The notes under the pieces were generated by a model. It made no database searches. It saw only the letters and a program-made list of their open reading frames with translations, and had not been told where the DNA came from. Made by a program: the position numbers and the translations under genes. Positions 1 through 43,043 of a stretch of DNA of 43,043 nucleotides are shown in pieces (within the stretch, counting starts at the first letter, position 1; each line of letters starts with the position of its first letter). Source of the stretch: a virus. The stretch is from the UHGV virus genome UHGV-1376855; one strand, 5' to 3'.

Positions 1-199
1 ATTTTTTTTGAGCGCTGGGATACTTCTTTATCCTTTCATTAGCTAAATCAATATTTCTATTGATAGTATCAATAGCATTATTTCTGATTTGTTCGGCCCA
101 TTTAACTTGCTTTTCTGAACCCTTTAAAGTTGGCAATCCTTTGAAAGAAATTTTCTGGTTTTTAGCAGATAATCCACTCGCCCCACCTCTACCACCCAT
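1..199 (-). CDS. N-terminal part of a ~120-aa hypothetical protein (MGGRGGASGLSAK...) that continues in frame across the window ends into 42880..43043
   Basis: ATG at 197-199 preceded by a start context; open to the left edge; the junction codon T|AT is in frame with the right-edge ORF. Confidence 0.4.
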   Translation of the reverse strand, partial: MGGRGGASGLSAKNQKISFKGLPTLKGSEKQVKWAEQIRNNAIDTINRNIDLANERIKKYPSAQKK

Positions 200-830
200 T
201 GCACAACACCTCATTAAACTTTTCTGTAAACGCTCGTACCCTCACGATATTCCCCATGCACTCATCTGGCACATAACCATAAAAGATAATCGTGTCCGGG
301 CAAATGCGCCGTACCATTTCCTTGTAGCCTATCAGAAACAACTCTTTCTTTTCTTTGCTGTTCATCACGCCTAAAGACGATACCGCCACAACACCACCCT
401 GTGGCTCTCCGTCAAAGCACCATTCAAAGCTGTCGGGCGTACTCCATGAAATCGTGGGAATAACTTGTATCCCTGCCTCTTGCAGATATGCGCCTACCCA
501 ATGTTTTCTATAATGATTGTATATCTGGATAGCTTTTGGAAAGTCTGTGTAGGTGGAAAAGTCTGGAGACATTACATAACGGAATTTTTGTAACATGGGT
601 ATATATCGGTCAACATCCGTCCATAACCTATTGAATTGGTAATCATCAAGGAAGAAATGTACACCTTTCTTTTCAGGCTCTTTACAAGTCTTGGCATAGT
701 TGAAACCAATCCATTCACAGCTTTTCTCGTAGGTTACTGGTTCTATCTGCGGTATTCCGTATTTTCCCACGCCGTCAAATATCTGGCGCTCCAGATTTTC
801 ATAATTTCTGCGGTTTCGGTAGTTACTCAT
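189..830 (-). CDS. hypothetical protein, DUF4417-like (tentative)
   Basis: 213-aa ORF in the six-frame track; recalled similarity to a conserved Firmicutes/phage family with an FLDDYQF.RLW motif. Confidence 0.45.
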   Translation of the reverse strand: MSNYRNRRNYENLERQIFDGVGKYGIPQIEPVTYEKSCEWIGFNYAKTCKEPEKKGVHFFLDDYQFNRLWTDVDRYIPMLQKFRYVMSPDFSTYTDFPKAIQIYNHYRKHWVGAYLQEAGIQVIPTISWSTPDSFEWCFDGEPQGGVVAVSSLGVMNSKEKKELFLIGYKEMVRRICPDTIIFYGYVPDECMGNIVRVRAFTEKFNEVLCNGW

Positions 831-1090
831 TTCTTAGCCTGCTTATACATCTGGTTAACTCCCGTAGCCGTAAGGCCAGACATAGCTCCAACTGCTACGG
901 CCGTGATGTAGTCCGATGCCGGGAAGTCTGGTATAGTTCCCATACCAAGCGCGCCAAGAACACCACCCACAACAGCCATAATAACCGGAATCCATTCGTC
1001 CGGTATTTTCTTTGCAGCCTTGCATCCAAGACCAACCACATAGCTCAGAGCCACAATAGCTACACATGTTCCCAATGTTGTAATGTCCAT
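827..1090 (-). CDS. small membrane protein, putative holin
   Basis: 87 aa with 2-3 predicted TM helices and a charged C-terminus (KQAKK); ATGA-type overlap with the downstream gene. Confidence 0.4.
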   Translation of the reverse strand: MDITTLGTCVAIVALSYVVGLGCKAAKKIPDEWIPVIMAVVGGVLGALGMGTIPDFPASDYITAVAVGAMSGLTATGVNQMYKQAKK

Positions 1091-1108
1091 TTCTTATCCT
1101 TTCTGGAA

Positions 1109-1459
1109 TCAGAGCAAACCCAATTCCATGAATACTTTGAAAATCTTCGGAGACTGAATAGCGAACCAGTCAATCATTTCTTCATTAGTTGCCCATGCTC
1201 CGCATGTATTTGAACTTGAAGAATCCAGACCGCTTTCATACAAAAACGCATGGATGAGTTCATGCCGTAATATGGCATTTTTATATCCTTCATAGTCCTT
1301 TAATTCGCAATCGTCCTTTTTATTGCAAATCACAATCATATGTGTAGAAAAATCGGTATATCCATCCCTAAATTTCCCATCCAGGTTTTCATCCGATTTT
1401 TCATCACGCTGGACAACTTCCCATTCCGTTCCCAGAATGTTTACTTTACAATCCTGCAT
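1109..1459 (-). CDS. small HExxH-motif protein (putative Zn metallopeptidase-like)
   Basis: 116 aa containing HELIHAF (HExxH) followed by an acidic residue; no other recognisable domain. Confidence 0.45.
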   Translation of the reverse strand: MQDCKVNILGTEWEVVQRDEKSDENLDGKFRDGYTDFSTHMIVICNKKDDCELKDYEGYKNAILRHELIHAFLYESGLDSSSSNTCGAWATNEEMIDWFAIQSPKIFKVFMELGLL

Positions 1460-1940
1460 ATAAAAGTGGAGTCCCTTCGTTATCTTTTACTCCCATCAGA
1501 TACACCTTTGCAGTATCATACAGGAGTTTATTGGTTGCCTGTTCATTCCCAGCCGCAGAGTACACAGTACTCCAGGCTTTAGCTCCGTTAGCTATTTCAG
1601 ACGGGGATGCATAGCTGATTGATTCGGAACCGGATGACTTTGACGTGATAACACCTGTGGTTGCGCCGCCGGACCCGCTGGTTATGATTCCAGCGGCGGC
1701 AGATAGCGCCTGTTTTTCTGCCAGTTCCAAACCATACAGTTTATCAGCTAAGGCACATACGGCTTTCTTGATTTTGGTTTGCGCTCGTTCATCGTCTGGG
1801 AGGCCGTCAACCAATCTGTCAAATGTTATTTTATCAAGGAAGTCGCTTGCCCGTTCTGCCTGCTTATCAAATGATTGGGAATCCGGTATGGAACTGCCGT
1901 AGTATTTTGTTGTGTAAAACTCATAGTCTGCATATGCCAT
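1446..1940 (-). CDS. head-tail connector (gp6-like) protein
   Basis: 164 aa immediately downstream of the major capsid gene; N-terminus YADYEFYTTKYYG...IPD...RASDFLD is typical of gp6-like connector/adaptor proteins. Confidence 0.5.
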   Translation of the reverse strand: MAYADYEFYTTKYYGSSIPDSQSFDKQAERASDFLDKITFDRLVDGLPDDERAQTKIKKAVCALADKLYGLELAEKQALSAAAGIITSGSGGATTGVITSKSSGSESISYASPSEIANGAKAWSTVYSAAGNEQATNKLLYDTAKVYLMGVKDNEGTPLLYAGL

Positions 1941-1957
1941 GCCGGATTCTCCTTTCT

Positions 1958-3130
1958 TTAAGAGTGAGACGTTACATCGTCATTTCCAGATTTCAACGCC
2001 TTATAGGTATTGTCACACTCAACTACTGTGATATGATTCCCGGTCGTTGCCTTGATATCAGATTTACCGTCCCATGCTGTCCACGTCTTTACATTCTGAC
2101 CATATTTCACTTCTGGAGCGGAATCAGCTGCCACTTTGTACTTGTACATGTGTCCTGTTTCGAGGGGAGGTTCAACGGTTAATTTTGTGTTTCCTGATGT
2201 GCTTCCGGCCGAAGAAGTTACCGTCAGTGTTCCAAGAACGGGATTATCAGTAATATCAACAACTGCGATTCCGTCAATATATTCTGCAAACAAGGTAAGT
2301 CCCATGATTGCAAATGCTTCGGAAACAGCGGTATTGTAATTACCCTGGGTATGGAATCCGATAAGGTTTGTATCCCCGTCCCCAGTCGTATACACCAGAC
2401 CGGCACGTGCAAAATCACTTTCGTTTGGGTCTACATAGTACATTACAATGTTTTCCACTGGTGTAGCTATTACTTTTCCACTTTCTATTTCAGAATCAGA
2501 TAGCAGAAAGATTGTATTGAATCCCATGAAATCCTTAAGATACTGGAAACCAAACTGATTCTGCACAGTGATTTCAGCGGAACCCAGGTACTGATATACA
2601 TCCAGAATATTCACAAATCCAACCACCCCCGTAACATTACGGTGCATCTGTTTGAATTTGTTTTCTACCATTCCTTTTGCCATAGCAAGGGCCATCTGGA
2701 ATGTAGTTTCCGTTCCAGTAAGTGTACCAGTATTCAGATATGTATAGAATCGTTCTGTTACATTCGACTGAAGCTGGAACAAAAATTCATCGTCTGTCAT
2801 CTGAACGGCATTTTCATAGCCGTGGTCTTTAATTGCTTCAATGGAAACGGCCTTTGCATACTTCTCAATGGTCATTTCCGCATACGTCTTTTCCTTTACT
2901 GTGAATTTGCTGTAAGGGATTTCCTCTCCTTCGCCTACAGCCCCGCTCTGTAAAGTTCCTTCTGCATATTTGCTTTTCAGCACTGCCCCCGGCGTTTTCT
3001 TGATTGGGCGCATAATCCCCAGAATGTCCCGAAGATGCTGCCAGTTCCTTTCAAAGCGTGTCACAAAATCAATTTCACGCGCTGTAACCTGTATGTCCGC
3101 GCTTTTGATTATATTGGCTTTTGCTACCAT
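1958..3130 (-). CDS. major capsid protein (HK97-fold) with C-terminal Ig-like (Big_2-like) domain
   Basis: 390 aa following the scaffold gene; capsid-like body of ~300 aa; last ~90 aa TKLTVEPP...YKYKV...WTAW...ITVVEC resembles bacterial Ig-like domains. Confidence 0.75.
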   Translation of the reverse strand: MVAKANIIKSADIQVTAREIDFVTRFERNWQHLRDILGIMRPIKKTPGAVLKSKYAEGTLQSGAVGEGEEIPYSKFTVKEKTYAEMTIEKYAKAVSIEAIKDHGYENAVQMTDDEFLFQLQSNVTERFYTYLNTGTLTGTETTFQMALAMAKGMVENKFKQMHRNVTGVVGFVNILDVYQYLGSAEITVQNQFGFQYLKDFMGFNTIFLLSDSEIESGKVIATPVENIVMYYVDPNESDFARAGLVYTTGDGDTNLIGFHTQGNYNTAVSEAFAIMGLTLFAEYIDGIAVVDITDNPVLGTLTVTSSAGSTSGNTKLTVEPPLETGHMYKYKVAADSAPEVKYGQNVKTWTAWDGKSDIKATTGNHITVVECDNTYKALKSGNDDVTSHS

Positions 3131-3753
3131 TACTGTTCTCCTTTACCAAACAAATGTAGGTTACTGGCGATTGCAGACTGACGCTCTGATGGGTCTTTAA
3201 TCGCTTCAATATCCTTTCGTGTCATAGTTCCTGGCGCATTCTGCTTACCCAATGGTGCGGTAAACCTCGCCATGTTCCGCTGTGCCTGTTGCTGCGCATC
3301 ATCAATAAATGCCGAAGCATCCTTTTCTTTCATTTGGCCTATAAGGTCATTCAGCCCCAGAATTTTACCATCCTTCAGCTTTAATCCGGCCTCTTTTACT
3401 TCTGCCATGATTGCACGTTTAGCCGCTTCGCTGGAAAACTTAATACCCTCAAATTCTGTCTTAAGTGCATCCGCGAAATCACGTTCATAAAGCTGTGCCT
3501 GGGCGTTCTTTTCTGCCTCTGTAGCCTTCTGTTTCCAGTCAGACAACTCTTTCTGCATCGTCTCCAGGTCAACCCCTTCAAAGCCTTTCAGCGTTGCTTC
3601 TGCTGCTTCTGCTTTTTCTTTCCAGGTATCCCGTTCGGTTATCAGATTATCATTTTCTTTCTGCAACTTTTTAAGGTCTTTTCCATTTTCAGCCATAACA
3701 AAAGATATCTGTTCCTCTGTCAATCCCTGTGACTTTAATTCTTCGGTTTTCAT
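3130..3753 (-). CDS. scaffolding protein
   Basis: 207-aa highly charged coiled-coil protein directly upstream of the capsid gene; strong RBS. Confidence 0.7.
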   Translation of the reverse strand: MKTEELKSQGLTEEQISFVMAENGKDLKKLQKENDNLITERDTWKEKAEAAEATLKGFEGVDLETMQKELSDWKQKATEAEKNAQAQLYERDFADALKTEFEGIKFSSEAAKRAIMAEVKEAGLKLKDGKILGLNDLIGQMKEKDASAFIDDAQQQAQRNMARFTAPLGKQNAPGTMTRKDIEAIKDPSERQSAIASNLHLFGKGEQ

Positions 3754-3944
3754 TGATGATTCTCCTTTTCCGTTATTAGGTTATTTGTAGGTGTGTAACC
3801 GTCCACCAACGGTTGCCATTTTGTAGGACTTGGCGTGTCCTAAAACGCACATGCCGGAAATTGCATCCGCTTTTCAACTTCCAGGCTGTTCACGTTATGC
3901 GCTAGAACCTGTTTCTTTTAAGGACATGTGCTATAGGAGGGAGG

Positions 3945-4047
3945 TCAATATAAAGAAAGAGCCAAACAAATTATTAGGCTATATAGCAATGGTAAAACAC
4001 CATTAACTATTGCAATCTGTTTGGCTCTGCGTCTGGCGTCTGGCTCT
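3945..4047 (-). promoter_or_regulatory. conserved late-region element copy 1: 25-nt motif GGCTCTGCGTCTGGCGTCTGGCTCT plus 11-bp-stem hairpin (3958-4027) and U-rich tail, ~200 nt upstream of the scaffold/capsid genes
   Basis: near-identical motif and hairpin architecture recurs at 41369-41409 upstream of the major tail gene. Confidence 0.4.
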
Positions 4048-4051
4048 AAAG

Positions 4052-4270
4052 TTATGTTGCAGGTGATAAACCACTTTTATCTAAATCACTTGCTTTACCT
4101 TTTGCAATATTCATTACGGATGTATTCTTACATACAGGGCAAAATACTGGAAGGTTTTTCGCTACTGTATCAGGCCGGATTTTAGTCCGAGTTTTATTGT
4201 TACATATAGGGCAGTACACCCAACCGTCTTTTACCATGTTTTCACCCTTTCTGCTTATTCCTACTCCCAT
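4052..4270 (-). CDS. cysteine-rich KTR zinc-ribbon protein
   Basis: YCPICNNKTRTKIR...FCPVCKN matches the Cys-rich KTR motif. Confidence 0.5.
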   Translation of the reverse strand: MGVGISRKGENMVKDGWVYCPICNNKTRTKIRPDTVAKNLPVFCPVCKNTSVMNIAKGKASDLDKSGLSPAT

Positions 4271-4342
4271 TTTACCTTATTCAAAAAAAATAATCGTCCC
4301 CACATTTTTTAAAGGCGGTAGGTTTTACCCACCGCCAATTTA

Positions 4343-4882
4343 TTACATCATATTACGAAGCTTTTCAATATACCTTTTCATGGTTTCTCTTTCTTCCCGG
4401 CAGTCGGCATCTTTGGACATTTCGCCTAATTCTTCTGTCAGTTCGTCCATATGTTCTTCCAAAGCTGCAAGCATACGCCGCTTGCAATCTTCATCTTTCC
4501 CGCCGCTTCTGTAGCTCTGCTTCTGATTCATGTAGTCGTCATAGGCCGGACCGTTCGCACGGCTGTAGTGTTCTCTAACGTAATGTTTTCCACGTGTGCC
4601 GCGATAGGAGCTGTCATTATCATAGTCCTGCGACATTCCATCAGCACGGCTATAACGTCCCATGCTGTCGCGCTTGCGGCGCGCTTCGCTGTATTCTCCA
4701 CCGTCCATTTCGTCCATTACCTGATTGTAGTACTCTTTTTTGCACTTCCAGTACTCCACGTTCTCCATGTCTTTCCACATGTCTATCAGTTTGTATGCGG
4801 TTTCAAGGTTGCTAGTGTTCAGGCCCTTTTCCGCAATCTTATCCAGTTCTTCATGGATATTCTGCATCATCTTATAGCTCAT
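4343..4882 (-). CDS. hypothetical charged Y/R/D-rich protein (spore-coat-like composition)
   Basis: 179-aa ORF with low-complexity SYR/DYD repeats; strong RBS. Confidence 0.45.
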   Translation of the reverse strand: MSYKMMQNIHEELDKIAEKGLNTSNLETAYKLIDMWKDMENVEYWKCKKEYYNQVMDEMDGGEYSEARRKRDSMGRYSRADGMSQDYDNDSSYRGTRGKHYVREHYSRANGPAYDDYMNQKQSYRSGGKDEDCKRRMLAALEEHMDELTEELGEMSKDADCREERETMKRYIEKLRNMM

Positions 4883-4894
4883 AGCATTACCCCC

Positions 4895-5293
4895 TTAACC
4901 TATTCTGCTAACAACAAGGTTAGCGTCTGATACTGTCGCTGCTGTGGCTCCAACGTTTTTTACTGATAGGGTAGCACAACATGGTTTGCACACCCTTACT
5001 TCTACAGTTGCCGCTCCATTGATTGTTGCGCCGGCGGCAACTGTGTTCTGGATTCTTGCACCGGGAATGCCTTCGCCGTCCTGCTGTACTTCAAAAATAA
5101 CGTCACCTGCTGCGGCTGCGGAAAAGTTTCCGTTAAATCCTACGCGGTACAGGCCAGGAAGCAAAACTACCCTACCAGAGAGTGCCTCATGCCTTATGTT
5201 TGGACAATTGCAAGAATATATCCTGTTTGCAGCAAACAGAACGCTTGCATTGACTGCAACAGTCTGTGTCCCAGCAGTTACAAAATCTGCCAT
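4895..5293 (-). CDS. C1q/TNF-like (BclA C-terminal-domain-like) protein
   Basis: 132 aa; the pattern GLYRVGFNGNFSA...V.V.QDG..I.G...NT.AAG resembles exosporium BclA C-terminal-domain beta-sandwich proteins. Confidence 0.45.
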   Translation of the reverse strand: MADFVTAGTQTVAVNASVLFAANRIYSCNCPNIRHEALSGRVVLLPGLYRVGFNGNFSAAAAGDVIFEVQQDGEGIPGARIQNTVAAGATINGAATVEVRVCKPCCATLSVKNVGATAATVSDANLVVSRIG

Positions 5294-5501
5294 AATAAAT
5301 CCTCCTTATATGCACAGAAGGGCAAGCTTATGCCTACCCTTCTGTGTGTGTAATACTACTGTTCAGTAGACATGTCCTTTTCGGACAAGATACGCAATAT
5401 ACGGTTGTTTTGTTCGATAATCTTTTCCATATACTCTCTATTTTGCTGTTGTAATGCTGCTGCATATAAAGCAAGATTATCGTAAAACTGTTCGTTTCGA
5501 G

Positions 5502-6203
5502 TTAGCATCCGCATCCAGCATTGCACCCACAATTAGATGCATATGGATATGGCGCCGGTACTGTATAAGCCGGTACAGGCTGCGGCTGACGAAGCTGGGC
5601 AACGATTGAGTTACCAACCGCATCAATAAAACCATTCTGGGAAGTCTGACTTGCCTGGAACCTAAGTGTCTGATTCTCTGCCTGTAAAGTGGAAATCTTA
5701 TCTTGTGTTAAGAAGTCAAGAATAGCTCTTGTGTTGCTATTGTTATTGTCCAGAATATCTCTGGTTGCAGTCTGAATGGTATTTCTGGTATCACATGACT
5801 GTGTAGCCAGATTGTAGTTTACGCCATCAATTGCACGCTGTGTCTGGCAGCAGCAATCCTGGAGCTGATAGCCCATCTGGCATAAGCTGCGGTCAACACC
5901 GTTGAATCCGCTGGTAATAGTGTTGTTCAGTGCATAGGTGCTGTCACAAATACCCTGCTGGATACCTCTAATTCCGTTTTCTATACCATTTAAAGCAAAG
6001 CCCTCATTGATATCTGCTCTGGTTGCAAGACCCTGGAGTCCCGCGCCATTTGCGCCGTTGCCGCCGAAGCCATTGCCCCAGCCTCCCCCGGCGAAAAGGA
6101 AGAGAACGATAATCCAAATCCAGTCGCCCCACATACCGTCACCATTTCTGTTATTGTTTCCTGTAGCGGCTGCAATGTCCGCTAAAGAGTAACCACTTTC
6201 CAT
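5502..6203 (-). CDS. Gly/Asn-rich membrane protein with a YjcZ-like hydrophobic segment and Cys-rich C-terminus
   Basis: 233 aa; GDWIWIIVLFLFAGGGWGNGFGG, then a C-terminal PYPYASNCGCNAGCGC. Confidence 0.45.
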   Translation of the reverse strand: MESGYSLADIAAATGNNNRNGDGMWGDWIWIIVLFLFAGGGWGNGFGGNGANGAGLQGLATRADINEGFALNGIENGIRGIQQGICDSTYALNNTITSGFNGVDRSLCQMGYQLQDCCCQTQRAIDGVNYNLATQSCDTRNTIQTATRDILDNNNSNTRAILDFLTQDKISTLQAENQTLRFQASQTSQNGFIDAVGNSIVAQLRQPQPVPAYTVPAPYPYASNCGCNAGCGC

Positions 6204-6256
6204 AAATATTTACTCCTTTAAATTTATTTACAAAATCATGCGCATTGATTTATGTA

Positions 6257-6505
6257 CTATTTTTTCATGCCTCCAAGCATCTGCTGAAACTGCTGTGCCA
6301 TCTGCTGGGCTTGGTCTAACTGCTGCTGAGTTATCTGCCCAGACTGTAGCATCTTCTGCACTTCTTCCTGGGGGTTCCCTTTGAAATTGTTCTTAAATTC
6401 CATAAACTTTTGAATCATCTGCATTGGGTTATTTCCGCCTCCCATTCCAGGCATCATGCCACCCATTGGTGAACCGCCGCCCAACATGCTAAATAATGGA
6501 TTCAT
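6257..6505 (-). CDS. small Met/Gly/Gln-rich low-complexity protein
   Basis: 82 aa; GGMMPGMGGGNNPMQM then a Q-rich C-terminus; good RBS AAAGGAG. Confidence 0.45.
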   Translation of the reverse strand: MNPLFSMLGGGSPMGGMMPGMGGGNNPMQMIQKFMEFKNNFKGNPQEEVQKMLQSGQITQQQLDQAQQMAQQFQQMLGGMKK

Positions 6506-6508
6506 ATA

Positions 6509-6979
6509 TTATTTCCCCTTTCCGCTTGGAGCTGTGCTGGATTCTAAAAGGCCGTACAATTCATCATATTTTGCCTTTAAATCCTGATACTCGTTTCTGG
6601 TAACATACTTTTCATCCAGATTTTCAGCCGATGCAGATTCCTTTTTCCGTCCATTAACAATCTCTTTATATTCAAAAGTGCGGAGTGTTGGCATACCTGC
6701 TGCATCTGTTGTTTTAATATAAAAGTACTCATTTTCGCTATCCATCAGTAATATGGATGTGCTTGGCGCTACTAAATACGACTTTGCCCCGGCTTCACCC
6801 TGCACCCATAATATTCCCTGGTTGGTCTGCGGGACCTGTGAAACCTGCGTCTGTTGCGGCATTTGGTATGGTGCCTGTAGCTGCTGCAATCGGTCCATAG
6901 GTGGTTGCATCTGCGGTTGATACGGATATGCATTTGGATATGTATTCAGATAGTTTGGATTGATAAATGGTTGCGGCAT
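6509..6979 (-). CDS. protein with Pro/Gln/Tyr-rich N-terminal low-complexity region
   Basis: 156 aa; N-terminus PQPFINPNYLNTYPNAYPYQPQMQPP; RBS GGAGGGGATATAATG. Confidence 0.45.
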   Translation of the reverse strand: MPQPFINPNYLNTYPNAYPYQPQMQPPMDRLQQLQAPYQMPQQTQVSQVPQTNQGILWVQGEAGAKSYLVAPSTSILLMDSENEYFYIKTTDAAGMPTLRTFEYKEIVNGRKKESASAENLDEKYVTRNEYQDLKAKYDELYGLLESSTAPSGKGK

Positions 6980-7071
6980 TATATCCCCTCCGTTCTTTTA
7001 TAATCCAATTATCCCATAAAAAATAAGCCCTTGACAGGTCGTCAAAGACTTATAAAAGTATCACGCAAGTA

Positions 7072-7272
7072 TCAACATAATCGGATTATTTTGTTGTTTA
7101 CTTTTCTGCTCAATCTCTTTGCTGTGGATACACTTACATTCATTAATTCAGCGCAATACTCCAAAGGATAGTTCTTGGCCCGGTACTCAAACAGTGCCCG
7201 TTCTTCATCCGTAAAGTTACAATATGTACGAAAATAGTTTAGTTCTGGCACTGTAAAGTCATATACCTTCAA
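7072..7272 (-). CDS. small sigma-70 region-4-like HTH protein (putative transcription regulator)
   Basis: 66 aa; FTDEERALFEYR...ELMNVSVSTAKRLSRKVNNKI resembles sigma-70/ECF region 4; TTG start with AGGAG RBS. Confidence 0.45.
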   Translation of the reverse strand: MKVYDFTVPELNYFRTYCNFTDEERALFEYRAKNYPLEYCAELMNVSVSTAKRLSRKVNNKIIRLC

Positions 7273-7283
7273 CGCAACGCTCC

Positions 7284-7577
7284 TTAAATACCTTCTGACA
7301 AATGCTTTATCATAGCTTCTTTGGTTTTTTTTAAACCCTCTATGTTGTTACCGGTTATACGATTATCAATTAATGCTATCATTCCTTGGCATAAAAGAGA
7401 TTGCATATCTCTTATTTCTTTGATAGATTTATAATCATTTTCCACATTTATTTCTAATTTATCCACTCGATTTTTTAGCTTAAATGCCGGATGCAACAAT
7501 TTGTATATTACGGCTCCTGCGCCTCCAAGAGTAATAAGCCAACCGCATACAACCATAATAGAGTTTAATGTTTCCAT
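7284..7577 (-). CDS. membrane protein (single N-terminal TM, coiled C-terminus)
   Basis: 97 aa; TM segment IMVVCGWLITLGGAGAVIYKLL. Confidence 0.4.
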   Translation of the reverse strand: METLNSIMVVCGWLITLGGAGAVIYKLLHPAFKLKNRVDKLEINVENDYKSIKEIRDMQSLLCQGMIALIDNRITGNNIEGLKKTKEAMIKHLSEGI

Positions 7578-7580
7578 AAA

Positions 7581-7970
7581 TTATCGCCTTTCCCAGTAGT
7601 ATATTGGTATTTCTTGACCGCTGTCCCATGTGTCCCAGTAAAATCCATCCACAACCGTTACCACATGACCATCAAGCCCAAGAACAAATACTCCGTTTTG
7701 GTGGTCTGCCGAAAATTCTTCCACGGTATAATCTTCTGGATATTCGTCTGGTATAATGTTTCTCTGAAACCCGTTGCGCCTGAGATATGTCCCCCACACG
7801 CTGTTAGCTGAGGGCATATCTGATTTCTCGCACGCCACCACCATAACGCCAGCAAAGGCGGTTTCCCAATCCTGTCCGGTTGCTTTGCAGATTGCACGTA
7901 TGGCACAGTCGCCTACACGCTGATTACAGACTGGGTTAGGGTTATATGGTTTCCATCTATTCAAATTCAT
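7581..7970 (-). CDS. hypothetical protein, possible Cys/His peptidase-like
   Basis: 129 aa with conserved-looking GDCAIRA...DGHVVTVVDG spacing; tentative. Confidence 0.35.
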   Translation of the reverse strand: MNLNRWKPYNPNPVCNQRVGDCAIRAICKATGQDWETAFAGVMVVACEKSDMPSANSVWGTYLRRNGFQRNIIPDEYPEDYTVEEFSADHQNGVFVLGLDGHVVTVVDGFYWDTWDSGQEIPIYYWERR

Positions 7971-9199
7971 TCCCCTTTCGCATTTTGATACCGTCTCGCC
8001 GCCCCTCTGGCCTTTGCAGCCTGTTCACGGCTCCAGCGGGCAATCTGTAATCTCTCTGACTGAGTTCTAAGGTTATTCTCCTTACAAAACTCGTTATATG
8101 CCTTATACTGCTTGGATAGCAAGTAGGATTTCCGGTCAAGCGCCTGCTGTAGCTCAAACTTTGCCGCCTTGTCCTGGCATTTCTCTACGGCCTCTTGCAG
8201 GCCCATAACCTCGCGCTTGGTCTTGCGGATGCGGCGTTCAAGCGTTCGCTGGCGTTGCTCTTTTTCGTACTGATTTCGATTTTCCTCTGTGTCTATTGGG
8301 TCATACGGATTATTTTCTCCATCACCTGGTCCAAAACTATGCCTACAATTTACTCCGCACAATCCAGTAATATCTCCATATCCTGTAGAGTAATAGAAAT
8401 CCGGGAATCTATGTCCATATTGCGGGAGACTGTAGAATTTTCCTTGCCAAAGTTCATGATTCTCTGGTATCCCCCCAACATTTCTTGCGCCCACATGCGC
8501 CGACACCAGCACAACTTCCCACTTCATTTCTACCATTCTTGCCAGCGTAATTTCCGCCGTAGCCTGTGCTATACCAGTCCGTATCGCTCGTGCTGTAGCT
8601 GTCTCTATCGTGTCATTTCTTATATCTCCAGTATTTTTACTTCTATATTGAACAAGTGTAATACCCCCACTGGTCACATTTTCTACGGCCTCTTTAACTG
8701 CTTGTGTGTAAGATGTTGCTCCACTCATAACTTTGTTATAGGCCATATCGCACTCGTTAATAAATAATCTTTGAGCAGATTGCGCGGTTGTCCTAGTGTA
8801 GTTTTTCCATTCCCCTAATGTTGCCAGGTAATTGCGTTCCATCAGCCGAATAAGGGCCGGGGATTGCGTCAGGGGCATAGGAGACAGGCCGGCGGCCTCG
8901 TATATTCTGTGGTCGTATTCCAGAGCTTTTATCCCGGCCTCCTCCATAGCCGCTTTAATCTCTTTCTCCTGCCTCTTGGTGTACTTGGATAACTCTGCTG
9001 TTATATCCTCCAGCAGATACCCTGCGTCCTGCAATACATGTATTCGCCATCGGTCAGAGGAGGTGAGCAGGTAATCATCGCCGCGGCCTATGCGTATCAT
9101 CATGCGGTCTATTATCTGACGGATAATGTATGTGTGAAGCTGTGAGGCTATTTCTTCGCTTCCTTCTGCGATTCTTGCAAGGTAATCAGGGCTTAACAT
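7967..9199 (-). CDS. minor head / head morphogenesis protein (SPP1 gp7 / Mu F-like)
   Basis: 410 aa directly downstream of portal; family-like central region and a Cys/His-containing C-terminal coiled tail. Confidence 0.75.
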   Translation of the reverse strand: MLSPDYLARIAEGSEEIASQLHTYIIRQIIDRMMIRIGRGDDYLLTSSDRWRIHVLQDAGYLLEDITAELSKYTKRQEKEIKAAMEEAGIKALEYDHRIYEAAGLSPMPLTQSPALIRLMERNYLATLGEWKNYTRTTAQSAQRLFINECDMAYNKVMSGATSYTQAVKEAVENVTSGGITLVQYRSKNTGDIRNDTIETATARAIRTGIAQATAEITLARMVEMKWEVVLVSAHVGARNVGGIPENHELWQGKFYSLPQYGHRFPDFYYSTGYGDITGLCGVNCRHSFGPGDGENNPYDPIDTEENRNQYEKEQRQRTLERRIRKTKREVMGLQEAVEKCQDKAAKFELQQALDRKSYLLSKQYKAYNEFCKENNLRTQSERLQIARWSREQAAKARGAARRYQNAKGE

Positions 9200-9305
9200 T
9201 TACTCTTCCTTCTTTCCCTTATGTCTAATCGACCATTCAAATACTTTCGGGGCAAATGGACCAAGTGGTATATTGAATACTATCCAAATTAATAAGCTTC
9301 TCAAT

Positions 9306-10733
9306 TTATTCCTCCTCAAACATCCTAGGTCCATCCTTCGGCTGTGCTTCCTTTACCATAGCTTTTGCATCTTCTTCAGATAATCCTTCAAACTTTCTAA
9401 AATACATCCAGGCCGGTACCTTTCCCTGTATAACATACTGCCACCATCTTGCCCGGTCCTCTTCGCGGTTATATGTAATGTCCCCAAAATCATATGTTAT
9501 TTCGTAGTTTCCGGCTGGTGCCATTCCGTACAGGTCCGCATATACATTAAGCGCATATATTGCCCCGTCAAGGCAACTTTCCAATTTGTCGCGCACATCC
9601 TTGATTAACTGGATAGTGCGGCGGTCATCAGCTTCTACTTGTGTTGCTGTGACCATACCTGTTTTTTCATCAAGCACAAAATATCCGTTGGAATATCCAC
9701 ACTTAAATCCCAGGAAAGAAAGTAAGTTATTAATTCCGGTTATTCTGGTATCAGTATTTAATGATGGATTAATCTCATGGTAAAATTCCCCATTACTATT
9801 TCCAAATACATTTCTTACATAATGTGGTAATTTAACTTTATTTACTCCTGGACGTTTTAAATTAGTTCCATCACCAAGCATTAATTGGTCATCAATTAAT
9901 ATGATTTTCTCACTGTCAAATATTTCACCTACATTCCGGCTATATGCCACATCCAGGTCCTTTAATTCCTCTATGGCCTCGGCAAACATTGGCAATCCCA
10001 AAGGTGATGAGATATCCAAATTGTTAGCCTGTGGAGTGCGGAGTACACCAAACATGGGGCCGTCTATTTTATCATTGTTAGCCTTGAGTATAGGCGGTGT
10101 ATCTGGAAGTAAGTCAGACCACTTAGTCCTGTTTAATGCTATCGGGTCACCCACACTTTTTGAAGAGTGGGACACATAGGCTCTATTGGATATGTAATAT
10201 GGGTAATAGGTGTTCTCCCCATCTTTGACTTCGACAAACCGATGATACTCAAATCGGGTATAGTATTTATCATTCTCGCTGTAGCTATCCTTAAATACGA
10301 TTCCGTATATACCTTCATTGTCGCAGTCTGTAATGATAAAATCCATTGGTGTGAATATGTCCAGTCCCTTTCCATTTGGCTTAAGGATGATTGTGCCGTA
10401 GGCCATACCATACTCTACCCAGTGGCGAATCTGGAAATATATCTTATCAATCTGCTCCTGGAGCCATGCCGCCCGCGCGCTCCCATCAATCTGTATTCCA
10501 ATTGCCAGGGTAGCAAGGCGGGCCGTCTCCGAGCATATAGCCTTTGCAAAGTTGATTGTCTTAACGTTATCATCAGCGTTTACCCAATATGGCGTACCCC
10601 GGTAGATATTGGCGCACTCTGTAATCTTGCTTTCCATCTCCGGGGATACCATTGACTCAACATTAAAATCTTCTTCTGCCTGTCGCTTGAATATCATTCC
10701 TATCACCTTTTTAGCCCATGTTATTAGTCCCAT
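9306..10733 (-). CDS. portal protein (SPP1 gp6-like)
   Basis: 475 aa between terL and the minor head gene; portal-like size and sequence. Confidence 0.85.
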   Translation of the reverse strand: MGLITWAKKVIGMIFKRQAEEDFNVESMVSPEMESKITECANIYRGTPYWVNADDNVKTINFAKAICSETARLATLAIGIQIDGSARAAWLQEQIDKIYFQIRHWVEYGMAYGTIILKPNGKGLDIFTPMDFIITDCDNEGIYGIVFKDSYSENDKYYTRFEYHRFVEVKDGENTYYPYYISNRAYVSHSSKSVGDPIALNRTKWSDLLPDTPPILKANNDKIDGPMFGVLRTPQANNLDISSPLGLPMFAEAIEELKDLDVAYSRNVGEIFDSEKIILIDDQLMLGDGTNLKRPGVNKVKLPHYVRNVFGNSNGEFYHEINPSLNTDTRITGINNLLSFLGFKCGYSNGYFVLDEKTGMVTATQVEADDRRTIQLIKDVRDKLESCLDGAIYALNVYADLYGMAPAGNYEITYDFGDITYNREEDRARWWQYVIQGKVPAWMYFRKFEGLSEEDAKAMVKEAQPKDGPRMFEEE

Positions 10734-10737
10734 TTAC

Positions 10738-10926
10738 TCACCTAATTTTTTCTGCTATTTTTTCGCCTATCAAAAACGCAAGATTAAATGCGCCAAAGGT
10801 TAGAAAAAGAAATAGTGTCAACGGCCAGAAGAACAATGGAAGCAAAGAAGGCTTTCCGTTTACTTGCATGGCCCCAGAAACAATAGTGCCAATTAACAAA
10901 TAAATTATAATCAATATATAAATCAT
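10738..10926 (-). CDS. small two-TM membrane protein
   Basis: 62 aa with two hydrophobic helices; RBS GAGGAGAGG; sits between terL and portal. Confidence 0.35.
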   Translation of the reverse strand: MIYILIIIYLLIGTIVSGAMQVNGKPSLLPLFFWPLTLFLFLTFGAFNLAFLIGEKIAEKIR

Positions 10927-12182
10927 GCGCTGTTACCTCTCCTCATTGATAGCGGGCTTGTAGCATAACGGAGAGCATCAATCCAGTGGTCATTTCCGTC
11001 TGGGTAATCCGCTATTACTTCTCCGTTTCCGTCTACCTCATGCTCATACTCTATTATTTCCTTGTATGCTCGTGGCGTGCGGGCCGGGTCTATAACGATT
11101 GTACGGCACTGCAACCACTCAAAGGTATATTTCCTGCTTCCTGGTGTTACAATGGCTTTACGTGCCGGTAAACCAGCGTCACGGAAGTCTATAATGCTTT
11201 CTTCTTCATCCACACCGCAATAGATTGTATAATCATCGTACCCAGCCGTCTGTATATCCTCAGCCATCTTACTATTACGGATTTTACAGCCGCCCATTTC
11301 ATCAAGCAATACAACCAATTCTTTGTTTGGTATGTAAGCGGCCCGGATAAATGCTTTGGGGTCCGGGAACCAGCCCCAGTCTTGCCCCTGATATATGCTT
11401 TGGTATTTCTGGATTTCCTCATCTGTGATTGTCCGTACATCCAGCATATCAAATATATTTGTACCAAGCCCAACCGGCAAGCCTAAATACTCGTGGTTGT
11501 ATGCCCGCTCATTGGTGGCTTTAAGATGTTCGGCGCGCTCAATAAACATTTCCCCCAGCCATTCAACCGGTACAGAACGGTAATCGCTTTTATGCCTATA
11601 CGCGCTATCGTCTGGAGTATTCACATACTGATTAGCCCAGTTGCTTTGACTGATAGGCGGGTTGAAGGATTTAAATACAACAAACTTGCTTCCACCACGC
11701 AACACTGACTGTTCAACAGTCCGTATTTCCTCCGGTCCTGCAAATTCATCCAATTCCTCAAACCACAAATATTTGAAGTATCCCTTACTAGCTTTAATTG
11801 ACTTTGTTTTCTTGGCTTTATCAAGTCCACGGAATATTATCTTTTGCCCTGTCGACTTATAAACGAATCTGTATGGGCTTGTACGGGATTCCCACAAATC
11901 CGTAACGCCTAGCGCGTCTATGGCCCACTGTATCTGTTCAAATACTGATTCTCCGATTGTCACCGCATATTTACGAAACACTACCGCATTGGCCTCTGGG
12001 TCATCCATCATACCCAGTACAATCTCCACAGATATGAAAGAGGACTTCGTGGAACCTCTCCCTCCGTACAGGTCATAATATGTATGCTTTCCGTCCATAA
12101 TATCCCAGTGAACACCATAGAAGGAAGGGGCGATTACATCAGTCAGATTTATTGTTGTCTGGTCTTGGTATGTTGTTGACAA
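10923..12182 (-). CDS. terL: terminase large subunit
   Basis: 419 aa; Walker A-like GGRGSTKS; ATPase then nuclease domain organisation. Confidence 0.9.
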   Translation of the reverse strand: MSTTYQDQTTINLTDVIAPSFYGVHWDIMDGKHTYYDLYGGRGSTKSSFISVEIVLGMMDDPEANAVVFRKYAVTIGESVFEQIQWAIDALGVTDLWESRTSPYRFVYKSTGQKIIFRGLDKAKKTKSIKASKGYFKYLWFEELDEFAGPEEIRTVEQSVLRGGSKFVVFKSFNPPISQSNWANQYVNTPDDSAYRHKSDYRSVPVEWLGEMFIERAEHLKATNERAYNHEYLGLPVGLGTNIFDMLDVRTITDEEIQKYQSIYQGQDWGWFPDPKAFIRAAYIPNKELVVLLDEMGGCKIRNSKMAEDIQTAGYDDYTIYCGVDEEESIIDFRDAGLPARKAIVTPGSRKYTFEWLQCRTIVIDPARTPRAYKEIIEYEHEVDGNGEVIADYPDGNDHWIDALRYATSPLSMRRGNSA

Positions 12183-12537
12183 TGGTAATCCCGCCGCCCT
12201 CCTGCTTCTTGTCTGTATCTATTTTACGCTTTGCCAGTTCCACCGCCGCTTTGGTCCTCTCTGACAAAGGAGCGTCAAGACCGAATTGGTCTTTTACTTC
12301 TCCGCGCATAACCGATGTAAGATATTGCAGTATTTCAGCGGCATCAGCTATGCGGCAATCATCAATCTGTTTCTGTCGCTCAGAGATATATGCAGAAACC
12401 GTAGGCTTCCGTAAGTTTTCACGTCCTATTGCGTCTGCTGTCCGTAAGCTGTAACCAGCCTTTCTCGCAGCTTCTGCCGCATTTCCACATTCTATGTAAT
12501 AATCTGCAAACGCTTTCTGCTTTGGTGTAAGCTCCAC
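12139..12537 (-). CDS. terS: terminase small subunit
   Basis: 132 aa; LTPKQKAFADYYIECGNAAEAARKAGYS is the classic terS N-terminal HTH. Confidence 0.8.
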   Translation of the reverse strand: MELTPKQKAFADYYIECGNAAEAARKAGYSLRTADAIGRENLRKPTVSAYISERQKQIDDCRIADAAEILQYLTSVMRGEVKDQFGLDAPLSERTKAAVELAKRKIDTDKKQEGGGITIVNNIPRPDNNKSD

Positions 12538-12726
12538 TTATCCACCATCCTTATCATACCTTCTGTTCCATGCATGTATAGCCTTTTTCCAACGGCAATA
12601 AAACGCTTGTATATCAAATGCTATACATCCCGGATTGCTACAGTGTATGCCTTTCAATCCGCCATTTCTTGTTTTTTCTGGACACCCGCCACAAAACGGA
12701 CAAGGTAACAATTTTATCTTTTCCAT
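12538..12726 (-). CDS. Lar-family restriction-alleviation (anti-restriction) protein
   Basis: MEKIKLLPCPFCGG...CSNPGC...AIHAWNRR matches the Lar family signature; start chosen at M12 of the track ORF. Confidence 0.55.
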   Translation of the reverse strand: MEKIKLLPCPFCGGCPEKTRNGGLKGIHCSNPGCIAFDIQAFYCRWKKAIHAWNRRYDKDGG

Positions 12727-12995
12727 CCCTTCACCGCCTTCCATATCTCCTGCAAGCACTTTACAATCTCAATCCCAGATGCACTCCGCAATATTTCATA
12801 ATCCCTTGTTTTCCATTCGCCATGTTTATCCTGTTGCAGCACAGGAGTGCTTAATATCCATATGGTTATCATGCGCCCCTGTTCCTCGCTGTAGAATTGA
12901 TTGGTGGATATCTTGATTACAAGTCTGGTCTGCAATATGGCACGCTGAAGCTTTTTCATAATCGAATTAAGATTCATCTTTTCTTTTTGCCTCAC
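12714..12995 (-). CDS. hypothetical protein
   Basis: 93-aa track ORF; start uncertain. Confidence 0.3.
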   Translation of the reverse strand: MRQKEKMNLNSIMKKLQRAILQTRLVIKISTNQFYSEEQGRMITIWILSTPVLQQDKHGEWKTRDYEILRSASGIEIVKCLQEIWKAVKGWKR

Positions 12996-13158
12996 GGTAT
13001 TCTTTACATACTTCCATATGTGAACACCATATGGTTGCTGTTGTTTTTCTCGTAATATTAGAATCCATCATGTTTCTATATAATTCAGTTTCATTTTCGG
13101 CTTTTGCATTAATATGAACGCAGTTTTCACAGCATCGCTTTAATAGATTAATAATCAT
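12967..13158 (-). CDS. hypothetical Cys-containing small protein
   Basis: 63-aa track ORF. Confidence 0.3.
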   Translation of the reverse strand: MIINLLKRCCENCVHINAKAENETELYRNMMDSNITRKTTATIWCSHMEVCKEYREAKRKDES

Positions 13159-13233
13159 GTTTTTACCCCATGTGGTATAATAGTCCTATATTAATTTTAC
13201 CATAAGTAGGACAATCAAACCGTCCCTCCATTT

Positions 13234-13677
13234 TTACATACTTTTAATTCTAGTAATTGGTATGCCAAAATCATTTGCTATTTTTTGTAATGATTCTATC
13301 TTTGGATTTCTGTCGCCTGATTCATATTTCTGTAAGGTAAAAACAGAAATTCCTGCTTTTTGCGCCAACTTTTCTTGTGTTAATTTTGCTTTTACTCTTG
13401 CTTCTTTTATTTGTTTTCCGGTATTAATATTCATTTTGAAGTTTTTATCAACTGTCATAAACTCCATCCGTATCAATTCATCTATCGTCATATTAACTTC
13501 TTTACAAAATGAATATATCAAGTTAATGCTTGGTTCCCTGTATTCATTTTCATAGTTTGAGTAAGAAGAGCAAGATATTCCAAGTCTTATAGCCATTTCT
13601 TTTTGCGAAATACCCGTTTTTATTCTTACTTGTTTCATTCTCTTGCCTATTCTTATGTAATTATTTATTCCTACCAT
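13234..13677 (-). CDS. tandem double HTH (XRE-family) DNA-binding protein
   Basis: 147 aa with two HTH_XRE-like segments (ISQKEMAIRLGIS... and LTQEKLAQKAGIS...). Confidence 0.65.
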   Translation of the reverse strand: MVGINNYIRIGKRMKQVRIKTGISQKEMAIRLGISCSSYSNYENEYREPSINLIYSFCKEVNMTIDELIRMEFMTVDKNFKMNINTGKQIKEARVKAKLTQEKLAQKAGISVFTLQKYESGDRNPKIESLQKIANDFGIPITRIKSM

Positions 13678-13915
13678 ATTGCATATTCTCCATTCGTGTG
13701 AAAAAATCGTTTTCTACTCCTAAAGCAGTTACAAGTTTTTGCAATTGTTCATCTCTAGGAAGTGAATGGTTATTTTCATATCTGCGAATCTGTACTTCGT
13801 GAATGCCACTTTCGCTAGCAAGCTTTTTTTGCGTCCAACCCTTATTTTTTCTTAGGATACGGATGCTATCACCAATTCTTAATAACTCGCTTGCCTTTAT
13901 GTGACTAATTGTCAT
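13661..13915 (-). CDS. HTH XRE-family regulator
   Basis: KGWTQKKLASESGIHEVQIRRYENN; ATG with GGAGGTG RBS. Confidence 0.65.
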   Translation of the reverse strand: MTISHIKASELLRIGDSIRILRKNKGWTQKKLASESGIHEVQIRRYENNHSLPRDEQLQKLVTALGVENDFFTRMENMQYGRNK

Positions 13916-14214
13916 CCTTTCCACCTCCCAAACAATGTCATTAACCGCCTGTATTCATCGAGCGTCTTTCTTTGATACCCATAGAAATCATCCCGCTTAA
14001 TTGGTATGTTCTTCCTCTTACTCAGCTTGTCATATCCGATGTTACCTACAAGGCTCTCATATATCTCAACTTCCAAGCCAGGAGCGGAGGATATGGCGCA
14101 CTGGAACAATGTAAGCTTATCTTCTACGCTAGCGGTCTGGCAGTATTCTTTTATGCGCTTGGCTTCATCATCAGTAATACCATAGTCACTATAATTCTTG
14201 TCCCTGGTCCTCAT
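13912..14214 (-). CDS. hypothetical protein (possible regulator, unassigned)
   Basis: 100-aa ORF with RBS AAGGAAAG; no recognised domain. Confidence 0.4.
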   Translation of the reverse strand: MRTRDKNYSDYGITDDEAKRIKEYCQTASVEDKLTLFQCAISSAPGLEVEIYESLVGNIGYDKLSKRKNIPIKRDDFYGYQRKTLDEYRRLMTLFGRWKG

Positions 14215-14413
14215 GGCTTTCCTTTCTATACATACACTTTCTCTTGCCGAACGAATGGTATGTGGCGTAGACTGTGCATAATACCGCTCCGTAACTCCCG
14301 GATAAGAAGAGTTGCAATATGTATCCGTTCTGATTGTCTATGCTGTCTTTCATTTCCATTGGCAGCGTATTGATTCGTTCAATCACTACGTCTACCAAGT
14401 TCTTTGTTAGCAC
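14189..14413 (-). CDS. hypothetical ORF without a clear start (possibly the frameshifted N-terminal part of 13912..14214)
   Basis: 74-aa track ORF with only GTG/TTG starts and no RBS; overlaps the next gene by 26 nt. Confidence 0.2.
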   Translation of the reverse strand: MLTKNLVDVVIERINTLPMEMKDSIDNQNGYILQLFLSGSYGAVLCTVYATYHSFGKRKCMYRKESHEDQGQEL

Positions 14414-14444
14414 TTTCCATCATTTCCATTACATCGCTGCTCAG

Positions 14445-14475
14445 ATAGTACGTAAAAGCCACTAATCTAATACTG
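14445..14475 (-). terminator. 11-bp perfect hairpin AAGCCACTAAT-N9-ATTAGTGGCTT followed by a short U-run on the minus strand
   Basis: lies ~170 nt downstream of the 14644..14934 gene. Confidence 0.4.
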
Positions 14476-14643
14476 ATTAGTGGCTTCAATAAATTCTTTC
14501 ATCATTTTTGATAATTGTTTGGCTTGCGTTGTTCCTGCCGCTTCACAAGCTTTTGCAAAATCCTCTACAAGCGTTTTATTAAGCTTATAGGACTTGCTAA
14601 TTAATCCGGCTTTTTTCTGCCATCTTTCTTGCGGCGTTCCCCT

Positions 14644-14934
14644 TCATATTGTTTTCCATTCAAGTGTAATCCTATGATTTTCTTCATCATACCAGCTTAA
14701 TACCGGTTCATCTTCCCAACTTGATATGATTTCGTCAGCCATATAGGTCTTACCCTCCGGCGTATCAATAAGCAGCTCCTCAAATTCATTCCGGGATACT
14801 TCCCATTTGTCTGGCAATGTGATTTCAATTTCTTCACTCACAGTTGCATGTGGGTGTTTTCCCGAAACAGTGAAGATTATCTGCTTCTCATGTGTCAATA
14901 CTCCGTAATTTGCGAATCCTTTGATTGTTGTCAT
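14644..14934 (-). CDS. acidic 96-aa hypothetical protein (stand-alone moron; possible DNA-mimic/anti-defence candidate)
   Basis: own consensus promoter upstream and a hairpin downstream; ~25% Asp+Glu. Confidence 0.5.
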   Translation of the reverse strand: MTTIKGFANYGVLTHEKQIIFTVSGKHPHATVSEEIEITLPDKWEVSRNEFEELLIDTPEGKTYMADEIISSWEDEPVLSWYDEENHRITLEWKTI

Positions 14935-14997
14935 AGTGTTTACCCCTTTTTCTTAATTTTATAAATTCTTTTTATAATATGTTTCCTAACTGTCTTT

Positions 14998-15026
14998 ATT
15001 ATAACATAGGGTACACCCAATGTCAA
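14998..15026 (-). promoter_or_regulatory. consensus sigma-70 promoter TTGACA-17-TATAAT on the minus strand
   Basis: exact -35 and -10 hexamers at 17-nt spacing, ~55 nt upstream of the 14934 start. Confidence 0.55.
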
Positions 15027-15110
15027 CATTTTATTTCCACTAATCAATATTAAATTTTCAATGTACGTTTAAATTCTAATATTGCTATTGTGTAATTCTC
15101 AAAAAAATGC

Positions 15111-15221
15111 TATAATCAATTTAAATAATAGGGAACGCAAAGCCGCCAGTAGACCCTTGTGAGGTTGCAATTCCTCACCTTTGTAAAACGTCGGGCAGGG
15201 CCGCAAGGCTCTTTTTTATTC
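15111..15221 (+). ncRNA. candidate ~95-nt small RNA (extended -10 TGcTATAAT promoter to intrinsic terminator)
   Basis: plus-strand promoter at ~15088-15116; internal 6-bp hairpin GTGAGG-N8-CCTCAC; terminator AGGGCC-GCAA-GGCTCT followed by TTTTTTATT that is stable only on the plus strand (G-U pair); no ORF. Confidence 0.3.
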
Positions 15222-15359
15222 CCAAAAGTTTTAAGTTAATGGGGTTACATTCCATATAGCATACTCATGCGGGTCATTCTCTGCAATGTCTTCCCCGTCC
15301 ATCGTTGCCGCTATATCATTAGCTTAACTTTCGTTTTCTACCTCAATCACAATTTATTT

Positions 15360-15392
15360 CAGTTTTTCAAAATAAAAACCACCAACCGTTAT
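15360..15392 (-). terminator. putative rho-independent terminator (ACCAA-N6-TTGGTGG followed by TTTTTATTTT) ending the early-left operon segment
   Basis: hairpin followed by a T-run on the minus strand immediately after the 15389 stop codon. Confidence 0.35.
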
Positions 15393-15562
15393 TGGTCAGT
15401 GGTTCTTACAGTCTCACTTTCATTGACTTCTTTTACTGCCTTGGAATATGCTTGCATCATATATAGCCAAGCATCACCTTGCGTTTTTTCGTAACTGCTT
15501 TCGCATTCTTTGTAATGTTTTTCGAGCCGTATCATTAATGAGTCTGCATCAATCAATCTCAA
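15389..15562 (-). CDS. small hypothetical protein (~57 aa, TTG start)
   Basis: strong RBS GGAGGTG 6 nt before TTG; not in the track (below 60 aa); coordinates approximate. Confidence 0.3.
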   Translation of the reverse strand: MRLIDADSLMIRLEKHYKECESSYEKTQGDAWLYMMQAYSKAVKEVNESETVRTTDQ

Positions 15563-15751
15563 GGTATCACCTCCAAAACTTATTATCCACTAACCAATAT
15601 ATTGTTGTCAATGTGCAAACCCAAATTTCACTGTTTTAGATGATAAAAACTTGTTACTTTGACTTTAAATCTTGTCCATGTCTTCCCATTTCGCTCAAAA
15701 ATGCTTATCTCCATCTTACGCCTCCATCAAATTCTAATAATGTCAGTTTGT

Positions 15752-15934
15752 CTAACAACCTTCAATCGCCTTGCCTTCACATTGTACTTTTACTTTTGCA
15801 AATGCAGCAAAGTATCTATCGCATCCGCCTTTATCACAATCACAAAGAGTAATCTGTTTTTCTGTTATGTTCTCTGGATTGATTACGATATTATTTTCAA
15901 ATCCACAATATGGGCATTTTACTTTTATTTTCAT
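15752..15934 (-). CDS. small zinc-ribbon protein
   Basis: 60 aa; CPYCG...CDCDKGGCDRYF Cys pairs. Confidence 0.45.
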   Translation of the reverse strand: MKIKVKCPYCGFENNIVINPENITEKQITLCDCDKGGCDRYFAAFAKVKVQCEGKAIEGC

Positions 15935-15952
15935 GAATAAACCTCCTTAATC

Positions 15953-16138
15953 TCAGTTTATCTGAGTGGCCGCTATTGCCGTATGTAATGACAACATACA
16001 GTCTCTGCAAAGCATTATTGTTGTCCATCCTTGCCCAGTTGTCGATGCTTTGATTTCCCAGATTTCCGTATCATTTGACTGCTGTCTGCCGCAATCATTA
16101 CAGACTCCATGTCTTTTACATTTTTGGATTTTTACCAT
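15953..16138 (-). CDS. small zinc-ribbon protein
   Basis: 61 aa; CKRHGVCNDCG...CRDC. Confidence 0.45.
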   Translation of the reverse strand: MVKIQKCKRHGVCNDCGRQQSNDTEIWEIKASTTGQGWTTIMLCRDCMLSLHTAIAATQIN

Positions 16139-16175
16139 TGTTCATTTCTCCTCAAAATATTAATTTCTTCTGGCT

Positions 16176-16358
16176 TTATTTCTTCTCAAAAAAATCACAA
16201 TTACACTCTTTATGGAAGTCTTCCTCTTCCAAATCATATTCTCTTTTACAATCCTCAGATTCTGGATAGCATTTCATCTTATCTTTATTAGCATGTGCAC
16301 AAAACGCACAGCCAGGAACTTTCTTGCCCCATGTACTCATAATTCTCTCCCTTTTCAA
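16176..16358 (-). CDS. small Cys-rich protein
   Basis: 60 aa; CAFCAH...CYPESEDC...CNC. Confidence 0.4.
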   Translation of the reverse strand: MKRERIMSTWGKKVPGCAFCAHANKDKMKCYPESEDCKREYDLEEEDFHKECNCDFFEKK

Positions 16359-16390
16359 ATGAAATCACGGTTTGGTTCGTTTTCAAAATA

Positions 16391-16678
16391 TCAGTTTTCC
16401 TGTTTTAAAAGATTCTGAATCTCACGGATATGCCGCCGAATATCTCCGGTCTTTTTAGGTCCCAAGTCAACGCACATGTCGTCCACGGCTTCTTGAAGAT
16501 TGGCAGCCATACTTGATAATTCATTTTCTGGATAATACTTTTTTATTGTAACGCTATCTGCTGAGGCATATATTTCCATAGGTGTTCCTTCGTTTATTCC
16601 TAACTTCCTCCTTATTTCCTTCGGCAGCACTATCCGCCCCAAATAGTCCACTCTACGTACAATTCCTGTTCCATTCAT
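16391..16678 (-). CDS. AbrB/SpoVT-family (swapped-hairpin) transcription regulator
   Basis: GIVRRVDYLGRIVLPKEIRRKLGINEGTPMEIY closely matches the AbrB N-terminal DNA-binding domain. Confidence 0.75.
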   Translation of the reverse strand: MNGTGIVRRVDYLGRIVLPKEIRRKLGINEGTPMEIYASADSVTIKKYYPENELSSMAANLQEAVDDMCVDLGPKKTGDIRRHIREIQNLLKQEN

Positions 16679-16837
16679 ATTTTATATTCCTTTCTCCGGT
16701 TCTCCCGAAAATGCTAAGTTAGGCAAGTAAGCGATACCAGCGTGTTTTCATTTCAGCTGGAATTTCCTGCCCTCTGTTTCGTTCTCCCGTCCAATGGGTT
16801 CCCCCAGCTTCCCCGTCACATACAAAACCGCTGGCCT

Positions 16838-17164
16838 TTAGACTGGTTCCCAGCTCACTCTGTAAAAATAGGTGATAATCTTACGGTATCCCATATCCTT
16901 CGCAATCCGGCAGCACGCCCCATATAACATACTACATGCGTTGTATGTGCCGTCTGTACATAGCCTGTTTATTTCACAGGTAAGGCCATCGTCCAGGTAT
17001 CGGCTTACTGGTCTGCCACATACAGCACAGCCAATAAGTTTCTCCCCCTCATACAGCCCAACGGAAAACTTATGTCCAACCGTAGCTTTATGATGGCGAT
17101 GAAAGCGGTTAATAAAGTCGCTGGCCTGCCGGAATGTTATTGGCTTGATTTCCGTATCAATCAC
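16838..17164 (-). CDS. hypothetical Cys-rich protein (unassigned)
   Basis: 108-aa track ORF with motifs GCAVCGRP and RLCTDG. Confidence 0.4.
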   Translation of the reverse strand: MIDTEIKPITFRQASDFINRFHRHHKATVGHKFSVGLYEGEKLIGCAVCGRPVSRYLDDGLTCEINRLCTDGTYNACSMLYGACCRIAKDMGYRKIITYFYRVSWEPV

Positions 17165-17197
17165 TCCCTTCCTACGGAAAATAACGATTGCTAATAT

Positions 17198-17344
17198 CTA
17201 TTCAGCATAGTAATAGCAATCCCCAGTGCATTCCTCACACCCTTCCGGGCATTCGTCTATGTCCAAAGGATTTCTTTTTTGTTCATCTGCCGTACAATGC
17301 GCCGTATCTGGTAGGCAGTATACTTCCACCCCATCTTGCATCAT
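17198..17344 (-). CDS. small Cys-rich protein
   Basis: ~48 aa from an internal Met; CPEGCEECTGDC. Confidence 0.3.
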   Translation of the reverse strand: MMQDGVEVYCLPDTAHCTADEQKRNPLDIDECPEGCEECTGDCYYYAE

Positions 17345-17351
17345 ATACAAC

Positions 17352-17585
17352 TTAAGCGCTCCCTTTCGATACCGGTGTCTGGAACCGGCATGGCATGTCC
17401 AAGTAGCACCGGGCCTCCGCCAACGGCGCACCCTCCACCACTATGAGCGGACACCATTCTGGCCTTCCACGAAACACATCTGGTATGTCTTTGTGTTCTT
17501 TAGCCTTACGCTGCTTATCAATGGAGCAGCACGGGCAATCATAGCAGCTATCTGGCATATTTTTTATTTCTAACATTGCCCTCAT
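17352..17585 (-). CDS. small Cys-rich protein
   Basis: 77 aa; CYDCPCCS...CPL...C. Confidence 0.35.
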   Translation of the reverse strand: MRAMLEIKNMPDSCYDCPCCSIDKQRKAKEHKDIPDVFRGRPEWCPLIVVEGAPLAEARCYLDMPCRFQTPVSKGSA

Positions 17586-18223
17586 ATCTCTTCCTCCTCC
17601 GGCTTCCTACACCGCTCAAATTCTATCACCCATACCCAGGGATTATTATTCCAGCCATATGTACCAATGTCAGATTTTTTAATGGTGGAATCCCACAATC
17701 GCATGAATGCGGCTTTGTGCGCCATCCCGCTATTATCCGTCTCTACGGTAATGCCCTCTTTTTTAGCATCCCTATTAGTCAGATTATGCAGCCGCTCCGC
17801 TCGCACATCCGTCACCTTCAGCCAGATGCGGGCAGCCTCCTTTGGCATGTGGATGGATGGGTGCCAATCTGGACCAGTTTCCGCCATAGACTCATATATT
17901 TTTTCAAATTTCTCATTCGGAAGTGTCACACATATGCCGTTTTCCTGTTCATTTCCTGCCCTATAGATAATGAACACCTTTTTATCATCGTAATCGAGGT
18001 TTGCTATTCCCCAAGTTTCCCGGACATACAGGATATCTCCCAGTCTATAATAGGGTTCTTTTACTCTAAGCCCCGTTTTTTTGTCGAATAAACCAGGACC
18101 AAGACCGCACAAACCTGCATACATTGAGTCGTCTGTATCCTTAATTACTCTCCGCGTGACCGTCTTACGCCCTTCCAGGATTGCCCGAACCATATCGCCG
18201 TTAAATAATATCGGTCTTACCAT
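17582..18223 (-). CDS. ASCH-domain-like protein
   Basis: N-terminus PILFNGDMVRAILEGRKTVTRR carries the GxKxxExR-like ASCH signature. Confidence 0.5.
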   Translation of the reverse strand: MVRPILFNGDMVRAILEGRKTVTRRVIKDTDDSMYAGLCGLGPGLFDKKTGLRVKEPYYRLGDILYVRETWGIANLDYDDKKVFIIYRAGNEQENGICVTLPNEKFEKIYESMAETGPDWHPSIHMPKEAARIWLKVTDVRAERLHNLTNRDAKKEGITVETDNSGMAHKAAFMRLWDSTIKKSDIGTYGWNNNPWVWVIEFERCRKPEEEEI

Positions 18224-18240
18224 GACCTGCTCCTTCCTCG

Positions 18241-18432
18241 CTAAATGTGCGCTAAAGAATCAATGGCCTCCATAGCCTCTCGCAGGCTATCAAACACCAT
18301 ACCGTCATACAAGATATCATTAATCCTGTACCCAAATTCATCACCATTGGATGTGTCGGCAATCCTCAATGCGCATATATCCATACCTTTGTATTCCATA
18401 ATTTTTGCGTATCTATCATTCAGATGCTTCAT
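18241..18432 (-). CDS. hypothetical protein
   Basis: 63-aa track ORF. Confidence 0.3.
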   Translation of the reverse strand: MKHLNDRYAKIMEYKGMDICALRIADTSNGDEFGYRINDILYDGMVFDSLREAMEAIDSLAHI

Positions 18433-18445
18433 TTCCCTTCCTCCT

Positions 18446-18769
18446 CTAAATACGTGCTCTCTTTAAAATTCCTTCTGGCGAATCGTCAAATGGTTCCTGA
18501 TTTGGTTTCCACTGCACACCCTTACTCTCTGCCAATTTATCCAACATCTGAAATCGCTTCTGTGACTTCTCCCGAGCCGCATCGACCTCTTTTTGCTCTA
18601 TCTCGTTTGATATCATCAACAGTTTATAAAGAGCATCCCGGAAGCGTTCAGGGTAAACAACTCGTTCGCTCCTTAATATGCGGTTAAGGCCCTGCTGTGT
18701 ATATCCAATCATCTTACACAAGTCCGATACGCTCATATTAAATGTGTGTGCCAGCTCTTTCAATTTCAT
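18446..18769 (-). CDS. HTH DNA-binding protein
   Basis: 107 aa; HTH-like segment SVSDLCKMIGYTQQGLNRIL. Confidence 0.45.
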   Translation of the reverse strand: MKLKELAHTFNMSVSDLCKMIGYTQQGLNRILRSERVVYPERFRDALYKLLMISNEIEQKEVDAAREKSQKRFQMLDKLAESKGVQWKPNQEPFDDSPEGILKRARI

Positions 18770-18816
18770 GGATTAATCCTTTCTATAATCTCGCTTTTAC
18801 CGAAATTATTAATCAA

Positions 18817-19605
18817 CTAAATACGTGTCTTAGCGACCATGCTTTGATGTTCCACCAACAATTCTCCCACAGCCTTTGCAAACTCCCGTTTAAGAACAGG
18901 CATGTTGTCAATCAGTTCGCCGTTGAATACTTTACGCTTAATCCCGGTCCGCTTCCTAAACTCTGCCTCATACTCCTCCAGTTTTACTCCATGTTTCTTC
19001 ATCCTGGATTTCACAACGTTATATGTAGCACATCCAAAGTTTGTTGTGTCGCCTCTGGCTTCAATAAGCGGCTGAATAATTTCCCGTCGTGTCTTACCCT
19101 GCTCCACTTCGGCTGCCATCCGTCGCCGTTCCATTTCTTTGTGGCTGTCCTCCTCCAAATTGAAAAGTATAGGCTCAAATATAGACCTCAGCTTTTCATC
19201 CTCTGAGATAACCTCCAGGCAGGAGGCCCGTTCGGACCCTGTAGCGTATTTATAATCCTTAATGGCCTGCTCAGATACAAAACCATATACATCACGCATC
19301 TTTCTGTAAATGCGCGTCAGTACATTGTTAAAATCAGAATAAAGTTCTGGGTAGCTCTTTACCAACTTGTCTACCCTTCGGCGCATTTCAATCTTCCAGG
19401 CATACGCCTCAGACACTTGTGGTTTCTCATCTGCATTCTGCTTACCGCCTACATCCTCCAGCAGCCGTATAATCCTCTCCTGGTCGTTCTGTACTACTCG
19501 GAATTTTGCTTCCAGTACAGTAATGATGTCAGACCTTAATGTGGCTAACTGCTGCTCCACGTATGTTCTATCTACAAACAGTGCACTGGGTTTTCCCATA
19601 ATCAA
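18817..19605 (-). CDS. hypothetical protein, possibly antirepressor-like (ORF6C-like C-terminus)
   Basis: 262-aa ORF downstream of the dnaC-like gene; tentative C-terminal similarity. Confidence 0.4.
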   Translation of the reverse strand: MIMGKPSALFVDRTYVEQQLATLRSDIITVLEAKFRVVQNDQERIIRLLEDVGGKQNADEKPQVSEAYAWKIEMRRRVDKLVKSYPELYSDFNNVLTRIYRKMRDVYGFVSEQAIKDYKYATGSERASCLEVISEDEKLRSIFEPILFNLEEDSHKEMERRRMAAEVEQGKTRREIIQPLIEARGDTTNFGCATYNVVKSRMKKHGVKLEEYEAEFRKRTGIKRKVFNGELIDNMPVLKREFAKAVGELLVEHQSMVAKTRI

Positions 19606-20430
19606 TCATCTCCCTCTTATTCCTTCTATGAGCGCTTTCCGGTTCTGCTCTGCTATCAGTTCCCTGACGGATTCTTCCGGGAATGGCAGTTGGAAGGTAC
19701 GTTCCTTGATTCTATTGGTTATCCTGTCATCATATCGCAAGTCCTGCAGGCTTAAATTGCTGGTGTACATTGTTATCAGCTTGTCCTGGTACCGGCCATT
19801 GATGATGCTGTAAAACCGTTCTCCTATCCAATCCTTTGGAAGCTCCGTTCCGAAATCATCTATCACTAATACCTGGACAGTGGATAACGCTCTTAGCAAG
19901 TCACTCTCGCTTCTGTCCTTATCATCCCATATAGCCTTAATCTCGTTGATAATCTGCATAGAGCCGGCAAACTTAACCTGCATCCTGTATGTACTGACCA
20001 TCTCGTTTGCTATGCTTGCGGCCATCCGTGTCTTTCCCGACCCTTTAGTCCAGGAATACAAGTACAGTCCCATCCCGTCCTTCCGCATCCTTTCCAGGTT
20101 GTCCAGATAGTATTTAATTGCTGCTCCGGTGTTCCTGATTATCTTCTGGCTCTCATTCTTCCGGTATACCCCAAGGTCAAAGGAGCGTATGTCCAGGTTT
20201 TTAAATGCTTCTGGTATGTTCGCAAATTCAAGCTTTCTGTCTGCTATCTGTCGTTCTACCAGCCCGCAATCGCATCGGTATCCGCTTTCCCGGCCTTCGT
20301 CATCAAACCAGTATATCCAGCCAGTGCCGTGGCATATGGGGCAGACATCAGAATCCGGTAAATCCTTCTCCGGCTCCTTCGAGGTAGTCGTCGCTATATG
20401 TTTGCGTTCCTCCTGTATTCTGCTGACCAT
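19606..20430 (-). CDS. DnaC/IstB-like AAA+ helicase loader
   Basis: Walker A GSGKTRMA; zinc-binding CPICHGTGW N-terminus; start taken at the internal MVSRIQ Met because the longer track ORF overlaps the upstream gene. Confidence 0.75.
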   Translation of the reverse strand: MVSRIQEERKHIATTTSKEPEKDLPDSDVCPICHGTGWIYWFDDEGRESGYRCDCGLVERQIADRKLEFANIPEAFKNLDIRSFDLGVYRKNESQKIIRNTGAAIKYYLDNLERMRKDGMGLYLYSWTKGSGKTRMAASIANEMVSTYRMQVKFAGSMQIINEIKAIWDDKDRSESDLLRALSTVQVLVIDDFGTELPKDWIGERFYSIINGRYQDKLITMYTSNLSLQDLRYDDRITNRIKERTFQLPFPEESVRELIAEQNRKALIEGIRGR

Positions 20431-21154
20431 CTCCTGTAACGGGTCCACTGCCTCCACCTCCTGTATAATTAGAATCCAGATAATCCACATATCCACTATT
20501 AAAAAATGTACTTCCGTTCTGCGGCTTCCTCCAGGATGCATCCCGCTTAAGGTCATCCTTGTATCTTTCAATACACCTCTTAAGCTCATCCTCACCCACT
20601 TTCAGGAGCTTCTGCTTCTGGGTATCGGATACCTGTCCCTTCCCCTTCTTGTGTGGGTACAGCTTCCACAAGGTTTCAAACAAGGCAGATGCCTGCTGCT
20701 TCCTGTCGCCGGATGCACTATATATATTATCTTCTTTCTTTATTTCCTTCTTTCTTTCTTCTATTGTTGTCGTTCGTTTGTCGTTAGAATGTCGCTCGCC
20801 TGTCGCCTGGGTGTCGTCTTGCCTGTCGTCCGACTGGTACAAGTCATAGTTTGTTATTGTAAATACGCTATATTTGTTTGTCGCCTTGCTTGTCACTTCG
20901 CCTGTCGTTTTTAGATGGGAAATTCCTGTCCTAATCTCCCTTTCCGTAAGCCCTGTTTCGGATGCAAGGTTTTTGATGGATGATACAAAAGAGCCACGCG
21001 GGATAGTTGTACCCATAAATTTTCCATCCTTCCAGTTGGCCTTCAAGAGCATATGGATGAATAAAACCTTCGTGTTTATGTCCTGATACCATTCCCAGTC
21101 CAGGAACTTGCGGTAAAGCTTAATATGTCCATCCATCCTATCACCTGCTATCAA
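20348..21154 (-). CDS. phage replisome organizer (DnaD-like N-terminal domain)
   Basis: IKLYRKFLDWEWYQD signature; iteron array inside the gene. Confidence 0.7.
   Translation of the reverse strand: MIAGDRMDGHIKLYRKFLDWEWYQDINTKVLFIHMLLKANWKDGKFMGTTIPRGSFVSSIKNLASETGLTEREIRTGISHLKTTGEVTSKATNKYSVFTITNYDLYQSDDRQDDTQATGERHSNDKRTTTIEERKKEIKKEDNIYSASGDRKQQASALFETLWKLYPHKKGKGQVSDTQKQKLLKVGEDELKRCIERYKDDLKRDASWRKPQNGSTFFNSGYVDYLDSNYTGGGGSGPVTGDGQQNTGGTQTYSDDYLEGAGEGFTGF
20768..20907. repeat. iteron array: ~9 copies of (C/T)TGTCG(C/T) spaced at 11-12 bp with an adjacent AT-rich tract (putative phage ori)
   Basis: TGTCG at ~20768, 20779, 20790, 20801, 20812, 20824, 20879, 20891 (variant TGTCA) and 20903; helical phasing. 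Confidence 0.55.
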
Positions 21155-21503
21155 TGTCTCGACCGGCTTCCCACTCCTTATACAATGCTATCCAATCCTC
21201 CAGGCGCATTGTAACCAGCCATGTGCCACGATTACGGCGGTGAAACACAGCTGGGTATATTTCCTCACCAAACGGTAATATCTCCGCCCCAGTGTCGTCT
21301 ACAGCCTGCCTCATGGCATCCTCGATGTTAAGGCGCTCAACTCTTTTGCACTCAATATGTATGCCTGGAAGGCCCACCACATCCGCATCCCCGTTGGAGC
21401 CACAGTACTGTTGCCCCCTACGGCAGCTATATCCATGGTCCTTAAGGAGATTGGCAAGTTCCCGTTCACCACGCTTTCCTTTTTCACGCTGTGCTTTCCC
21501 CAT
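21141..21503 (-). CDS. PD-(D/E)XK Holliday-junction-resolvase-like nuclease
   Basis: GKRGERELANLLKDHGY...DADVV...IHIECK matches the resolvase/PDDEXK pattern. Confidence 0.5.
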   Translation of the reverse strand: MGKAQREKGKRGERELANLLKDHGYSCRRGQQYCGSNGDADVVGLPGIHIECKRVERLNIEDAMRQAVDDTGAEILPFGEEIYPAVFHRRNRGTWLVTMRLEDWIALYKEWEAGRDIDSR

Positions 21504-21956
21504 CTACATGCCTCCCGTCCCGAACATACTTATCTGGCCTGGGATACCCTTGCTCCTTACCCCGCTCACGAACCTCCTAGCGCCCTTTGTAGCCGCCTTC
21601 ATGGACTGTATCCTCCTGTCCTGCCTTGCAATCCAGGCAGCGGCTTCATGGCGCCCCTGGAGCGTTGAATCAGGTATGTAATATCCGTCACCATTGTCCA
21701 GGTTAATGATAACCTTACTGTATCTCATGGCCTCTATCGCCTCACGGATACGTCTATCCTTATATCCAGTTATCCGGCTGAGTTCCGCCCTACTTATGGC
21801 ATTCTGTTTACCTACGCCCAGGGCATTGTATACAGCGCATTGGATAACATCAGAATTTTTTGTGTATCTCAATTCAATCCCTCCTTTCGGGCCGGGTAAA
21901 GGAGGTTTGATAGGTCCCGGCCCAGGGTCAGAAAGTATATCGTGACATATTAGCAA
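21504..21956 (-). CDS. winged-helix DNA-binding protein
   Basis: AISRAELSRITGYKDRRIREAIEAM...GYYIP; start uncertain. Confidence 0.4.
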   Translation of the reverse strand: MLICHDILSDPGPGPIKPPLPGPKGGIELRYTKNSDVIQCAVYNALGVGKQNAISRAELSRITGYKDRRIREAIEAMRYSKVIINLDNGDGYYIPDSTLQGRHEAAAWIARQDRRIQSMKAATKGARRFVSGVRSKGIPGQISMFGTGGM

Positions 21957-22017
21957 TCTGACCAGTACTAATTTCTGTTGTATGTATCAGCCTATTGGCA
22001 TTGATACTGATTTCAGT

Positions 22018-22503
22018 TTACTTTTTCAAAGATTCTTCGTATTCCTCGATGACCTTAAAAAATTCGCTTGCCTTTAACTCTTTAAATCCTGCTGGGTTGT
22101 CAAAATCACAATATGCTTTAAAACTTGCATACAATACATTGTTTATCATAAACAGTCTGCTGCTTGTCCGACCAAATACCCTAAATTCAAATGATAAAAT
22201 AGGTTTGTGCGGTGATTTCAACCCTAGCGCCTTGCATTTATTAACCCATGCTTTTGCAGGTAAAGAATTTTTCTTAAACAAGCCCGGTGTATCCTTCTTA
22301 AAATACTTTCCAAACTTATCAATATCACCATCCGTTGGACAAATGTACAACCTCTCTGCCGATTGATAATATTCATGAGTTTCAAAACCTTGCTCCTTTG
22401 CGAACTCCACAAACGCAGTATTTACCTTTTCTGACATGGCCTTATAATCTATGTACTCTTTATAAATTGGACTGTCAGTCGTTACTATGTAATACTTTTC
22501 CAT
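22018..22503 (-). CDS. hypothetical protein
   Basis: 161-aa track ORF. Confidence 0.4.
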   Translation of the reverse strand: MEKYYIVTTDSPIYKEYIDYKAMSEKVNTAFVEFAKEQGFETHEYYQSAERLYICPTDGDIDKFGKYFKKDTPGLFKKNSLPAKAWVNKCKALGLKSPHKPILSFEFRVFGRTSSRLFMINNVLYASFKAYCDFDNPAGFKELKASEFFKVIEEYEESLKK

Positions 22504-23133
22504 CTAATTCTCCTCAAACTTGATACCATATACCTTATATTTGCTCTCAAACTCTGTCATCCCTATGTTATGTGCTTCTGTATGGTGCTGCCGGCATAGA
22601 CATATTTTGCGATAACCCGAATCATCAACTTTTCTTCGGTCATTCCCCATTCCGATTGTGTCTACATGGTGTATTTCGCCCTCTCGACCGCATATAGCAC
22701 ACTTCCTAAGCTTTAAACATGCATACAGGTAATGTCCTATATCATCGGTACGATTAAGGGCAAAATCCAGCAGCGGTATTCCCTGTTCCAGCGCATAATC
22801 CAGCATGGTATTAATAAATTCCCTGGCAGTATCCATGGAACAATCGGACAGGGAAAAATATCCGCATCCGGTCCGGTTGATATGTAAATACTTAAGCCAT
22901 TCTTTCTCAACCTCCGGCACATTCCCGGAATAAGCCGATATGTCATTGACTGTGGCATAAATCTTTCGGCGCTGGTCTGAACTGATGTGTCTGCCATCGT
23001 CAAACCATATGCTGCAACTATTCATGTGCTTCTCAATAATCGGTTCCATGAGATTCTTCCCAGGAATAAATATCTGCAAATATGTTCCCTCAGGAACCAG
23101 CTTGTATGCTGTTATATCCGCTGACTCATGCAT
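22504..23133 (-). CDS. HNH-endonuclease-domain protein (DUF968/NinG-like)
   Basis: CAICGREGEIHHVD...GMGNDRR...CLCRQHHTEAH. Confidence 0.5.
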   Translation of the reverse strand: MHESADITAYKLVPEGTYLQIFIPGKNLMEPIIEKHMNSCSIWFDDGRHISSDQRRKIYATVNDISAYSGNVPEVEKEWLKYLHINRTGCGYFSLSDCSMDTAREFINTMLDYALEQGIPLLDFALNRTDDIGHYLYACLKLRKCAICGREGEIHHVDTIGMGNDRRKVDDSGYRKICLCRQHHTEAHNIGMTEFESKYKVYGIKFEEN

Positions 23134-23145
23134 ATAATCACCTCT

Positions 23146-23808
23146 TTAATTCCATGGAAGTCCACTATCCTGCATATCACTCGGAGGTTGTGTTGCTGAC
23201 TCTTTATCTGGATTCCTTTTCAGCTTCTTTATTGTTTCATTCGCCTGAGAACTGGTCATATCATGGATATCAGTCAATCCATACTTCGATAGCACATTTT
23301 TAATTCCTATTCCTGTCCGTTTCAATTCCAAGAATATTTCATTGATATCGGATTCAGTAATCAAATCAGGATTATTCTGCTTGTTGTATTTAGTCCGGTC
23401 TGAATCCCAATAAACATCAGCGCCAATCCCAAGCTGCTTGCACGCTACCGATATAGCATCTGTGGTTGCCATCTTATAGCATTCGTCCGAAACGTATATG
23501 CCGGATTTCTCTTTTGATGCAAACATGCTACCGCCGTTTCCGGGAATTGGTTTAGACCACTCTCCATCAACCTTTATGTATAATTCGATATCTACAAAAG
23601 CTGCTATCTCATTGCCCGATGCTTCTAACCACTTTCGTGTAGGTATGTAGTACCACCCTATCCCACATGGACCGAACTGCTCAGTAAGGATTTTTATGCG
23701 CCACATAGGGTTGATATCGGTCATACCGCTGGTACGGCCTCCCTTAATGGTTTTCTTGGCGCTATCTGGGACAGAACGAACCTTTTCGTATAAATCAAGA
23801 TTCTTCAT
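23146..23808 (-). CDS. single-strand annealing protein, Rad52/Sak-like
   Basis: GGRTSGMTDINP...FGPCGIGW...YVSDECYKMATTDAISVACKQLGIGADVYW. Confidence 0.6.
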   Translation of the reverse strand: MKNLDLYEKVRSVPDSAKKTIKGGRTSGMTDINPMWRIKILTEQFGPCGIGWYYIPTRKWLEASGNEIAAFVDIELYIKVDGEWSKPIPGNGGSMFASKEKSGIYVSDECYKMATTDAISVACKQLGIGADVYWDSDRTKYNKQNNPDLITESDINEIFLELKRTGIGIKNVLSKYGLTDIHDMTSSQANETIKKLKRNPDKESATQPPSDMQDSGLPWN

Positions 23809-23956
23809 CTTTGTTCTCCTTCATCAGCGTACCAATAATATAGTTAATAGCCATTTCCAGTTCCACCCTAACATTTTTTATTGTACAAAGGCTTTTTCTG
23901 TAGTTGAGATAAGATACCATTGCAGTACCATCAATCATCTTGTTTTCCAGATTCAT
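23795..23956 (-). CDS. small hypothetical protein (~53 aa)
   Basis: RBS AAGGAG 9 nt before ATG; below the track cutoff; coordinates approximate. Confidence 0.3.
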   Translation of the reverse strand: MNLENKMIDGTAMVSYLNYRKSLCTIKNVRVELEMAINYIIGTLMKENKDEES

Positions 23957-24080
23957 GTTTTATAATCTCCTTATAATGCTGTTTATGATGTTCTCTGTCC
24001 TTCTCCCTACATTTGTCACATTCTTTCCATTGTTCAGGGTCAAGGAAACATCCGCAAGAATCACAACAGTAACTATACAT
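23931..24080 (-). CDS. small Cys-rich protein (~49 aa)
   Basis: MYSYCCDSCGC...CDKC; below the track cutoff; coordinates approximate. Confidence 0.3.
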   Translation of the reverse strand: MYSYCCDSCGCFLDPEQWKECDKCREKDREHHKQHYKEIIKHESGKQDD

Positions 24081-24267
24081 CCTTTTCGTTCTCTATATTG
24101 TCATATGTTCTTCCCTCTAAAATTGACCTCATTACAACTTTTGATGCATACTGGTCTGAATCCATAAAAATTAATGCTGAATTTACGCGACCTTTAAGCT
24201 CTACAAGATTTTTATACTCGCTAATACTTATTTCAACTGTTCTTTCTTCCATCTTGCAAACCTCCAT
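24073..24267 (-). CDS. hypothetical protein
   Basis: 64-aa track ORF. Confidence 0.3.
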   Translation of the reverse strand: MEVCKMEERTVEISISEYKNLVELKGRVNSALIFMDSDQYASKVVMRSILEGRTYDNIENEKDV

Positions 24268-24439
24268 AATCTCTGATATAATCAGACTGAGTTATTTTTT
24301 GTATCCGGTCGTTTAGCTCTGTCAAGCTGACGACCTTTTTTATTGGCTTACCATATCCGGTGTACCGGCTGGCATTTACCATTTTCCCTGCCCGGTTGGT
24401 TCCGTTCCTCCTGCGACTCACAGCATCACCGCCAGACAT
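24233..24439 (-). CDS. hypothetical basic protein
   Basis: 68-aa track ORF. Confidence 0.25.
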   Translation of the reverse strand: MSGGDAVSRRRNGTNRAGKMVNASRYTGYGKPIKKVVSLTELNDRIQKITQSDYIRDYGGLQDGRKNS

Positions 24440-24544
24440 ATCAGTAACATCCCGCTTAATACCATCACCGCGGCGGTCAGCCCACGGATAATCATACGGT
24501 CCTTCTGCCGCTGTGTCAGATGTGTCCTGCCAACAGGCATGTAT

Positions 24545-24772
24545 TCAAGCTGTTTCAACAAATTTCATCTCCTTCCCGGTCAATTGCAGAAGTATCTGTA
24601 ATTTTTCTATTGTCAGTTTTTCAGGGTTGGCTTTACGCTCTCTAAACGAGCTTGTACAAAAACCCAAATACAAGGCCAGCTCATTATCATCAAAGTTATT
24701 TCTTATTTTGGCTTCTTCTATCAGTAGCCGGATGTTGTCCTTTTGCCATTCTGAAGGTTTCTTAGATTTCAC
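24545..24772 (-). CDS. HTH-like small regulator
   Basis: 75-aa track ORF; HTH-like segment NNFDDNELALYLGFCTSSF. Confidence 0.4.
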   Translation of the reverse strand: MKSKKPSEWQKDNIRLLIEEAKIRNNFDDNELALYLGFCTSSFRERKANPEKLTIEKLQILLQLTGKEMKFVETA

Positions 24773-24790
24773 GACCTCACTTCCTTTCGT

Positions 24791-25003
24791 TTATACATTC
24801 CAGGATAAATTATCTTCTACTATCTCTTTTACATCCACACCAAGAGCATTTGCCATGCGTCCGGCACACACAGGTGTAACTTCCCGCATATTTAAAATAA
24901 CATTCATACGCGCTCGACTCACGCCATACCGTTTGGAAAGATTTGTTATAGTCAAAGAATTTCTAGCCAAAGCAATATCAATTTTATCTCTACTAAGTTT
25001 CAT
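24791..25003 (-). CDS. HTH XRE-like DNA-binding protein
   Basis: TITNLSKRYGVSRARMNVILNMREVTPVCAGRMANALGV. Confidence 0.5.
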   Translation of the reverse strand: MKLSRDKIDIALARNSLTITNLSKRYGVSRARMNVILNMREVTPVCAGRMANALGVDVKEIVEDNLSWNV

Positions 25004-25019
25004 CTCTTACTACCTCCTA

Positions 25020-25118
25020 TCAAATTTTAAAATACTGGTAAAGCGCTATTGCTATAATTATTAGTATCTCTGTAAAAACAGTGCAAACAACTCCTGCTAA
25101 AAATGGATTGATGTACAT
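25020..25118 (-). CDS. 32-aa hydrophobic peptide
   Basis: strong RBS GAAGGAGATAAACG before ATG; single TM-like segment; coordinates approximate. Confidence 0.2.
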   Translation of the reverse strand: MYINPFLAGVVCTVFTEILIIIAIALYQYFKI

Positions 25119-25167
25119 CGTTTATCTCCTTCTCTTTCTCTTAATTCCCCGGCTCTTGCCGTTCTTC

Positions 25168-25434
25168 TTAATCCTGGCTTTCTGTCCCATTCTCTAAGTC
25201 TCCTTGTGTTCCTGTGTTGATGTTGTTCAGTCCGGTGCCATCCTGGGAAACATAGTCATATGTACCCGCGGTATAAAGCCATGCAGCATTGGTGCCTATC
25301 AGCGCCGCCAGTGTTACCAAGAACGCTATAAACCAATGCTTTGCATTCCTCTTGCTCTGCTCGATTACCTCTACAGCAAAATACTGCTCCAGCCCTTCCC
25401 ATGTTGGCTTGTCCTTCTGGTTTTCAATGTTCAT
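25168..25434 (-). CDS. single-TM membrane protein
   Basis: 88 aa; WFIAFLVTLAALIGTNAAWLY. Confidence 0.4.
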   Translation of the reverse strand: MNIENQKDKPTWEGLEQYFAVEVIEQSKRNAKHWFIAFLVTLAALIGTNAAWLYTAGTYDYVSQDGTGLNNINTGTQGDLENGTESQD

Positions 25435-25561
25435 AATTTTTTTCCTCCTGTGCTTGCGTAATACAGGAGAAAATGGTAAAATATTCCTGTATCCGCATTA
25501 GTCGTGTTAATGTGGTTACGGCTCCGGTTGGTGTGTCAGCACCGCCGGGGCATTTTAAAAT

Positions 25562-26278
25562 CTAATCTTCCGTTTCTACGAGTTCTCCATCTTTAAGCAT
25601 GTACCATGTATCTGCTTTGATGTTTACTCCATCAACAACTACTGCTTTCCAGCTGGAAATTTTACATCTATTTTGTTCTTCTTCTGCAATAACCAAAATT
25701 GAACCTAGCCCTCCTTTTGTTTTTACCCTATTTCCTCTTGCAACAGATAATCCATTTTCGCCTGTTGATGATTTTCCCCGACTTGTTGCTGCTCCGTAGT
25801 CCCCGGCTGTTGCTGCTCCGTAGTCCCCGGCTGTTGCTACTCCGTGGTACCCGGCTGTTGCTGCTCCGCAGTCCCCGGCTGTTGCTGCTCCGTAGTCCCC
25901 GGCTGTTGCTGCTCCGTAGTCCCCGGCTGTTGCTGCCTTAGATTCTATACAAGTTGTTTCAATCTTTTCCTTGGTATATTTGATGGCCGCATTTACAATT
26001 CCAGCAATACTCAACTGCGCACCAATGTGCATCTTTGTTGATGCAATTTTACTATCATCATCGTGTCTGCTTATGTCTCCACTCTGCTCTACCTCACAAT
26101 ACACAGATTTTGATGGTGGATAATATTTAAAACAATCAAGTGGGTATTCGCATGCATGCATTCCGCACTCACAAGCAACGGCTTTATCTTCCTCGTAATC
26201 CTTTCCCACTTCATATTGTTTATTTTTGCAGGTCATATCTTTGTTAAAACCTTTATACGATTTTATTATTTCTTCCAT
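25562..26278 (-). CDS. repeat protein with Cys-cluster N-terminus and 7x AATAGDYG octapeptide repeats
   Basis: start at the internal Met (MEEIIKSYK) with RBS AAAGGAGGAAAC; 24-bp DNA tandem repeats inside. Confidence 0.55.
   Translation of the reverse strand: MEEIIKSYKGFNKDMTCKNKQYEVGKDYEEDKAVACECGMHACEYPLDCFKYYPPSKSVYCEVEQSGDISRHDDDSKIASTKMHIGAQLSIAGIVNAAIKYTKEKIETTCIESKAATAGDYGAATAGDYGAATAGDCGAATAGYHGVATAGDYGAATAGDYGAATSRGKSSTGENGLSVARGNRVKTKGGLGSILVIAEEEQNRCKISSWKAVVVDGVNIKADTWYMLKDGELVETED
25786..25935. repeat. 24-bp tandem repeat (~6.5 copies; consensus on plus CCCCGGCTGTTGCTGCTCCGTAGT) that keeps the reading frame
   Basis: direct repeats visible in the sequence. Confidence 0.8.
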
Positions 26279-26282
26279 GTTT

Positions 26283-26369
26283 CCTCCTTTAATCTTGTCA
26301 TTCCTACCCAACTCCTTTATAATTTAAGTACAGGCGTTGCTGCGCCGAGTACATAAGAAAGGAGATAAT
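26283..26369 (+). promoter_or_regulatory. promoter-leader cassette A: TTGTCA-17-TATAAT plus a leader hairpin GGCG-TTGCTG-CGCC and RBS AAGGAG
   Basis: ~80% identical to cassette B at 26845-26932. Confidence 0.5.
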
Positions 26370-26576
26370 ATGTCTGAAAATGCAATGTTGCTTCTTCGTA
26401 AAATGGCCAATGAATTTGATAAAACGAAGCGTAAATCTTTTGATTCTGACTTTTATATTGCTTTCTCTGATAGAATTATTAATGAATTAGAATCATATGG
26501 ATATATCATTTGCCGAAATGATGTTATAGCTTCAATAGAATTAACGTCTGCCGGATACGAAAAGGCAACCAATTAA
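26370..26576 (+). CDS. YjcQ-like small winged-helix protein (plus-strand moron antisense to the early operon)
   Basis: 68 aa from an internal Met; ...INELESYGYIICRNDVIASIELTSAGYEKA resembles the YjcQ family. Confidence 0.45.
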   Translation: MSENAMLLLRKMANEFDKTKRKSFDSDFYIAFSDRIINELESYGYIICRNDVIASIELTSAGYEKATN

Positions 26577-26815
26577 TTCCTAAGAGCCGTCTTGTTGGGC
26601 GGCTCTACTCCAATCAGAGTATTTGTTACCCTATCAACCTTACCATCTTCCAAAAATTCAAAATCATTCAAGTTAAAAGACATGGCAATTTCTGGATTCC
26701 TACCTGCTTCATGAACATAAGAAACGGATGAAATACCTTTCCCTATAGATTTTCCACATAATTCAAAATAGGTATGTTTTCCATCGCTCACCAATCTAAA
26801 CTTTGGTCCGTTCAT
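26573..26815 (-). CDS. hypothetical 80-aa protein
   Basis: RBS AGGAGGTG; its translation-initiation region is duplicated at 27297-27319. Confidence 0.4.
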   Translation of the reverse strand: MNGPKFRLVSDGKHTYFELCGKSIGKGISSVSYVHEAGRNPEIAMSFNLNDFEFLEDGKVDRVTNTLIGVEPPNKTALRN

Positions 26816-26844
26816 CCTCTCTCACCTCCTACTTTAAGAAATAG

Positions 26845-26932
26845 AAATCATTATCTTGTCATTCCTCCCCCTCACCTCTATAATCTAATTACAGGCGTTG
26901 CAGCGCCAAGTATAAAAATACGGGGTAATCTA
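26845..26932 (+). promoter_or_regulatory. promoter-leader cassette B: TTGTCA-17-TATAAT plus a leader hairpin GGCG-TTGCAG-CGCC
   Basis: paralogous to cassette A. Confidence 0.5.
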
Positions 26933-27211
26933 ATGAAAGAAACTACTGTCAAAGCACTCAATCTAGCTGTTGATGATATGCTAAAACGTGAGCAATCGTC
27001 TATCCAGCAATGTATATTGGCTGACTTAAACGATGATATGACACAAGAAGAAATATTTTCAAAAATGATTCTTAATTGTCTTTCTGTGTCTGTGAAATTA
27101 TCAACCCAGTCAATTTTAAGTCTGCTTGAAGAATCGGGAGTTCTTCGCCTTGATGAACGGGAAATTGAAAAGCATCTTTTAAAGCATCTTTCATCAAGGA
27201 TAGAGAAGTAG
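26933..27211 (+). CDS. hypothetical 93-aa protein (paralogous position to the YjcQ-like gene)
   Basis: follows cassette B; overlaps the antisense ORF 27072..27299. Confidence 0.35.
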   Translation: MKETTVKALNLAVDDMLKREQSSIQQCILADLNDDMTQEEIFSKMILNCLSVSVKLSTQSILSLLEESGVLRLDEREIEKHLLKHLSSRIEK

Positions 27212-27299
27212 AATCCTGTCGCTGGCTTTTGTGTTCAAGGTCAGCGACTCTTTTCTCCATCTGCTGCCATCGCTTTTTTGATATGTACGTTTCCATCAC
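27072..27299 (-). CDS. hypothetical 75-aa protein directly downstream of cro
   Basis: AGGAGGTG right next to the ATG (spacing too short to be optimal); overlaps the plus ORF, so one of the two may be spurious. Confidence 0.3.
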   Translation of the reverse strand: MMETYISKKRWQQMEKRVADLEHKSQRQDSTSLSLMKDALKDAFQFPVHQGEELPILQADLKLTGLIISQTQKDN

Positions 27300-27307
27300 C
27301 TCCTACT

Positions 27308-27493
27308 CTAAGAAATAAGCTTATCAACTTTGACTTTTAAAACATCCGCGACCGCTTTGAGGCTTTTTACAGTGGGACTTGAATCATTCCATTTGCTAAT
27401 AGCACCGTTTTTAAGTCCAGCAGTTGTTTCTACTTGTCGAACACTAATACCTTTTTCTTCACATATTGCTTTAATCCTATCGTAAATCAGCAA
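27308..27493 (-). CDS. Cro-like HTH regulator
   Basis: 61 aa; TTG start with RBS AAAGGAGG; HTH VRQVETTAGLKNGAISKW; divergent from the repressor. Confidence 0.65.
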   Translation of the reverse strand: MLIYDRIKAICEEKGISVRQVETTAGLKNGAISKWNDSSPTVKSLKAVADVLKVKVDKLIS

Positions 27494-27535
27494 CTTATAT
27501 CCTCCTTTCTTTTAGAAAAAATTCTACCTTATATA

Positions 27536-27564
27536 TTGACATGATGTAGATTTTATTCTATAAT
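27536..27564 (+). promoter_or_regulatory. sigma-70 promoter TTGACA-17-TATAAT, rightward (repressor/lysogeny transcript)
   Basis: consensus hexamers; overlaps operator O2. Confidence 0.5.
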
Positions 27565-27578
27565 CAAGTTACCAGCAA
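27550..27578 (-). promoter_or_regulatory. sigma-70 promoter TTGCTG-17-TAAAAT, leftward (cro/early-left transcript)
   Basis: -10 lies inside operator O2 and overlaps the divergent plus-strand promoter. Confidence 0.45.
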
Positions 27579-27644
27579 AATCATAGACAACATCAAAATC
27601 TGTATTTTACATTTGGTAGAATTTTTTCTACTCCATATATCTGT

Positions 27645-27673
27645 ATTATACAGACTATATTCTATGTTGTCAA
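27645..27673 (-). promoter_or_regulatory. second leftward consensus promoter TTGACA-17-TATAAT flanked by operators O3 and O4
   Basis: exact consensus hexamers at 17-nt spacing. Confidence 0.45.
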
Positions 27674-27715
27674 TAGTTTTTGTAGACTTTTTTCTACTTT
27701 TATCAGGAGGCCACC

Positions 27716-28096
27716 ATGACAACATATGATATAATTTCTGACCTTTGCAAACAACGCGGAATTGCGATTACGGCCTTAGAAAAGGAATTGGGATTTGGAA
27801 GGGGGTATATTGGTAAATTTAAGACCAGAGGCACAAGCCCGACAATAAAAAAACTCCAACAAATAGCTGACTATTTTGGAGTGTCGGTCAATGATTTAAT
27901 GCCCGGAAACGAGAAAGCAGAAGCTGACAGATACTATATCAATCCAGAAACTGCGGCCATAGCACAAGACATTTTCGAGAATAAAGAACTGCGTCTGCTA
28001 TTCGATGCTGCCAGGGATGCAACGGCAGATGATTTGAAAACTACACATGATATGCTTTTAGCTTTGAAAAGAAAGGAACGAGGCAATGTCGATTGA
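27716..28096 (+). CDS. cI-like repressor (HTH_XRE, no peptidase domain)
   Basis: RBS AGGAGG; N-terminal HTH ISDLCKQRGIAITALEKELGFGRGYIGKF; divergent from cro. Confidence 0.7.
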   Translation: MTTYDIISDLCKQRGIAITALEKELGFGRGYIGKFKTRGTSPTIKKLQQIADYFGVSVNDLMPGNEKAEADRYYINPETAAIAQDIFENKELRLLFDAARDATADDLKTTHDMLLALKRKERGNVD

Positions 28097-28316
28097 CTAC
28101 AACGTCCAATTGATTAGCTTTCCATCTGGAAAAGTACATGAAGCCGTAACGCCTAATGAGGATGGAACCGTTACTATATTTTTAGATAAAAATGCAACCA
28201 GAGAATCTCAAAGACAGAGGTTCTGGCATGTTATGAGGCACTTAGAAGGAAATGATTTTGAAAAAGATGATGTACAGAACATTGAATATGATGCACATTA
28301 TGGAGGATGCTCATGA
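28086..28316 (+). CDS. small protein translationally coupled to the repressor
   Basis: 76-aa ORF overlapping the repressor stop; unknown function. Confidence 0.45.
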   Translation: MSIDYNVQLISFPSGKVHEAVTPNEDGTVTIFLDKNATRESQRQRFWHVMRHLEGNDFEKDDVQNIEYDAHYGGCS

Positions 28317-29215
28317 GTATTAAAGGAACGACTAAGGAATTATATATCGGTAAAACAGGAGTTAATTTGATTACATTTATGGGGAATAAAGTATCCCTTG
28401 CATATGAACAAATGAAAAGAATTGATTATTGTTATGCGACCAGCAAAAAAGGGTATATGAATTTTGTAACGCAAGCAAACATTATAGAAAATTTTAATTT
28501 TTCTAATAATGCAAATGAATTGATTCAAAAAACTGTTGACTTTATTCATGAATATGCTCCTAATTTAGAAATAATAGAATATCATTTAGACGATGAAAAA
28601 AAGAACCGTTCAATAAAAATACAGGCTATTTTTGGATATAAAGAATTGGGATTGAAAACAGGATACATAATTATTACTCAAGAACCTTCTGGAAAAATAT
28701 TTTTAAATAAAGATAAGTCTACATTCTACGATTTAATTGAATATGAATGGGATGGACCAGAGTTTTCAACTTTAACAACTTCTTCAGGAACTACTACAGA
28801 AAAGAGCAAGACAAAATCAAAGGAAAAAACATCTAACATTGGATTAGGAGCAGTTGTAGGTAACATAATGCTTGGTGGAATAAATGGAAAAAATAAGGGA
28901 TTATCAAAAACTCTAGGGAATGTAGTTTCAAATTCTACAAAACTATCATCTAATATTGAAAAGTCTACCAATGCTACTATTACTTTCAGAAATCAAGATA
29001 GCAAAAAAATTTTCAAATTGTCATTCAAATGCACTAGAGAAATTGATTCAAAAATACGATGTTTTGATTTCTCTAAAATTCCTGATAAAGCGATAATAAT
29101 TAATGATGTGAAGCAAAATTTAGAAGGGATTAAGGCCTTAAAAGAATTACTTGACATTGGAGCATTAACACAAGAAGAGTTTGATGAAAAAAAGAAACAG
29201 ATTTTAAATATGTAA
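28313..29215 (+). CDS. SHOCT-domain protein with N-terminal bPH-like region and Gly-zipper segment (AT-rich cargo gene)
   Basis: C-terminus ALKELLDIGALTQEEFDEKKKQIL is a SHOCT motif; markedly lower GC than its neighbours; sits between repressor and integrase. Confidence 0.55.
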   Translation: MSIKGTTKELYIGKTGVNLITFMGNKVSLAYEQMKRIDYCYATSKKGYMNFVTQANIIENFNFSNNANELIQKTVDFIHEYAPNLEIIEYHLDDEKKNRSIKIQAIFGYKELGLKTGYIIITQEPSGKIFLNKDKSTFYDLIEYEWDGPEFSTLTTSSGTTTEKSKTKSKEKTSNIGLGAVVGNIMLGGINGKNKGLSKTLGNVVSNSTKLSSNIEKSTNATITFRNQDSKKIFKLSFKCTREIDSKIRCFDFSKIPDKAIIINDVKQNLEGIKALKELLDIGALTQEEFDEKKKQILNM

Positions 29216-29220
29216 AACAA

Positions 29221-29250
29221 AACCGGCCCCTGCGCCAACAGGAACCGGCC
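29221..29250 (-). terminator. GC-rich hairpin (GGCCGGTTCCTG-N6-CAGGGGCCGG) followed by TTTTGTTTT on the minus strand
   Basis: the U-run is on the minus strand only. Confidence 0.35.
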
Positions 29251-29381
29251 TACATACCCGAAGATATGTACTATAATTCGCACCTATATTGTACCATCTT
29301 CGGGGCGGCTTTGCAAGATATTTGCGGAGCTGTATTTTTTATACCTATTTTTAGGGAAATCAATTGAAGGAGGAAAGAGAA

Positions 29382-30455
29382 ATGACAAAGAAAGCCCCGA
29401 AAAAGAAAAAAGGAGAACTGCCGTCTGGAAATGTCCGAGTGCAAGTGTATCTGTATACAGATGATAAAGGCAAGCGGCATTACAAAAGCTTTGTTGCTCC
29501 ATCACGCAAGGAAGCAAAGGAAATGGCTACTCGATGGAAATTAGATATGAAAGATAAGCCCATAGAGCAATACAATGAACCGGATGAGGACGAGGACGAA
29601 GATATAACAGTGAACCAAGCTATTGAACGTTATTTAAACGTCAAGAAAGGCGTTTTAAGCCCTTCCACGCTTAGAGGGTACACAGGTATGCAAAGACAGT
29701 ATTTCGGCGGAGCATTTGGGCGTAAACGGCTCTCAGAACTAACGAATCCATCTGTACAGATATGGATAAGTGATTTGGCCTCTAAACAACTCTCTCCAAA
29801 GACAGTCCGAAATGCCTATGGCCTGTTATCTGCATCCCTGGAGATGTTTGCACCGGATTTAACTCTAAAAGTTAAACTGCCTCAGAAAAAACGTCCTGAA
29901 TTATATTGCCCCAATGACAATGATATTAAAAAGCTGCTGGAGGCAATCAAAGGTACTGATTTAGAAATAGCTGTTTTACTAGCAGCCTTTGGACCACTCA
30001 GACGCGGAGAGATAAGCGCCCTTACTGATAAAAATGTAGAGGGTCGTATTATCCATGTAAGAGACAATATGGTCAAGGGGCCAGACAATCAATGGTACAT
30101 CAAACAGCCTAAAACGGATGATAGTACAAGGGATGTAGAAATGCCCGCATTTGTAATTGACCGGATATCTGAAAAAAAAGGAAAGTTGCTTGATATGAAC
30201 CCGGATTACATCACACACCGATTCGGACGAGTACTCAAAAAGATTGATATACCCCATTTCCGCTTTCACGACCTCCGGCATTATGCTGCATCCATTATGC
30301 ACGCCATAGGCATACCGGACCAATATATTTTGCAGCGGGGAGGATGGGCCAGCGACAATATCATGAAAGCAGTATACAGAAATGTAATTGACTTGGAAAG
30401 CGTCCGGCAGAATAAAAAAATTAATAAGCACTTTGAAAAATTAAACAGCATGTAA
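29382..30455 (+). CDS. int: tyrosine integrase (site-specific recombinase)
   Basis: RBS GAAGGAGG; C-terminal catalytic region HDLRHYAASI...GGW with conserved R/H/Y; arm sites and attP downstream. Confidence 0.9.
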   Translation: MTKKAPKKKKGELPSGNVRVQVYLYTDDKGKRHYKSFVAPSRKEAKEMATRWKLDMKDKPIEQYNEPDEDEDEDITVNQAIERYLNVKKGVLSPSTLRGYTGMQRQYFGGAFGRKRLSELTNPSVQIWISDLASKQLSPKTVRNAYGLLSASLEMFAPDLTLKVKLPQKKRPELYCPNDNDIKKLLEAIKGTDLEIAVLLAAFGPLRRGEISALTDKNVEGRIIHVRDNMVKGPDNQWYIKQPKTDDSTRDVEMPAFVIDRISEKKGKLLDMNPDYITHRFGRVLKKIDIPHFRFHDLRHYAASIMHAIGIPDQYILQRGGWASDNIMKAVYRNVIDLESVRQNKKINKHFEKLNSM

Positions 30456-30546
30456 TAAAATAGCATATTTTTCGTGTTGCATCGTGTTGCATATATAATA
30501 AAAAATAGCATATCTTCCTCTGCGGCAGACGTAGGAAGTGCTGTTT

Positions 30547-30599
30547 AAAAACATGAAAAAACCTTGTAAATACGTTGTTTTTCCCGTATCTACAAGGTT
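30547..30599 (-). terminator. strong hairpin AACCTTGTA-(ATACG..CGTAT)-TACAAGGTT followed by TTTTCATGTTTTT on the minus strand
   Basis: 9+5-bp stem then a T-run; ends the late/lysis transcript or reconstitutes a tRNA terminator. Confidence 0.5.
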
Positions 30600-30602
30600 T
30601 TA

Positions 30603-30650
30603 TGGAAGAGCTGCTGACGGGAATCGGACCCGTAAAATACAACGGTTTTA
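30603..30650 (-). tRNA. tRNA 3'-end-like fragment (T-arm ACGGG-TCCGATT-CCCGT plus a 7-nt acceptor-like strand), candidate attP core
   Basis: perfect 5-bp stem with a 7-nt loop resembling the T-loop TTCGATT (one deviation) on the minus strand; no full tRNA present. Confidence 0.3.
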
Positions 30651-30743
30651 TGCGGTTTCCAGGCTCCGTGTTGCATTTCGTGTTGCATATTTCCGAAGAT
30701 GGTATAATATTTATAGAAGCGTCAGTGTAAAAATCTGGCGCTT

Positions 30744-31484
30744 TTATATTGAGTTAGAATCCTCTATGTACCAGATTTCCAGCGCCCCATTATCCTGACT
30801 ATGCCAGCAGGCTCCCTCAAACGGTCCGTTTGGTGTCGGGTCAAAGTAATACCAATCTCCCGAACCGTCAACCGGGTCACATGTGCTGCCATTCCAGCGG
30901 TGCCAGCTCGTGCAAGCATAACCATCCTTATTAAATAAGTACCAATGGTGATTTATGATACACCACTTATTAGCCGGGTAAGTTCCATCTGGTCTGCGGT
31001 ACCACCAGCCGTTATTGTCCTTAATCCAGCCAGTGCGTTCCTCTGTCACCCAGGTTTTCATAAATTCATCCGGTGTACGGTAAAGCTTTTTAATTCCAGA
31101 TGTGCTGCTCCCCCAATCTGGAAGCTGAAAATGTGGCTTGTCCATAATGGATTTCCAATTTCCTCCCCACTCCAGGCCAAGAGATACACCAATAGCACCT
31201 ACACGGTTAAAAAAACCATCAGATTCGTTGTAAGCTCCGGTCCCATCATTGCGAAAGATATCAAAAGCAGTCCCCCACTGATGATAGGAGCTATAGCTGC
31301 TACCGGGCGCATTAGTTACAATGTTGCCCGGTTTAGTCCTGCCCTGGGCATATAAATCATCCTGCTCTGCTACAGTACGCAGAGTTTCGCCTATCTTAAT
31401 TTTTAATCCCTGTTTATTACATTCATCCACCAATTGACCTGCTAAAAGCTGCAAACGTGGATGGCACAATGTGATATCTCTCAT
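30744..31484 (-). CDS. endolysin: M15 (VanY-like) peptidase domain plus C-terminal cell-wall-binding repeats
   Basis: SYHQWGTAFDI (SxHxxGxAxD) motif; C-terminal GW/WYYF-type repeats; start at MRDITL with GGAGG RBS. Confidence 0.8.
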   Translation of the reverse strand: MRDITLCHPRLQLLAGQLVDECNKQGLKIKIGETLRTVAEQDDLYAQGRTKPGNIVTNAPGSSYSSYHQWGTAFDIFRNDGTGAYNESDGFFNRVGAIGVSLGLEWGGNWKSIMDKPHFQLPDWGSSTSGIKKLYRTPDEFMKTWVTEERTGWIKDNNGWWYRRPDGTYPANKWCIINHHWYLFNKDGYACTSWHRWNGSTCDPVDGSGDWYYFDPTPNGPFEGACWHSQDNGALEIWYIEDSNSI

Positions 31485-31486
31485 AA

Positions 31487-31612
31487 TCATCCTCCAATTA
31501 TGCTGTTCTTCTGTTGCTCTGTAATCCATCCAAGTAATACAGCCCGGTTAAGCTCATCAATAGTTAATGGACCTTTACCATTGTTATATAATCTTTTTAA
31601 CGTTGTATACAT
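31487..31612 (-). CDS. XkdX-family small protein (41 aa)
   Basis: ...YNNGKGPLTIDELNRAVLLGWITEQQKNSIIGG matches the XkdX pattern; strong RBS GGAGGTG; coordinates approximate. Confidence 0.4.
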   Translation of the reverse strand: MYTTLKRLYNNGKGPLTIDELNRAVLLGWITEQQKNSIIGG

Positions 31613-31613
31613 A

Positions 31614-32027
31614 TTACACCTCCAACTGACTTAAAATCATTGCATCCACTGTATCTTGCAAGGTCTGTACTGTATCCCGGATATCTGGCCTACGAAGTTT
31701 AACTACCATAACGGTATCCTTCACTTCCTTGGTTTCATAATTCGGCGCTTCTTCGGTTCCGGTATTTACTGTTTCATAGGATATGGCATAATCCATTTTC
31801 TTTTGCATCTCCACCAACCGGGTAAATCCTGTTTTTACTTCCATCGGCTGACCATTCAAACCAAGTATGTAAATTTTTTCTGTGTTTGTCACATTGAATT
31901 CTACTTCTACTGTTTCAAAACTGTCTAGGCCGGGAAGAAACGAAAGGGTTAGGTAATCTCCTGATTCTTCCACCCCGTTTGTTATTAAGTCGTATTTTGT
32001 GTTGTTTGATAATTTTAATTGGTTCAT
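31614..32027 (-). CDS. hypothetical tail-module protein (XkdW-like position)
   Basis: start at the internal Met with RBS AAAGGAG. Confidence 0.45.
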   Translation of the reverse strand: MNQLKLSNNTKYDLITNGVEESGDYLTLSFLPGLDSFETVEVEFNVTNTEKIYILGLNGQPMEVKTGFTRLVEMQKKMDYAISYETVNTGTEEAPNYETKEVKDTVMVVKLRRPDIRDTVQTLQDTVDAMILSQLEV

Positions 32028-32362
32028 TTGACTCCTTTCGTGGATATGGTTTTTATATAGCAAATAGCAATTTACCATACATAGACACCAGCAAAAAAAT
32101 TAAAGATGGGTTTGCTAACGGTACAAGTTGGGCAGCTACAGAGGATTGTATAGTTTGTGGTTCCATTGGTTTTAACATCTCAGCTCAGGGTTGTAATGTA
32201 CTTATAAATGGGATAAATATTTTTTGGGTCAATAATGATGTCACAGTCAATTCGTCAATGCCTATATGGTTTTCTGTGCGTAAAGGTGATACCGTACGAT
32301 TTATTGGTTATAACAATCAAGTTCCAATCCTTACGAACCTACATGCCTTCAGCACAAAATGA

Positions 32363-32848
32363 TTACGGCTTATAAAACTTCCAAACCTGTTTCCAGTTTT
32401 GACCGTCATAAAAATCATACCAGATACCGGTGTTGTTAAATGCGATTGATGCAATCTCGCCAGAATCATATTGTAACTGGAATGCCCGGTCGGTCCGGTC
32501 GGAATATACGGCTGTAAACCCATTAATGTTCTCGACGCCGTTTAAAGTCACCTTTGCGTTGGCCGCTGCTAAATTGCTATTTGCAGTAGCAATATCATCC
32601 GTATTTTTTGTGATTGCTTGCTGCATCGAATAGACCAGCGAAGATGACGGAACTGTGGTTTGTGAATTTGTTTGAACGGTTGAAATTAATGCTTTTAGTG
32701 TATCAATTATTTCATTAGCTTTTTCAACAGTTTCTTCCAGTTTATTTTCTGTTTTATTAAGATGTTCAGCATCAATATCCGGTTCAGAATTATTTACATA
32801 ATTAGTTGGATTATAGTTGTCCATTTTTTCTAAATCATTTATTGCCAT
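32363..32848 (-). CDS. tail fibre / receptor-binding tip protein (coiled N-terminus then beta domain)
   Basis: 161-aa ORF in the fibre cluster. Confidence 0.45.
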   Translation of the reverse strand: MAINDLEKMDNYNPTNYVNNSEPDIDAEHLNKTENKLEETVEKANEIIDTLKALISTVQTNSQTTVPSSSLVYSMQQAITKNTDDIATANSNLAAANAKVTLNGVENINGFTAVYSDRTDRAFQLQYDSGEIASIAFNNTGIWYDFYDGQNWKQVWKFYKP

Positions 32849-32857
32849 GCTCTCCTC

Positions 32858-33793
32858 CTATATGCTGCATTTTAATTCCCTTAATGTCATATTGACAACT
32901 GATGTACTTGCTGTAGTGCGCATAAAAAGTGATATATATATAAATCGTGTTCCAGTAATATTGGATACATCAAAACTATTCGTTTTTAAATTGCCTGATG
33001 TATTTGGTATTTCTCTCCTCCAATAATCTTCTAGTCCATCATTATAATCCTTTCCAGAGCCACTAGAATCTCTCATATATATATAATCACTAACATATCC
33101 AGTAGCCAGCACCATTTCACAACCACCAGATGCATTGGCGAGGGAATATTTTAACGTTATTCGATTGATATTATCAAAATTGAGAGGAACATTAAATACA
33201 ATTGCTGTTGTTACATAATCTGTGCTAAGGGGATTCTCAAGATGAATGTTATTCCGCCCAAATGTCACGTCCCCTTTGTAGTACGCTCCTCCTTTGCGCC
33301 CAAAGGAAGGAAACGAGCTTATTGATTGTCCTGGAGCAAACACACCATTGTAATATGGCGTATATGGGTCGTCATTTTCATATCCTTCGTAAGTTCCTAC
33401 AATAGTTGTATCTCCTACCCTAATGACTACATTCTTTTTTATATTTGATGCAATAAGATTCGGTAGTCTTTCAACAAAAACATCGCCTGACATATATTTA
33501 CCAGCTGTATCTACTGTTTGCAAATCCGCGCTTGGAACAACGTACTGATTACCTAGTGTAGGTATATTTTGTGTTACTGTACTACCAGCTTCATAAAACC
33601 CTTCTCCTAAAGATAACGTCTGATTTAATTGTAGTTCATGCTTTTCAGGTTGTATAATCGGCATTGTTCCAATTTGTTCATCATCGCTTCCACGACCTAA
33701 AAATATTTTTCCTGCCTTTACGCTCGATTGAAGGGCAGTTAAATCACTTGTATCTGCATTAGCTCCATTCTTTTTAATTATGCAATCAGCCAT
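32858..33793 (-). CDS. receptor-binding/fibre protein, long paralogue
   Basis: N-terminal ~130 aa paralogous to 33796..34200 (MAxCI...GTMP...IPTLGxQYV.PS...GTxEG) plus a unique C-terminal domain. Confidence 0.5.
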   Translation of the reverse strand: MADCIIKKNGANADTSDLTALQSSVKAGKIFLGRGSDDEQIGTMPIIQPEKHELQLNQTLSLGEGFYEAGSTVTQNIPTLGNQYVVPSADLQTVDTAGKYMSGDVFVERLPNLIASNIKKNVVIRVGDTTIVGTYEGYENDDPYTPYYNGVFAPGQSISSFPSFGRKGGAYYKGDVTFGRNNIHLENPLSTDYVTTAIVFNVPLNFDNINRITLKYSLANASGGCEMVLATGYVSDYIYMRDSSGSGKDYNDGLEDYWRREIPNTSGNLKTNSFDVSNITGTRFIYISLFMRTTASTSVVNMTLRELKCSI

Positions 33794-33795
33794 TT

Positions 33796-34200
33796 TTAAT
33801 CAACCCATCCCTCAAATGTCCCAATATATGGACCTATTTTAACTCCCTTTTTTATCACAGCGCTTGAAATCCCCGATATACCACCAATAAAAACATTGCC
33901 GGTCATATATGTTCCTTTAACTCCAGCCGTTGTTCCATTGATGGAAGGGTCAACGTATTGTGCTCCCAATGTTGGAATATCTTGTTTTAATGTTATTGAA
34001 ACAAAATACCCTTCTGGAATAGAAAACTTTCCGTTAATGGGAAAATCATGTTCCACATTGTAATAAGTAGGCATAGTTCCTTCTTGTGTATTTTCTGTTC
34101 CTGCACCAATAAAAGTTTGTCCATATTTGACATCTTCTGGTTTTGCAGTGAGATAATCATTATTAAACATACCGCCGTTATATAGTATACATTCTGCCAT
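33796..34200 (-). CDS. receptor-binding/fibre protein, short paralogue
   Basis: shares an N-terminal anchor domain with the downstream gene. Confidence 0.5.
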   Translation of the reverse strand: MAECILYNGGMFNNDYLTAKPEDVKYGQTFIGAGTENTQEGTMPTYYNVEHDFPINGKFSIPEGYFVSITLKQDIPTLGAQYVDPSINGTTAGVKGTYMTGNVFIGGISGISSAVIKKGVKIGPYIGTFEGWVD

Positions 34201-34201
34201 A

Positions 34202-34678
34202 CTAGTTCCCCGCCCCTTTTACAAGAATTTGAAAATCAGTTGATGGCTTAGAGCCATAGCAATATAATGTGACAATTCCATTTCCGCTCTCAGCACTATC
34301 GACATATCCAAAAGCCTTTTTTCTCTCTCTGGCTACGCTTGCGCTTGGTTTATCCCCTAAATATGGACCACCAATAATAAGCCCAATGTTCTCTTTTGCT
34401 CCCGGAACACCCACTGTCTGAGAATATGGGACAGAGGTGCTCCAATTTGCCGAAGGGACCATAATCCTTTTTATACCTTTGATATCTTGGATTTCTGAGT
34501 TGTTTTGTAATACAGCCTTATTGGTTTCGTTAATATCAGCAGCCGAAAAAATGTCTCCTATTTCTTGATACTCTGTTTTATCTTCAAGCGTTGTTAGGCC
34601 GGTTGACGCATCTGTGGTCATCTTATATTTTCGTAATCCAGAAAATTTGTCATTTTTAAAATTTGTTTTTAAATTCAT
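34202..34678 (-). CDS. hypothetical tail/baseplate protein
   Basis: 158-aa track ORF in the tail module. Confidence 0.4.
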   Translation of the reverse strand: MNLKTNFKNDKFSGLRKYKMTTDASTGLTTLEDKTEYQEIGDIFSAADINETNKAVLQNNSEIQDIKGIKRIMVPSANWSTSVPYSQTVGVPGAKENIGLIIGGPYLGDKPSASVARERKKAFGYVDSAESGNGIVTLYCYGSKPSTDFQILVKGAGN

Positions 34679-35115
34679 AGATTAATACCTCTGTTTCCTA
34701 TAACTTTGGTTCCCAATTTAAACGACAAATATTGAGGACCCGGATAGGACTTTTCAATCAAATTACCTAAATCATAAATGATTTTTTCTATGGCATTGGC
34801 CTGATAAATTGATGTGTATGTTATCTTATCTGGGGTAAGGGGAGTGCTATCACCTGTATAGTACGCGTTTCTTATTGCAACTATATTTTTTCTTAGACGT
34901 TCCATTTCTTTATCCGTCCTATGGTCCTCCGGTTTCCAATTTAGCTTGTTGTTTGTTATATTTCTATATCCATACTGGTTTAAAACATAAGATACCCATT
35001 TAATCGCCTGTTCGATTCGGTTGAGGTCTTTATAATCAATGTAGGCTTTGTCGGTCAATTTTATTATGTCTGTCTGTGTACGGTCAAAAATAAGGGATTC
35101 TAAATACTTACTCAT
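34675..35115 (-). CDS. hypothetical tail/baseplate protein
   Basis: 146-aa track ORF. Confidence 0.4.
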   Translation of the reverse strand: MSKYLESLIFDRTQTDIIKLTDKAYIDYKDLNRIEQAIKWVSYVLNQYGYRNITNNKLNWKPEDHRTDKEMERLRKNIVAIRNAYYTGDSTPLTPDKITYTSIYQANAIEKIIYDLGNLIEKSYPGPQYLSFKLGTKVIGNRGINL

Positions 35116-36970
35116 GTATTTTTACCTCTGCCTTAATTTCGTTTGGAGAAAAACTATAATTGTAGCTCTCAATGATACCGGTGCGGTATCCATCGTAATC
35201 TGTATCAATCTTAACTTTCTGTCCCAATTTTTTGTTTCCAATAAGTACATCTCCCACAACATTTTCTGCTCGCTGATAATATGCATATACACGTTCAAGC
35301 ACTTGCTGAGCATTACCATTGTTCACCAACGTTGCATCTGTTACTTCGCGAATATTTTTGTTAAACACAATATCGGGATTCTCTTTAAGTATTGATGTGG
35401 TAAGATGGTTGTATTTCTTTCCGGTTAGTATTACATTTACACCGGTTCCGGTTATGTAAGCATAGTTATCACCAAACTGACCAATGGTTCCGCCAGTTAT
35501 CTCCAGACTATGATAAGGCTCACTAAAAATAACCTCTGCTGTTCCATTCAAAGTATCATTATATAGTTCTTGTGCCTCATCCGATTTTTGATATGTATGA
35601 ACTGTTAGCCGGATTCCAGTGACAATATCAGAATGCTCCAATGTAACCCCAGAAAATACTTCATCATTCAAAAATTCACCACTCAAAGCATTTTCTTGCG
35701 GATAGATAACAATTCCATCGTAATTGCTTGTATCTGCAATAGCTCCAATAGCAAAGCATATGTATACTAATGCGTTTCTCTTTGTGGTATATGGTATGTA
35801 TCCATAAAGAGGAATATCTGAAAATGATTCATCCAACAAATAATTAAAATCTTCATTCTCAAATATTTTCTCTAATACTTCAGAAACCGGCTGGCCTGTA
35901 TATATTCCTCCAGCGAATTCATTGCCATCCAATACGCCCACTGCATCATGCGCGTCCATATGGTAATCCGTTTTGTTTTTCCTGGCACCGTTTTTAAGAT
36001 AAAAATTTCCTATAAGCTCACCGTTGAAATATAAAGTAAGTTTCTGCTTTTTCTGTAAATCAAACGGTATATTGGATGTTGTCCTGACCGTGAAATTTAA
36101 TGTGTTAATACTTATGCTTTCTGATATTGCATTGATTTCTTGCAAACAGTTTCTTTCCAATAATTCGTTATCTAGAAAATCACGGTATATACCATAATCT
36201 ATTCTGGTAACAAATACTGGCCTTATGGGTTTTGATGTCTGCAAAAACGTGATTTCCAGTTTGCTATATCCTCTCACATAATTATTACAAAAATATCTAA
36301 CTGAATCCGGGGAAAACTCCATATCTGACAAGAGGTTATTATCCGAGTACCACTTTACTCTCATTCGTGTACAATAATCTCCAGACATCATATTAAAAGT
36401 AAAGAGCAATCCTACACTGGTGAATTTTTGATTAAAGGTTACTGTAAGCATGGGGGATTCAATTATCTTTTCAGTTGTTGATTTAGGATATAAAAACATT
36501 CCTGGATGCAAACCTATTTGGGGCTTAAGTCCTTGTATTTGCTTAACATATCCGAACAATCCTTGTTCATTTGATACTTCTGGACTTATATATCCATACG
36601 GAAGTGGATTATCTGGAAAATTGATATACTTTCCATTAAGCAGAGAAAACCGTGGAAAGCATAGAGCATATCCGGGATAAGAAATATCATCTCGCTTTAA
36701 TTCTGGAAATTCCTGCTCTATTATTGTCCCATGCGGATGTAAACCAGGGCCTGGATGAAGCCCTATTCTCGGTCTTAATCCAGGCCTTGTAATGGATGCT
36801 GTACTATTTTCTTTGGCATAAGGGGCCAAGTCGTCATAAACAATCTTTAATCCCTCAGTATTCTGTTCTGCGTCAGATAATATGGATTGCTTTAAAAACA
36901 CATCACGGCCTCCTCTGCGGCTCCATAGCGGTAAAGGTAATGGATAACCCGGTCCAATGGTTACGCTCAC
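35108..36970 (-). CDS. Tal-like tail tip protein (prophage-tail-endopeptidase-like), possibly fused or frameshifted with the upstream Dit-like ORF
   Basis: 620-aa ORF after the tape-measure and Dit-like genes; no clean start near 36970. Confidence 0.5.
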   Translation of the reverse strand: MSVTIGPGYPLPLPLWSRRGGRDVFLKQSILSDAEQNTEGLKIVYDDLAPYAKENSTASITRPGLRPRIGLHPGPGLHPHGTIIEQEFPELKRDDISYPGYALCFPRFSLLNGKYINFPDNPLPYGYISPEVSNEQGLFGYVKQIQGLKPQIGLHPGMFLYPKSTTEKIIESPMLTVTFNQKFTSVGLLFTFNMMSGDYCTRMRVKWYSDNNLLSDMEFSPDSVRYFCNNYVRGYSKLEITFLQTSKPIRPVFVTRIDYGIYRDFLDNELLERNCLQEINAISESISINTLNFTVRTTSNIPFDLQKKQKLTLYFNGELIGNFYLKNGARKNKTDYHMDAHDAVGVLDGNEFAGGIYTGQPVSEVLEKIFENEDFNYLLDESFSDIPLYGYIPYTTKRNALVYICFAIGAIADTSNYDGIVIYPQENALSGEFLNDEVFSGVTLEHSDIVTGIRLTVHTYQKSDEAQELYNDTLNGTAEVIFSEPYHSLEITGGTIGQFGDNYAYITGTGVNVILTGKKYNHLTTSILKENPDIVFNKNIREVTDATLVNNGNAQQVLERVYAYYQRAENVVGDVLIGNKKLGQKVKIDTDYDGYRTGIIESYNYSFSPNEIKAEVKIHE

Positions 36971-37313
36971 CTTCTTTTCCGTTTTTGTTGATTTTTAATT
37001 CATCATCCCCGCTCGTTATGTATGCTTCAAATTCTTTGGTTACTTGACCATATGGAAATATCATGTTGTGATATTGAACCGGGGCGGAGATAATTTCATA
37101 AAATGTATCATAGTCAGCTGGATTACTTCTTTCTGCATCAATATCGAGAGTGTAATTATAAAATGTACCAATAATATCACGATGCATCCGGCGAGACTGC
37201 ACACGCCCAGAATTTTCACTATCTGTGACCGAAAAATTTCGCTTTAAGGATTTCACCCATAGGCGAAGATTAACTCCGTCTATGGTAAATACTCCGTCCA
37301 CATTCTGTGCCAT
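36903..37313 (-). CDS. distal-tail (Dit)-like protein, N-terminal part
   Basis: 136-aa ORF immediately after the tape measure; too short for a full Dit; overlaps the next ORF by 68 nt. Confidence 0.4.
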   Translation of the reverse strand: MAQNVDGVFTIDGVNLRLWVKSLKRNFSVTDSENSGRVQSRRMHRDIIGTFYNYTLDIDAERSNPADYDTFYEIISAPVQYHNMIFPYGQVTKEFEAYITSGDDELKINKNGKEGERNHWTGLSITFTAMEPQRRP

Positions 37314-39769
37314 TATACGCTTCCTTCCGTTACCATTCTTACACCTACACGATTCTTTTCGTTGTTTCCGAATTTGACTACAAGCTGACCAAATCTTGTA
37401 CCATCAAGTATTAGATCTGCTTTAGCAATCTGGTTTCTGCTAGATTTATTGCTCTCTGCCAAAGCTTCTTTGAGAGCTTGCTTCATAGTTGACAAAGGGG
37501 ATACCACTTCTGTTTCACGGTTGTTATCTCCCAAGATAGCAGCAAACATTCCAGCCCGTGGTGGTACTACTGTTCCGGTTGCAAGCATTGGCATTTTATA
37601 TGGGACTGCTGCATAGGCAGACATGGGATAGGCACTTCTTCCTCCATACCCACCAGAATATCCGGCAGATGCAGCACGCTTACCAGCATTAATTGCTATT
37701 GTAGCAGCAGCTATTCCAGCAGCTAATGAAGCAGCTACAACACCAGCGCCTACACCACCAGCCAAAGCGCCCAAAGCAACCGCCAAGATTCCTACTGCTG
37801 AAGCCGCTGCCAGTATACTTGCTATGACTTTTTCTGTTGGGGACATGTTGTTCCAGTTTTTGGCCAATACAGCAATCAGCGATATTATGCCTGATATAGC
37901 AAGGACAAGTGGATTTATATTTGATACAGTTCTTGCTAAAAGTGAAATAACACGTTCTCCAATTGCTAAAAATCCTCCAAGATTGCTTATTAATTGTCCT
38001 ATTCCCAATACAAATTCTGAAAACTTCCATGCTGCAAAAAATGCCAGTACTGCAAGTGTAATATTTTCCACCAATGTCTGGTTTTGACTTATCCAGTCCG
38101 AAAATCTAGTAAGCCATTCCACAATTTTTTCTAATGCAGCTATGATAACTCCCCCGGTCCACTCTCCTAATGGCTGTAAAAATTCTTCCCATAACCATAT
38201 TCCAAAAGGCTTAAGTGCATCAATCACACTATGTATTGCTTTTAATGCTGCCGCAATTAAATCAAATACTGCCGGCAATGCTTGTTCTATTCCCCATTTT
38301 GCAATTGGAAGCAATACATTGTTAAGAAACCACAATAGTAAATTTCCAACATCTGATACAATGGGTTTTATAGCAACTAACACCCTGTCAAAACTTTCCA
38401 GCAAAGGAGTAAAATCTAAATCCGCAGACCATTCTTTTAAACTTTCTGATGCCTGACGGAAAAATCCTGTTATTTCAAGAATGATATCCCCCAAGTGTCT
38501 TAAAATGTTTGTCCCGGTATCGCCAGATACCCATGCCTTATCAAAGTTGGTGACTAAATTTCCGACTGTATCAACCAGATTTGAAAATGTGATTAGTAAA
38601 TCATCTGTAATTGCTTTCCCATATCCCTCTACGTTCCACACTTGCATGAATGATGCACCTACATCACTTGCAAGTTGCTTGATAGCAGAAAATGTATTTT
38701 GCAGTGAACTCATTACCTGCGGGCCATTTTCAAACCACGATTCCTTAAGTGGGTCGAACAGTTTTCCCAGAGTATCCTTTATTGCTTCTGCCTGCAACTT
38801 AATGTCATTGGATACTTCTTCAGTGATAAACATATCTTCCGGTTTAAGTTCGTTCTTATCTTCCTTCTTTTTCTTGCCGGTTGTTATCTGTATCAGCTTA
38901 TCAAATGGTGCTAATGCCTTTTCTGTTTCTTTGGCTGCATCTTTGGTTTCATCGTTCGTCTTGTCCAGGCTATCAGCATAATCTTGCTGTACCTTAACCG
39001 CCTTAACAAATGTATCCTTTCCGGTTAATGCTGCCAATAGTTGCGCCGTCCAGGTGACGGCCTGGGATAGTAAATTGATAAACTGAGTCAGGGCCGGAGC
39101 TACATACTCAACCAACGGGGAAAAGGCTGTGGCGAAAGAGTTTTTAAGCCGAGTCATACCAGACATCAGTATGGATAATGCCTTATTGGTATCATCCGAA
39201 TACTGGGCCAGATTATCAATACCTTCTTTTAATCCGCCTGTTACTGCGGAAATGGCGCGGAATACAGTGCTAAATAAGATAGATGTTGCAAGCATTCGGC
39301 CCAATCCCATTCGTGCACCGCGGGCGGCTTTCTCAGTACCTTTTAAAGATTTATTGAGCTTACTTCCACTTTTGCTTGCTTTCTTTTGTTCATTATCAAC
39401 ACCGAGCAATTTTTTCTTATAATCCTGCATTGCTTTTTTCGCCCGCTGCAATCCTGCTAATGCTTTGTCGTATGGTGCATCTCCAAGTCCATAACCAGCC
39501 TTTTCAGCGTAATACAATGCATCTTTATACCGGTCCACTTCATCTTGCAAATTGCGTACACTCGGTGTAAGATTTTGTATAGATTTTGAAGCAGATGAAA
39601 ATGTATGTTTCATTATGCTTGGTATATCTTTAAAGGCCTGGGGCAGAAGCTTTATGTAATCCATCGTTCCAGACAGGGTTCTTTTAATATCTTCGCTCCC
39701 CGTTTTTGCACCATCAGTATTGATTTTTGTATTTATTAATACTGTTCCATCTGGCTGCAAAAACATCAC
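37313..39769 (-). CDS. tail tape-measure protein
   Basis: 818 aa; coiled-coil N-terminus, multiple TM/Gly-rich segments; sits between the chaperones and Dit. Confidence 0.85.
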   Translation of the reverse strand: MMFLQPDGTVLINTKINTDGAKTGSEDIKRTLSGTMDYIKLLPQAFKDIPSIMKHTFSSASKSIQNLTPSVRNLQDEVDRYKDALYYAEKAGYGLGDAPYDKALAGLQRAKKAMQDYKKKLLGVDNEQKKASKSGSKLNKSLKGTEKAARGARMGLGRMLATSILFSTVFRAISAVTGGLKEGIDNLAQYSDDTNKALSILMSGMTRLKNSFATAFSPLVEYVAPALTQFINLLSQAVTWTAQLLAALTGKDTFVKAVKVQQDYADSLDKTNDETKDAAKETEKALAPFDKLIQITTGKKKKEDKNELKPEDMFITEEVSNDIKLQAEAIKDTLGKLFDPLKESWFENGPQVMSSLQNTFSAIKQLASDVGASFMQVWNVEGYGKAITDDLLITFSNLVDTVGNLVTNFDKAWVSGDTGTNILRHLGDIILEITGFFRQASESLKEWSADLDFTPLLESFDRVLVAIKPIVSDVGNLLLWFLNNVLLPIAKWGIEQALPAVFDLIAAALKAIHSVIDALKPFGIWLWEEFLQPLGEWTGGVIIAALEKIVEWLTRFSDWISQNQTLVENITLAVLAFFAAWKFSEFVLGIGQLISNLGGFLAIGERVISLLARTVSNINPLVLAISGIISLIAVLAKNWNNMSPTEKVIASILAAASAVGILAVALGALAGGVGAGVVAASLAAGIAAATIAINAGKRAASAGYSGGYGGRSAYPMSAYAAVPYKMPMLATGTVVPPRAGMFAAILGDNNRETEVVSPLSTMKQALKEALAESNKSSRNQIAKADLILDGTRFGQLVVKFGNNEKNRVGVRMVTEGSV

Positions 39770-39770
39770 C

Positions 39771-40328
39771 TCACTTTAGCAACTCAGAAAAATACTCATA
39801 CTCCTCTTTTGACTTATCTTTTGTTCCTTCAAGTTCACATAGTTTTTTGTTATTATTCAAAAATTCCTGTTCCCATTTCTCCAGACGTTTTCCTTTTGTT
39901 AGCTTCTGACGGATGGAAAGAACCTGCGAAAACAATCCATCTCCAATTTCCATAAACCATCCATAAAAAGTCCACCAATGGATAATTTGACATCCGCGCG
40001 TCTCAAATCCTGCAATCCGGTTTACAGCCGGGAAAATGATTCCTGCGTCCTGTTCCCAGTCAATCACACGGGGAGATGGAGTATCTTCATGCGCTACACC
40101 ACAGTCAATAAACCATAATGCTTTTTCTGCCGCTTCTGCTAAGTCCTGAGGAGGCGGTATAACAGGCCAGTATAAGATTTCAATCATTGCCTGTGTTTTC
40201 TCTGGGTCAGATAATTCTTCATCGGCAAACGCTGATAAAATATCCAGTACCGCCCGAAAATCCTCTCGGATTTCATAATTTATTCCATTAACAGAGAGAG
40301 AATATGGGAGGGACCATGCCGCACTCAT
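39771..40328 (-). CDS. tail assembly chaperone (Gp15-like)
   Basis: LPYSLSVNGINYEIREDFRAVLDILSAFADEELSDPEK matches the phage Gp15 tail-chaperone N-terminus. Confidence 0.55.
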   Translation of the reverse strand: MSAAWSLPYSLSVNGINYEIREDFRAVLDILSAFADEELSDPEKTQAMIEILYWPVIPPPQDLAEAAEKALWFIDCGVAHEDTPSPRVIDWEQDAGIIFPAVNRIAGFETRGCQIIHWWTFYGWFMEIGDGLFSQVLSIRQKLTKGKRLEKWEQEFLNNNKKLCELEGTKDKSKEEYEYFSELLK

Positions 40329-40795
40329 TTTACAGGAAATGGATATTTACCAGGGCCAGCATTATACTGTTGTGTATATTTTCCGGCTTTACTTTCCATT
40401 TCCGTGAAATTTTTACCCGTTTCCTGCTCTATAATTTTTTTAACACTCTCAAGTATCACCAGCGCCCAAGGGTCGCCGTTTTCCATAGGGGTAAATGGAC
40501 TAGCAATTTTGAAGAAGCCAGAAGTGTCTGCGTTAAATAGATAATCAAATTTTTCCTGGAGAGACTTAGCATATTTATTAATTATTTCTAACGACAGTTC
40601 TTCCTTCTTCTTATTATCAAGAGTTGTTTTTAATTCCCTCCACATATCCTCAAATGCTTTATACACATTCTGCTGCCGTTCGAATATGTCAAGGTCTGAC
40701 GGTACAAATTTCAGAGTTGCCAGTATATCTCCATGCTGGTCCGTAAAATCGTAGTATTTAACCGGGCTTTCAATATTTATTGTAATGTTAGGCAT
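40325..40795 (-). CDS. tail assembly chaperone (gpG-like position)
   Basis: 156-aa acidic protein between the major tail gene and the second chaperone. Confidence 0.45.
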   Translation of the reverse strand: MPNITINIESPVKYYDFTDQHGDILATLKFVPSDLDIFERQQNVYKAFEDMWRELKTTLDNKKKEELSLEIINKYAKSLQEKFDYLFNADTSGFFKIASPFTPMENGDPWALVILESVKKIIEQETGKNFTEMESKAGKYTQQYNAGPGKYPFPVK

Positions 40796-40806
40796 GATTA
40801 ATCTCC

Positions 40807-41343
40807 TTAGTCGGACAACGAAGCAGGACTTGTTCCATCAGCCGTAAAAGTCATTGTTTTTGGGTCTACAGCGCCAAGAGTCCTGTCGCCTACATAGTGT
40901 ACTGTATGAGCTGCGGAAACACCTTTCAGGCCGCCTGCAAAATCTCCCAACTCAACAACACCCTCCTGCACCCATGCACGCATCTTTCCCGTGTCGTCGG
41001 TTTTGTATCGCTTTACACAGAGATATTTCAATCGCAAATCTGACAGAGTTGCTCTTTCCTCCATGAGCGTATCTATCTTCTGGGCGTATTTACTCTCACC
41101 CGATACATTGGTTGGGTCAACTGTCATGCTTTCCGAATAGCCGGTGATATCATAATTATTATTTCCAAGCACATCCTGGCTTTCTTCCGTATCTGGATTC
41201 ATCGAAATTGGCATATCCTCAACGCCTTTTCCAATAATCTCAAGTTTATCTTTTGTGATATTTGTGGCGTTTCCATCCGTTATCCAAAAGACCATAAAAT
41301 CTTTTCTTTTTGCCTCTCCATCGGCATAAGTCCATGTTGCCAC
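40807..41343 (-). CDS. major tail protein
   Basis: GTG start with RBS AGGAG; ~178 aa; position before the chaperones and tape measure; TP901-1-like size. Confidence 0.6.
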   Translation of the reverse strand: MATWTYADGEAKRKDFMVFWITDGNATNITKDKLEIIGKGVEDMPISMNPDTEESQDVLGNNNYDITGYSESMTVDPTNVSGESKYAQKIDTLMEERATLSDLRLKYLCVKRYKTDDTGKMRAWVQEGVVELGDFAGGLKGVSAAHTVHYVGDRTLGAVDPKTMTFTADGTSPASLSD

Positions 41344-41368
41344 TGTTTTTCTCCTTTCAAATAAAAAT

Positions 41369-41409
41369 AGAGCCATCACACAAGGCTCTGCGTCTTAGCG
41401 TCTGGCTCT
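41369..41409 (-). promoter_or_regulatory. conserved late-region element copy 2: AGAGCC-N9-GGCTCT hairpin plus motif GGCTCTGCGTCTTAGCGTCTGGCTCT, followed on the minus strand by AUUUUUAUUU, 25 nt upstream of the major tail RBS
   Basis: same architecture as copy 1 at 3945-4047. Confidence 0.4.
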
Positions 41410-41923
41410 ACCATCTTTCAAAATCATATTTATATTCTATCGATACTGGAAGTATCCAATCCTGCACACCATTTTCTTGAGGTTCCAGGCCATATGAATT
41501 ATCACGGGTAATTTTGGTTATCTTTCTTCCCTGGGATAATATAGGATATTCTGATAATCGTTGCTCATTCCCACCAATCACAACCGGCTCACGACACAGC
41601 CATTTACCAAACGTATCAAGAAATTCTTGTATGCTTATTTTCTGCCGTTCTTTTGTAGAAGATGTGCGGTATACAATATAAAAGGGATACTGGCAGGTCT
41701 GGTGAACTCCTCCAATCACATCCTCTGTTTCAGAAAATATTAAAGCTCCGTTATCTGCCGAAAATGCAATTCCGCAATCTTTTTCTAGTTCTTCAAATTT
41801 AACAGCTTCATATTCATATAAACCTGGGAATTGATTAAGCAAGGCCTTGACAGCTGTCGTTAATACATCATAACCGCTTGCATCTTTCCCGATTGGTTTT
41901 CGTTCATCATCCACGTTTTCCAC
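41408..41923 (-). CDS. minor capsid / tail-completion protein
   Basis: 171-aa ORF in the head-tail joining region. Confidence 0.45.
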   Translation of the reverse strand: MENVDDERKPIGKDASGYDVLTTAVKALLNQFPGLYEYEAVKFEELEKDCGIAFSADNGALIFSETEDVIGGVHQTCQYPFYIVYRTSSTKERQKISIQEFLDTFGKWLCREPVVIGGNEQRLSEYPILSQGRKITKITRDNSYGLEPQENGVQDWILPVSIEYKYDFERW

Positions 41924-42419
41924 CTCCAGCCGTTTTCTTGACTTGCTTTATCCACTCTTTATCATCTGATTTTTTTGCTGCATCAAACCATTTAGCCTGT
42001 GCCTTAGGGTGCGCTGTTTTGGTATACTGTAAATCCTCTTTTGCTTTGGTTTTTCCGCTATACTGGCTAACCAGCACTTTCTTTTCGCCTTTTTTTGCCC
42101 ATGTACTGCCCGTCACTGGGCTAACCATAGTTTTACCCCAATATAAAAAATGACCAGCAGGTCCATAGGCAGCATATACTTTTCCAATTCCTTGTATTGC
42201 AGCGCTTGCGGCTCTGGTAACATCCACAAAATTGCCTGTAATCATAGGCATAAAAGTGACCATACTATTCATGACATTTCCGTCAAGCTCATACTGCGCA
42301 CGCTGGAATTGTTTATCAAACCGTGACAAATTGAACTGTACTTTGATGTCAGCATCAATAATGGAAAAGCCTTTAAAATGTGTCGATTTACTTGTCATAC
42401 TACTTACCCAATATCTCAA
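41907..42419 (-). CDS. minor capsid / head-tail joining protein (HK97 gp10-like position)
   Basis: 170-aa ORF. Confidence 0.45.
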   Translation of the reverse strand: MRYWVSSMTSKSTHFKGFSIIDADIKVQFNLSRFDKQFQRAQYELDGNVMNSMVTFMPMITGNFVDVTRAASAAIQGIGKVYAAYGPAGHFLYWGKTMVSPVTGSTWAKKGEKKVLVSQYSGKTKAKEDLQYTKTAHPKAQAKWFDAAKKSDDKEWIKQVKKTAGGGKRG

Positions 42420-42867
42420 AGTGAGGAATCACAGAGTATGGACCTCCAACAGAGGATACCAAATATACGAAGTCATACTGATTATTCATATAGGCATAAA
42501 ACCCGCCACGATAATCTTCATCGTTTACCGAACCACTATCCCATACCCCTTCCCAGAAAAAACAATCATCCGATGCATCAAAGGTAATGGTATCGTCCAA
42601 CAAATCATTTACCTGCCGCCTCCATTTCTTCGGAGGGAGCCACGGCAATTCTTTACCGTCTACATTGCGGATTATCTGTTTACCGTCTTGTAATTCGTAA
42701 ACTATGTGTAATTCGGCATTATCCGTGCTGTCTGGCCCATACTTTTTTAGTATTGCGCCTTTGTCAGTATTAAGGTCAACGCCAGATAATACATGGGGAT
42801 ACCAAATACCAACACCTGTTGTGGATGATTCGTAGTAATTAAAAACTGTCACTGTGGCATTGTACAT
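42400..42867 (-). CDS. minor capsid / head-closure protein
   Basis: ATG with RBS AGGTGGTG; ~155 aa. Confidence 0.45.
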   Translation of the reverse strand: MYNATVTVFNYYESSTTGVGIWYPHVLSGVDLNTDKGAILKKYGPDSTDNAELHIVYELQDGKQIIRNVDGKELPWLPPKKWRRQVNDLLDDTITFDASDDCFFWEGVWDSGSVNDEDYRGGFYAYMNNQYDFVYLVSSVGGPYSVIPHFEILGK

Positions 42868-42879
42868 ATTCACCACCTG

Positions 42880-43043
42880 TTATCGTTTCTTTTTTCTTTG
42901 TTCAACTTTTGATGCTTCATCCAATATTCTAGATGAGTCAAATATGTGACGTTTTTCAATAATTTGAGAAGCATTAGATACTTTTAATAATACTTCTTTT
43001 AGCTGTTTACCTATTTCTTGCAAAGATTCAATTTCATTTTGAT
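42880..43043 (-). CDS. C-terminal part of the ORF that wraps across the window ends (continues from 199..1)
   Basis: open from the right edge to TAA at 42880-42882; in phase with the left-edge ORF. Confidence 0.4.
   Translation of the reverse strand, partial: QNEIESLQEIGKQLKEVLLKVSNASQIIEKRHIFDSSRILDEASKVEQRKKKR

What the first reader, a model, noticed from the sequence alone, without database searches (positions are those of the whole stretch)
4052..7272. Cargo cluster of spore-coat/exosporium-like low-complexity proteins plus a sigma region-4-like regulator, inserted between the minor head and scaffold genes
Between the gp7-like minor head gene (7967..9199) and the scaffold gene (3130..3753), where SPP1-like phages have only a few small genes, lie about nine ORFs with sporulation-like composition. 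They are a Pro/Gln/Tyr-rich protein (6509..6979), a Met/Gly/Gln-rich small protein (6257..6505), a Gly/Asn-rich membrane protein with a YjcZ-like hydrophobic core and a CGCNAGCGC tail (5502..6203), a BclA-C-terminal-domain/C1q-like protein (4895..5293), a charged SYR/DYD-repeat protein (4343..4882) and a Cys-rich KTR zinc-ribbon protein (4052..4270). The cluster is headed by a 66-aa sigma-70 region-4-like HTH protein (7072..7272). Together with the AbrB-family regulator at 16391..16678, this suggests a phage that either carries spore-surface-like cargo expressed during host sporulation or decorates its capsid with exosporium-like proteins. Either would be unusual.
Basis: inference. Interest (0 to 1): 0.7.

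Follow-up and report, generated by a model that had tools for sequence, protein, structure and literature searches.

The report
Portable accessory gene cassette of gut phages
The ORFs are real and form one copy of a very widespread, movable and dispensable six-to-nine-gene cassette of gut Clostridia phages, which includes an exosporium-type (BclA-like) protein and a cysteine protease; its function is unknown and nothing ties it to sporulation or to the capsid.

Summary
Three of its fold or family calls hold:
- The KTR zinc ribbon matches Pfam strongly.
- The 66-aa protein is a sigma-region-4/LuxR-type HTH.
- The YjcZ and spore-coat resemblances are compositional only.

The main result is that the ORFs are one instance of a conserved, syntenic cassette. 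Its order is small TM protein, r4-HTH, papain-fold Cys peptidase, P/Q-rich protein, Met/Gly/Gln-rich protein, single-pass Gly/Cys-rich protein, BclA_C-like protein, then an R/Y/S/D-repeat protein.

- The cassette was found in all 81 loci fetched with its core protein. That protein family has about 2,700 clusters at 50% identity.
- It sits in at least three different genome positions: between head genes, after the endolysin next to the integrase, and after an integrase/Xis pair.
- It is bracketed by hairpins and has a sigma-A-like promoter.
- It is absent or internally deleted in 4 of 56 close relatives.
- It is complete in Butyrivibrio phage Ceridwen, which has been seen only in the lytic cycle on a host from a non-spore-forming genus.

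"Cargo cassette" is therefore supported. "Sporulation-linked" and "capsid decoration" are not. The mechanism is still inferred.

The parts
7581..7970 (-). C129: 129-aa papain-fold cysteine peptidase (Cys22/His102/Asp113).
7284..7577 (-). p97: small protein with an N-terminal TM helix and a coiled coil. It occupies the same position as the small TM protein 'c10' that precedes the HTH gene in other loci.
   Evidence: Sequence. Gene order comparison. No family match. The equivalence with c10 is inferred from position only.
7072..7272 (-). sig66: 66-aa sigma-70 region-4/LuxR-type HTH, probably the regulator of the cassette. It is not a sigma factor because it has no region 2.
   Evidence: PF08281 E=0.011, phrog_1190 9.5e-6. 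In the mixed scan of 146 module proteins, 16 of which were HTH proteins, 13 hit TIGR02937 (best 7e-8). An r4-type HTH (sig66 or c12) precedes the cassette in many loci.
7023..7053 (-). Intrinsic-terminator-like hairpin directly after the HTH gene.
   Evidence: 14-pair stem followed by TTTTTT. The same hairpin arrangement is seen in L002, L003, L011, L021, L041 and Ceridwen.
7008..7037 (-). Sigma-A-type promoter-like site with an extended -10 (TGGGATAAT), upstream of the P/Q-rich gene.
   Evidence: CTGTCA-18-GATAAT with TG. A similar TGnGAnAAT box follows the hairpin in L001, L010, L013, L017, L021, L027, L041 and L056. This is a consensus match only.
6509..6979 (-). PQ156: P/Q/Y-rich N-terminus, a conserved ~55-aa beta domain, an amphipathic helix and a K/E-rich tail.
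   Evidence: phrog_21718, 9.4e-48. The family is present in 69 clustered ORFs. Alignment A3. No Pfam or PDB relative and no GerQ match.
6257..6505 (-). MGQ82: 82-aa Met/Gly/Gln-rich helical protein. A variant form 'c6' occupies this slot in other loci.
   Evidence: phrog_22984, 3.2e-22. Composition. Slot conservation.
6226..6257 (-). Dyad-symmetric element (GTACATAAATCAATGCGCATGATTTTGTAAAT) followed by an A/T box, between the MGQ82 and P233 genes.
   Evidence: Dyads with arms of 8 or more occur upstream of P233 in 32% of loci against 4% of shuffled sequences. RNAalifold gave no consensus structure on a MAFFT alignment.
5502..6203 (-). P233: signature protein of the cassette. It has a short N-terminal motif, an N/G-rich linker, one TM helix, a GWGxGFGG motif, an N/Q/T-rich helical region with a conserved DCCC motif, and a Cys-rich tail.
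   Evidence: phrog_16490, 4.9e-61. At least 7,995 homologues at 90% clustering. 2,708 clusters at 50% identity with E<=1e-3. Conservation. Hydrophobic segment. No Pfam, NCBIfam or PDB match.
5356..5532 (-). p58: doubtful 58-aa ORF in the spacer between the P233 and B132 genes.
   Evidence: Homologues only in L002 and L003, which are near-identical relatives. It overlaps the 3' end of the P233 gene.
5315..5344 (-). Hairpin (CAGAAGGGTAGGCATAAGCTTGCCCTTCTG) just upstream of the B132 gene.
   Evidence: Dyads with arms of 8 or more occur upstream of B132/c7 in 52% of loci against 3% of shuffled sequences.
4895..5293 (-). B132: stand-alone BclA_C / TNF-C1q-like jelly-roll protein with 5 Cys, no collagen repeats and no leader. 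In other loci a different Cys-rich beta protein (c7) fills this slot.
4343..4882 (-). R179: helical ends flanking an R/Y/S/D/G low-complexity centre (YSR/DYD repeats). In other loci it is replaced by, or followed by, a DUF7841 protein.
   Evidence: phrog_28802, 1.3e-70. Family sequences. 18 of the 101 mixed-family members scanned hit DUF7841; 19 of these were c9.
4314..4336 (-). Hairpin after the R179 stop codon (GGCGGTGGGTAAAACCTACCGCC, then TTT). It probably marks the 3' end of the unit.
   Evidence: Read from the sequence. The terminator scan did not call it because the T-run is short.
4052..4270 (-). Cys_rich_KTR zinc-ribbon gene. It is a neighbour, not a core member.
   Evidence: PF14205, 1.2e-18. 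Homologues in only 4 of the 81 core-protein loci. It is retained in L104, which lacks the cassette.
1109..1459 (-). p116: small HExxH metallopeptidase. It is a possible satellite member, located elsewhere in this phage.
   Evidence: Homologues follow the R179 gene directly in nine loci. In the mixed scan that included this family, 4 members hit Peptidase_M78, 5 hit SprT-like and 4 hit DUF6782.

Best explanation
The ORFs are one copy of a self-contained accessory ('moron'-type) operon. This operon is shuffled horizontally among siphophages of gut Clostridia and some Bacilli, most of them temperate.

Shown:
- Gene order is conserved: small TM protein, r4-HTH, papain-fold Cys peptidase, P/Q-rich protein, Met/Gln-rich protein, single-pass Gly/Cys-rich protein, BclA_C-like (or alternative Cys-rich beta) protein, then an R/Y/S/D-repeat protein with or without DUF7841.
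- The cassette occupies several unrelated positions in phage genomes.
- It is bracketed by hairpins and carries its own promoter-like site.
- Relatives of this very phage exist without it.

It is therefore not part of the capsid-assembly machinery.

Inferred:
- The adjacent HTH switches the unit on from a vegetative-type (sigma-A-like) promoter.
- None of the products has a recognisable secretion signal, so they would assemble in the cytoplasm.
- The single-pass protein P233 acts as a membrane-anchored scaffold.
- The low-complexity proteins and the (probably trimeric) BclA/ExsF-like head attach to P233, stabilised by the many conserved cysteines.
- The peptidase matures one or more components.
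- The structure is exposed or released when the phage lyses the cell.

In this reading the cassette works like a coat- or exosporium-type self-assembling surface layer or fibre, but in the lytic cycle of the phage rather than in sporulation. What the structure is attached to (virion, cell envelope or debris) and what it does (adhesion, protection or exclusion) remain open.
For: - Conserved synteny in 81 of 81 loci fetched with the core protein.
- Complete cassette in the isolated phage Ceridwen.
- Position between min_cap2 and scaffold in this lineage.
- Position between the endolysin and a serine or tyrosine integrase, or host genes, in L082-84 and L093-94.
- Position after an HTH/Xis/integrase group in L091-92.
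- Terminator, promoter-like site and hairpins around and inside the unit.
- 52 of 56 lineage relatives carry the cassette. L104 has an empty site, L134 has an in-frame PQ156::R179 fusion that deletes three genes, and L124 and L161 are partial.
- Peptidase fold and invariant catalytic triad.
- BclA/ExsF fold of B132.
- TM segment and conserved Cys in P233.
- No GC anomaly relative to the flanks.
- The family is very large: at least 7,995 homologues and 2,708 clusters at 50% identity.
Against: - There are no expression, localisation or proteomic data for any member, so the assembly model is inference from composition, fold and gene order.
- The membrane topology of P233 is unknown.
- No interaction between the products has been tested.
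- Low-complexity proteins can resemble each other by chance.
- The promoter call is a 9-of-12 consensus match, and the region as a whole has no more such matches than shuffled sequence.
- The deletion variants are metagenomic contigs whose viability is unproven.
- PADLOC 2023 finding nothing does not exclude an undescribed defence system.
Confidence: 0.4

Rival explanations
1. Spore-surface cargo. The prophage expresses the cassette in the mother cell of a sporulating lysogen, and the proteins join the coat or exosporium.
For: - The closest structural relatives of B132 are exosporium and endospore-appendage proteins (F-BclA, BclA, ExsFA).
- The products lack signal peptides, as expected for proteins assembled in the mother cell.
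- They are rich in Cys, Tyr, Gly and Gln.
- The cassette includes a protease.
- Most hosts are Clostridia.
- The cassette often sits in the lysogenic-conversion slot next to the integrase.
- Gut phages are known to carry sporulation genes (PMC10294663).
Against: - The complete cassette is present in Ceridwen, which has been seen only in the lytic cycle on a host from a non-spore-forming genus.
- Loci are also assigned to Faecalibacterium, Subdoligranulum, Agathobaculum, Christensenellales, 'Bacilli'/Mycoplasmataceae, and even Prevotella/Bacteroidaceae bins (binning errors are possible). That several of these are asporogenous is from my own knowledge.
- No coat, exosporium, YjcZ or GerQ family matched.
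- B132 has no exosporium leader and no collagen stalk.
- The promoter-like site is of sigma-A type.
- The published survey of phage-borne sporulation genes lists no coat genes.
Confidence: 0.15
2. Dispensable virion accessory. B132 and its partners would form head or neck decorations or fibres that improve stability or adhesion of the particle.
For: - The cassette always runs in the same direction as the late genes.
- In this lineage it lies inside the head gene cluster.
- The cassette is retained in a phage seen only in the lytic cycle.
- Cytoplasmic assembly without signal peptides fits virion proteins.
- Dispensable fibres are known in other phages (own knowledge: the lactococcal NPS collar-whisker).
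Against: - The same cassette serves unrelated head and tail modules, and often lies after the lysis genes next to the integrase.
- It has its own regulator, promoter and terminator signals.
- Its universal member is a membrane protein.
- Three members are low-complexity proteins.
- No homologue is annotated as structural in any record.
Confidence: 0.2
3. Membrane-based superinfection-exclusion, defence or lysis-modulating system carried as a prophage moron.
For: - The position at the prophage end next to the integrase and repressor.
- High mobility and dispensability.
- A TM protein together with two kinds of peptidase and an HTH, as in many defence modules.
- Frequent adjacency to XhlA-like, holin and endolysin genes.
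Against: - No PADLOC family matches.
- There is no nuclease, NTPase or other typical effector.
- A BclA-like jelly roll and three low-complexity structural-type proteins are unusual for defence systems.
- The cassette is present in a phage that appears to be virulent.
Confidence: 0.15

Closest known systems
BclA / F-BclA C-terminal domain and ExsFA (BxpB) of the Bacillus cereus-group exosporium (Pfam BclA_C PF18573, TNF/C1q superfamily)
   Different: B132 has no collagen-like GXY stalk and no exosporium leader peptide. It is encoded by phages, including one that infects a host from a non-spore-forming genus. It carries conserved Cys pairs (C28/C30, C102/C105/C106). The window copy itself falls below Pfam detection. 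Trimerisation was not tested.
Phage 'morons' / lysogenic-conversion cassettes (own knowledge: extra transcription units with their own promoter and terminator, inserted between conserved phage genes)
   Same: The cassette has terminator-like hairpins on both sides and a promoter-like site. Its presence varies among close relatives. It lies in different positions in different phages, often between the lysis genes and the integrase.
   Different: It is unusually large (6-9 genes) and unusually conserved in order. It brings its own regulator. It is kept in more than 90% of this lineage and in a phage seen only in the lytic cycle, which suggests it benefits the phage itself.
Peptidase C39 (double-glycine leader peptidase domains of PCAT/ComA transporters) and Josephin/staphopain-type minimal papain folds
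   Different: It is a free-standing 129-aa protein with no ABC transporter. No C39 HMM matched. Only about 29% of P233 N-termini (23 of 79) contain a motif resembling the 3' half of a double-glycine leader. The substrate is unknown. Homologues also occur alone in Tsamsa-like Bacillus phages, GBK2 and Lak phages.
Phage-borne sporulation genes of gut phages (Schwartz et al. 2023, PMC10294663)
   Same: These are also gut phages, with hosts mostly in Bacillota. Both cases raise the idea that phages carry host-development genes.
   Different: That catalogue contains regulators (sigma factors, spo0A, spoVT, abrB), DNA-handling genes and cell-wall hydrolases, but no coat or exosporium proteins. Apart from the BclA_C fold, none of the cassette proteins is homologous to a known sporulation protein.

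Membership tests
BclA_C / TNF-C1q-like domain (PF18573) | Sequence match to the family HMM | tested here: inconclusive
   The window copy has no hit at E<=1. Ten of 32 members of its family hit PF18573, best 5e-7.
BclA_C / TNF-C1q-like domain (PF18573) | Ten-strand jelly-roll fold superposable on the BclA CTD | tested here: met
BclA-type exosporium glycoprotein | N-terminal exosporium leader plus collagen-like GXY repeats | tested here: not met
   The 132-aa sequence consists of the globular domain only and has no GXY repeats. Leader and stalk features are described in PMC12357932.
Sigma-70 family (region 4 HTH) | Region 4 HTH | tested here: met
   The window copy matches weakly (PF08281 0.011; phrog_1190 9.5e-6). 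In the mixed scan, 13 proteins match TIGR02937, best 7e-8, and 16 HTH proteins had been included.
Sigma-70 family (true sigma factor) | Region 2 (core binding and -10 recognition) | tested here: not met
   The protein is 66 aa, and matches cover only the last ~45 positions of sigma profiles.
Cys_rich_KTR (PF14205) | HMM match above the gathering score | tested here: met
   67.1 bits against 25.5, E 1.2e-18.
YjcZ-family sporulation protein | Match to the NCBIfam or Pfam model | tested here: not met
   No hit for the window protein, nor for the 41 P233-family members included.
Spore coat families (GerQ, Cot, Cde, exosporium) | Any HMM match for the P/Q-rich, M/G/Q-rich or R/Y/S/D-rich proteins | tested here: not met
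   Pfam scan of 58 PQ156 members. Pfam scan of 101 R179/c9/c7/c13/p116 members. NCBIfam scan of 146 members. None matched.
Papain-like cysteine peptidase (clan CA; C39-like) | Papain fold with a conserved Cys/His/Asp triad | tested here: met
Peptidase C39 proper | C39 HMM match, fusion to or pairing with an ABC exporter, and substrates with a double-glycine leader | tested here: not met
   No C39 HMM match. No transporter in any locus. A leader-like motif occurs only in a minority of P233 N-termini.
Moron / accessory cassette | Variable presence among close relatives and variable genomic position | tested here: met
   L104 has an empty site. L134, L124 and L161 have deletions. 52 of 56 relatives carry the cassette. 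Three kinds of position were seen.
Moron / accessory cassette | Own promoter and terminator, with independent transcription | tested here: inconclusive
   Sequence signals are present, but transcription was not measured.
Capsid decoration / cement protein | Presence in purified virions bound to the capsid lattice | not testable with these tools
   No proteomic data exist for Ceridwen or any other carrier.
Known anti-phage defence systems | Match to PADLOC-DB models | tested here: not met
   Ten proteins scanned, no hit at E<=0.1.

The most novel reading that the evidence does not exclude
Gut Clostridia phages carry a portable operon that builds an exosporium-like proteinaceous layer or fibre during lytic growth. 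The structure would consist of a BclA/ExsF-type trimer on a membrane-anchored Gly/Cys-rich scaffold, with prion-like and RGG-like low-complexity partners, matured by a dedicated cysteine peptidase. It would be a phage-made 'coat' or matrix around virions or lysed-cell remnants, protecting or sticking particles during transmission between anaerobic guts. Such a structure has not been described for tailed phages.
Probability: 0.1. Interest if true: 0.85.

Novelty: new variant of a known kind. Interest (0 to 1): 0.55.

Why it matters
- The signature protein family is large: about 2,700 clusters at 50% identity and at least 7,995 at 90%. It has no Pfam domain, no name and no literature that I could find.
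- It nevertheless travels as a strictly ordered multi-gene unit through many lineages of human and animal gut phages. The unit is a sizeable, coherent piece of viral 'dark matter' whose function is unknown.
- It also shows that the BclA/ExsF fold, so far studied on spore surfaces, is used routinely by phages of hosts that do not sporulate.
- Cultured material is available for direct tests: phage Ceridwen with Butyrivibrio fibrisolvens DSM 3071, and lysogens of Enterocloster hominis, Anaerotruncus colihominis, Agathobaculum desmolans and Muriventricola aceti.

Tried and rejected
- **Spore-coat homology for the low-complexity proteins (GerQ, YjcZ, Cot):** rejected. Per-member Pfam and NCBIfam scans gave nothing.
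- **Known defence system:** no PADLOC hit.
- **PDB sequence and profile searches** for C129, PQ156, P233, B132, DUF7841 and c7: no meaningful hit.
- **C129 as a C39 double-glycine leader peptidase acting on P233:** some P233 N-termini, including the window's YSLADIAAATGN, resemble LSxxELxxIxGG. Only 23 of 79 members contain even the 3' half of that pattern; the other subfamilies start differently. I keep this only as an idea.
- **F-ENA endospore-appendage gene set as a template:** the other components (DUF4183 subunits, collagen-like anchors) are absent.
- **Other cultured phages carrying the cassette:** only Ceridwen was found. GBK2 and Tsamsa carry the peptidase alone.
- **RNA consensus structure for the spacer between the MGQ and P233 genes:** RNAalifold on a MAFFT alignment found none. 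Thermodynamic z-scores are modest, mean -1.15. Only the enrichment for dyad symmetry is solid.
- **Recent foreign origin judged from composition:** GC in the cassette (0.44-0.45) equals that of the flanks.

Full report
**1. Observation**

The window is a ~43-kb temperate siphophage genome read mostly on the minus strand. Its identified genes are:
- TerL at 10923-12182.
- Portal at 9306-10733.
- Phage_min_cap2 at 7967-9199.
- Scaffold (PF06810) at 3130-3753.
- Major capsid protein at 1958-3130.
- Tyrosine integrase at 29364-30455.
- CI-type HTH at 27716-28096.
- M15 endolysin at 30744-31529.

There are nine or ten ORFs between the minor head gene and the scaffold gene.

**2. Individual proteins**

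- **KTR.** This is a bona fide Cys_rich_KTR zinc ribbon.
- **66-aa protein.** It is a region-4/LuxR-type HTH. The window copy matches weakly, but the family matches clearly: 13 hits to TIGR02937, best 7e-8. At 66 aa it cannot be a sigma factor.
- **P/Q-rich, M/G/Q-rich, Gly/Cys-rich membrane and R/Y/S/D-repeat proteins.** Each matches only a function-unknown PHROG. None matches any Pfam, NCBIfam, PADLOC or PDB entry, even when dozens of family members are scanned one by one. The 'YjcZ-like' and 'spore-coat-like' labels therefore rest on composition alone.

**3. What it is**

The 233-aa protein (P233) has at least 7,995 homologues in the 90%-clustered database and 2,708 clusters at 50% identity. 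All are ~200-300 aa, unnamed and without a domain assignment.

I fetched 80 genomic loci with P233 and clustered every ORF in them. This revealed a fixed gene order:

[small TM protein c10/p97] - [r4-HTH sig66 or c12] - C129 - PQ156 - MGQ82 (or variant c6) - P233 - B132 (or an alternative Cys-rich beta protein, c7) - R179 (or c9 = low-complexity region + DUF7841)

This is often followed by a ~105-aa helical protein (c13), by DUF7841, or by a small HExxH metallopeptidase. In the window that metallopeptidase lies elsewhere, at 1109-1459. C129 sometimes moves to the 3' end of the unit.

The flanking genes are not conserved. The cassette was found in three kinds of position:
- Between min_cap2 and scaffold in this lineage.
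- After holin and amidase, before a serine or tyrosine integrase or host genes, in L082-84 and L093-94.
- Directly after a GerE-type HTH, Xis and integrase in L091-92.

Hosts named in the records are mainly Lachnospiraceae, Oscillospiraceae, Acutalibacteraceae and Ruminococcus. There are also Faecalibacterium, Subdoligranulum, Christensenellales, Erysipelotrichaceae/'Bacilli', one Mycoplasmataceae bin and two Bacteroidota bins.

**4. Is it an insert?**

In the window, the HTH gene is followed by a 14-bp-stem terminator (7053-7023) and then a sigma-A-like extended -10 site. A hairpin follows the last core gene at 4336-4314. The same arrangement of HTH, hairpin and A/T box recurs in other loci and in Ceridwen.

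I fetched 72 relatives through the minor head protein (64-99% identity). Of these, 56 contain both flanking head genes:
- 52 carry the whole cassette.
- L104 has only the KTR gene in a 499-bp gap.
- L134 carries an in-frame fusion of the first 67 residues of PQ156 to the last 57 residues of R179. This removes MGQ82, P233 and B132 and leaves the head genes intact.
- L124 and L161 have other partial losses.

Its GC content does not differ from that of the flanks.

**5. Sporulation or capsid?**

The only cultured carrier I found is Butyrivibrio virus Ceridwen. Its full cassette lies after the endolysin and before the early genes, with the order c10, c12-HTH, terminator, C129, PQ156, MGQ, P233, B132, an HNH-like insertion, R179, c13. 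Ceridwen was observed only in the lytic cycle, and no integrase was reported (PMC7372960). Its host genus is described as non-spore-forming (PMC6249431).

Three further points count against a sporulation-specific role as the general function:
- The promoter-like site is of sigma-A type.
- No coat family matched.
- B132 has no exosporium leader or collagen stalk, features described in PMC12357932.

The published survey of sporulation genes in gut phages does not include coat or exosporium genes (PMC10294663).

A capsid-decoration role is disfavoured for four reasons:
- The unit moves between unrelated morphogenesis modules.
- It often lies beyond the lysis genes.
- It has its own regulator.
- Its universal member has a transmembrane helix.

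A dispensable virion fibre cannot be excluded, however.

**6. Most likely mechanism**

Shown: the cassette is an autonomous accessory operon. It encodes a regulator, a cysteine peptidase and a set of structural-type proteins without signal peptides, rich in Cys and low-complexity sequence. These are organised around a single-pass membrane protein and a BclA/ExsF-type jelly roll.

Inferred: the proteins assemble in the cytoplasm on the P233 anchor and are matured by C129. The conserved cysteines stabilise the assembly (P233 Cys86, 108, 117-119, 137 and the tail; B132 Cys28/30 and 102/105/106). The assembly becomes exposed at lysis. In other words, the cassette would work like a coat- or exosporium-type self-assembly, but in the phage's lytic programme.

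I put 0.85 on the accessory-cassette part and about 0.3 on the assembly model, giving an overall confidence of 0.4. The rivals are spore cargo (0.15), virion accessory (0.2) and exclusion, defence or lysis modulation (0.15).

**7. Novelty**

Individual folds are known, and a few homologues in public virus sets are auto-named 'BclA protein'. I found no description of the cassette as a unit. There are no papers mentioning DUF7841, and the Ceridwen genes are annotated as hypothetical. I class it as a new variant of a known kind (a phage accessory cassette) with unknown function. It is of moderate to high interest because of its size, conservation and prevalence, and because cultured systems exist to test it.

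Noticed in passing
window 3846-3932 (-) and 3777-3840 (-): Two Rfam families score above their gathering thresholds in the 300-nt gap between the KTR gene and the scaffold gene. RAGATH-21 RNA scores 80.4 bits (threshold 70.3). The GP20-b cis-regulatory motif scores 42.9 bits (threshold 36.2) and lies immediately 5' of the PF06810 (Phage_GP20) scaffold gene.
   Followed up: no
window 6226-6257 (-) and 5315-5344 (-); same positions in L001-L081: The P233 gene is bracketed by dyad-symmetric elements. Their sequences differ between loci but keep the symmetry, and many are perfect palindromes with GC-rich centres (GTGCAC, CGTACG, TGGCCA). The upstream element is followed by a TGTAAATAAA/AATATAAA box. 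Dyads with arms of 8 or more occur upstream of P233 in 32% of loci against 4% of shuffles, and upstream of B132/c7 in 52% against 3%. There is no enrichment before the other genes. RNAalifold gave no consensus structure. Whether these are RNA stem-loops or protein-binding palindromes is unresolved.
   Followed up: partly
window 827-1090 (-), 30744-31529 (-): The Hol44-type holin gene sits among the head-tail joining genes, next to a DUF4417 gene (189-830). It is about 12 kb away, around the circular map, from the M15/choline-binding endolysin next to the integrase. Dulem virus 35 shows the same holin placement.
   Followed up: no
window 1109-1459 (-): This is a small HExxH metallopeptidase; the scan that included its family gave M78/IrrE-like, SprT-like and DUF6782 hits. 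Its homologues directly follow the R179 gene in nine other loci. It may therefore be a displaced member of the cassette.
   Followed up: partly
L134:2328-2702: This is a natural in-frame fusion of the N-terminus of PQ156 to the C-terminus of R179. It deletes three core genes in an otherwise intact relative of this phage, making it a ready-made deletion mutant.
   Followed up: yes
window 1958-3130 (-): The major capsid protein carries a C-terminal S-layer SbsC_C (Ig-like) domain at residues 308-388 (PF18316, 4.9e-16). The capsid may therefore already have its own built-in surface decoration.
   Followed up: no
This fold is shared by antitoxins and transition-state regulators, so it is not evidence for a link to sporulation.
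   Followed up: partly
L088 (Butyrivibrio virus Ceridwen) 11451-12245: A 264-aa gene that looks HNH/AP2-like from its sequence (no domain search was run) is inserted between the B132 and R179 genes of the cassette. Similarly, a reverse-strand 223-aa gene splits the cassette between MGQ and P233 in L082-84. The unit therefore tolerates insertions at its hairpin-bearing spacers.
   Followed up: no
L068 (Prevotella sp. MAG, 557-kb scaffold) and L065 (Bacteroidaceae MAG): Divergent but complete cassettes lie on contigs binned to Bacteroidota. This is either mis-binning or a host range beyond Bacillota. I did not check it.
   Followed up: no

What the first reader, a model, noticed from the sequence alone, without database searches (positions are those of the whole stretch)
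26283..27320. Duplicated promoter-leader cassettes driving small plus-strand genes embedded antisense in the early-left operon
Two ~85-bp elements (26283-26369 and 26845-26932) share TTGTCA-17-TATAAT, a 5' leader hairpin GGCG-TTGC(T/A)G-CGCC and high identity. Each drives a small plus-strand gene (a YjcQ-like 68-aa protein at 26370..26576 and a 93-aa protein at 26933..27211) oriented against the cro-led early transcript. Each is paired convergently with a small minus-strand gene (26573..26815 and 27072..27299). Those two minus-strand genes carry duplicated translation-initiation regions CACCTCCTACT(T/C)TAAGAAATA at 26823-26844 and 27297-27319. Genes with their own promoters that oppose the early operon are typically expressed in the lysogen, as with rex and sie-type immunity, exclusion or defence functions. 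The tandem duplication suggests a modular, possibly interfering, two-gene unit. Because 26933..27211 and 27072..27299 overlap by 140 nt, one of those two may be non-coding (an antisense RNA).
Basis: partly seen in the sequence, partly recalled or inferred. Interest (0 to 1): 0.65.

Follow-up and report, generated by a model that had tools for sequence, protein, structure and literature searches.

The report
Conserved promoter-hairpin cassette driving swappable phage genes
The two repeats are copies of a widespread, apparently undescribed promoter, 5' RNA hairpin and ribosome-site cassette that temperate phages of gut Lachnospiraceae use to express interchangeable small accessory genes set backwards in their early operon.

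Summary
Two 65-nt direct repeats (26292-26356 and 26853-26917, 83% identical) each contain TTGTCA-17-TATAAT, a hairpin and a ribosome site, followed by a small plus-strand ORF.

They are not a local duplication. The 23-nt core TACAGG(C/T)GTTGCNGC(G/A)CC(G/A)AGTA occurs in at least 150 phage, prophage and metagenome loci, almost all Lachnospiraceae. It sits 5 nt after a -10 box in 127 of 131 cases and 6-7 nt before an AGAAAGGAG Shine-Dalgarno in 111 of 131.

It precedes at least 48 unrelated small cargo ORFs. The stem covaries while the loop and flanks stay nearly fixed. Rfam has no match.

Related phages differ exactly at the cassette edges. The cargo between 26364 and about 26612-26624 is replaced, and unit 2 (26844-27317) is an indel flanked by the 22-nt repeat.

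Best reading: a mobile expression cassette for morons, each with its own promoter and 3' hairpin. It carries no cI operator, so expression is presumably constitutive in the lysogen. The hairpin probably acts as a 5'-terminal mRNA stabiliser or leader.

Expression, hairpin role and cargo function are all untested. The YjcQ label for the 68-aa protein is unsupported. The 92-aa plus-strand gene is real, and the tail of the minus-strand ORF overlapping it is probably read-through.

The parts
26295..26323 (+). Cassette 1 promoter: -35 TTGTCA, 17-nt spacer, -10 TATAAT
   Evidence: 11 of 12 matches. Across 131 family members, TTG of the -35 is almost invariant, the spacer is 17 nt in 115, and the -10 is TATAAT or TATACT in 115.
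26329..26351 (+). Cassette 1 conserved 23-nt hairpin core, TACAGGCGTTGCTGCGCCGAGTA. It starts 5 nt after the -10 box, at the predicted transcript 5' end.
   Evidence: Covariation is shown. The fixed 5-nt gap holds in 127 of 131 cases.
26355..26364 (+). Extended Shine-Dalgarno AAGAAAGGAG, 5 nt before the ATG at 26370
   Evidence: Sequence. The SD core lies 6-7 nt after the hairpin core in 111 of 131 cases.
26370..26576 (+). Cargo gene 1, 68 aa, narrow ORFan
   Evidence: Only near-identical homologues were found. There are no family hits. The gene is truncated in L009, L024 and L018. This slot holds other cargos in L003, L020 and L022.
26583..26606 (+). 3' hairpin of cargo 1 (-20 kcal/mol, z -4.1, no U tail). 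It lies inside the variable C-terminal tail of the convergent minus-strand gene and belongs to the swapped segment.
   Evidence: Cargo 3' regions are generally structured.
26573..26815 (-). Minus-strand early gene 1, 80 aa. About 65 residues are conserved and the C-terminal tail changes with the cargo. Its stop overlaps the cargo 1 stop in TTAA.
   Evidence: 15 loci, three alternative tails.
26822..26843 (.). 22-nt repeat copy 1 (called D4 in this report). On the minus strand it reads TATTTCTTAAAGTAGGAGGTGA: a remnant of the cro 3' end plus the SD for gene 26815.
26856..26884 (+). Cassette 2 promoter: TTGTCA, 17-nt spacer, TATAAT
26890..26912 (+). Cassette 2 hairpin core, TACAGGCGTTGCAGCGCCAAGTA
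26933..27211 (+). Cargo gene 2, 92 aa. A real protein family with a confident four-helix model and no known fold match.
   Evidence: Family members at ~30% identity in L051, L081 and L093 also sit behind the cassette.
27218..27258 (+). Intrinsic-terminator-like hairpin plus T-rich tail after cargo 2. The same bases encode EKRVADLEHKSQRQ on the minus strand.
27072..27299 (-). Minus-strand ORF 2, 75 aa. The N-terminal ~27 residues belong to a conserved family (WISKKKWxALEKRVADLE). The 140-nt overlap with cargo 2 is a variable tail, probably read-through.
27296..27317 (.). 22-nt repeat (D4) copy 2: the last codons and stop of cro plus the SD of the next gene. With copy 1 it flanks the 474-bp unit 2 (26844-27317), which is absent from L004 and L006.
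27308..27493 (-). cro-like HTH gene, first gene of the leftward early operon
27512..27697 (.). Immunity switch: face-to-face consensus promoters (27536-27564 plus strand, 27673-27645 minus strand) and four GTAGAAWWWWTTCTAC operators. No operator lies in the cassettes.
27716..28096 (+). cI-like repressor, same orientation as the cassettes

Best explanation
The two repeats are copies of a conserved, portable expression cassette of temperate Lachnospiraceae phages. Each copy has a sigma-A-type promoter (TTGnnn, 17 nt, TATAAT or TATACT). Exactly 5 nt later comes a 23-nt hairpin, which therefore forms the extreme 5' end of the transcript. Then, 6-7 nt on, comes a near-perfect Shine-Dalgarno and a start codon.

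Each cassette heads one small accessory gene that ends in its own 3' hairpin or terminator, which makes it a moron. These morons usually lie antisense within the cro-led early operon and point the same way as cI and integrase.

Shown here:
- the fixed architecture of the cassette;
- its wide distribution;
- stem covariation with a conserved loop and flanks;
- very diverse cargo;
- mosaic breakpoints that fall at the cassette and at the 22-nt repeat, so these short conserved sequences are where accessory modules are swapped, gained and lost.

Inferred:
- The promoters fire constitutively, and so in the lysogen, because they carry no cI/Cro operator.
- The hairpin works in the plus-strand mRNA as a 5'-terminal protective and translation-competent leader. 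This follows the 5' stem-loop plus strong RBS of the B. subtilis aprE leader, which blocks 5'-end-dependent decay.
- That would give stable, high expression of short monocistronic mRNAs that face convergent early transcription.
- On induction, leftward early transcription would interfere with these promoters.

The function of the two cargo proteins in this window is unknown.
For: - Repeat, promoter and hairpin.
- Geometry in 131 distinct instances: the gap from the -10 box to the core is 5 nt in 127, the spacer is 17 nt in 115, the SD lies 6-7 nt after the core in 111, and the start codon is ATG in 112 of 125.
- Structure, unbiased test: with the stem positions left free in the search pattern, 33 distinct cores preceded by a -10 box are almost all complementary. 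Pair 1 is GC 26 / AT 4, pair 3 is CG 19 / TA 11, and pair 4 is GC 22 / AT 5 / CG 3 / TA 2. Of the 23 cores without a -10 box, 21 are unpaired chance matches and 2 carry the family core.
- Structure, formal count: 93.1% of cells paired, covariation score 0.166 versus 0.091 in shuffles, 0 of 500 shuffles as high.
- The loop TTGC and the flanks TACA..RAGTA stay nearly invariant when left free in the pattern.
- The core differs at only 2 of 23 positions between the window and L051, although their cargo-2 proteins appear only distantly related (L051's cargo resembles a family member at ~35% identity to the window protein).
- Cargo: 68 ORFs fall into 48 clusters. Most are ORFans; some match DUF2513, KTSC, DUF6173 or YjzC, and one is a TIR effector.
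- Context: the nearest upstream gene is on the opposite strand in 101 of 150 cases, and the gene after the cargo in 102 of 150. XRE-type cI/cro genes lie within 6 kb in 125 of 152 loci.
- 3' ends of cargo genes are more structured than random windows: mean -14.1 versus -10.3 kcal/mol, p = 2e-11, with 32 of 127 carrying a T tail.
- Mosaicism: homology to L003, L012, L023, L020, L022 and L006 stops at 26361-26371 and resumes at 26612-26624. L143, L169 and L205 join at 26318, the -10 box. L004 and L006 lack 26844-27301 and keep a single copy of the 22-nt repeat.
- No operator lies in the cassettes.
- Stabiliser precedent: Hambraeus et al. 2002 on the aprE leader, as listed in PMC3997798.
Against: - No transcript data exist. 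The start site is only predicted from promoter geometry.
- A plain stabiliser would not need the observed sequence conservation of the loop (UUGC), the bulged A and the RAGUA flank. That conservation hints at a specific binding partner.
- G-U versus A-C counts do not decide which strand folds: 5 versus 3 distinct cores in the inner four pairs.
- The fifth pair, U-G, is weakly supported (TG 24, TC 7).
- Cassette 2 in this window has a weaker SD (GGGGT), and its hairpin alone is not exceptional in energy (z -0.8).
- Cargo 1 is truncated in three relatives, so at least some cargo is dispensable.
- The sample was collected with sequence patterns, which inflates apparent conservation at the positions that were fixed in each pattern.
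Confidence: 0.6

Rival explanations
1. The hairpin is the binding site of a specific trans-acting regulator. This could be an RNA-binding protein acting on the leader, or a DNA-binding protein using +1 to +23 as an operator. It would switch all cassette-driven genes on or off together, making them a regulon rather than constitutive genes.
For: The loop TTGC, the unpaired A and the flanks TACA/RAGTA are nearly invariant while stem pairs 1, 3 and 4 covary. That is the usual signature of a hairpin recognised through its loop and flanks. The fixed position over the transcription start would also suit a roadblock operator.
Against: No candidate partner gene co-occurs with the element. Only the heterogeneous XRE cI/cro group is common, in 125 of 152 loci. 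The window's own cI/Cro operators have a different sequence and are absent from the cassettes. The motif is asymmetric (A versus GA bulges), which fits a dimeric HTH operator poorly. A conserved host factor cannot be excluded.
Confidence: 0.22
2. The main product is antisense transcription. The promoters would exist to fire into the cro-led operon, causing transcriptional interference or antisense RNA that dampens leaky lytic expression and stabilises lysogeny. The ORFs would be secondary.
For: About two thirds of cassettes are antisense to both neighbours. Stop codons of convergent genes often overlap, by TTAA in 11 cases. The promoters are near consensus.
Against: A strong SD and an ATG follow at fixed distance in most of the 131 instances (SD at 6-7 nt in 111; ATG in 112 of 125). 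Cargo 2 is a conserved protein family. Cargo genes are followed by hairpins or terminators that would limit antisense read-through. One third of cassettes are co-oriented with a neighbour.
Confidence: 0.08
3. The element acts in the minus-strand early transcript, where its complement also folds, for example as an RNase III processing site or a stabiliser between early cistrons.
For: The reverse complement folds at -10.2 kcal/mol, z -2.8. The element lies in intergenic spacers of the minus-strand operon just upstream of minus-strand genes. Wobble statistics do not exclude it.
Against: Its distances to the plus-strand -10 box and the plus-strand SD are fixed. Its distance to the minus-strand gene start varies from about 17 to over 100 nt. 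One third of copies are not in a minus-strand operon context. The plus-strand fold is the more stable.
Confidence: 0.05
4. One reading: a local tandem duplication of a two-gene, possibly mutually interfering (toxin-antitoxin-like) unit.
For: There are two units in tandem, each with a plus-strand and a minus-strand ORF and flanked by repeats.
Against: The four ORFs are unrelated between the two units. The units occur separately in relatives: L004 has unit 1 only, and L008 and L021 have unit 2 only. The cassette occurs with at least 48 other cargos. The cargo proteins here are soluble rather than small hydrophobic toxins. The minus-strand partners belong to ordinary early-gene families with variable tails.
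Confidence: 0.04

Closest known systems
PeSLs (promoter-early stem-loops) of T4-type phages (Arbiol, Comeau & Krisch 2010, PMC2839356; Comeau et al. 2014, PMC4122927)
   Same: Both are short conserved cassettes made of a strong sigma-70-type promoter, a stem-loop and an SD. Both flank small ORFan genes in variable regions. In both, homologous recombination between copies inserts, deletes and swaps genes. Here the breakpoints fall at 26318, at 26361-26371 and at the 22-nt repeat.
   Different: In a PeSL the stem-loop is a functional terminator placed before the promoter. Here the hairpin lies after the promoter, has no U tract, and becomes the mRNA 5' end. The hosts are temperate Firmicutes phages rather than lytic T4-like phages. 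Genes are antisense to the surrounding operon. The core is one sequence family conserved across genera and shows stem covariation. Mini-circles were not tested.
Morons of lambdoid and other temperate phages (Juhala/Hendrix concept; from my own knowledge)
   Same: Each is a single extra gene with its own promoter and terminator, inserted between genes of an operon. It is present in some relatives and absent in others, and is thought to be expressed from the prophage.
   Different: Classical morons each carry their own unrelated promoter. Here dozens of unrelated cargo genes share one conserved promoter-leader module with a structured 5' end.
5' stem-loop plus strong-RBS mRNA stabilisers of Firmicutes (B. 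subtilis aprE leader, Hambraeus et al. 2002, as cited in PMC3997798; also the ermC and hbs paradigms)
   Same: A hairpin at the extreme 5' end is followed closely by a very strong SD. This is the combination known to block 5'-end-dependent decay by RNase J1.
   Different: Those leaders are gene-specific and their sequences are not conserved between genes. Here the sequence itself (loop and flanks) is conserved across at least 48 cargos and many genera. No stability data exist for this element.
[quoted passage not shown] 2022, PMC9122126)
   Same: A fixed position in a temperate phage genome, with conserved flanks, holds many alternative accessory genes, some of them defence genes.
   Different: Those hotspots carry multi-gene defence systems between conserved core genes and are not defined by a shared promoter-leader RNA motif. 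Here only 1 of 47 cargo representatives is a recognisable defence domain.

Membership tests
Moron | Own promoter upstream of the inserted gene | tested here: met
   TTGTCA-17-TATAAT with 11 of 12 matches before both genes. The promoter geometry is conserved in 131 instances. Activity was not measured.
Moron | Own terminator downstream | tested here: met
   Hairpin 27218-27248 with a T tail. Hairpin 26583-26606 at -20 kcal/mol but without a U tail. Family-wide, 3' regions are more structured than controls, p = 2e-11, and 32 of 127 have a T tail.
Moron | Present or absent between otherwise related phages, inserted between operon genes | tested here: met
   Unit 2 is absent in L004 and L006. Unit 1 is absent in L008 and L021. 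Cargo 1 is replaced in L003, L020 and L022.
Moron | Expressed from the repressed prophage | not testable with these tools
   Only indirect: no cI/Cro operator in the cassettes, and the same orientation as cI and integrase.
PeSL (T4-type promoter-early stem-loop) | Stem-loop is a transcription terminator located upstream of the early promoter | tested here: not met
   Here the hairpin lies 5 nt downstream of the -10 box and has no U tract.
PeSL (T4-type promoter-early stem-loop) | Recombination between copies causes indels and replacement of flanked ORFans | tested here: met
   Homology breakpoints fall at 26318, at 26361-26371 and within the 22-nt repeat.
PeSL (T4-type promoter-early stem-loop) | Formation of excised mini-circles | not testable with these tools
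   Needs inverse PCR on induced lysogens.
5'-terminal stabiliser stem-loop (aprE type) | Hairpin within a few nt of the transcript 5' end, followed by a strong RBS | tested here: inconclusive
   The geometry fits: a 5-nt gap from the -10 box in 127 of 131, and an SD 6-7 nt after the core in 111 of 131. The start site itself is only predicted.
5'-terminal stabiliser stem-loop (aprE type) | Increases mRNA half-life | not testable with these tools
   Needs rifampicin chase experiments with stem mutants.
Any Rfam family | Match to a curated covariance model | tested here: not met
   No relevant match at E up to 10 in 24000-30000 or in 26270-26400.
YjcQ / DUF2513 (claimed for the 68-aa protein) | Sequence match to the family profile | tested here: not met
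   No Pfam, PHROG or NCBIfam hit. No similarity to a DUF2513 cargo from another locus. The single-sequence AF2 model has low confidence (pLDDT 65) and shows three helices.
Type I toxin-antitoxin (convergent 3'-overlapping pair) | Small hydrophobic toxin peptide paired with a non-coding antisense RNA | tested here: not met
   Both cargos in the window are soluble helical proteins. The partners are members of protein-coding families.
Integron gene cassette | Promoterless ORF followed by an attC site, in an array next to intI | tested here: not met
   Each ORF has its own promoter. The hairpin lies 5' of the ORF and is only 23 nt. The integrase here is an ordinary phage tyrosine integrase about 2 kb away.

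The most novel reading that the evidence does not exclude
The 23-nt hairpin is the recognition element of a dedicated, still unidentified factor. This could be an RNA-binding regulator, or a recombination function acting on folded single strands. The cassettes would then form a coordinated and actively mobilised gene-capture and expression platform of Firmicutes phages: functionally an integron- or PeSL-like system defined by a structured leader, and a ready-made tag for finding lysogen-expressed defence and counter-defence genes in gut bacteria.
Probability: 0.2. Interest if true: 0.8.

Novelty: new variant of a known kind. Interest (0 to 1): 0.65.

Why it matters
If the cassette is what it appears to be, a 23-nt motif marks the start of accessory genes in temperate phages of Lachnospiraceae, a dominant but genetically hard-to-study gut family. 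These genes are probably expressed in the lysogen.

The motif could be used to harvest hundreds of candidate exclusion, defence, counter-defence or host-modulating genes. At least 48 families were already seen here, nearly all ORFans. This resembles the way aca genes or P2/P4 hotspots have been used.

It also gives a compact natural promoter, leader and RBS part for gene expression in these bacteria. And it is a second, independent example, after the T4 PeSLs, of short regulatory cassettes acting as the joints of modular phage evolution.

Tried and rejected
- **Rfam:** scans of the region and of the cassette alone gave only chance-level hits.
- **Family searches on the four small ORFs:** Pfam, PHROGs and NCBIfam found nothing.
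- **YjcQ claim:** not supported.
- **Cargo 1:** the homology search found only near-identical copies. The single-sequence AF2 model is too poor to use.
- **Cargo 2:** the AF2 model is confident, but Foldseek against the PDB gave no match below E = 1, so the function remains unknown.
- **Partner protein:** I clustered 7095 neighbouring ORFs from 152 loci. Only the heterogeneous XRE group is near-universal.
- **Choosing the folding strand from G-U versus A-C asymmetry:** inconclusive, 5 versus 3 distinct cores.
- **A fourth outer base pair (columns 16-40):** not supported, with 56 of 109 sequences unpaired.
- **Literature:** full-text search for the core sequence returned 0 papers. Searches on Lachnospiraceae prophage morons and on Anaerostipes phage found no description.
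- **Families considered and rejected:** type I and type III toxin-antitoxin, integron attC, a cI operator, and a minus-strand RNA element.
- **16S rRNA resemblance:** the core looks like helix-34 sequence, but this rests on memory only, was not tested, and is not used.
Full report
**Setting.** The window is a temperate Firmicutes phage genome.
- A cI-like HTH gene lies at 27716..28096 on the plus strand, and an integrase at 29364..30455 on the plus strand.
- A cro-like HTH gene (27308..27493, minus strand) heads an operon transcribed leftwards.
- The switch region has face-to-face consensus promoters at 27536-27564 (plus) and 27673-27645 (minus).
- It also has four GTAGAAWWWWTTCTAC operators, confined to 27512-27697.

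- A 65-nt direct repeat, 26292-26356 versus 26853-26917, is 83% identical.
- Both copies read TTGTCA-17-TATAAT.
- A 23-nt core follows at 26329-26351 and 26890-26912. It has two matches in the window against none in shuffles.
- Copy 1 folds as an inner stem of five pairs (GGCGU/GCGCC) and three outer pairs (UAC/GUA) at -13 kcal/mol.
- A ribosome site and an ATG follow, opening a 68-aa ORF (26370..26576) and a 92-aa ORF (26933..27211).
- Each plus-strand ORF is convergent with a minus-strand ORF (26573..26815 and 27072..27299).
- A second repeat of 22 nt, called D4 here, lies at 26822-26843 and 27296-27317 and is 95% identical.

**The repeats belong to a large family.**
- A blastn search of phage records matched only the cassette core, in Anaerostipes phage AC844P1. 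There it precedes an unrelated 69-aa gene in the same antisense-embedded position and carries a compensatory stem change, GGCG/CGCC to GGTG/CACC.
- Pattern scans then found the element in 30 IMG/VR loci.
- They found 45 stretches of species-representative genomes, almost all Lachnospiraceae: Blautia, Enterocloster, Acetatifactor, Lachnospira, Roseburia and C. symbiosum.
- Looser patterns found more viral loci.

**The geometry is fixed.** In 131 distinct instances:
- the -35 begins with TTG;
- the spacer is 17 nt in 115;
- the -10 is TATAAT or TATACT in 115;
- the core starts 5 nt after the -10 in 127;
- the SD core lies 6-7 nt after the core in 111;
- the start codon is ATG in 112 of 125.

**Structure.** The cleanest test left all stem positions free in the search pattern.
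- Hits preceded by a -10 box have complementary stems with several different pair identities. Pair 1 is GC 26 / AT 4, pair 3 is CG 19 / TA 11, and pair 4 is GC 22 / AT 5 / CG 3 / TA 2.
- Of the 23 cores without a -10 box, 21 are chance matches with random, unpaired 'stems'. The other 2 carry the family core with a paired stem.
- On a 109-sequence alignment, 93.1% of cells pair. The covariation score is 0.166 against 0.091 in shuffles, with 0 of 500 shuffles as high. Sliding the 3' partners destroys pairing.
- When the stem was fixed and the loop and flanks left free, the loop TTGC and the flanks TACA..RAGTA remained almost invariant.
- The core differs at only 2 of 23 positions between the window and L051, although their cargo-2 proteins appear only distantly related: L051's cargo resembles a family member at ~35% identity to the window protein.
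- So the hairpin is under selection both for its fold and for specific unpaired bases.
- Rfam 15 has no matching family, and a full-text search for the sequence found no paper.

**Which strand folds.**
- Wobble asymmetry is inconclusive, at 5 versus 3 distinct cores.
- The element keeps fixed distances to the plus-strand -10 box and SD, but variable distances to minus-strand gene starts.
- The plus-strand fold is also the more stable, -13 versus -10.2 kcal/mol.
- I therefore assign the function to the plus-strand transcription unit. With the usual start about 7 nt after the -10 box, the hairpin would begin at or within a few nucleotides of the mRNA 5' end. This is an inference, not a measurement.

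**Cargo.**
- Sixty-eight ORFs behind distinct cassettes fall into 48 sequence clusters of 35-234 aa, mostly 50-100 aa.
- Most have no family. A few match DUF2513, KTSC, DUF6173 or YjzC, or are zinc ribbons. One 234-aa protein matches a TIR-type defence effector.
- Cargo 3' regions are more structured than random windows from the same loci. The mean is -14.1 versus -10.3 kcal/mol, p = 2e-11, and 32 of 127 carry a T tail.
- In the window, both cargo genes are followed by strong hairpins, 26583-26606 and 27218-27248. The second has a T-rich tail.
- About two thirds of cassettes have opposite-strand genes on both sides. XRE-type cI/cro genes lie within 6 kb in 125 of 152 loci.
- This is the definition of a moron, but with a shared promoter-leader.

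**Modular exchange**.
- Homology between the window and L003, L012, L023, L020, L022, L006, L011 and L013 runs up to 26361-26371, which is the SD and start codon. In L020, L022, L006, L011 and L013 it resumes at 26612-26624; in L003, L012 and L023 it does not resume.
- The swapped segment is therefore the cargo ORF, its 3' hairpin and the last codons of the convergent gene.
- Accordingly, the 80-aa minus-strand gene family has about 65 conserved residues and three alternative C-terminal tails.
- L143, L169 and L205 join the window at 26318, the -10 box.
- L004 and L006 go directly from a single D4 into cro, so unit 2 (26844-27317, 474 bp) is an indel flanked by the 22-nt direct repeat.
- D4 itself is the last codons and stop of cro plus the SD of the next gene. 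It occurs in 1-3 copies in 22 loci.
- One cargo family (MHRIYANLL / MNRVYANLL) sits behind cassettes in different flanking contexts.
- So the cassette and D4 are the joints at which accessory modules are exchanged. This is the role described for PeSLs in T4-type phages, although the PeSL architecture, with a terminator before the promoter, is not met here.

**The four small ORFs in the window.**
- *Cargo 2 (92 aa)* is a genuine protein. There are 33 representatives at 29-51% identity, nearly all co-linear and 87-99 aa long. They have a conserved pattern that includes the C-terminal half. The AF2 model is confident (pLDDT 93.5, four helices) but matches no PDB fold.
- *Minus-strand ORF 27072..27299* belongs to a family whose first ~27 residues (WISKKKWxALEKRVADLE) are conserved while the tails differ completely. 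Its start context also varies among close relatives. The 140-nt overlap with cargo 2 is therefore best read as read-through into the inserted module. Its conserved part is encoded by the very bases that form the plus-strand terminator.
- *Cargo 1 (68 aa)* is a narrow ORFan with only near-identical homologues. It is truncated in three relatives. It has no support for YjcQ likeness, and its AF2 model is weak.

**Mechanism and confidence.**
- Shown: a conserved, structured, precisely positioned promoter-leader-SD cassette; diverse single-gene cargo with 3' hairpins; antisense embedding near the immunity region; and recombination breakpoints at the cassette and D4.
- Inferred: constitutive and hence lysogenic expression, because the cassettes lack operators.
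- Inferred: a 5'-terminal stabiliser and translation-leader role for the hairpin. The analogy is the aprE 5' stem-loop plus RBS (reference 109 in PMC3997798).
- The strong conservation of the loop and flanks is not explained by a plain stabiliser. It keeps a specific-binder model alive at about 0.2.
- No partner gene was found.

**Verdict.** I file it as a new variant of known kinds: morons, and PeSL-like mobile regulatory cassettes. The RNA motif appears to be undescribed.

Noticed in passing
window 25760-25951 (inside the DUF7666 gene 25562..26278, minus strand): A 24-nt tandem repeat in 7 copies encodes octapeptide repeats (GAATAGDY). Copy number differs strongly between related phages, with many more registers in L016 and L024.
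   Followed up: partly
window 27218-27258: The plus-strand terminator hairpin and its T tail also encode, on the minus strand, EKRVADLEHKSQRQ, the conserved N-terminal motif of a small early-protein family. The same dual use is seen in L090. It is unclear whether the protein or the hairpin drives the conservation.
   Followed up: partly
window 27512-27697: Four operator-like palindromes GTAGAAWWWWTTCTAC overlap two face-to-face consensus promoters between cI and cro. None occurs elsewhere in the window.
   Followed up: yes
window 26573-26576, and 10 other loci (e.g. L001 3270-3273): Stop codons of the cargo gene and the convergent early gene overlap in the palindrome TTAA. This 4-nt offset is seen in 11 of 68 cassette contexts.
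   Followed up: partly
L006, L011 and L013 downstream of the cassette (e.g. L006 9934-9990): These apparently 'empty' cassettes are deletion derivatives of the L020 cargo. The SD region is joined to the cargo's C-terminal AAGAAAAAGAG codons, which suggests deletion by short homology.
   Followed up: partly
L145-L205, several 5-6 kb IMG/VR contigs (e.g. L161, L163, L173): An unrelated conserved hairpin, GCA-AGGCG-CTAAA-GCGCC-ATTCAA, lies before an SD in small, microvirus-sized contigs. It turned up as a by-product of the stem-fixed scan.
   Followed up: no
L057 (genome contig JAETQH010000097.1), cargo ORF starting shortly after the hairpin core (minus strand of the locus): A 234-aa cargo behind the cassette matches a PADLOC TIR effector (E = 7.5e-17) and, weakly, Pfam nucleoside 2-deoxyribosyltransferase. 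It is a candidate single-gene prophage defence driven by the cassette.
   Followed up: no
hairpin core, window 26330-26341: From memory only and untested: ACAGG(C/U)GUUGCA resembles the conserved 16S rRNA segment around E. coli position 1046 (ACAGGUGCUGCA). This is probably coincidence.
   Followed up: no
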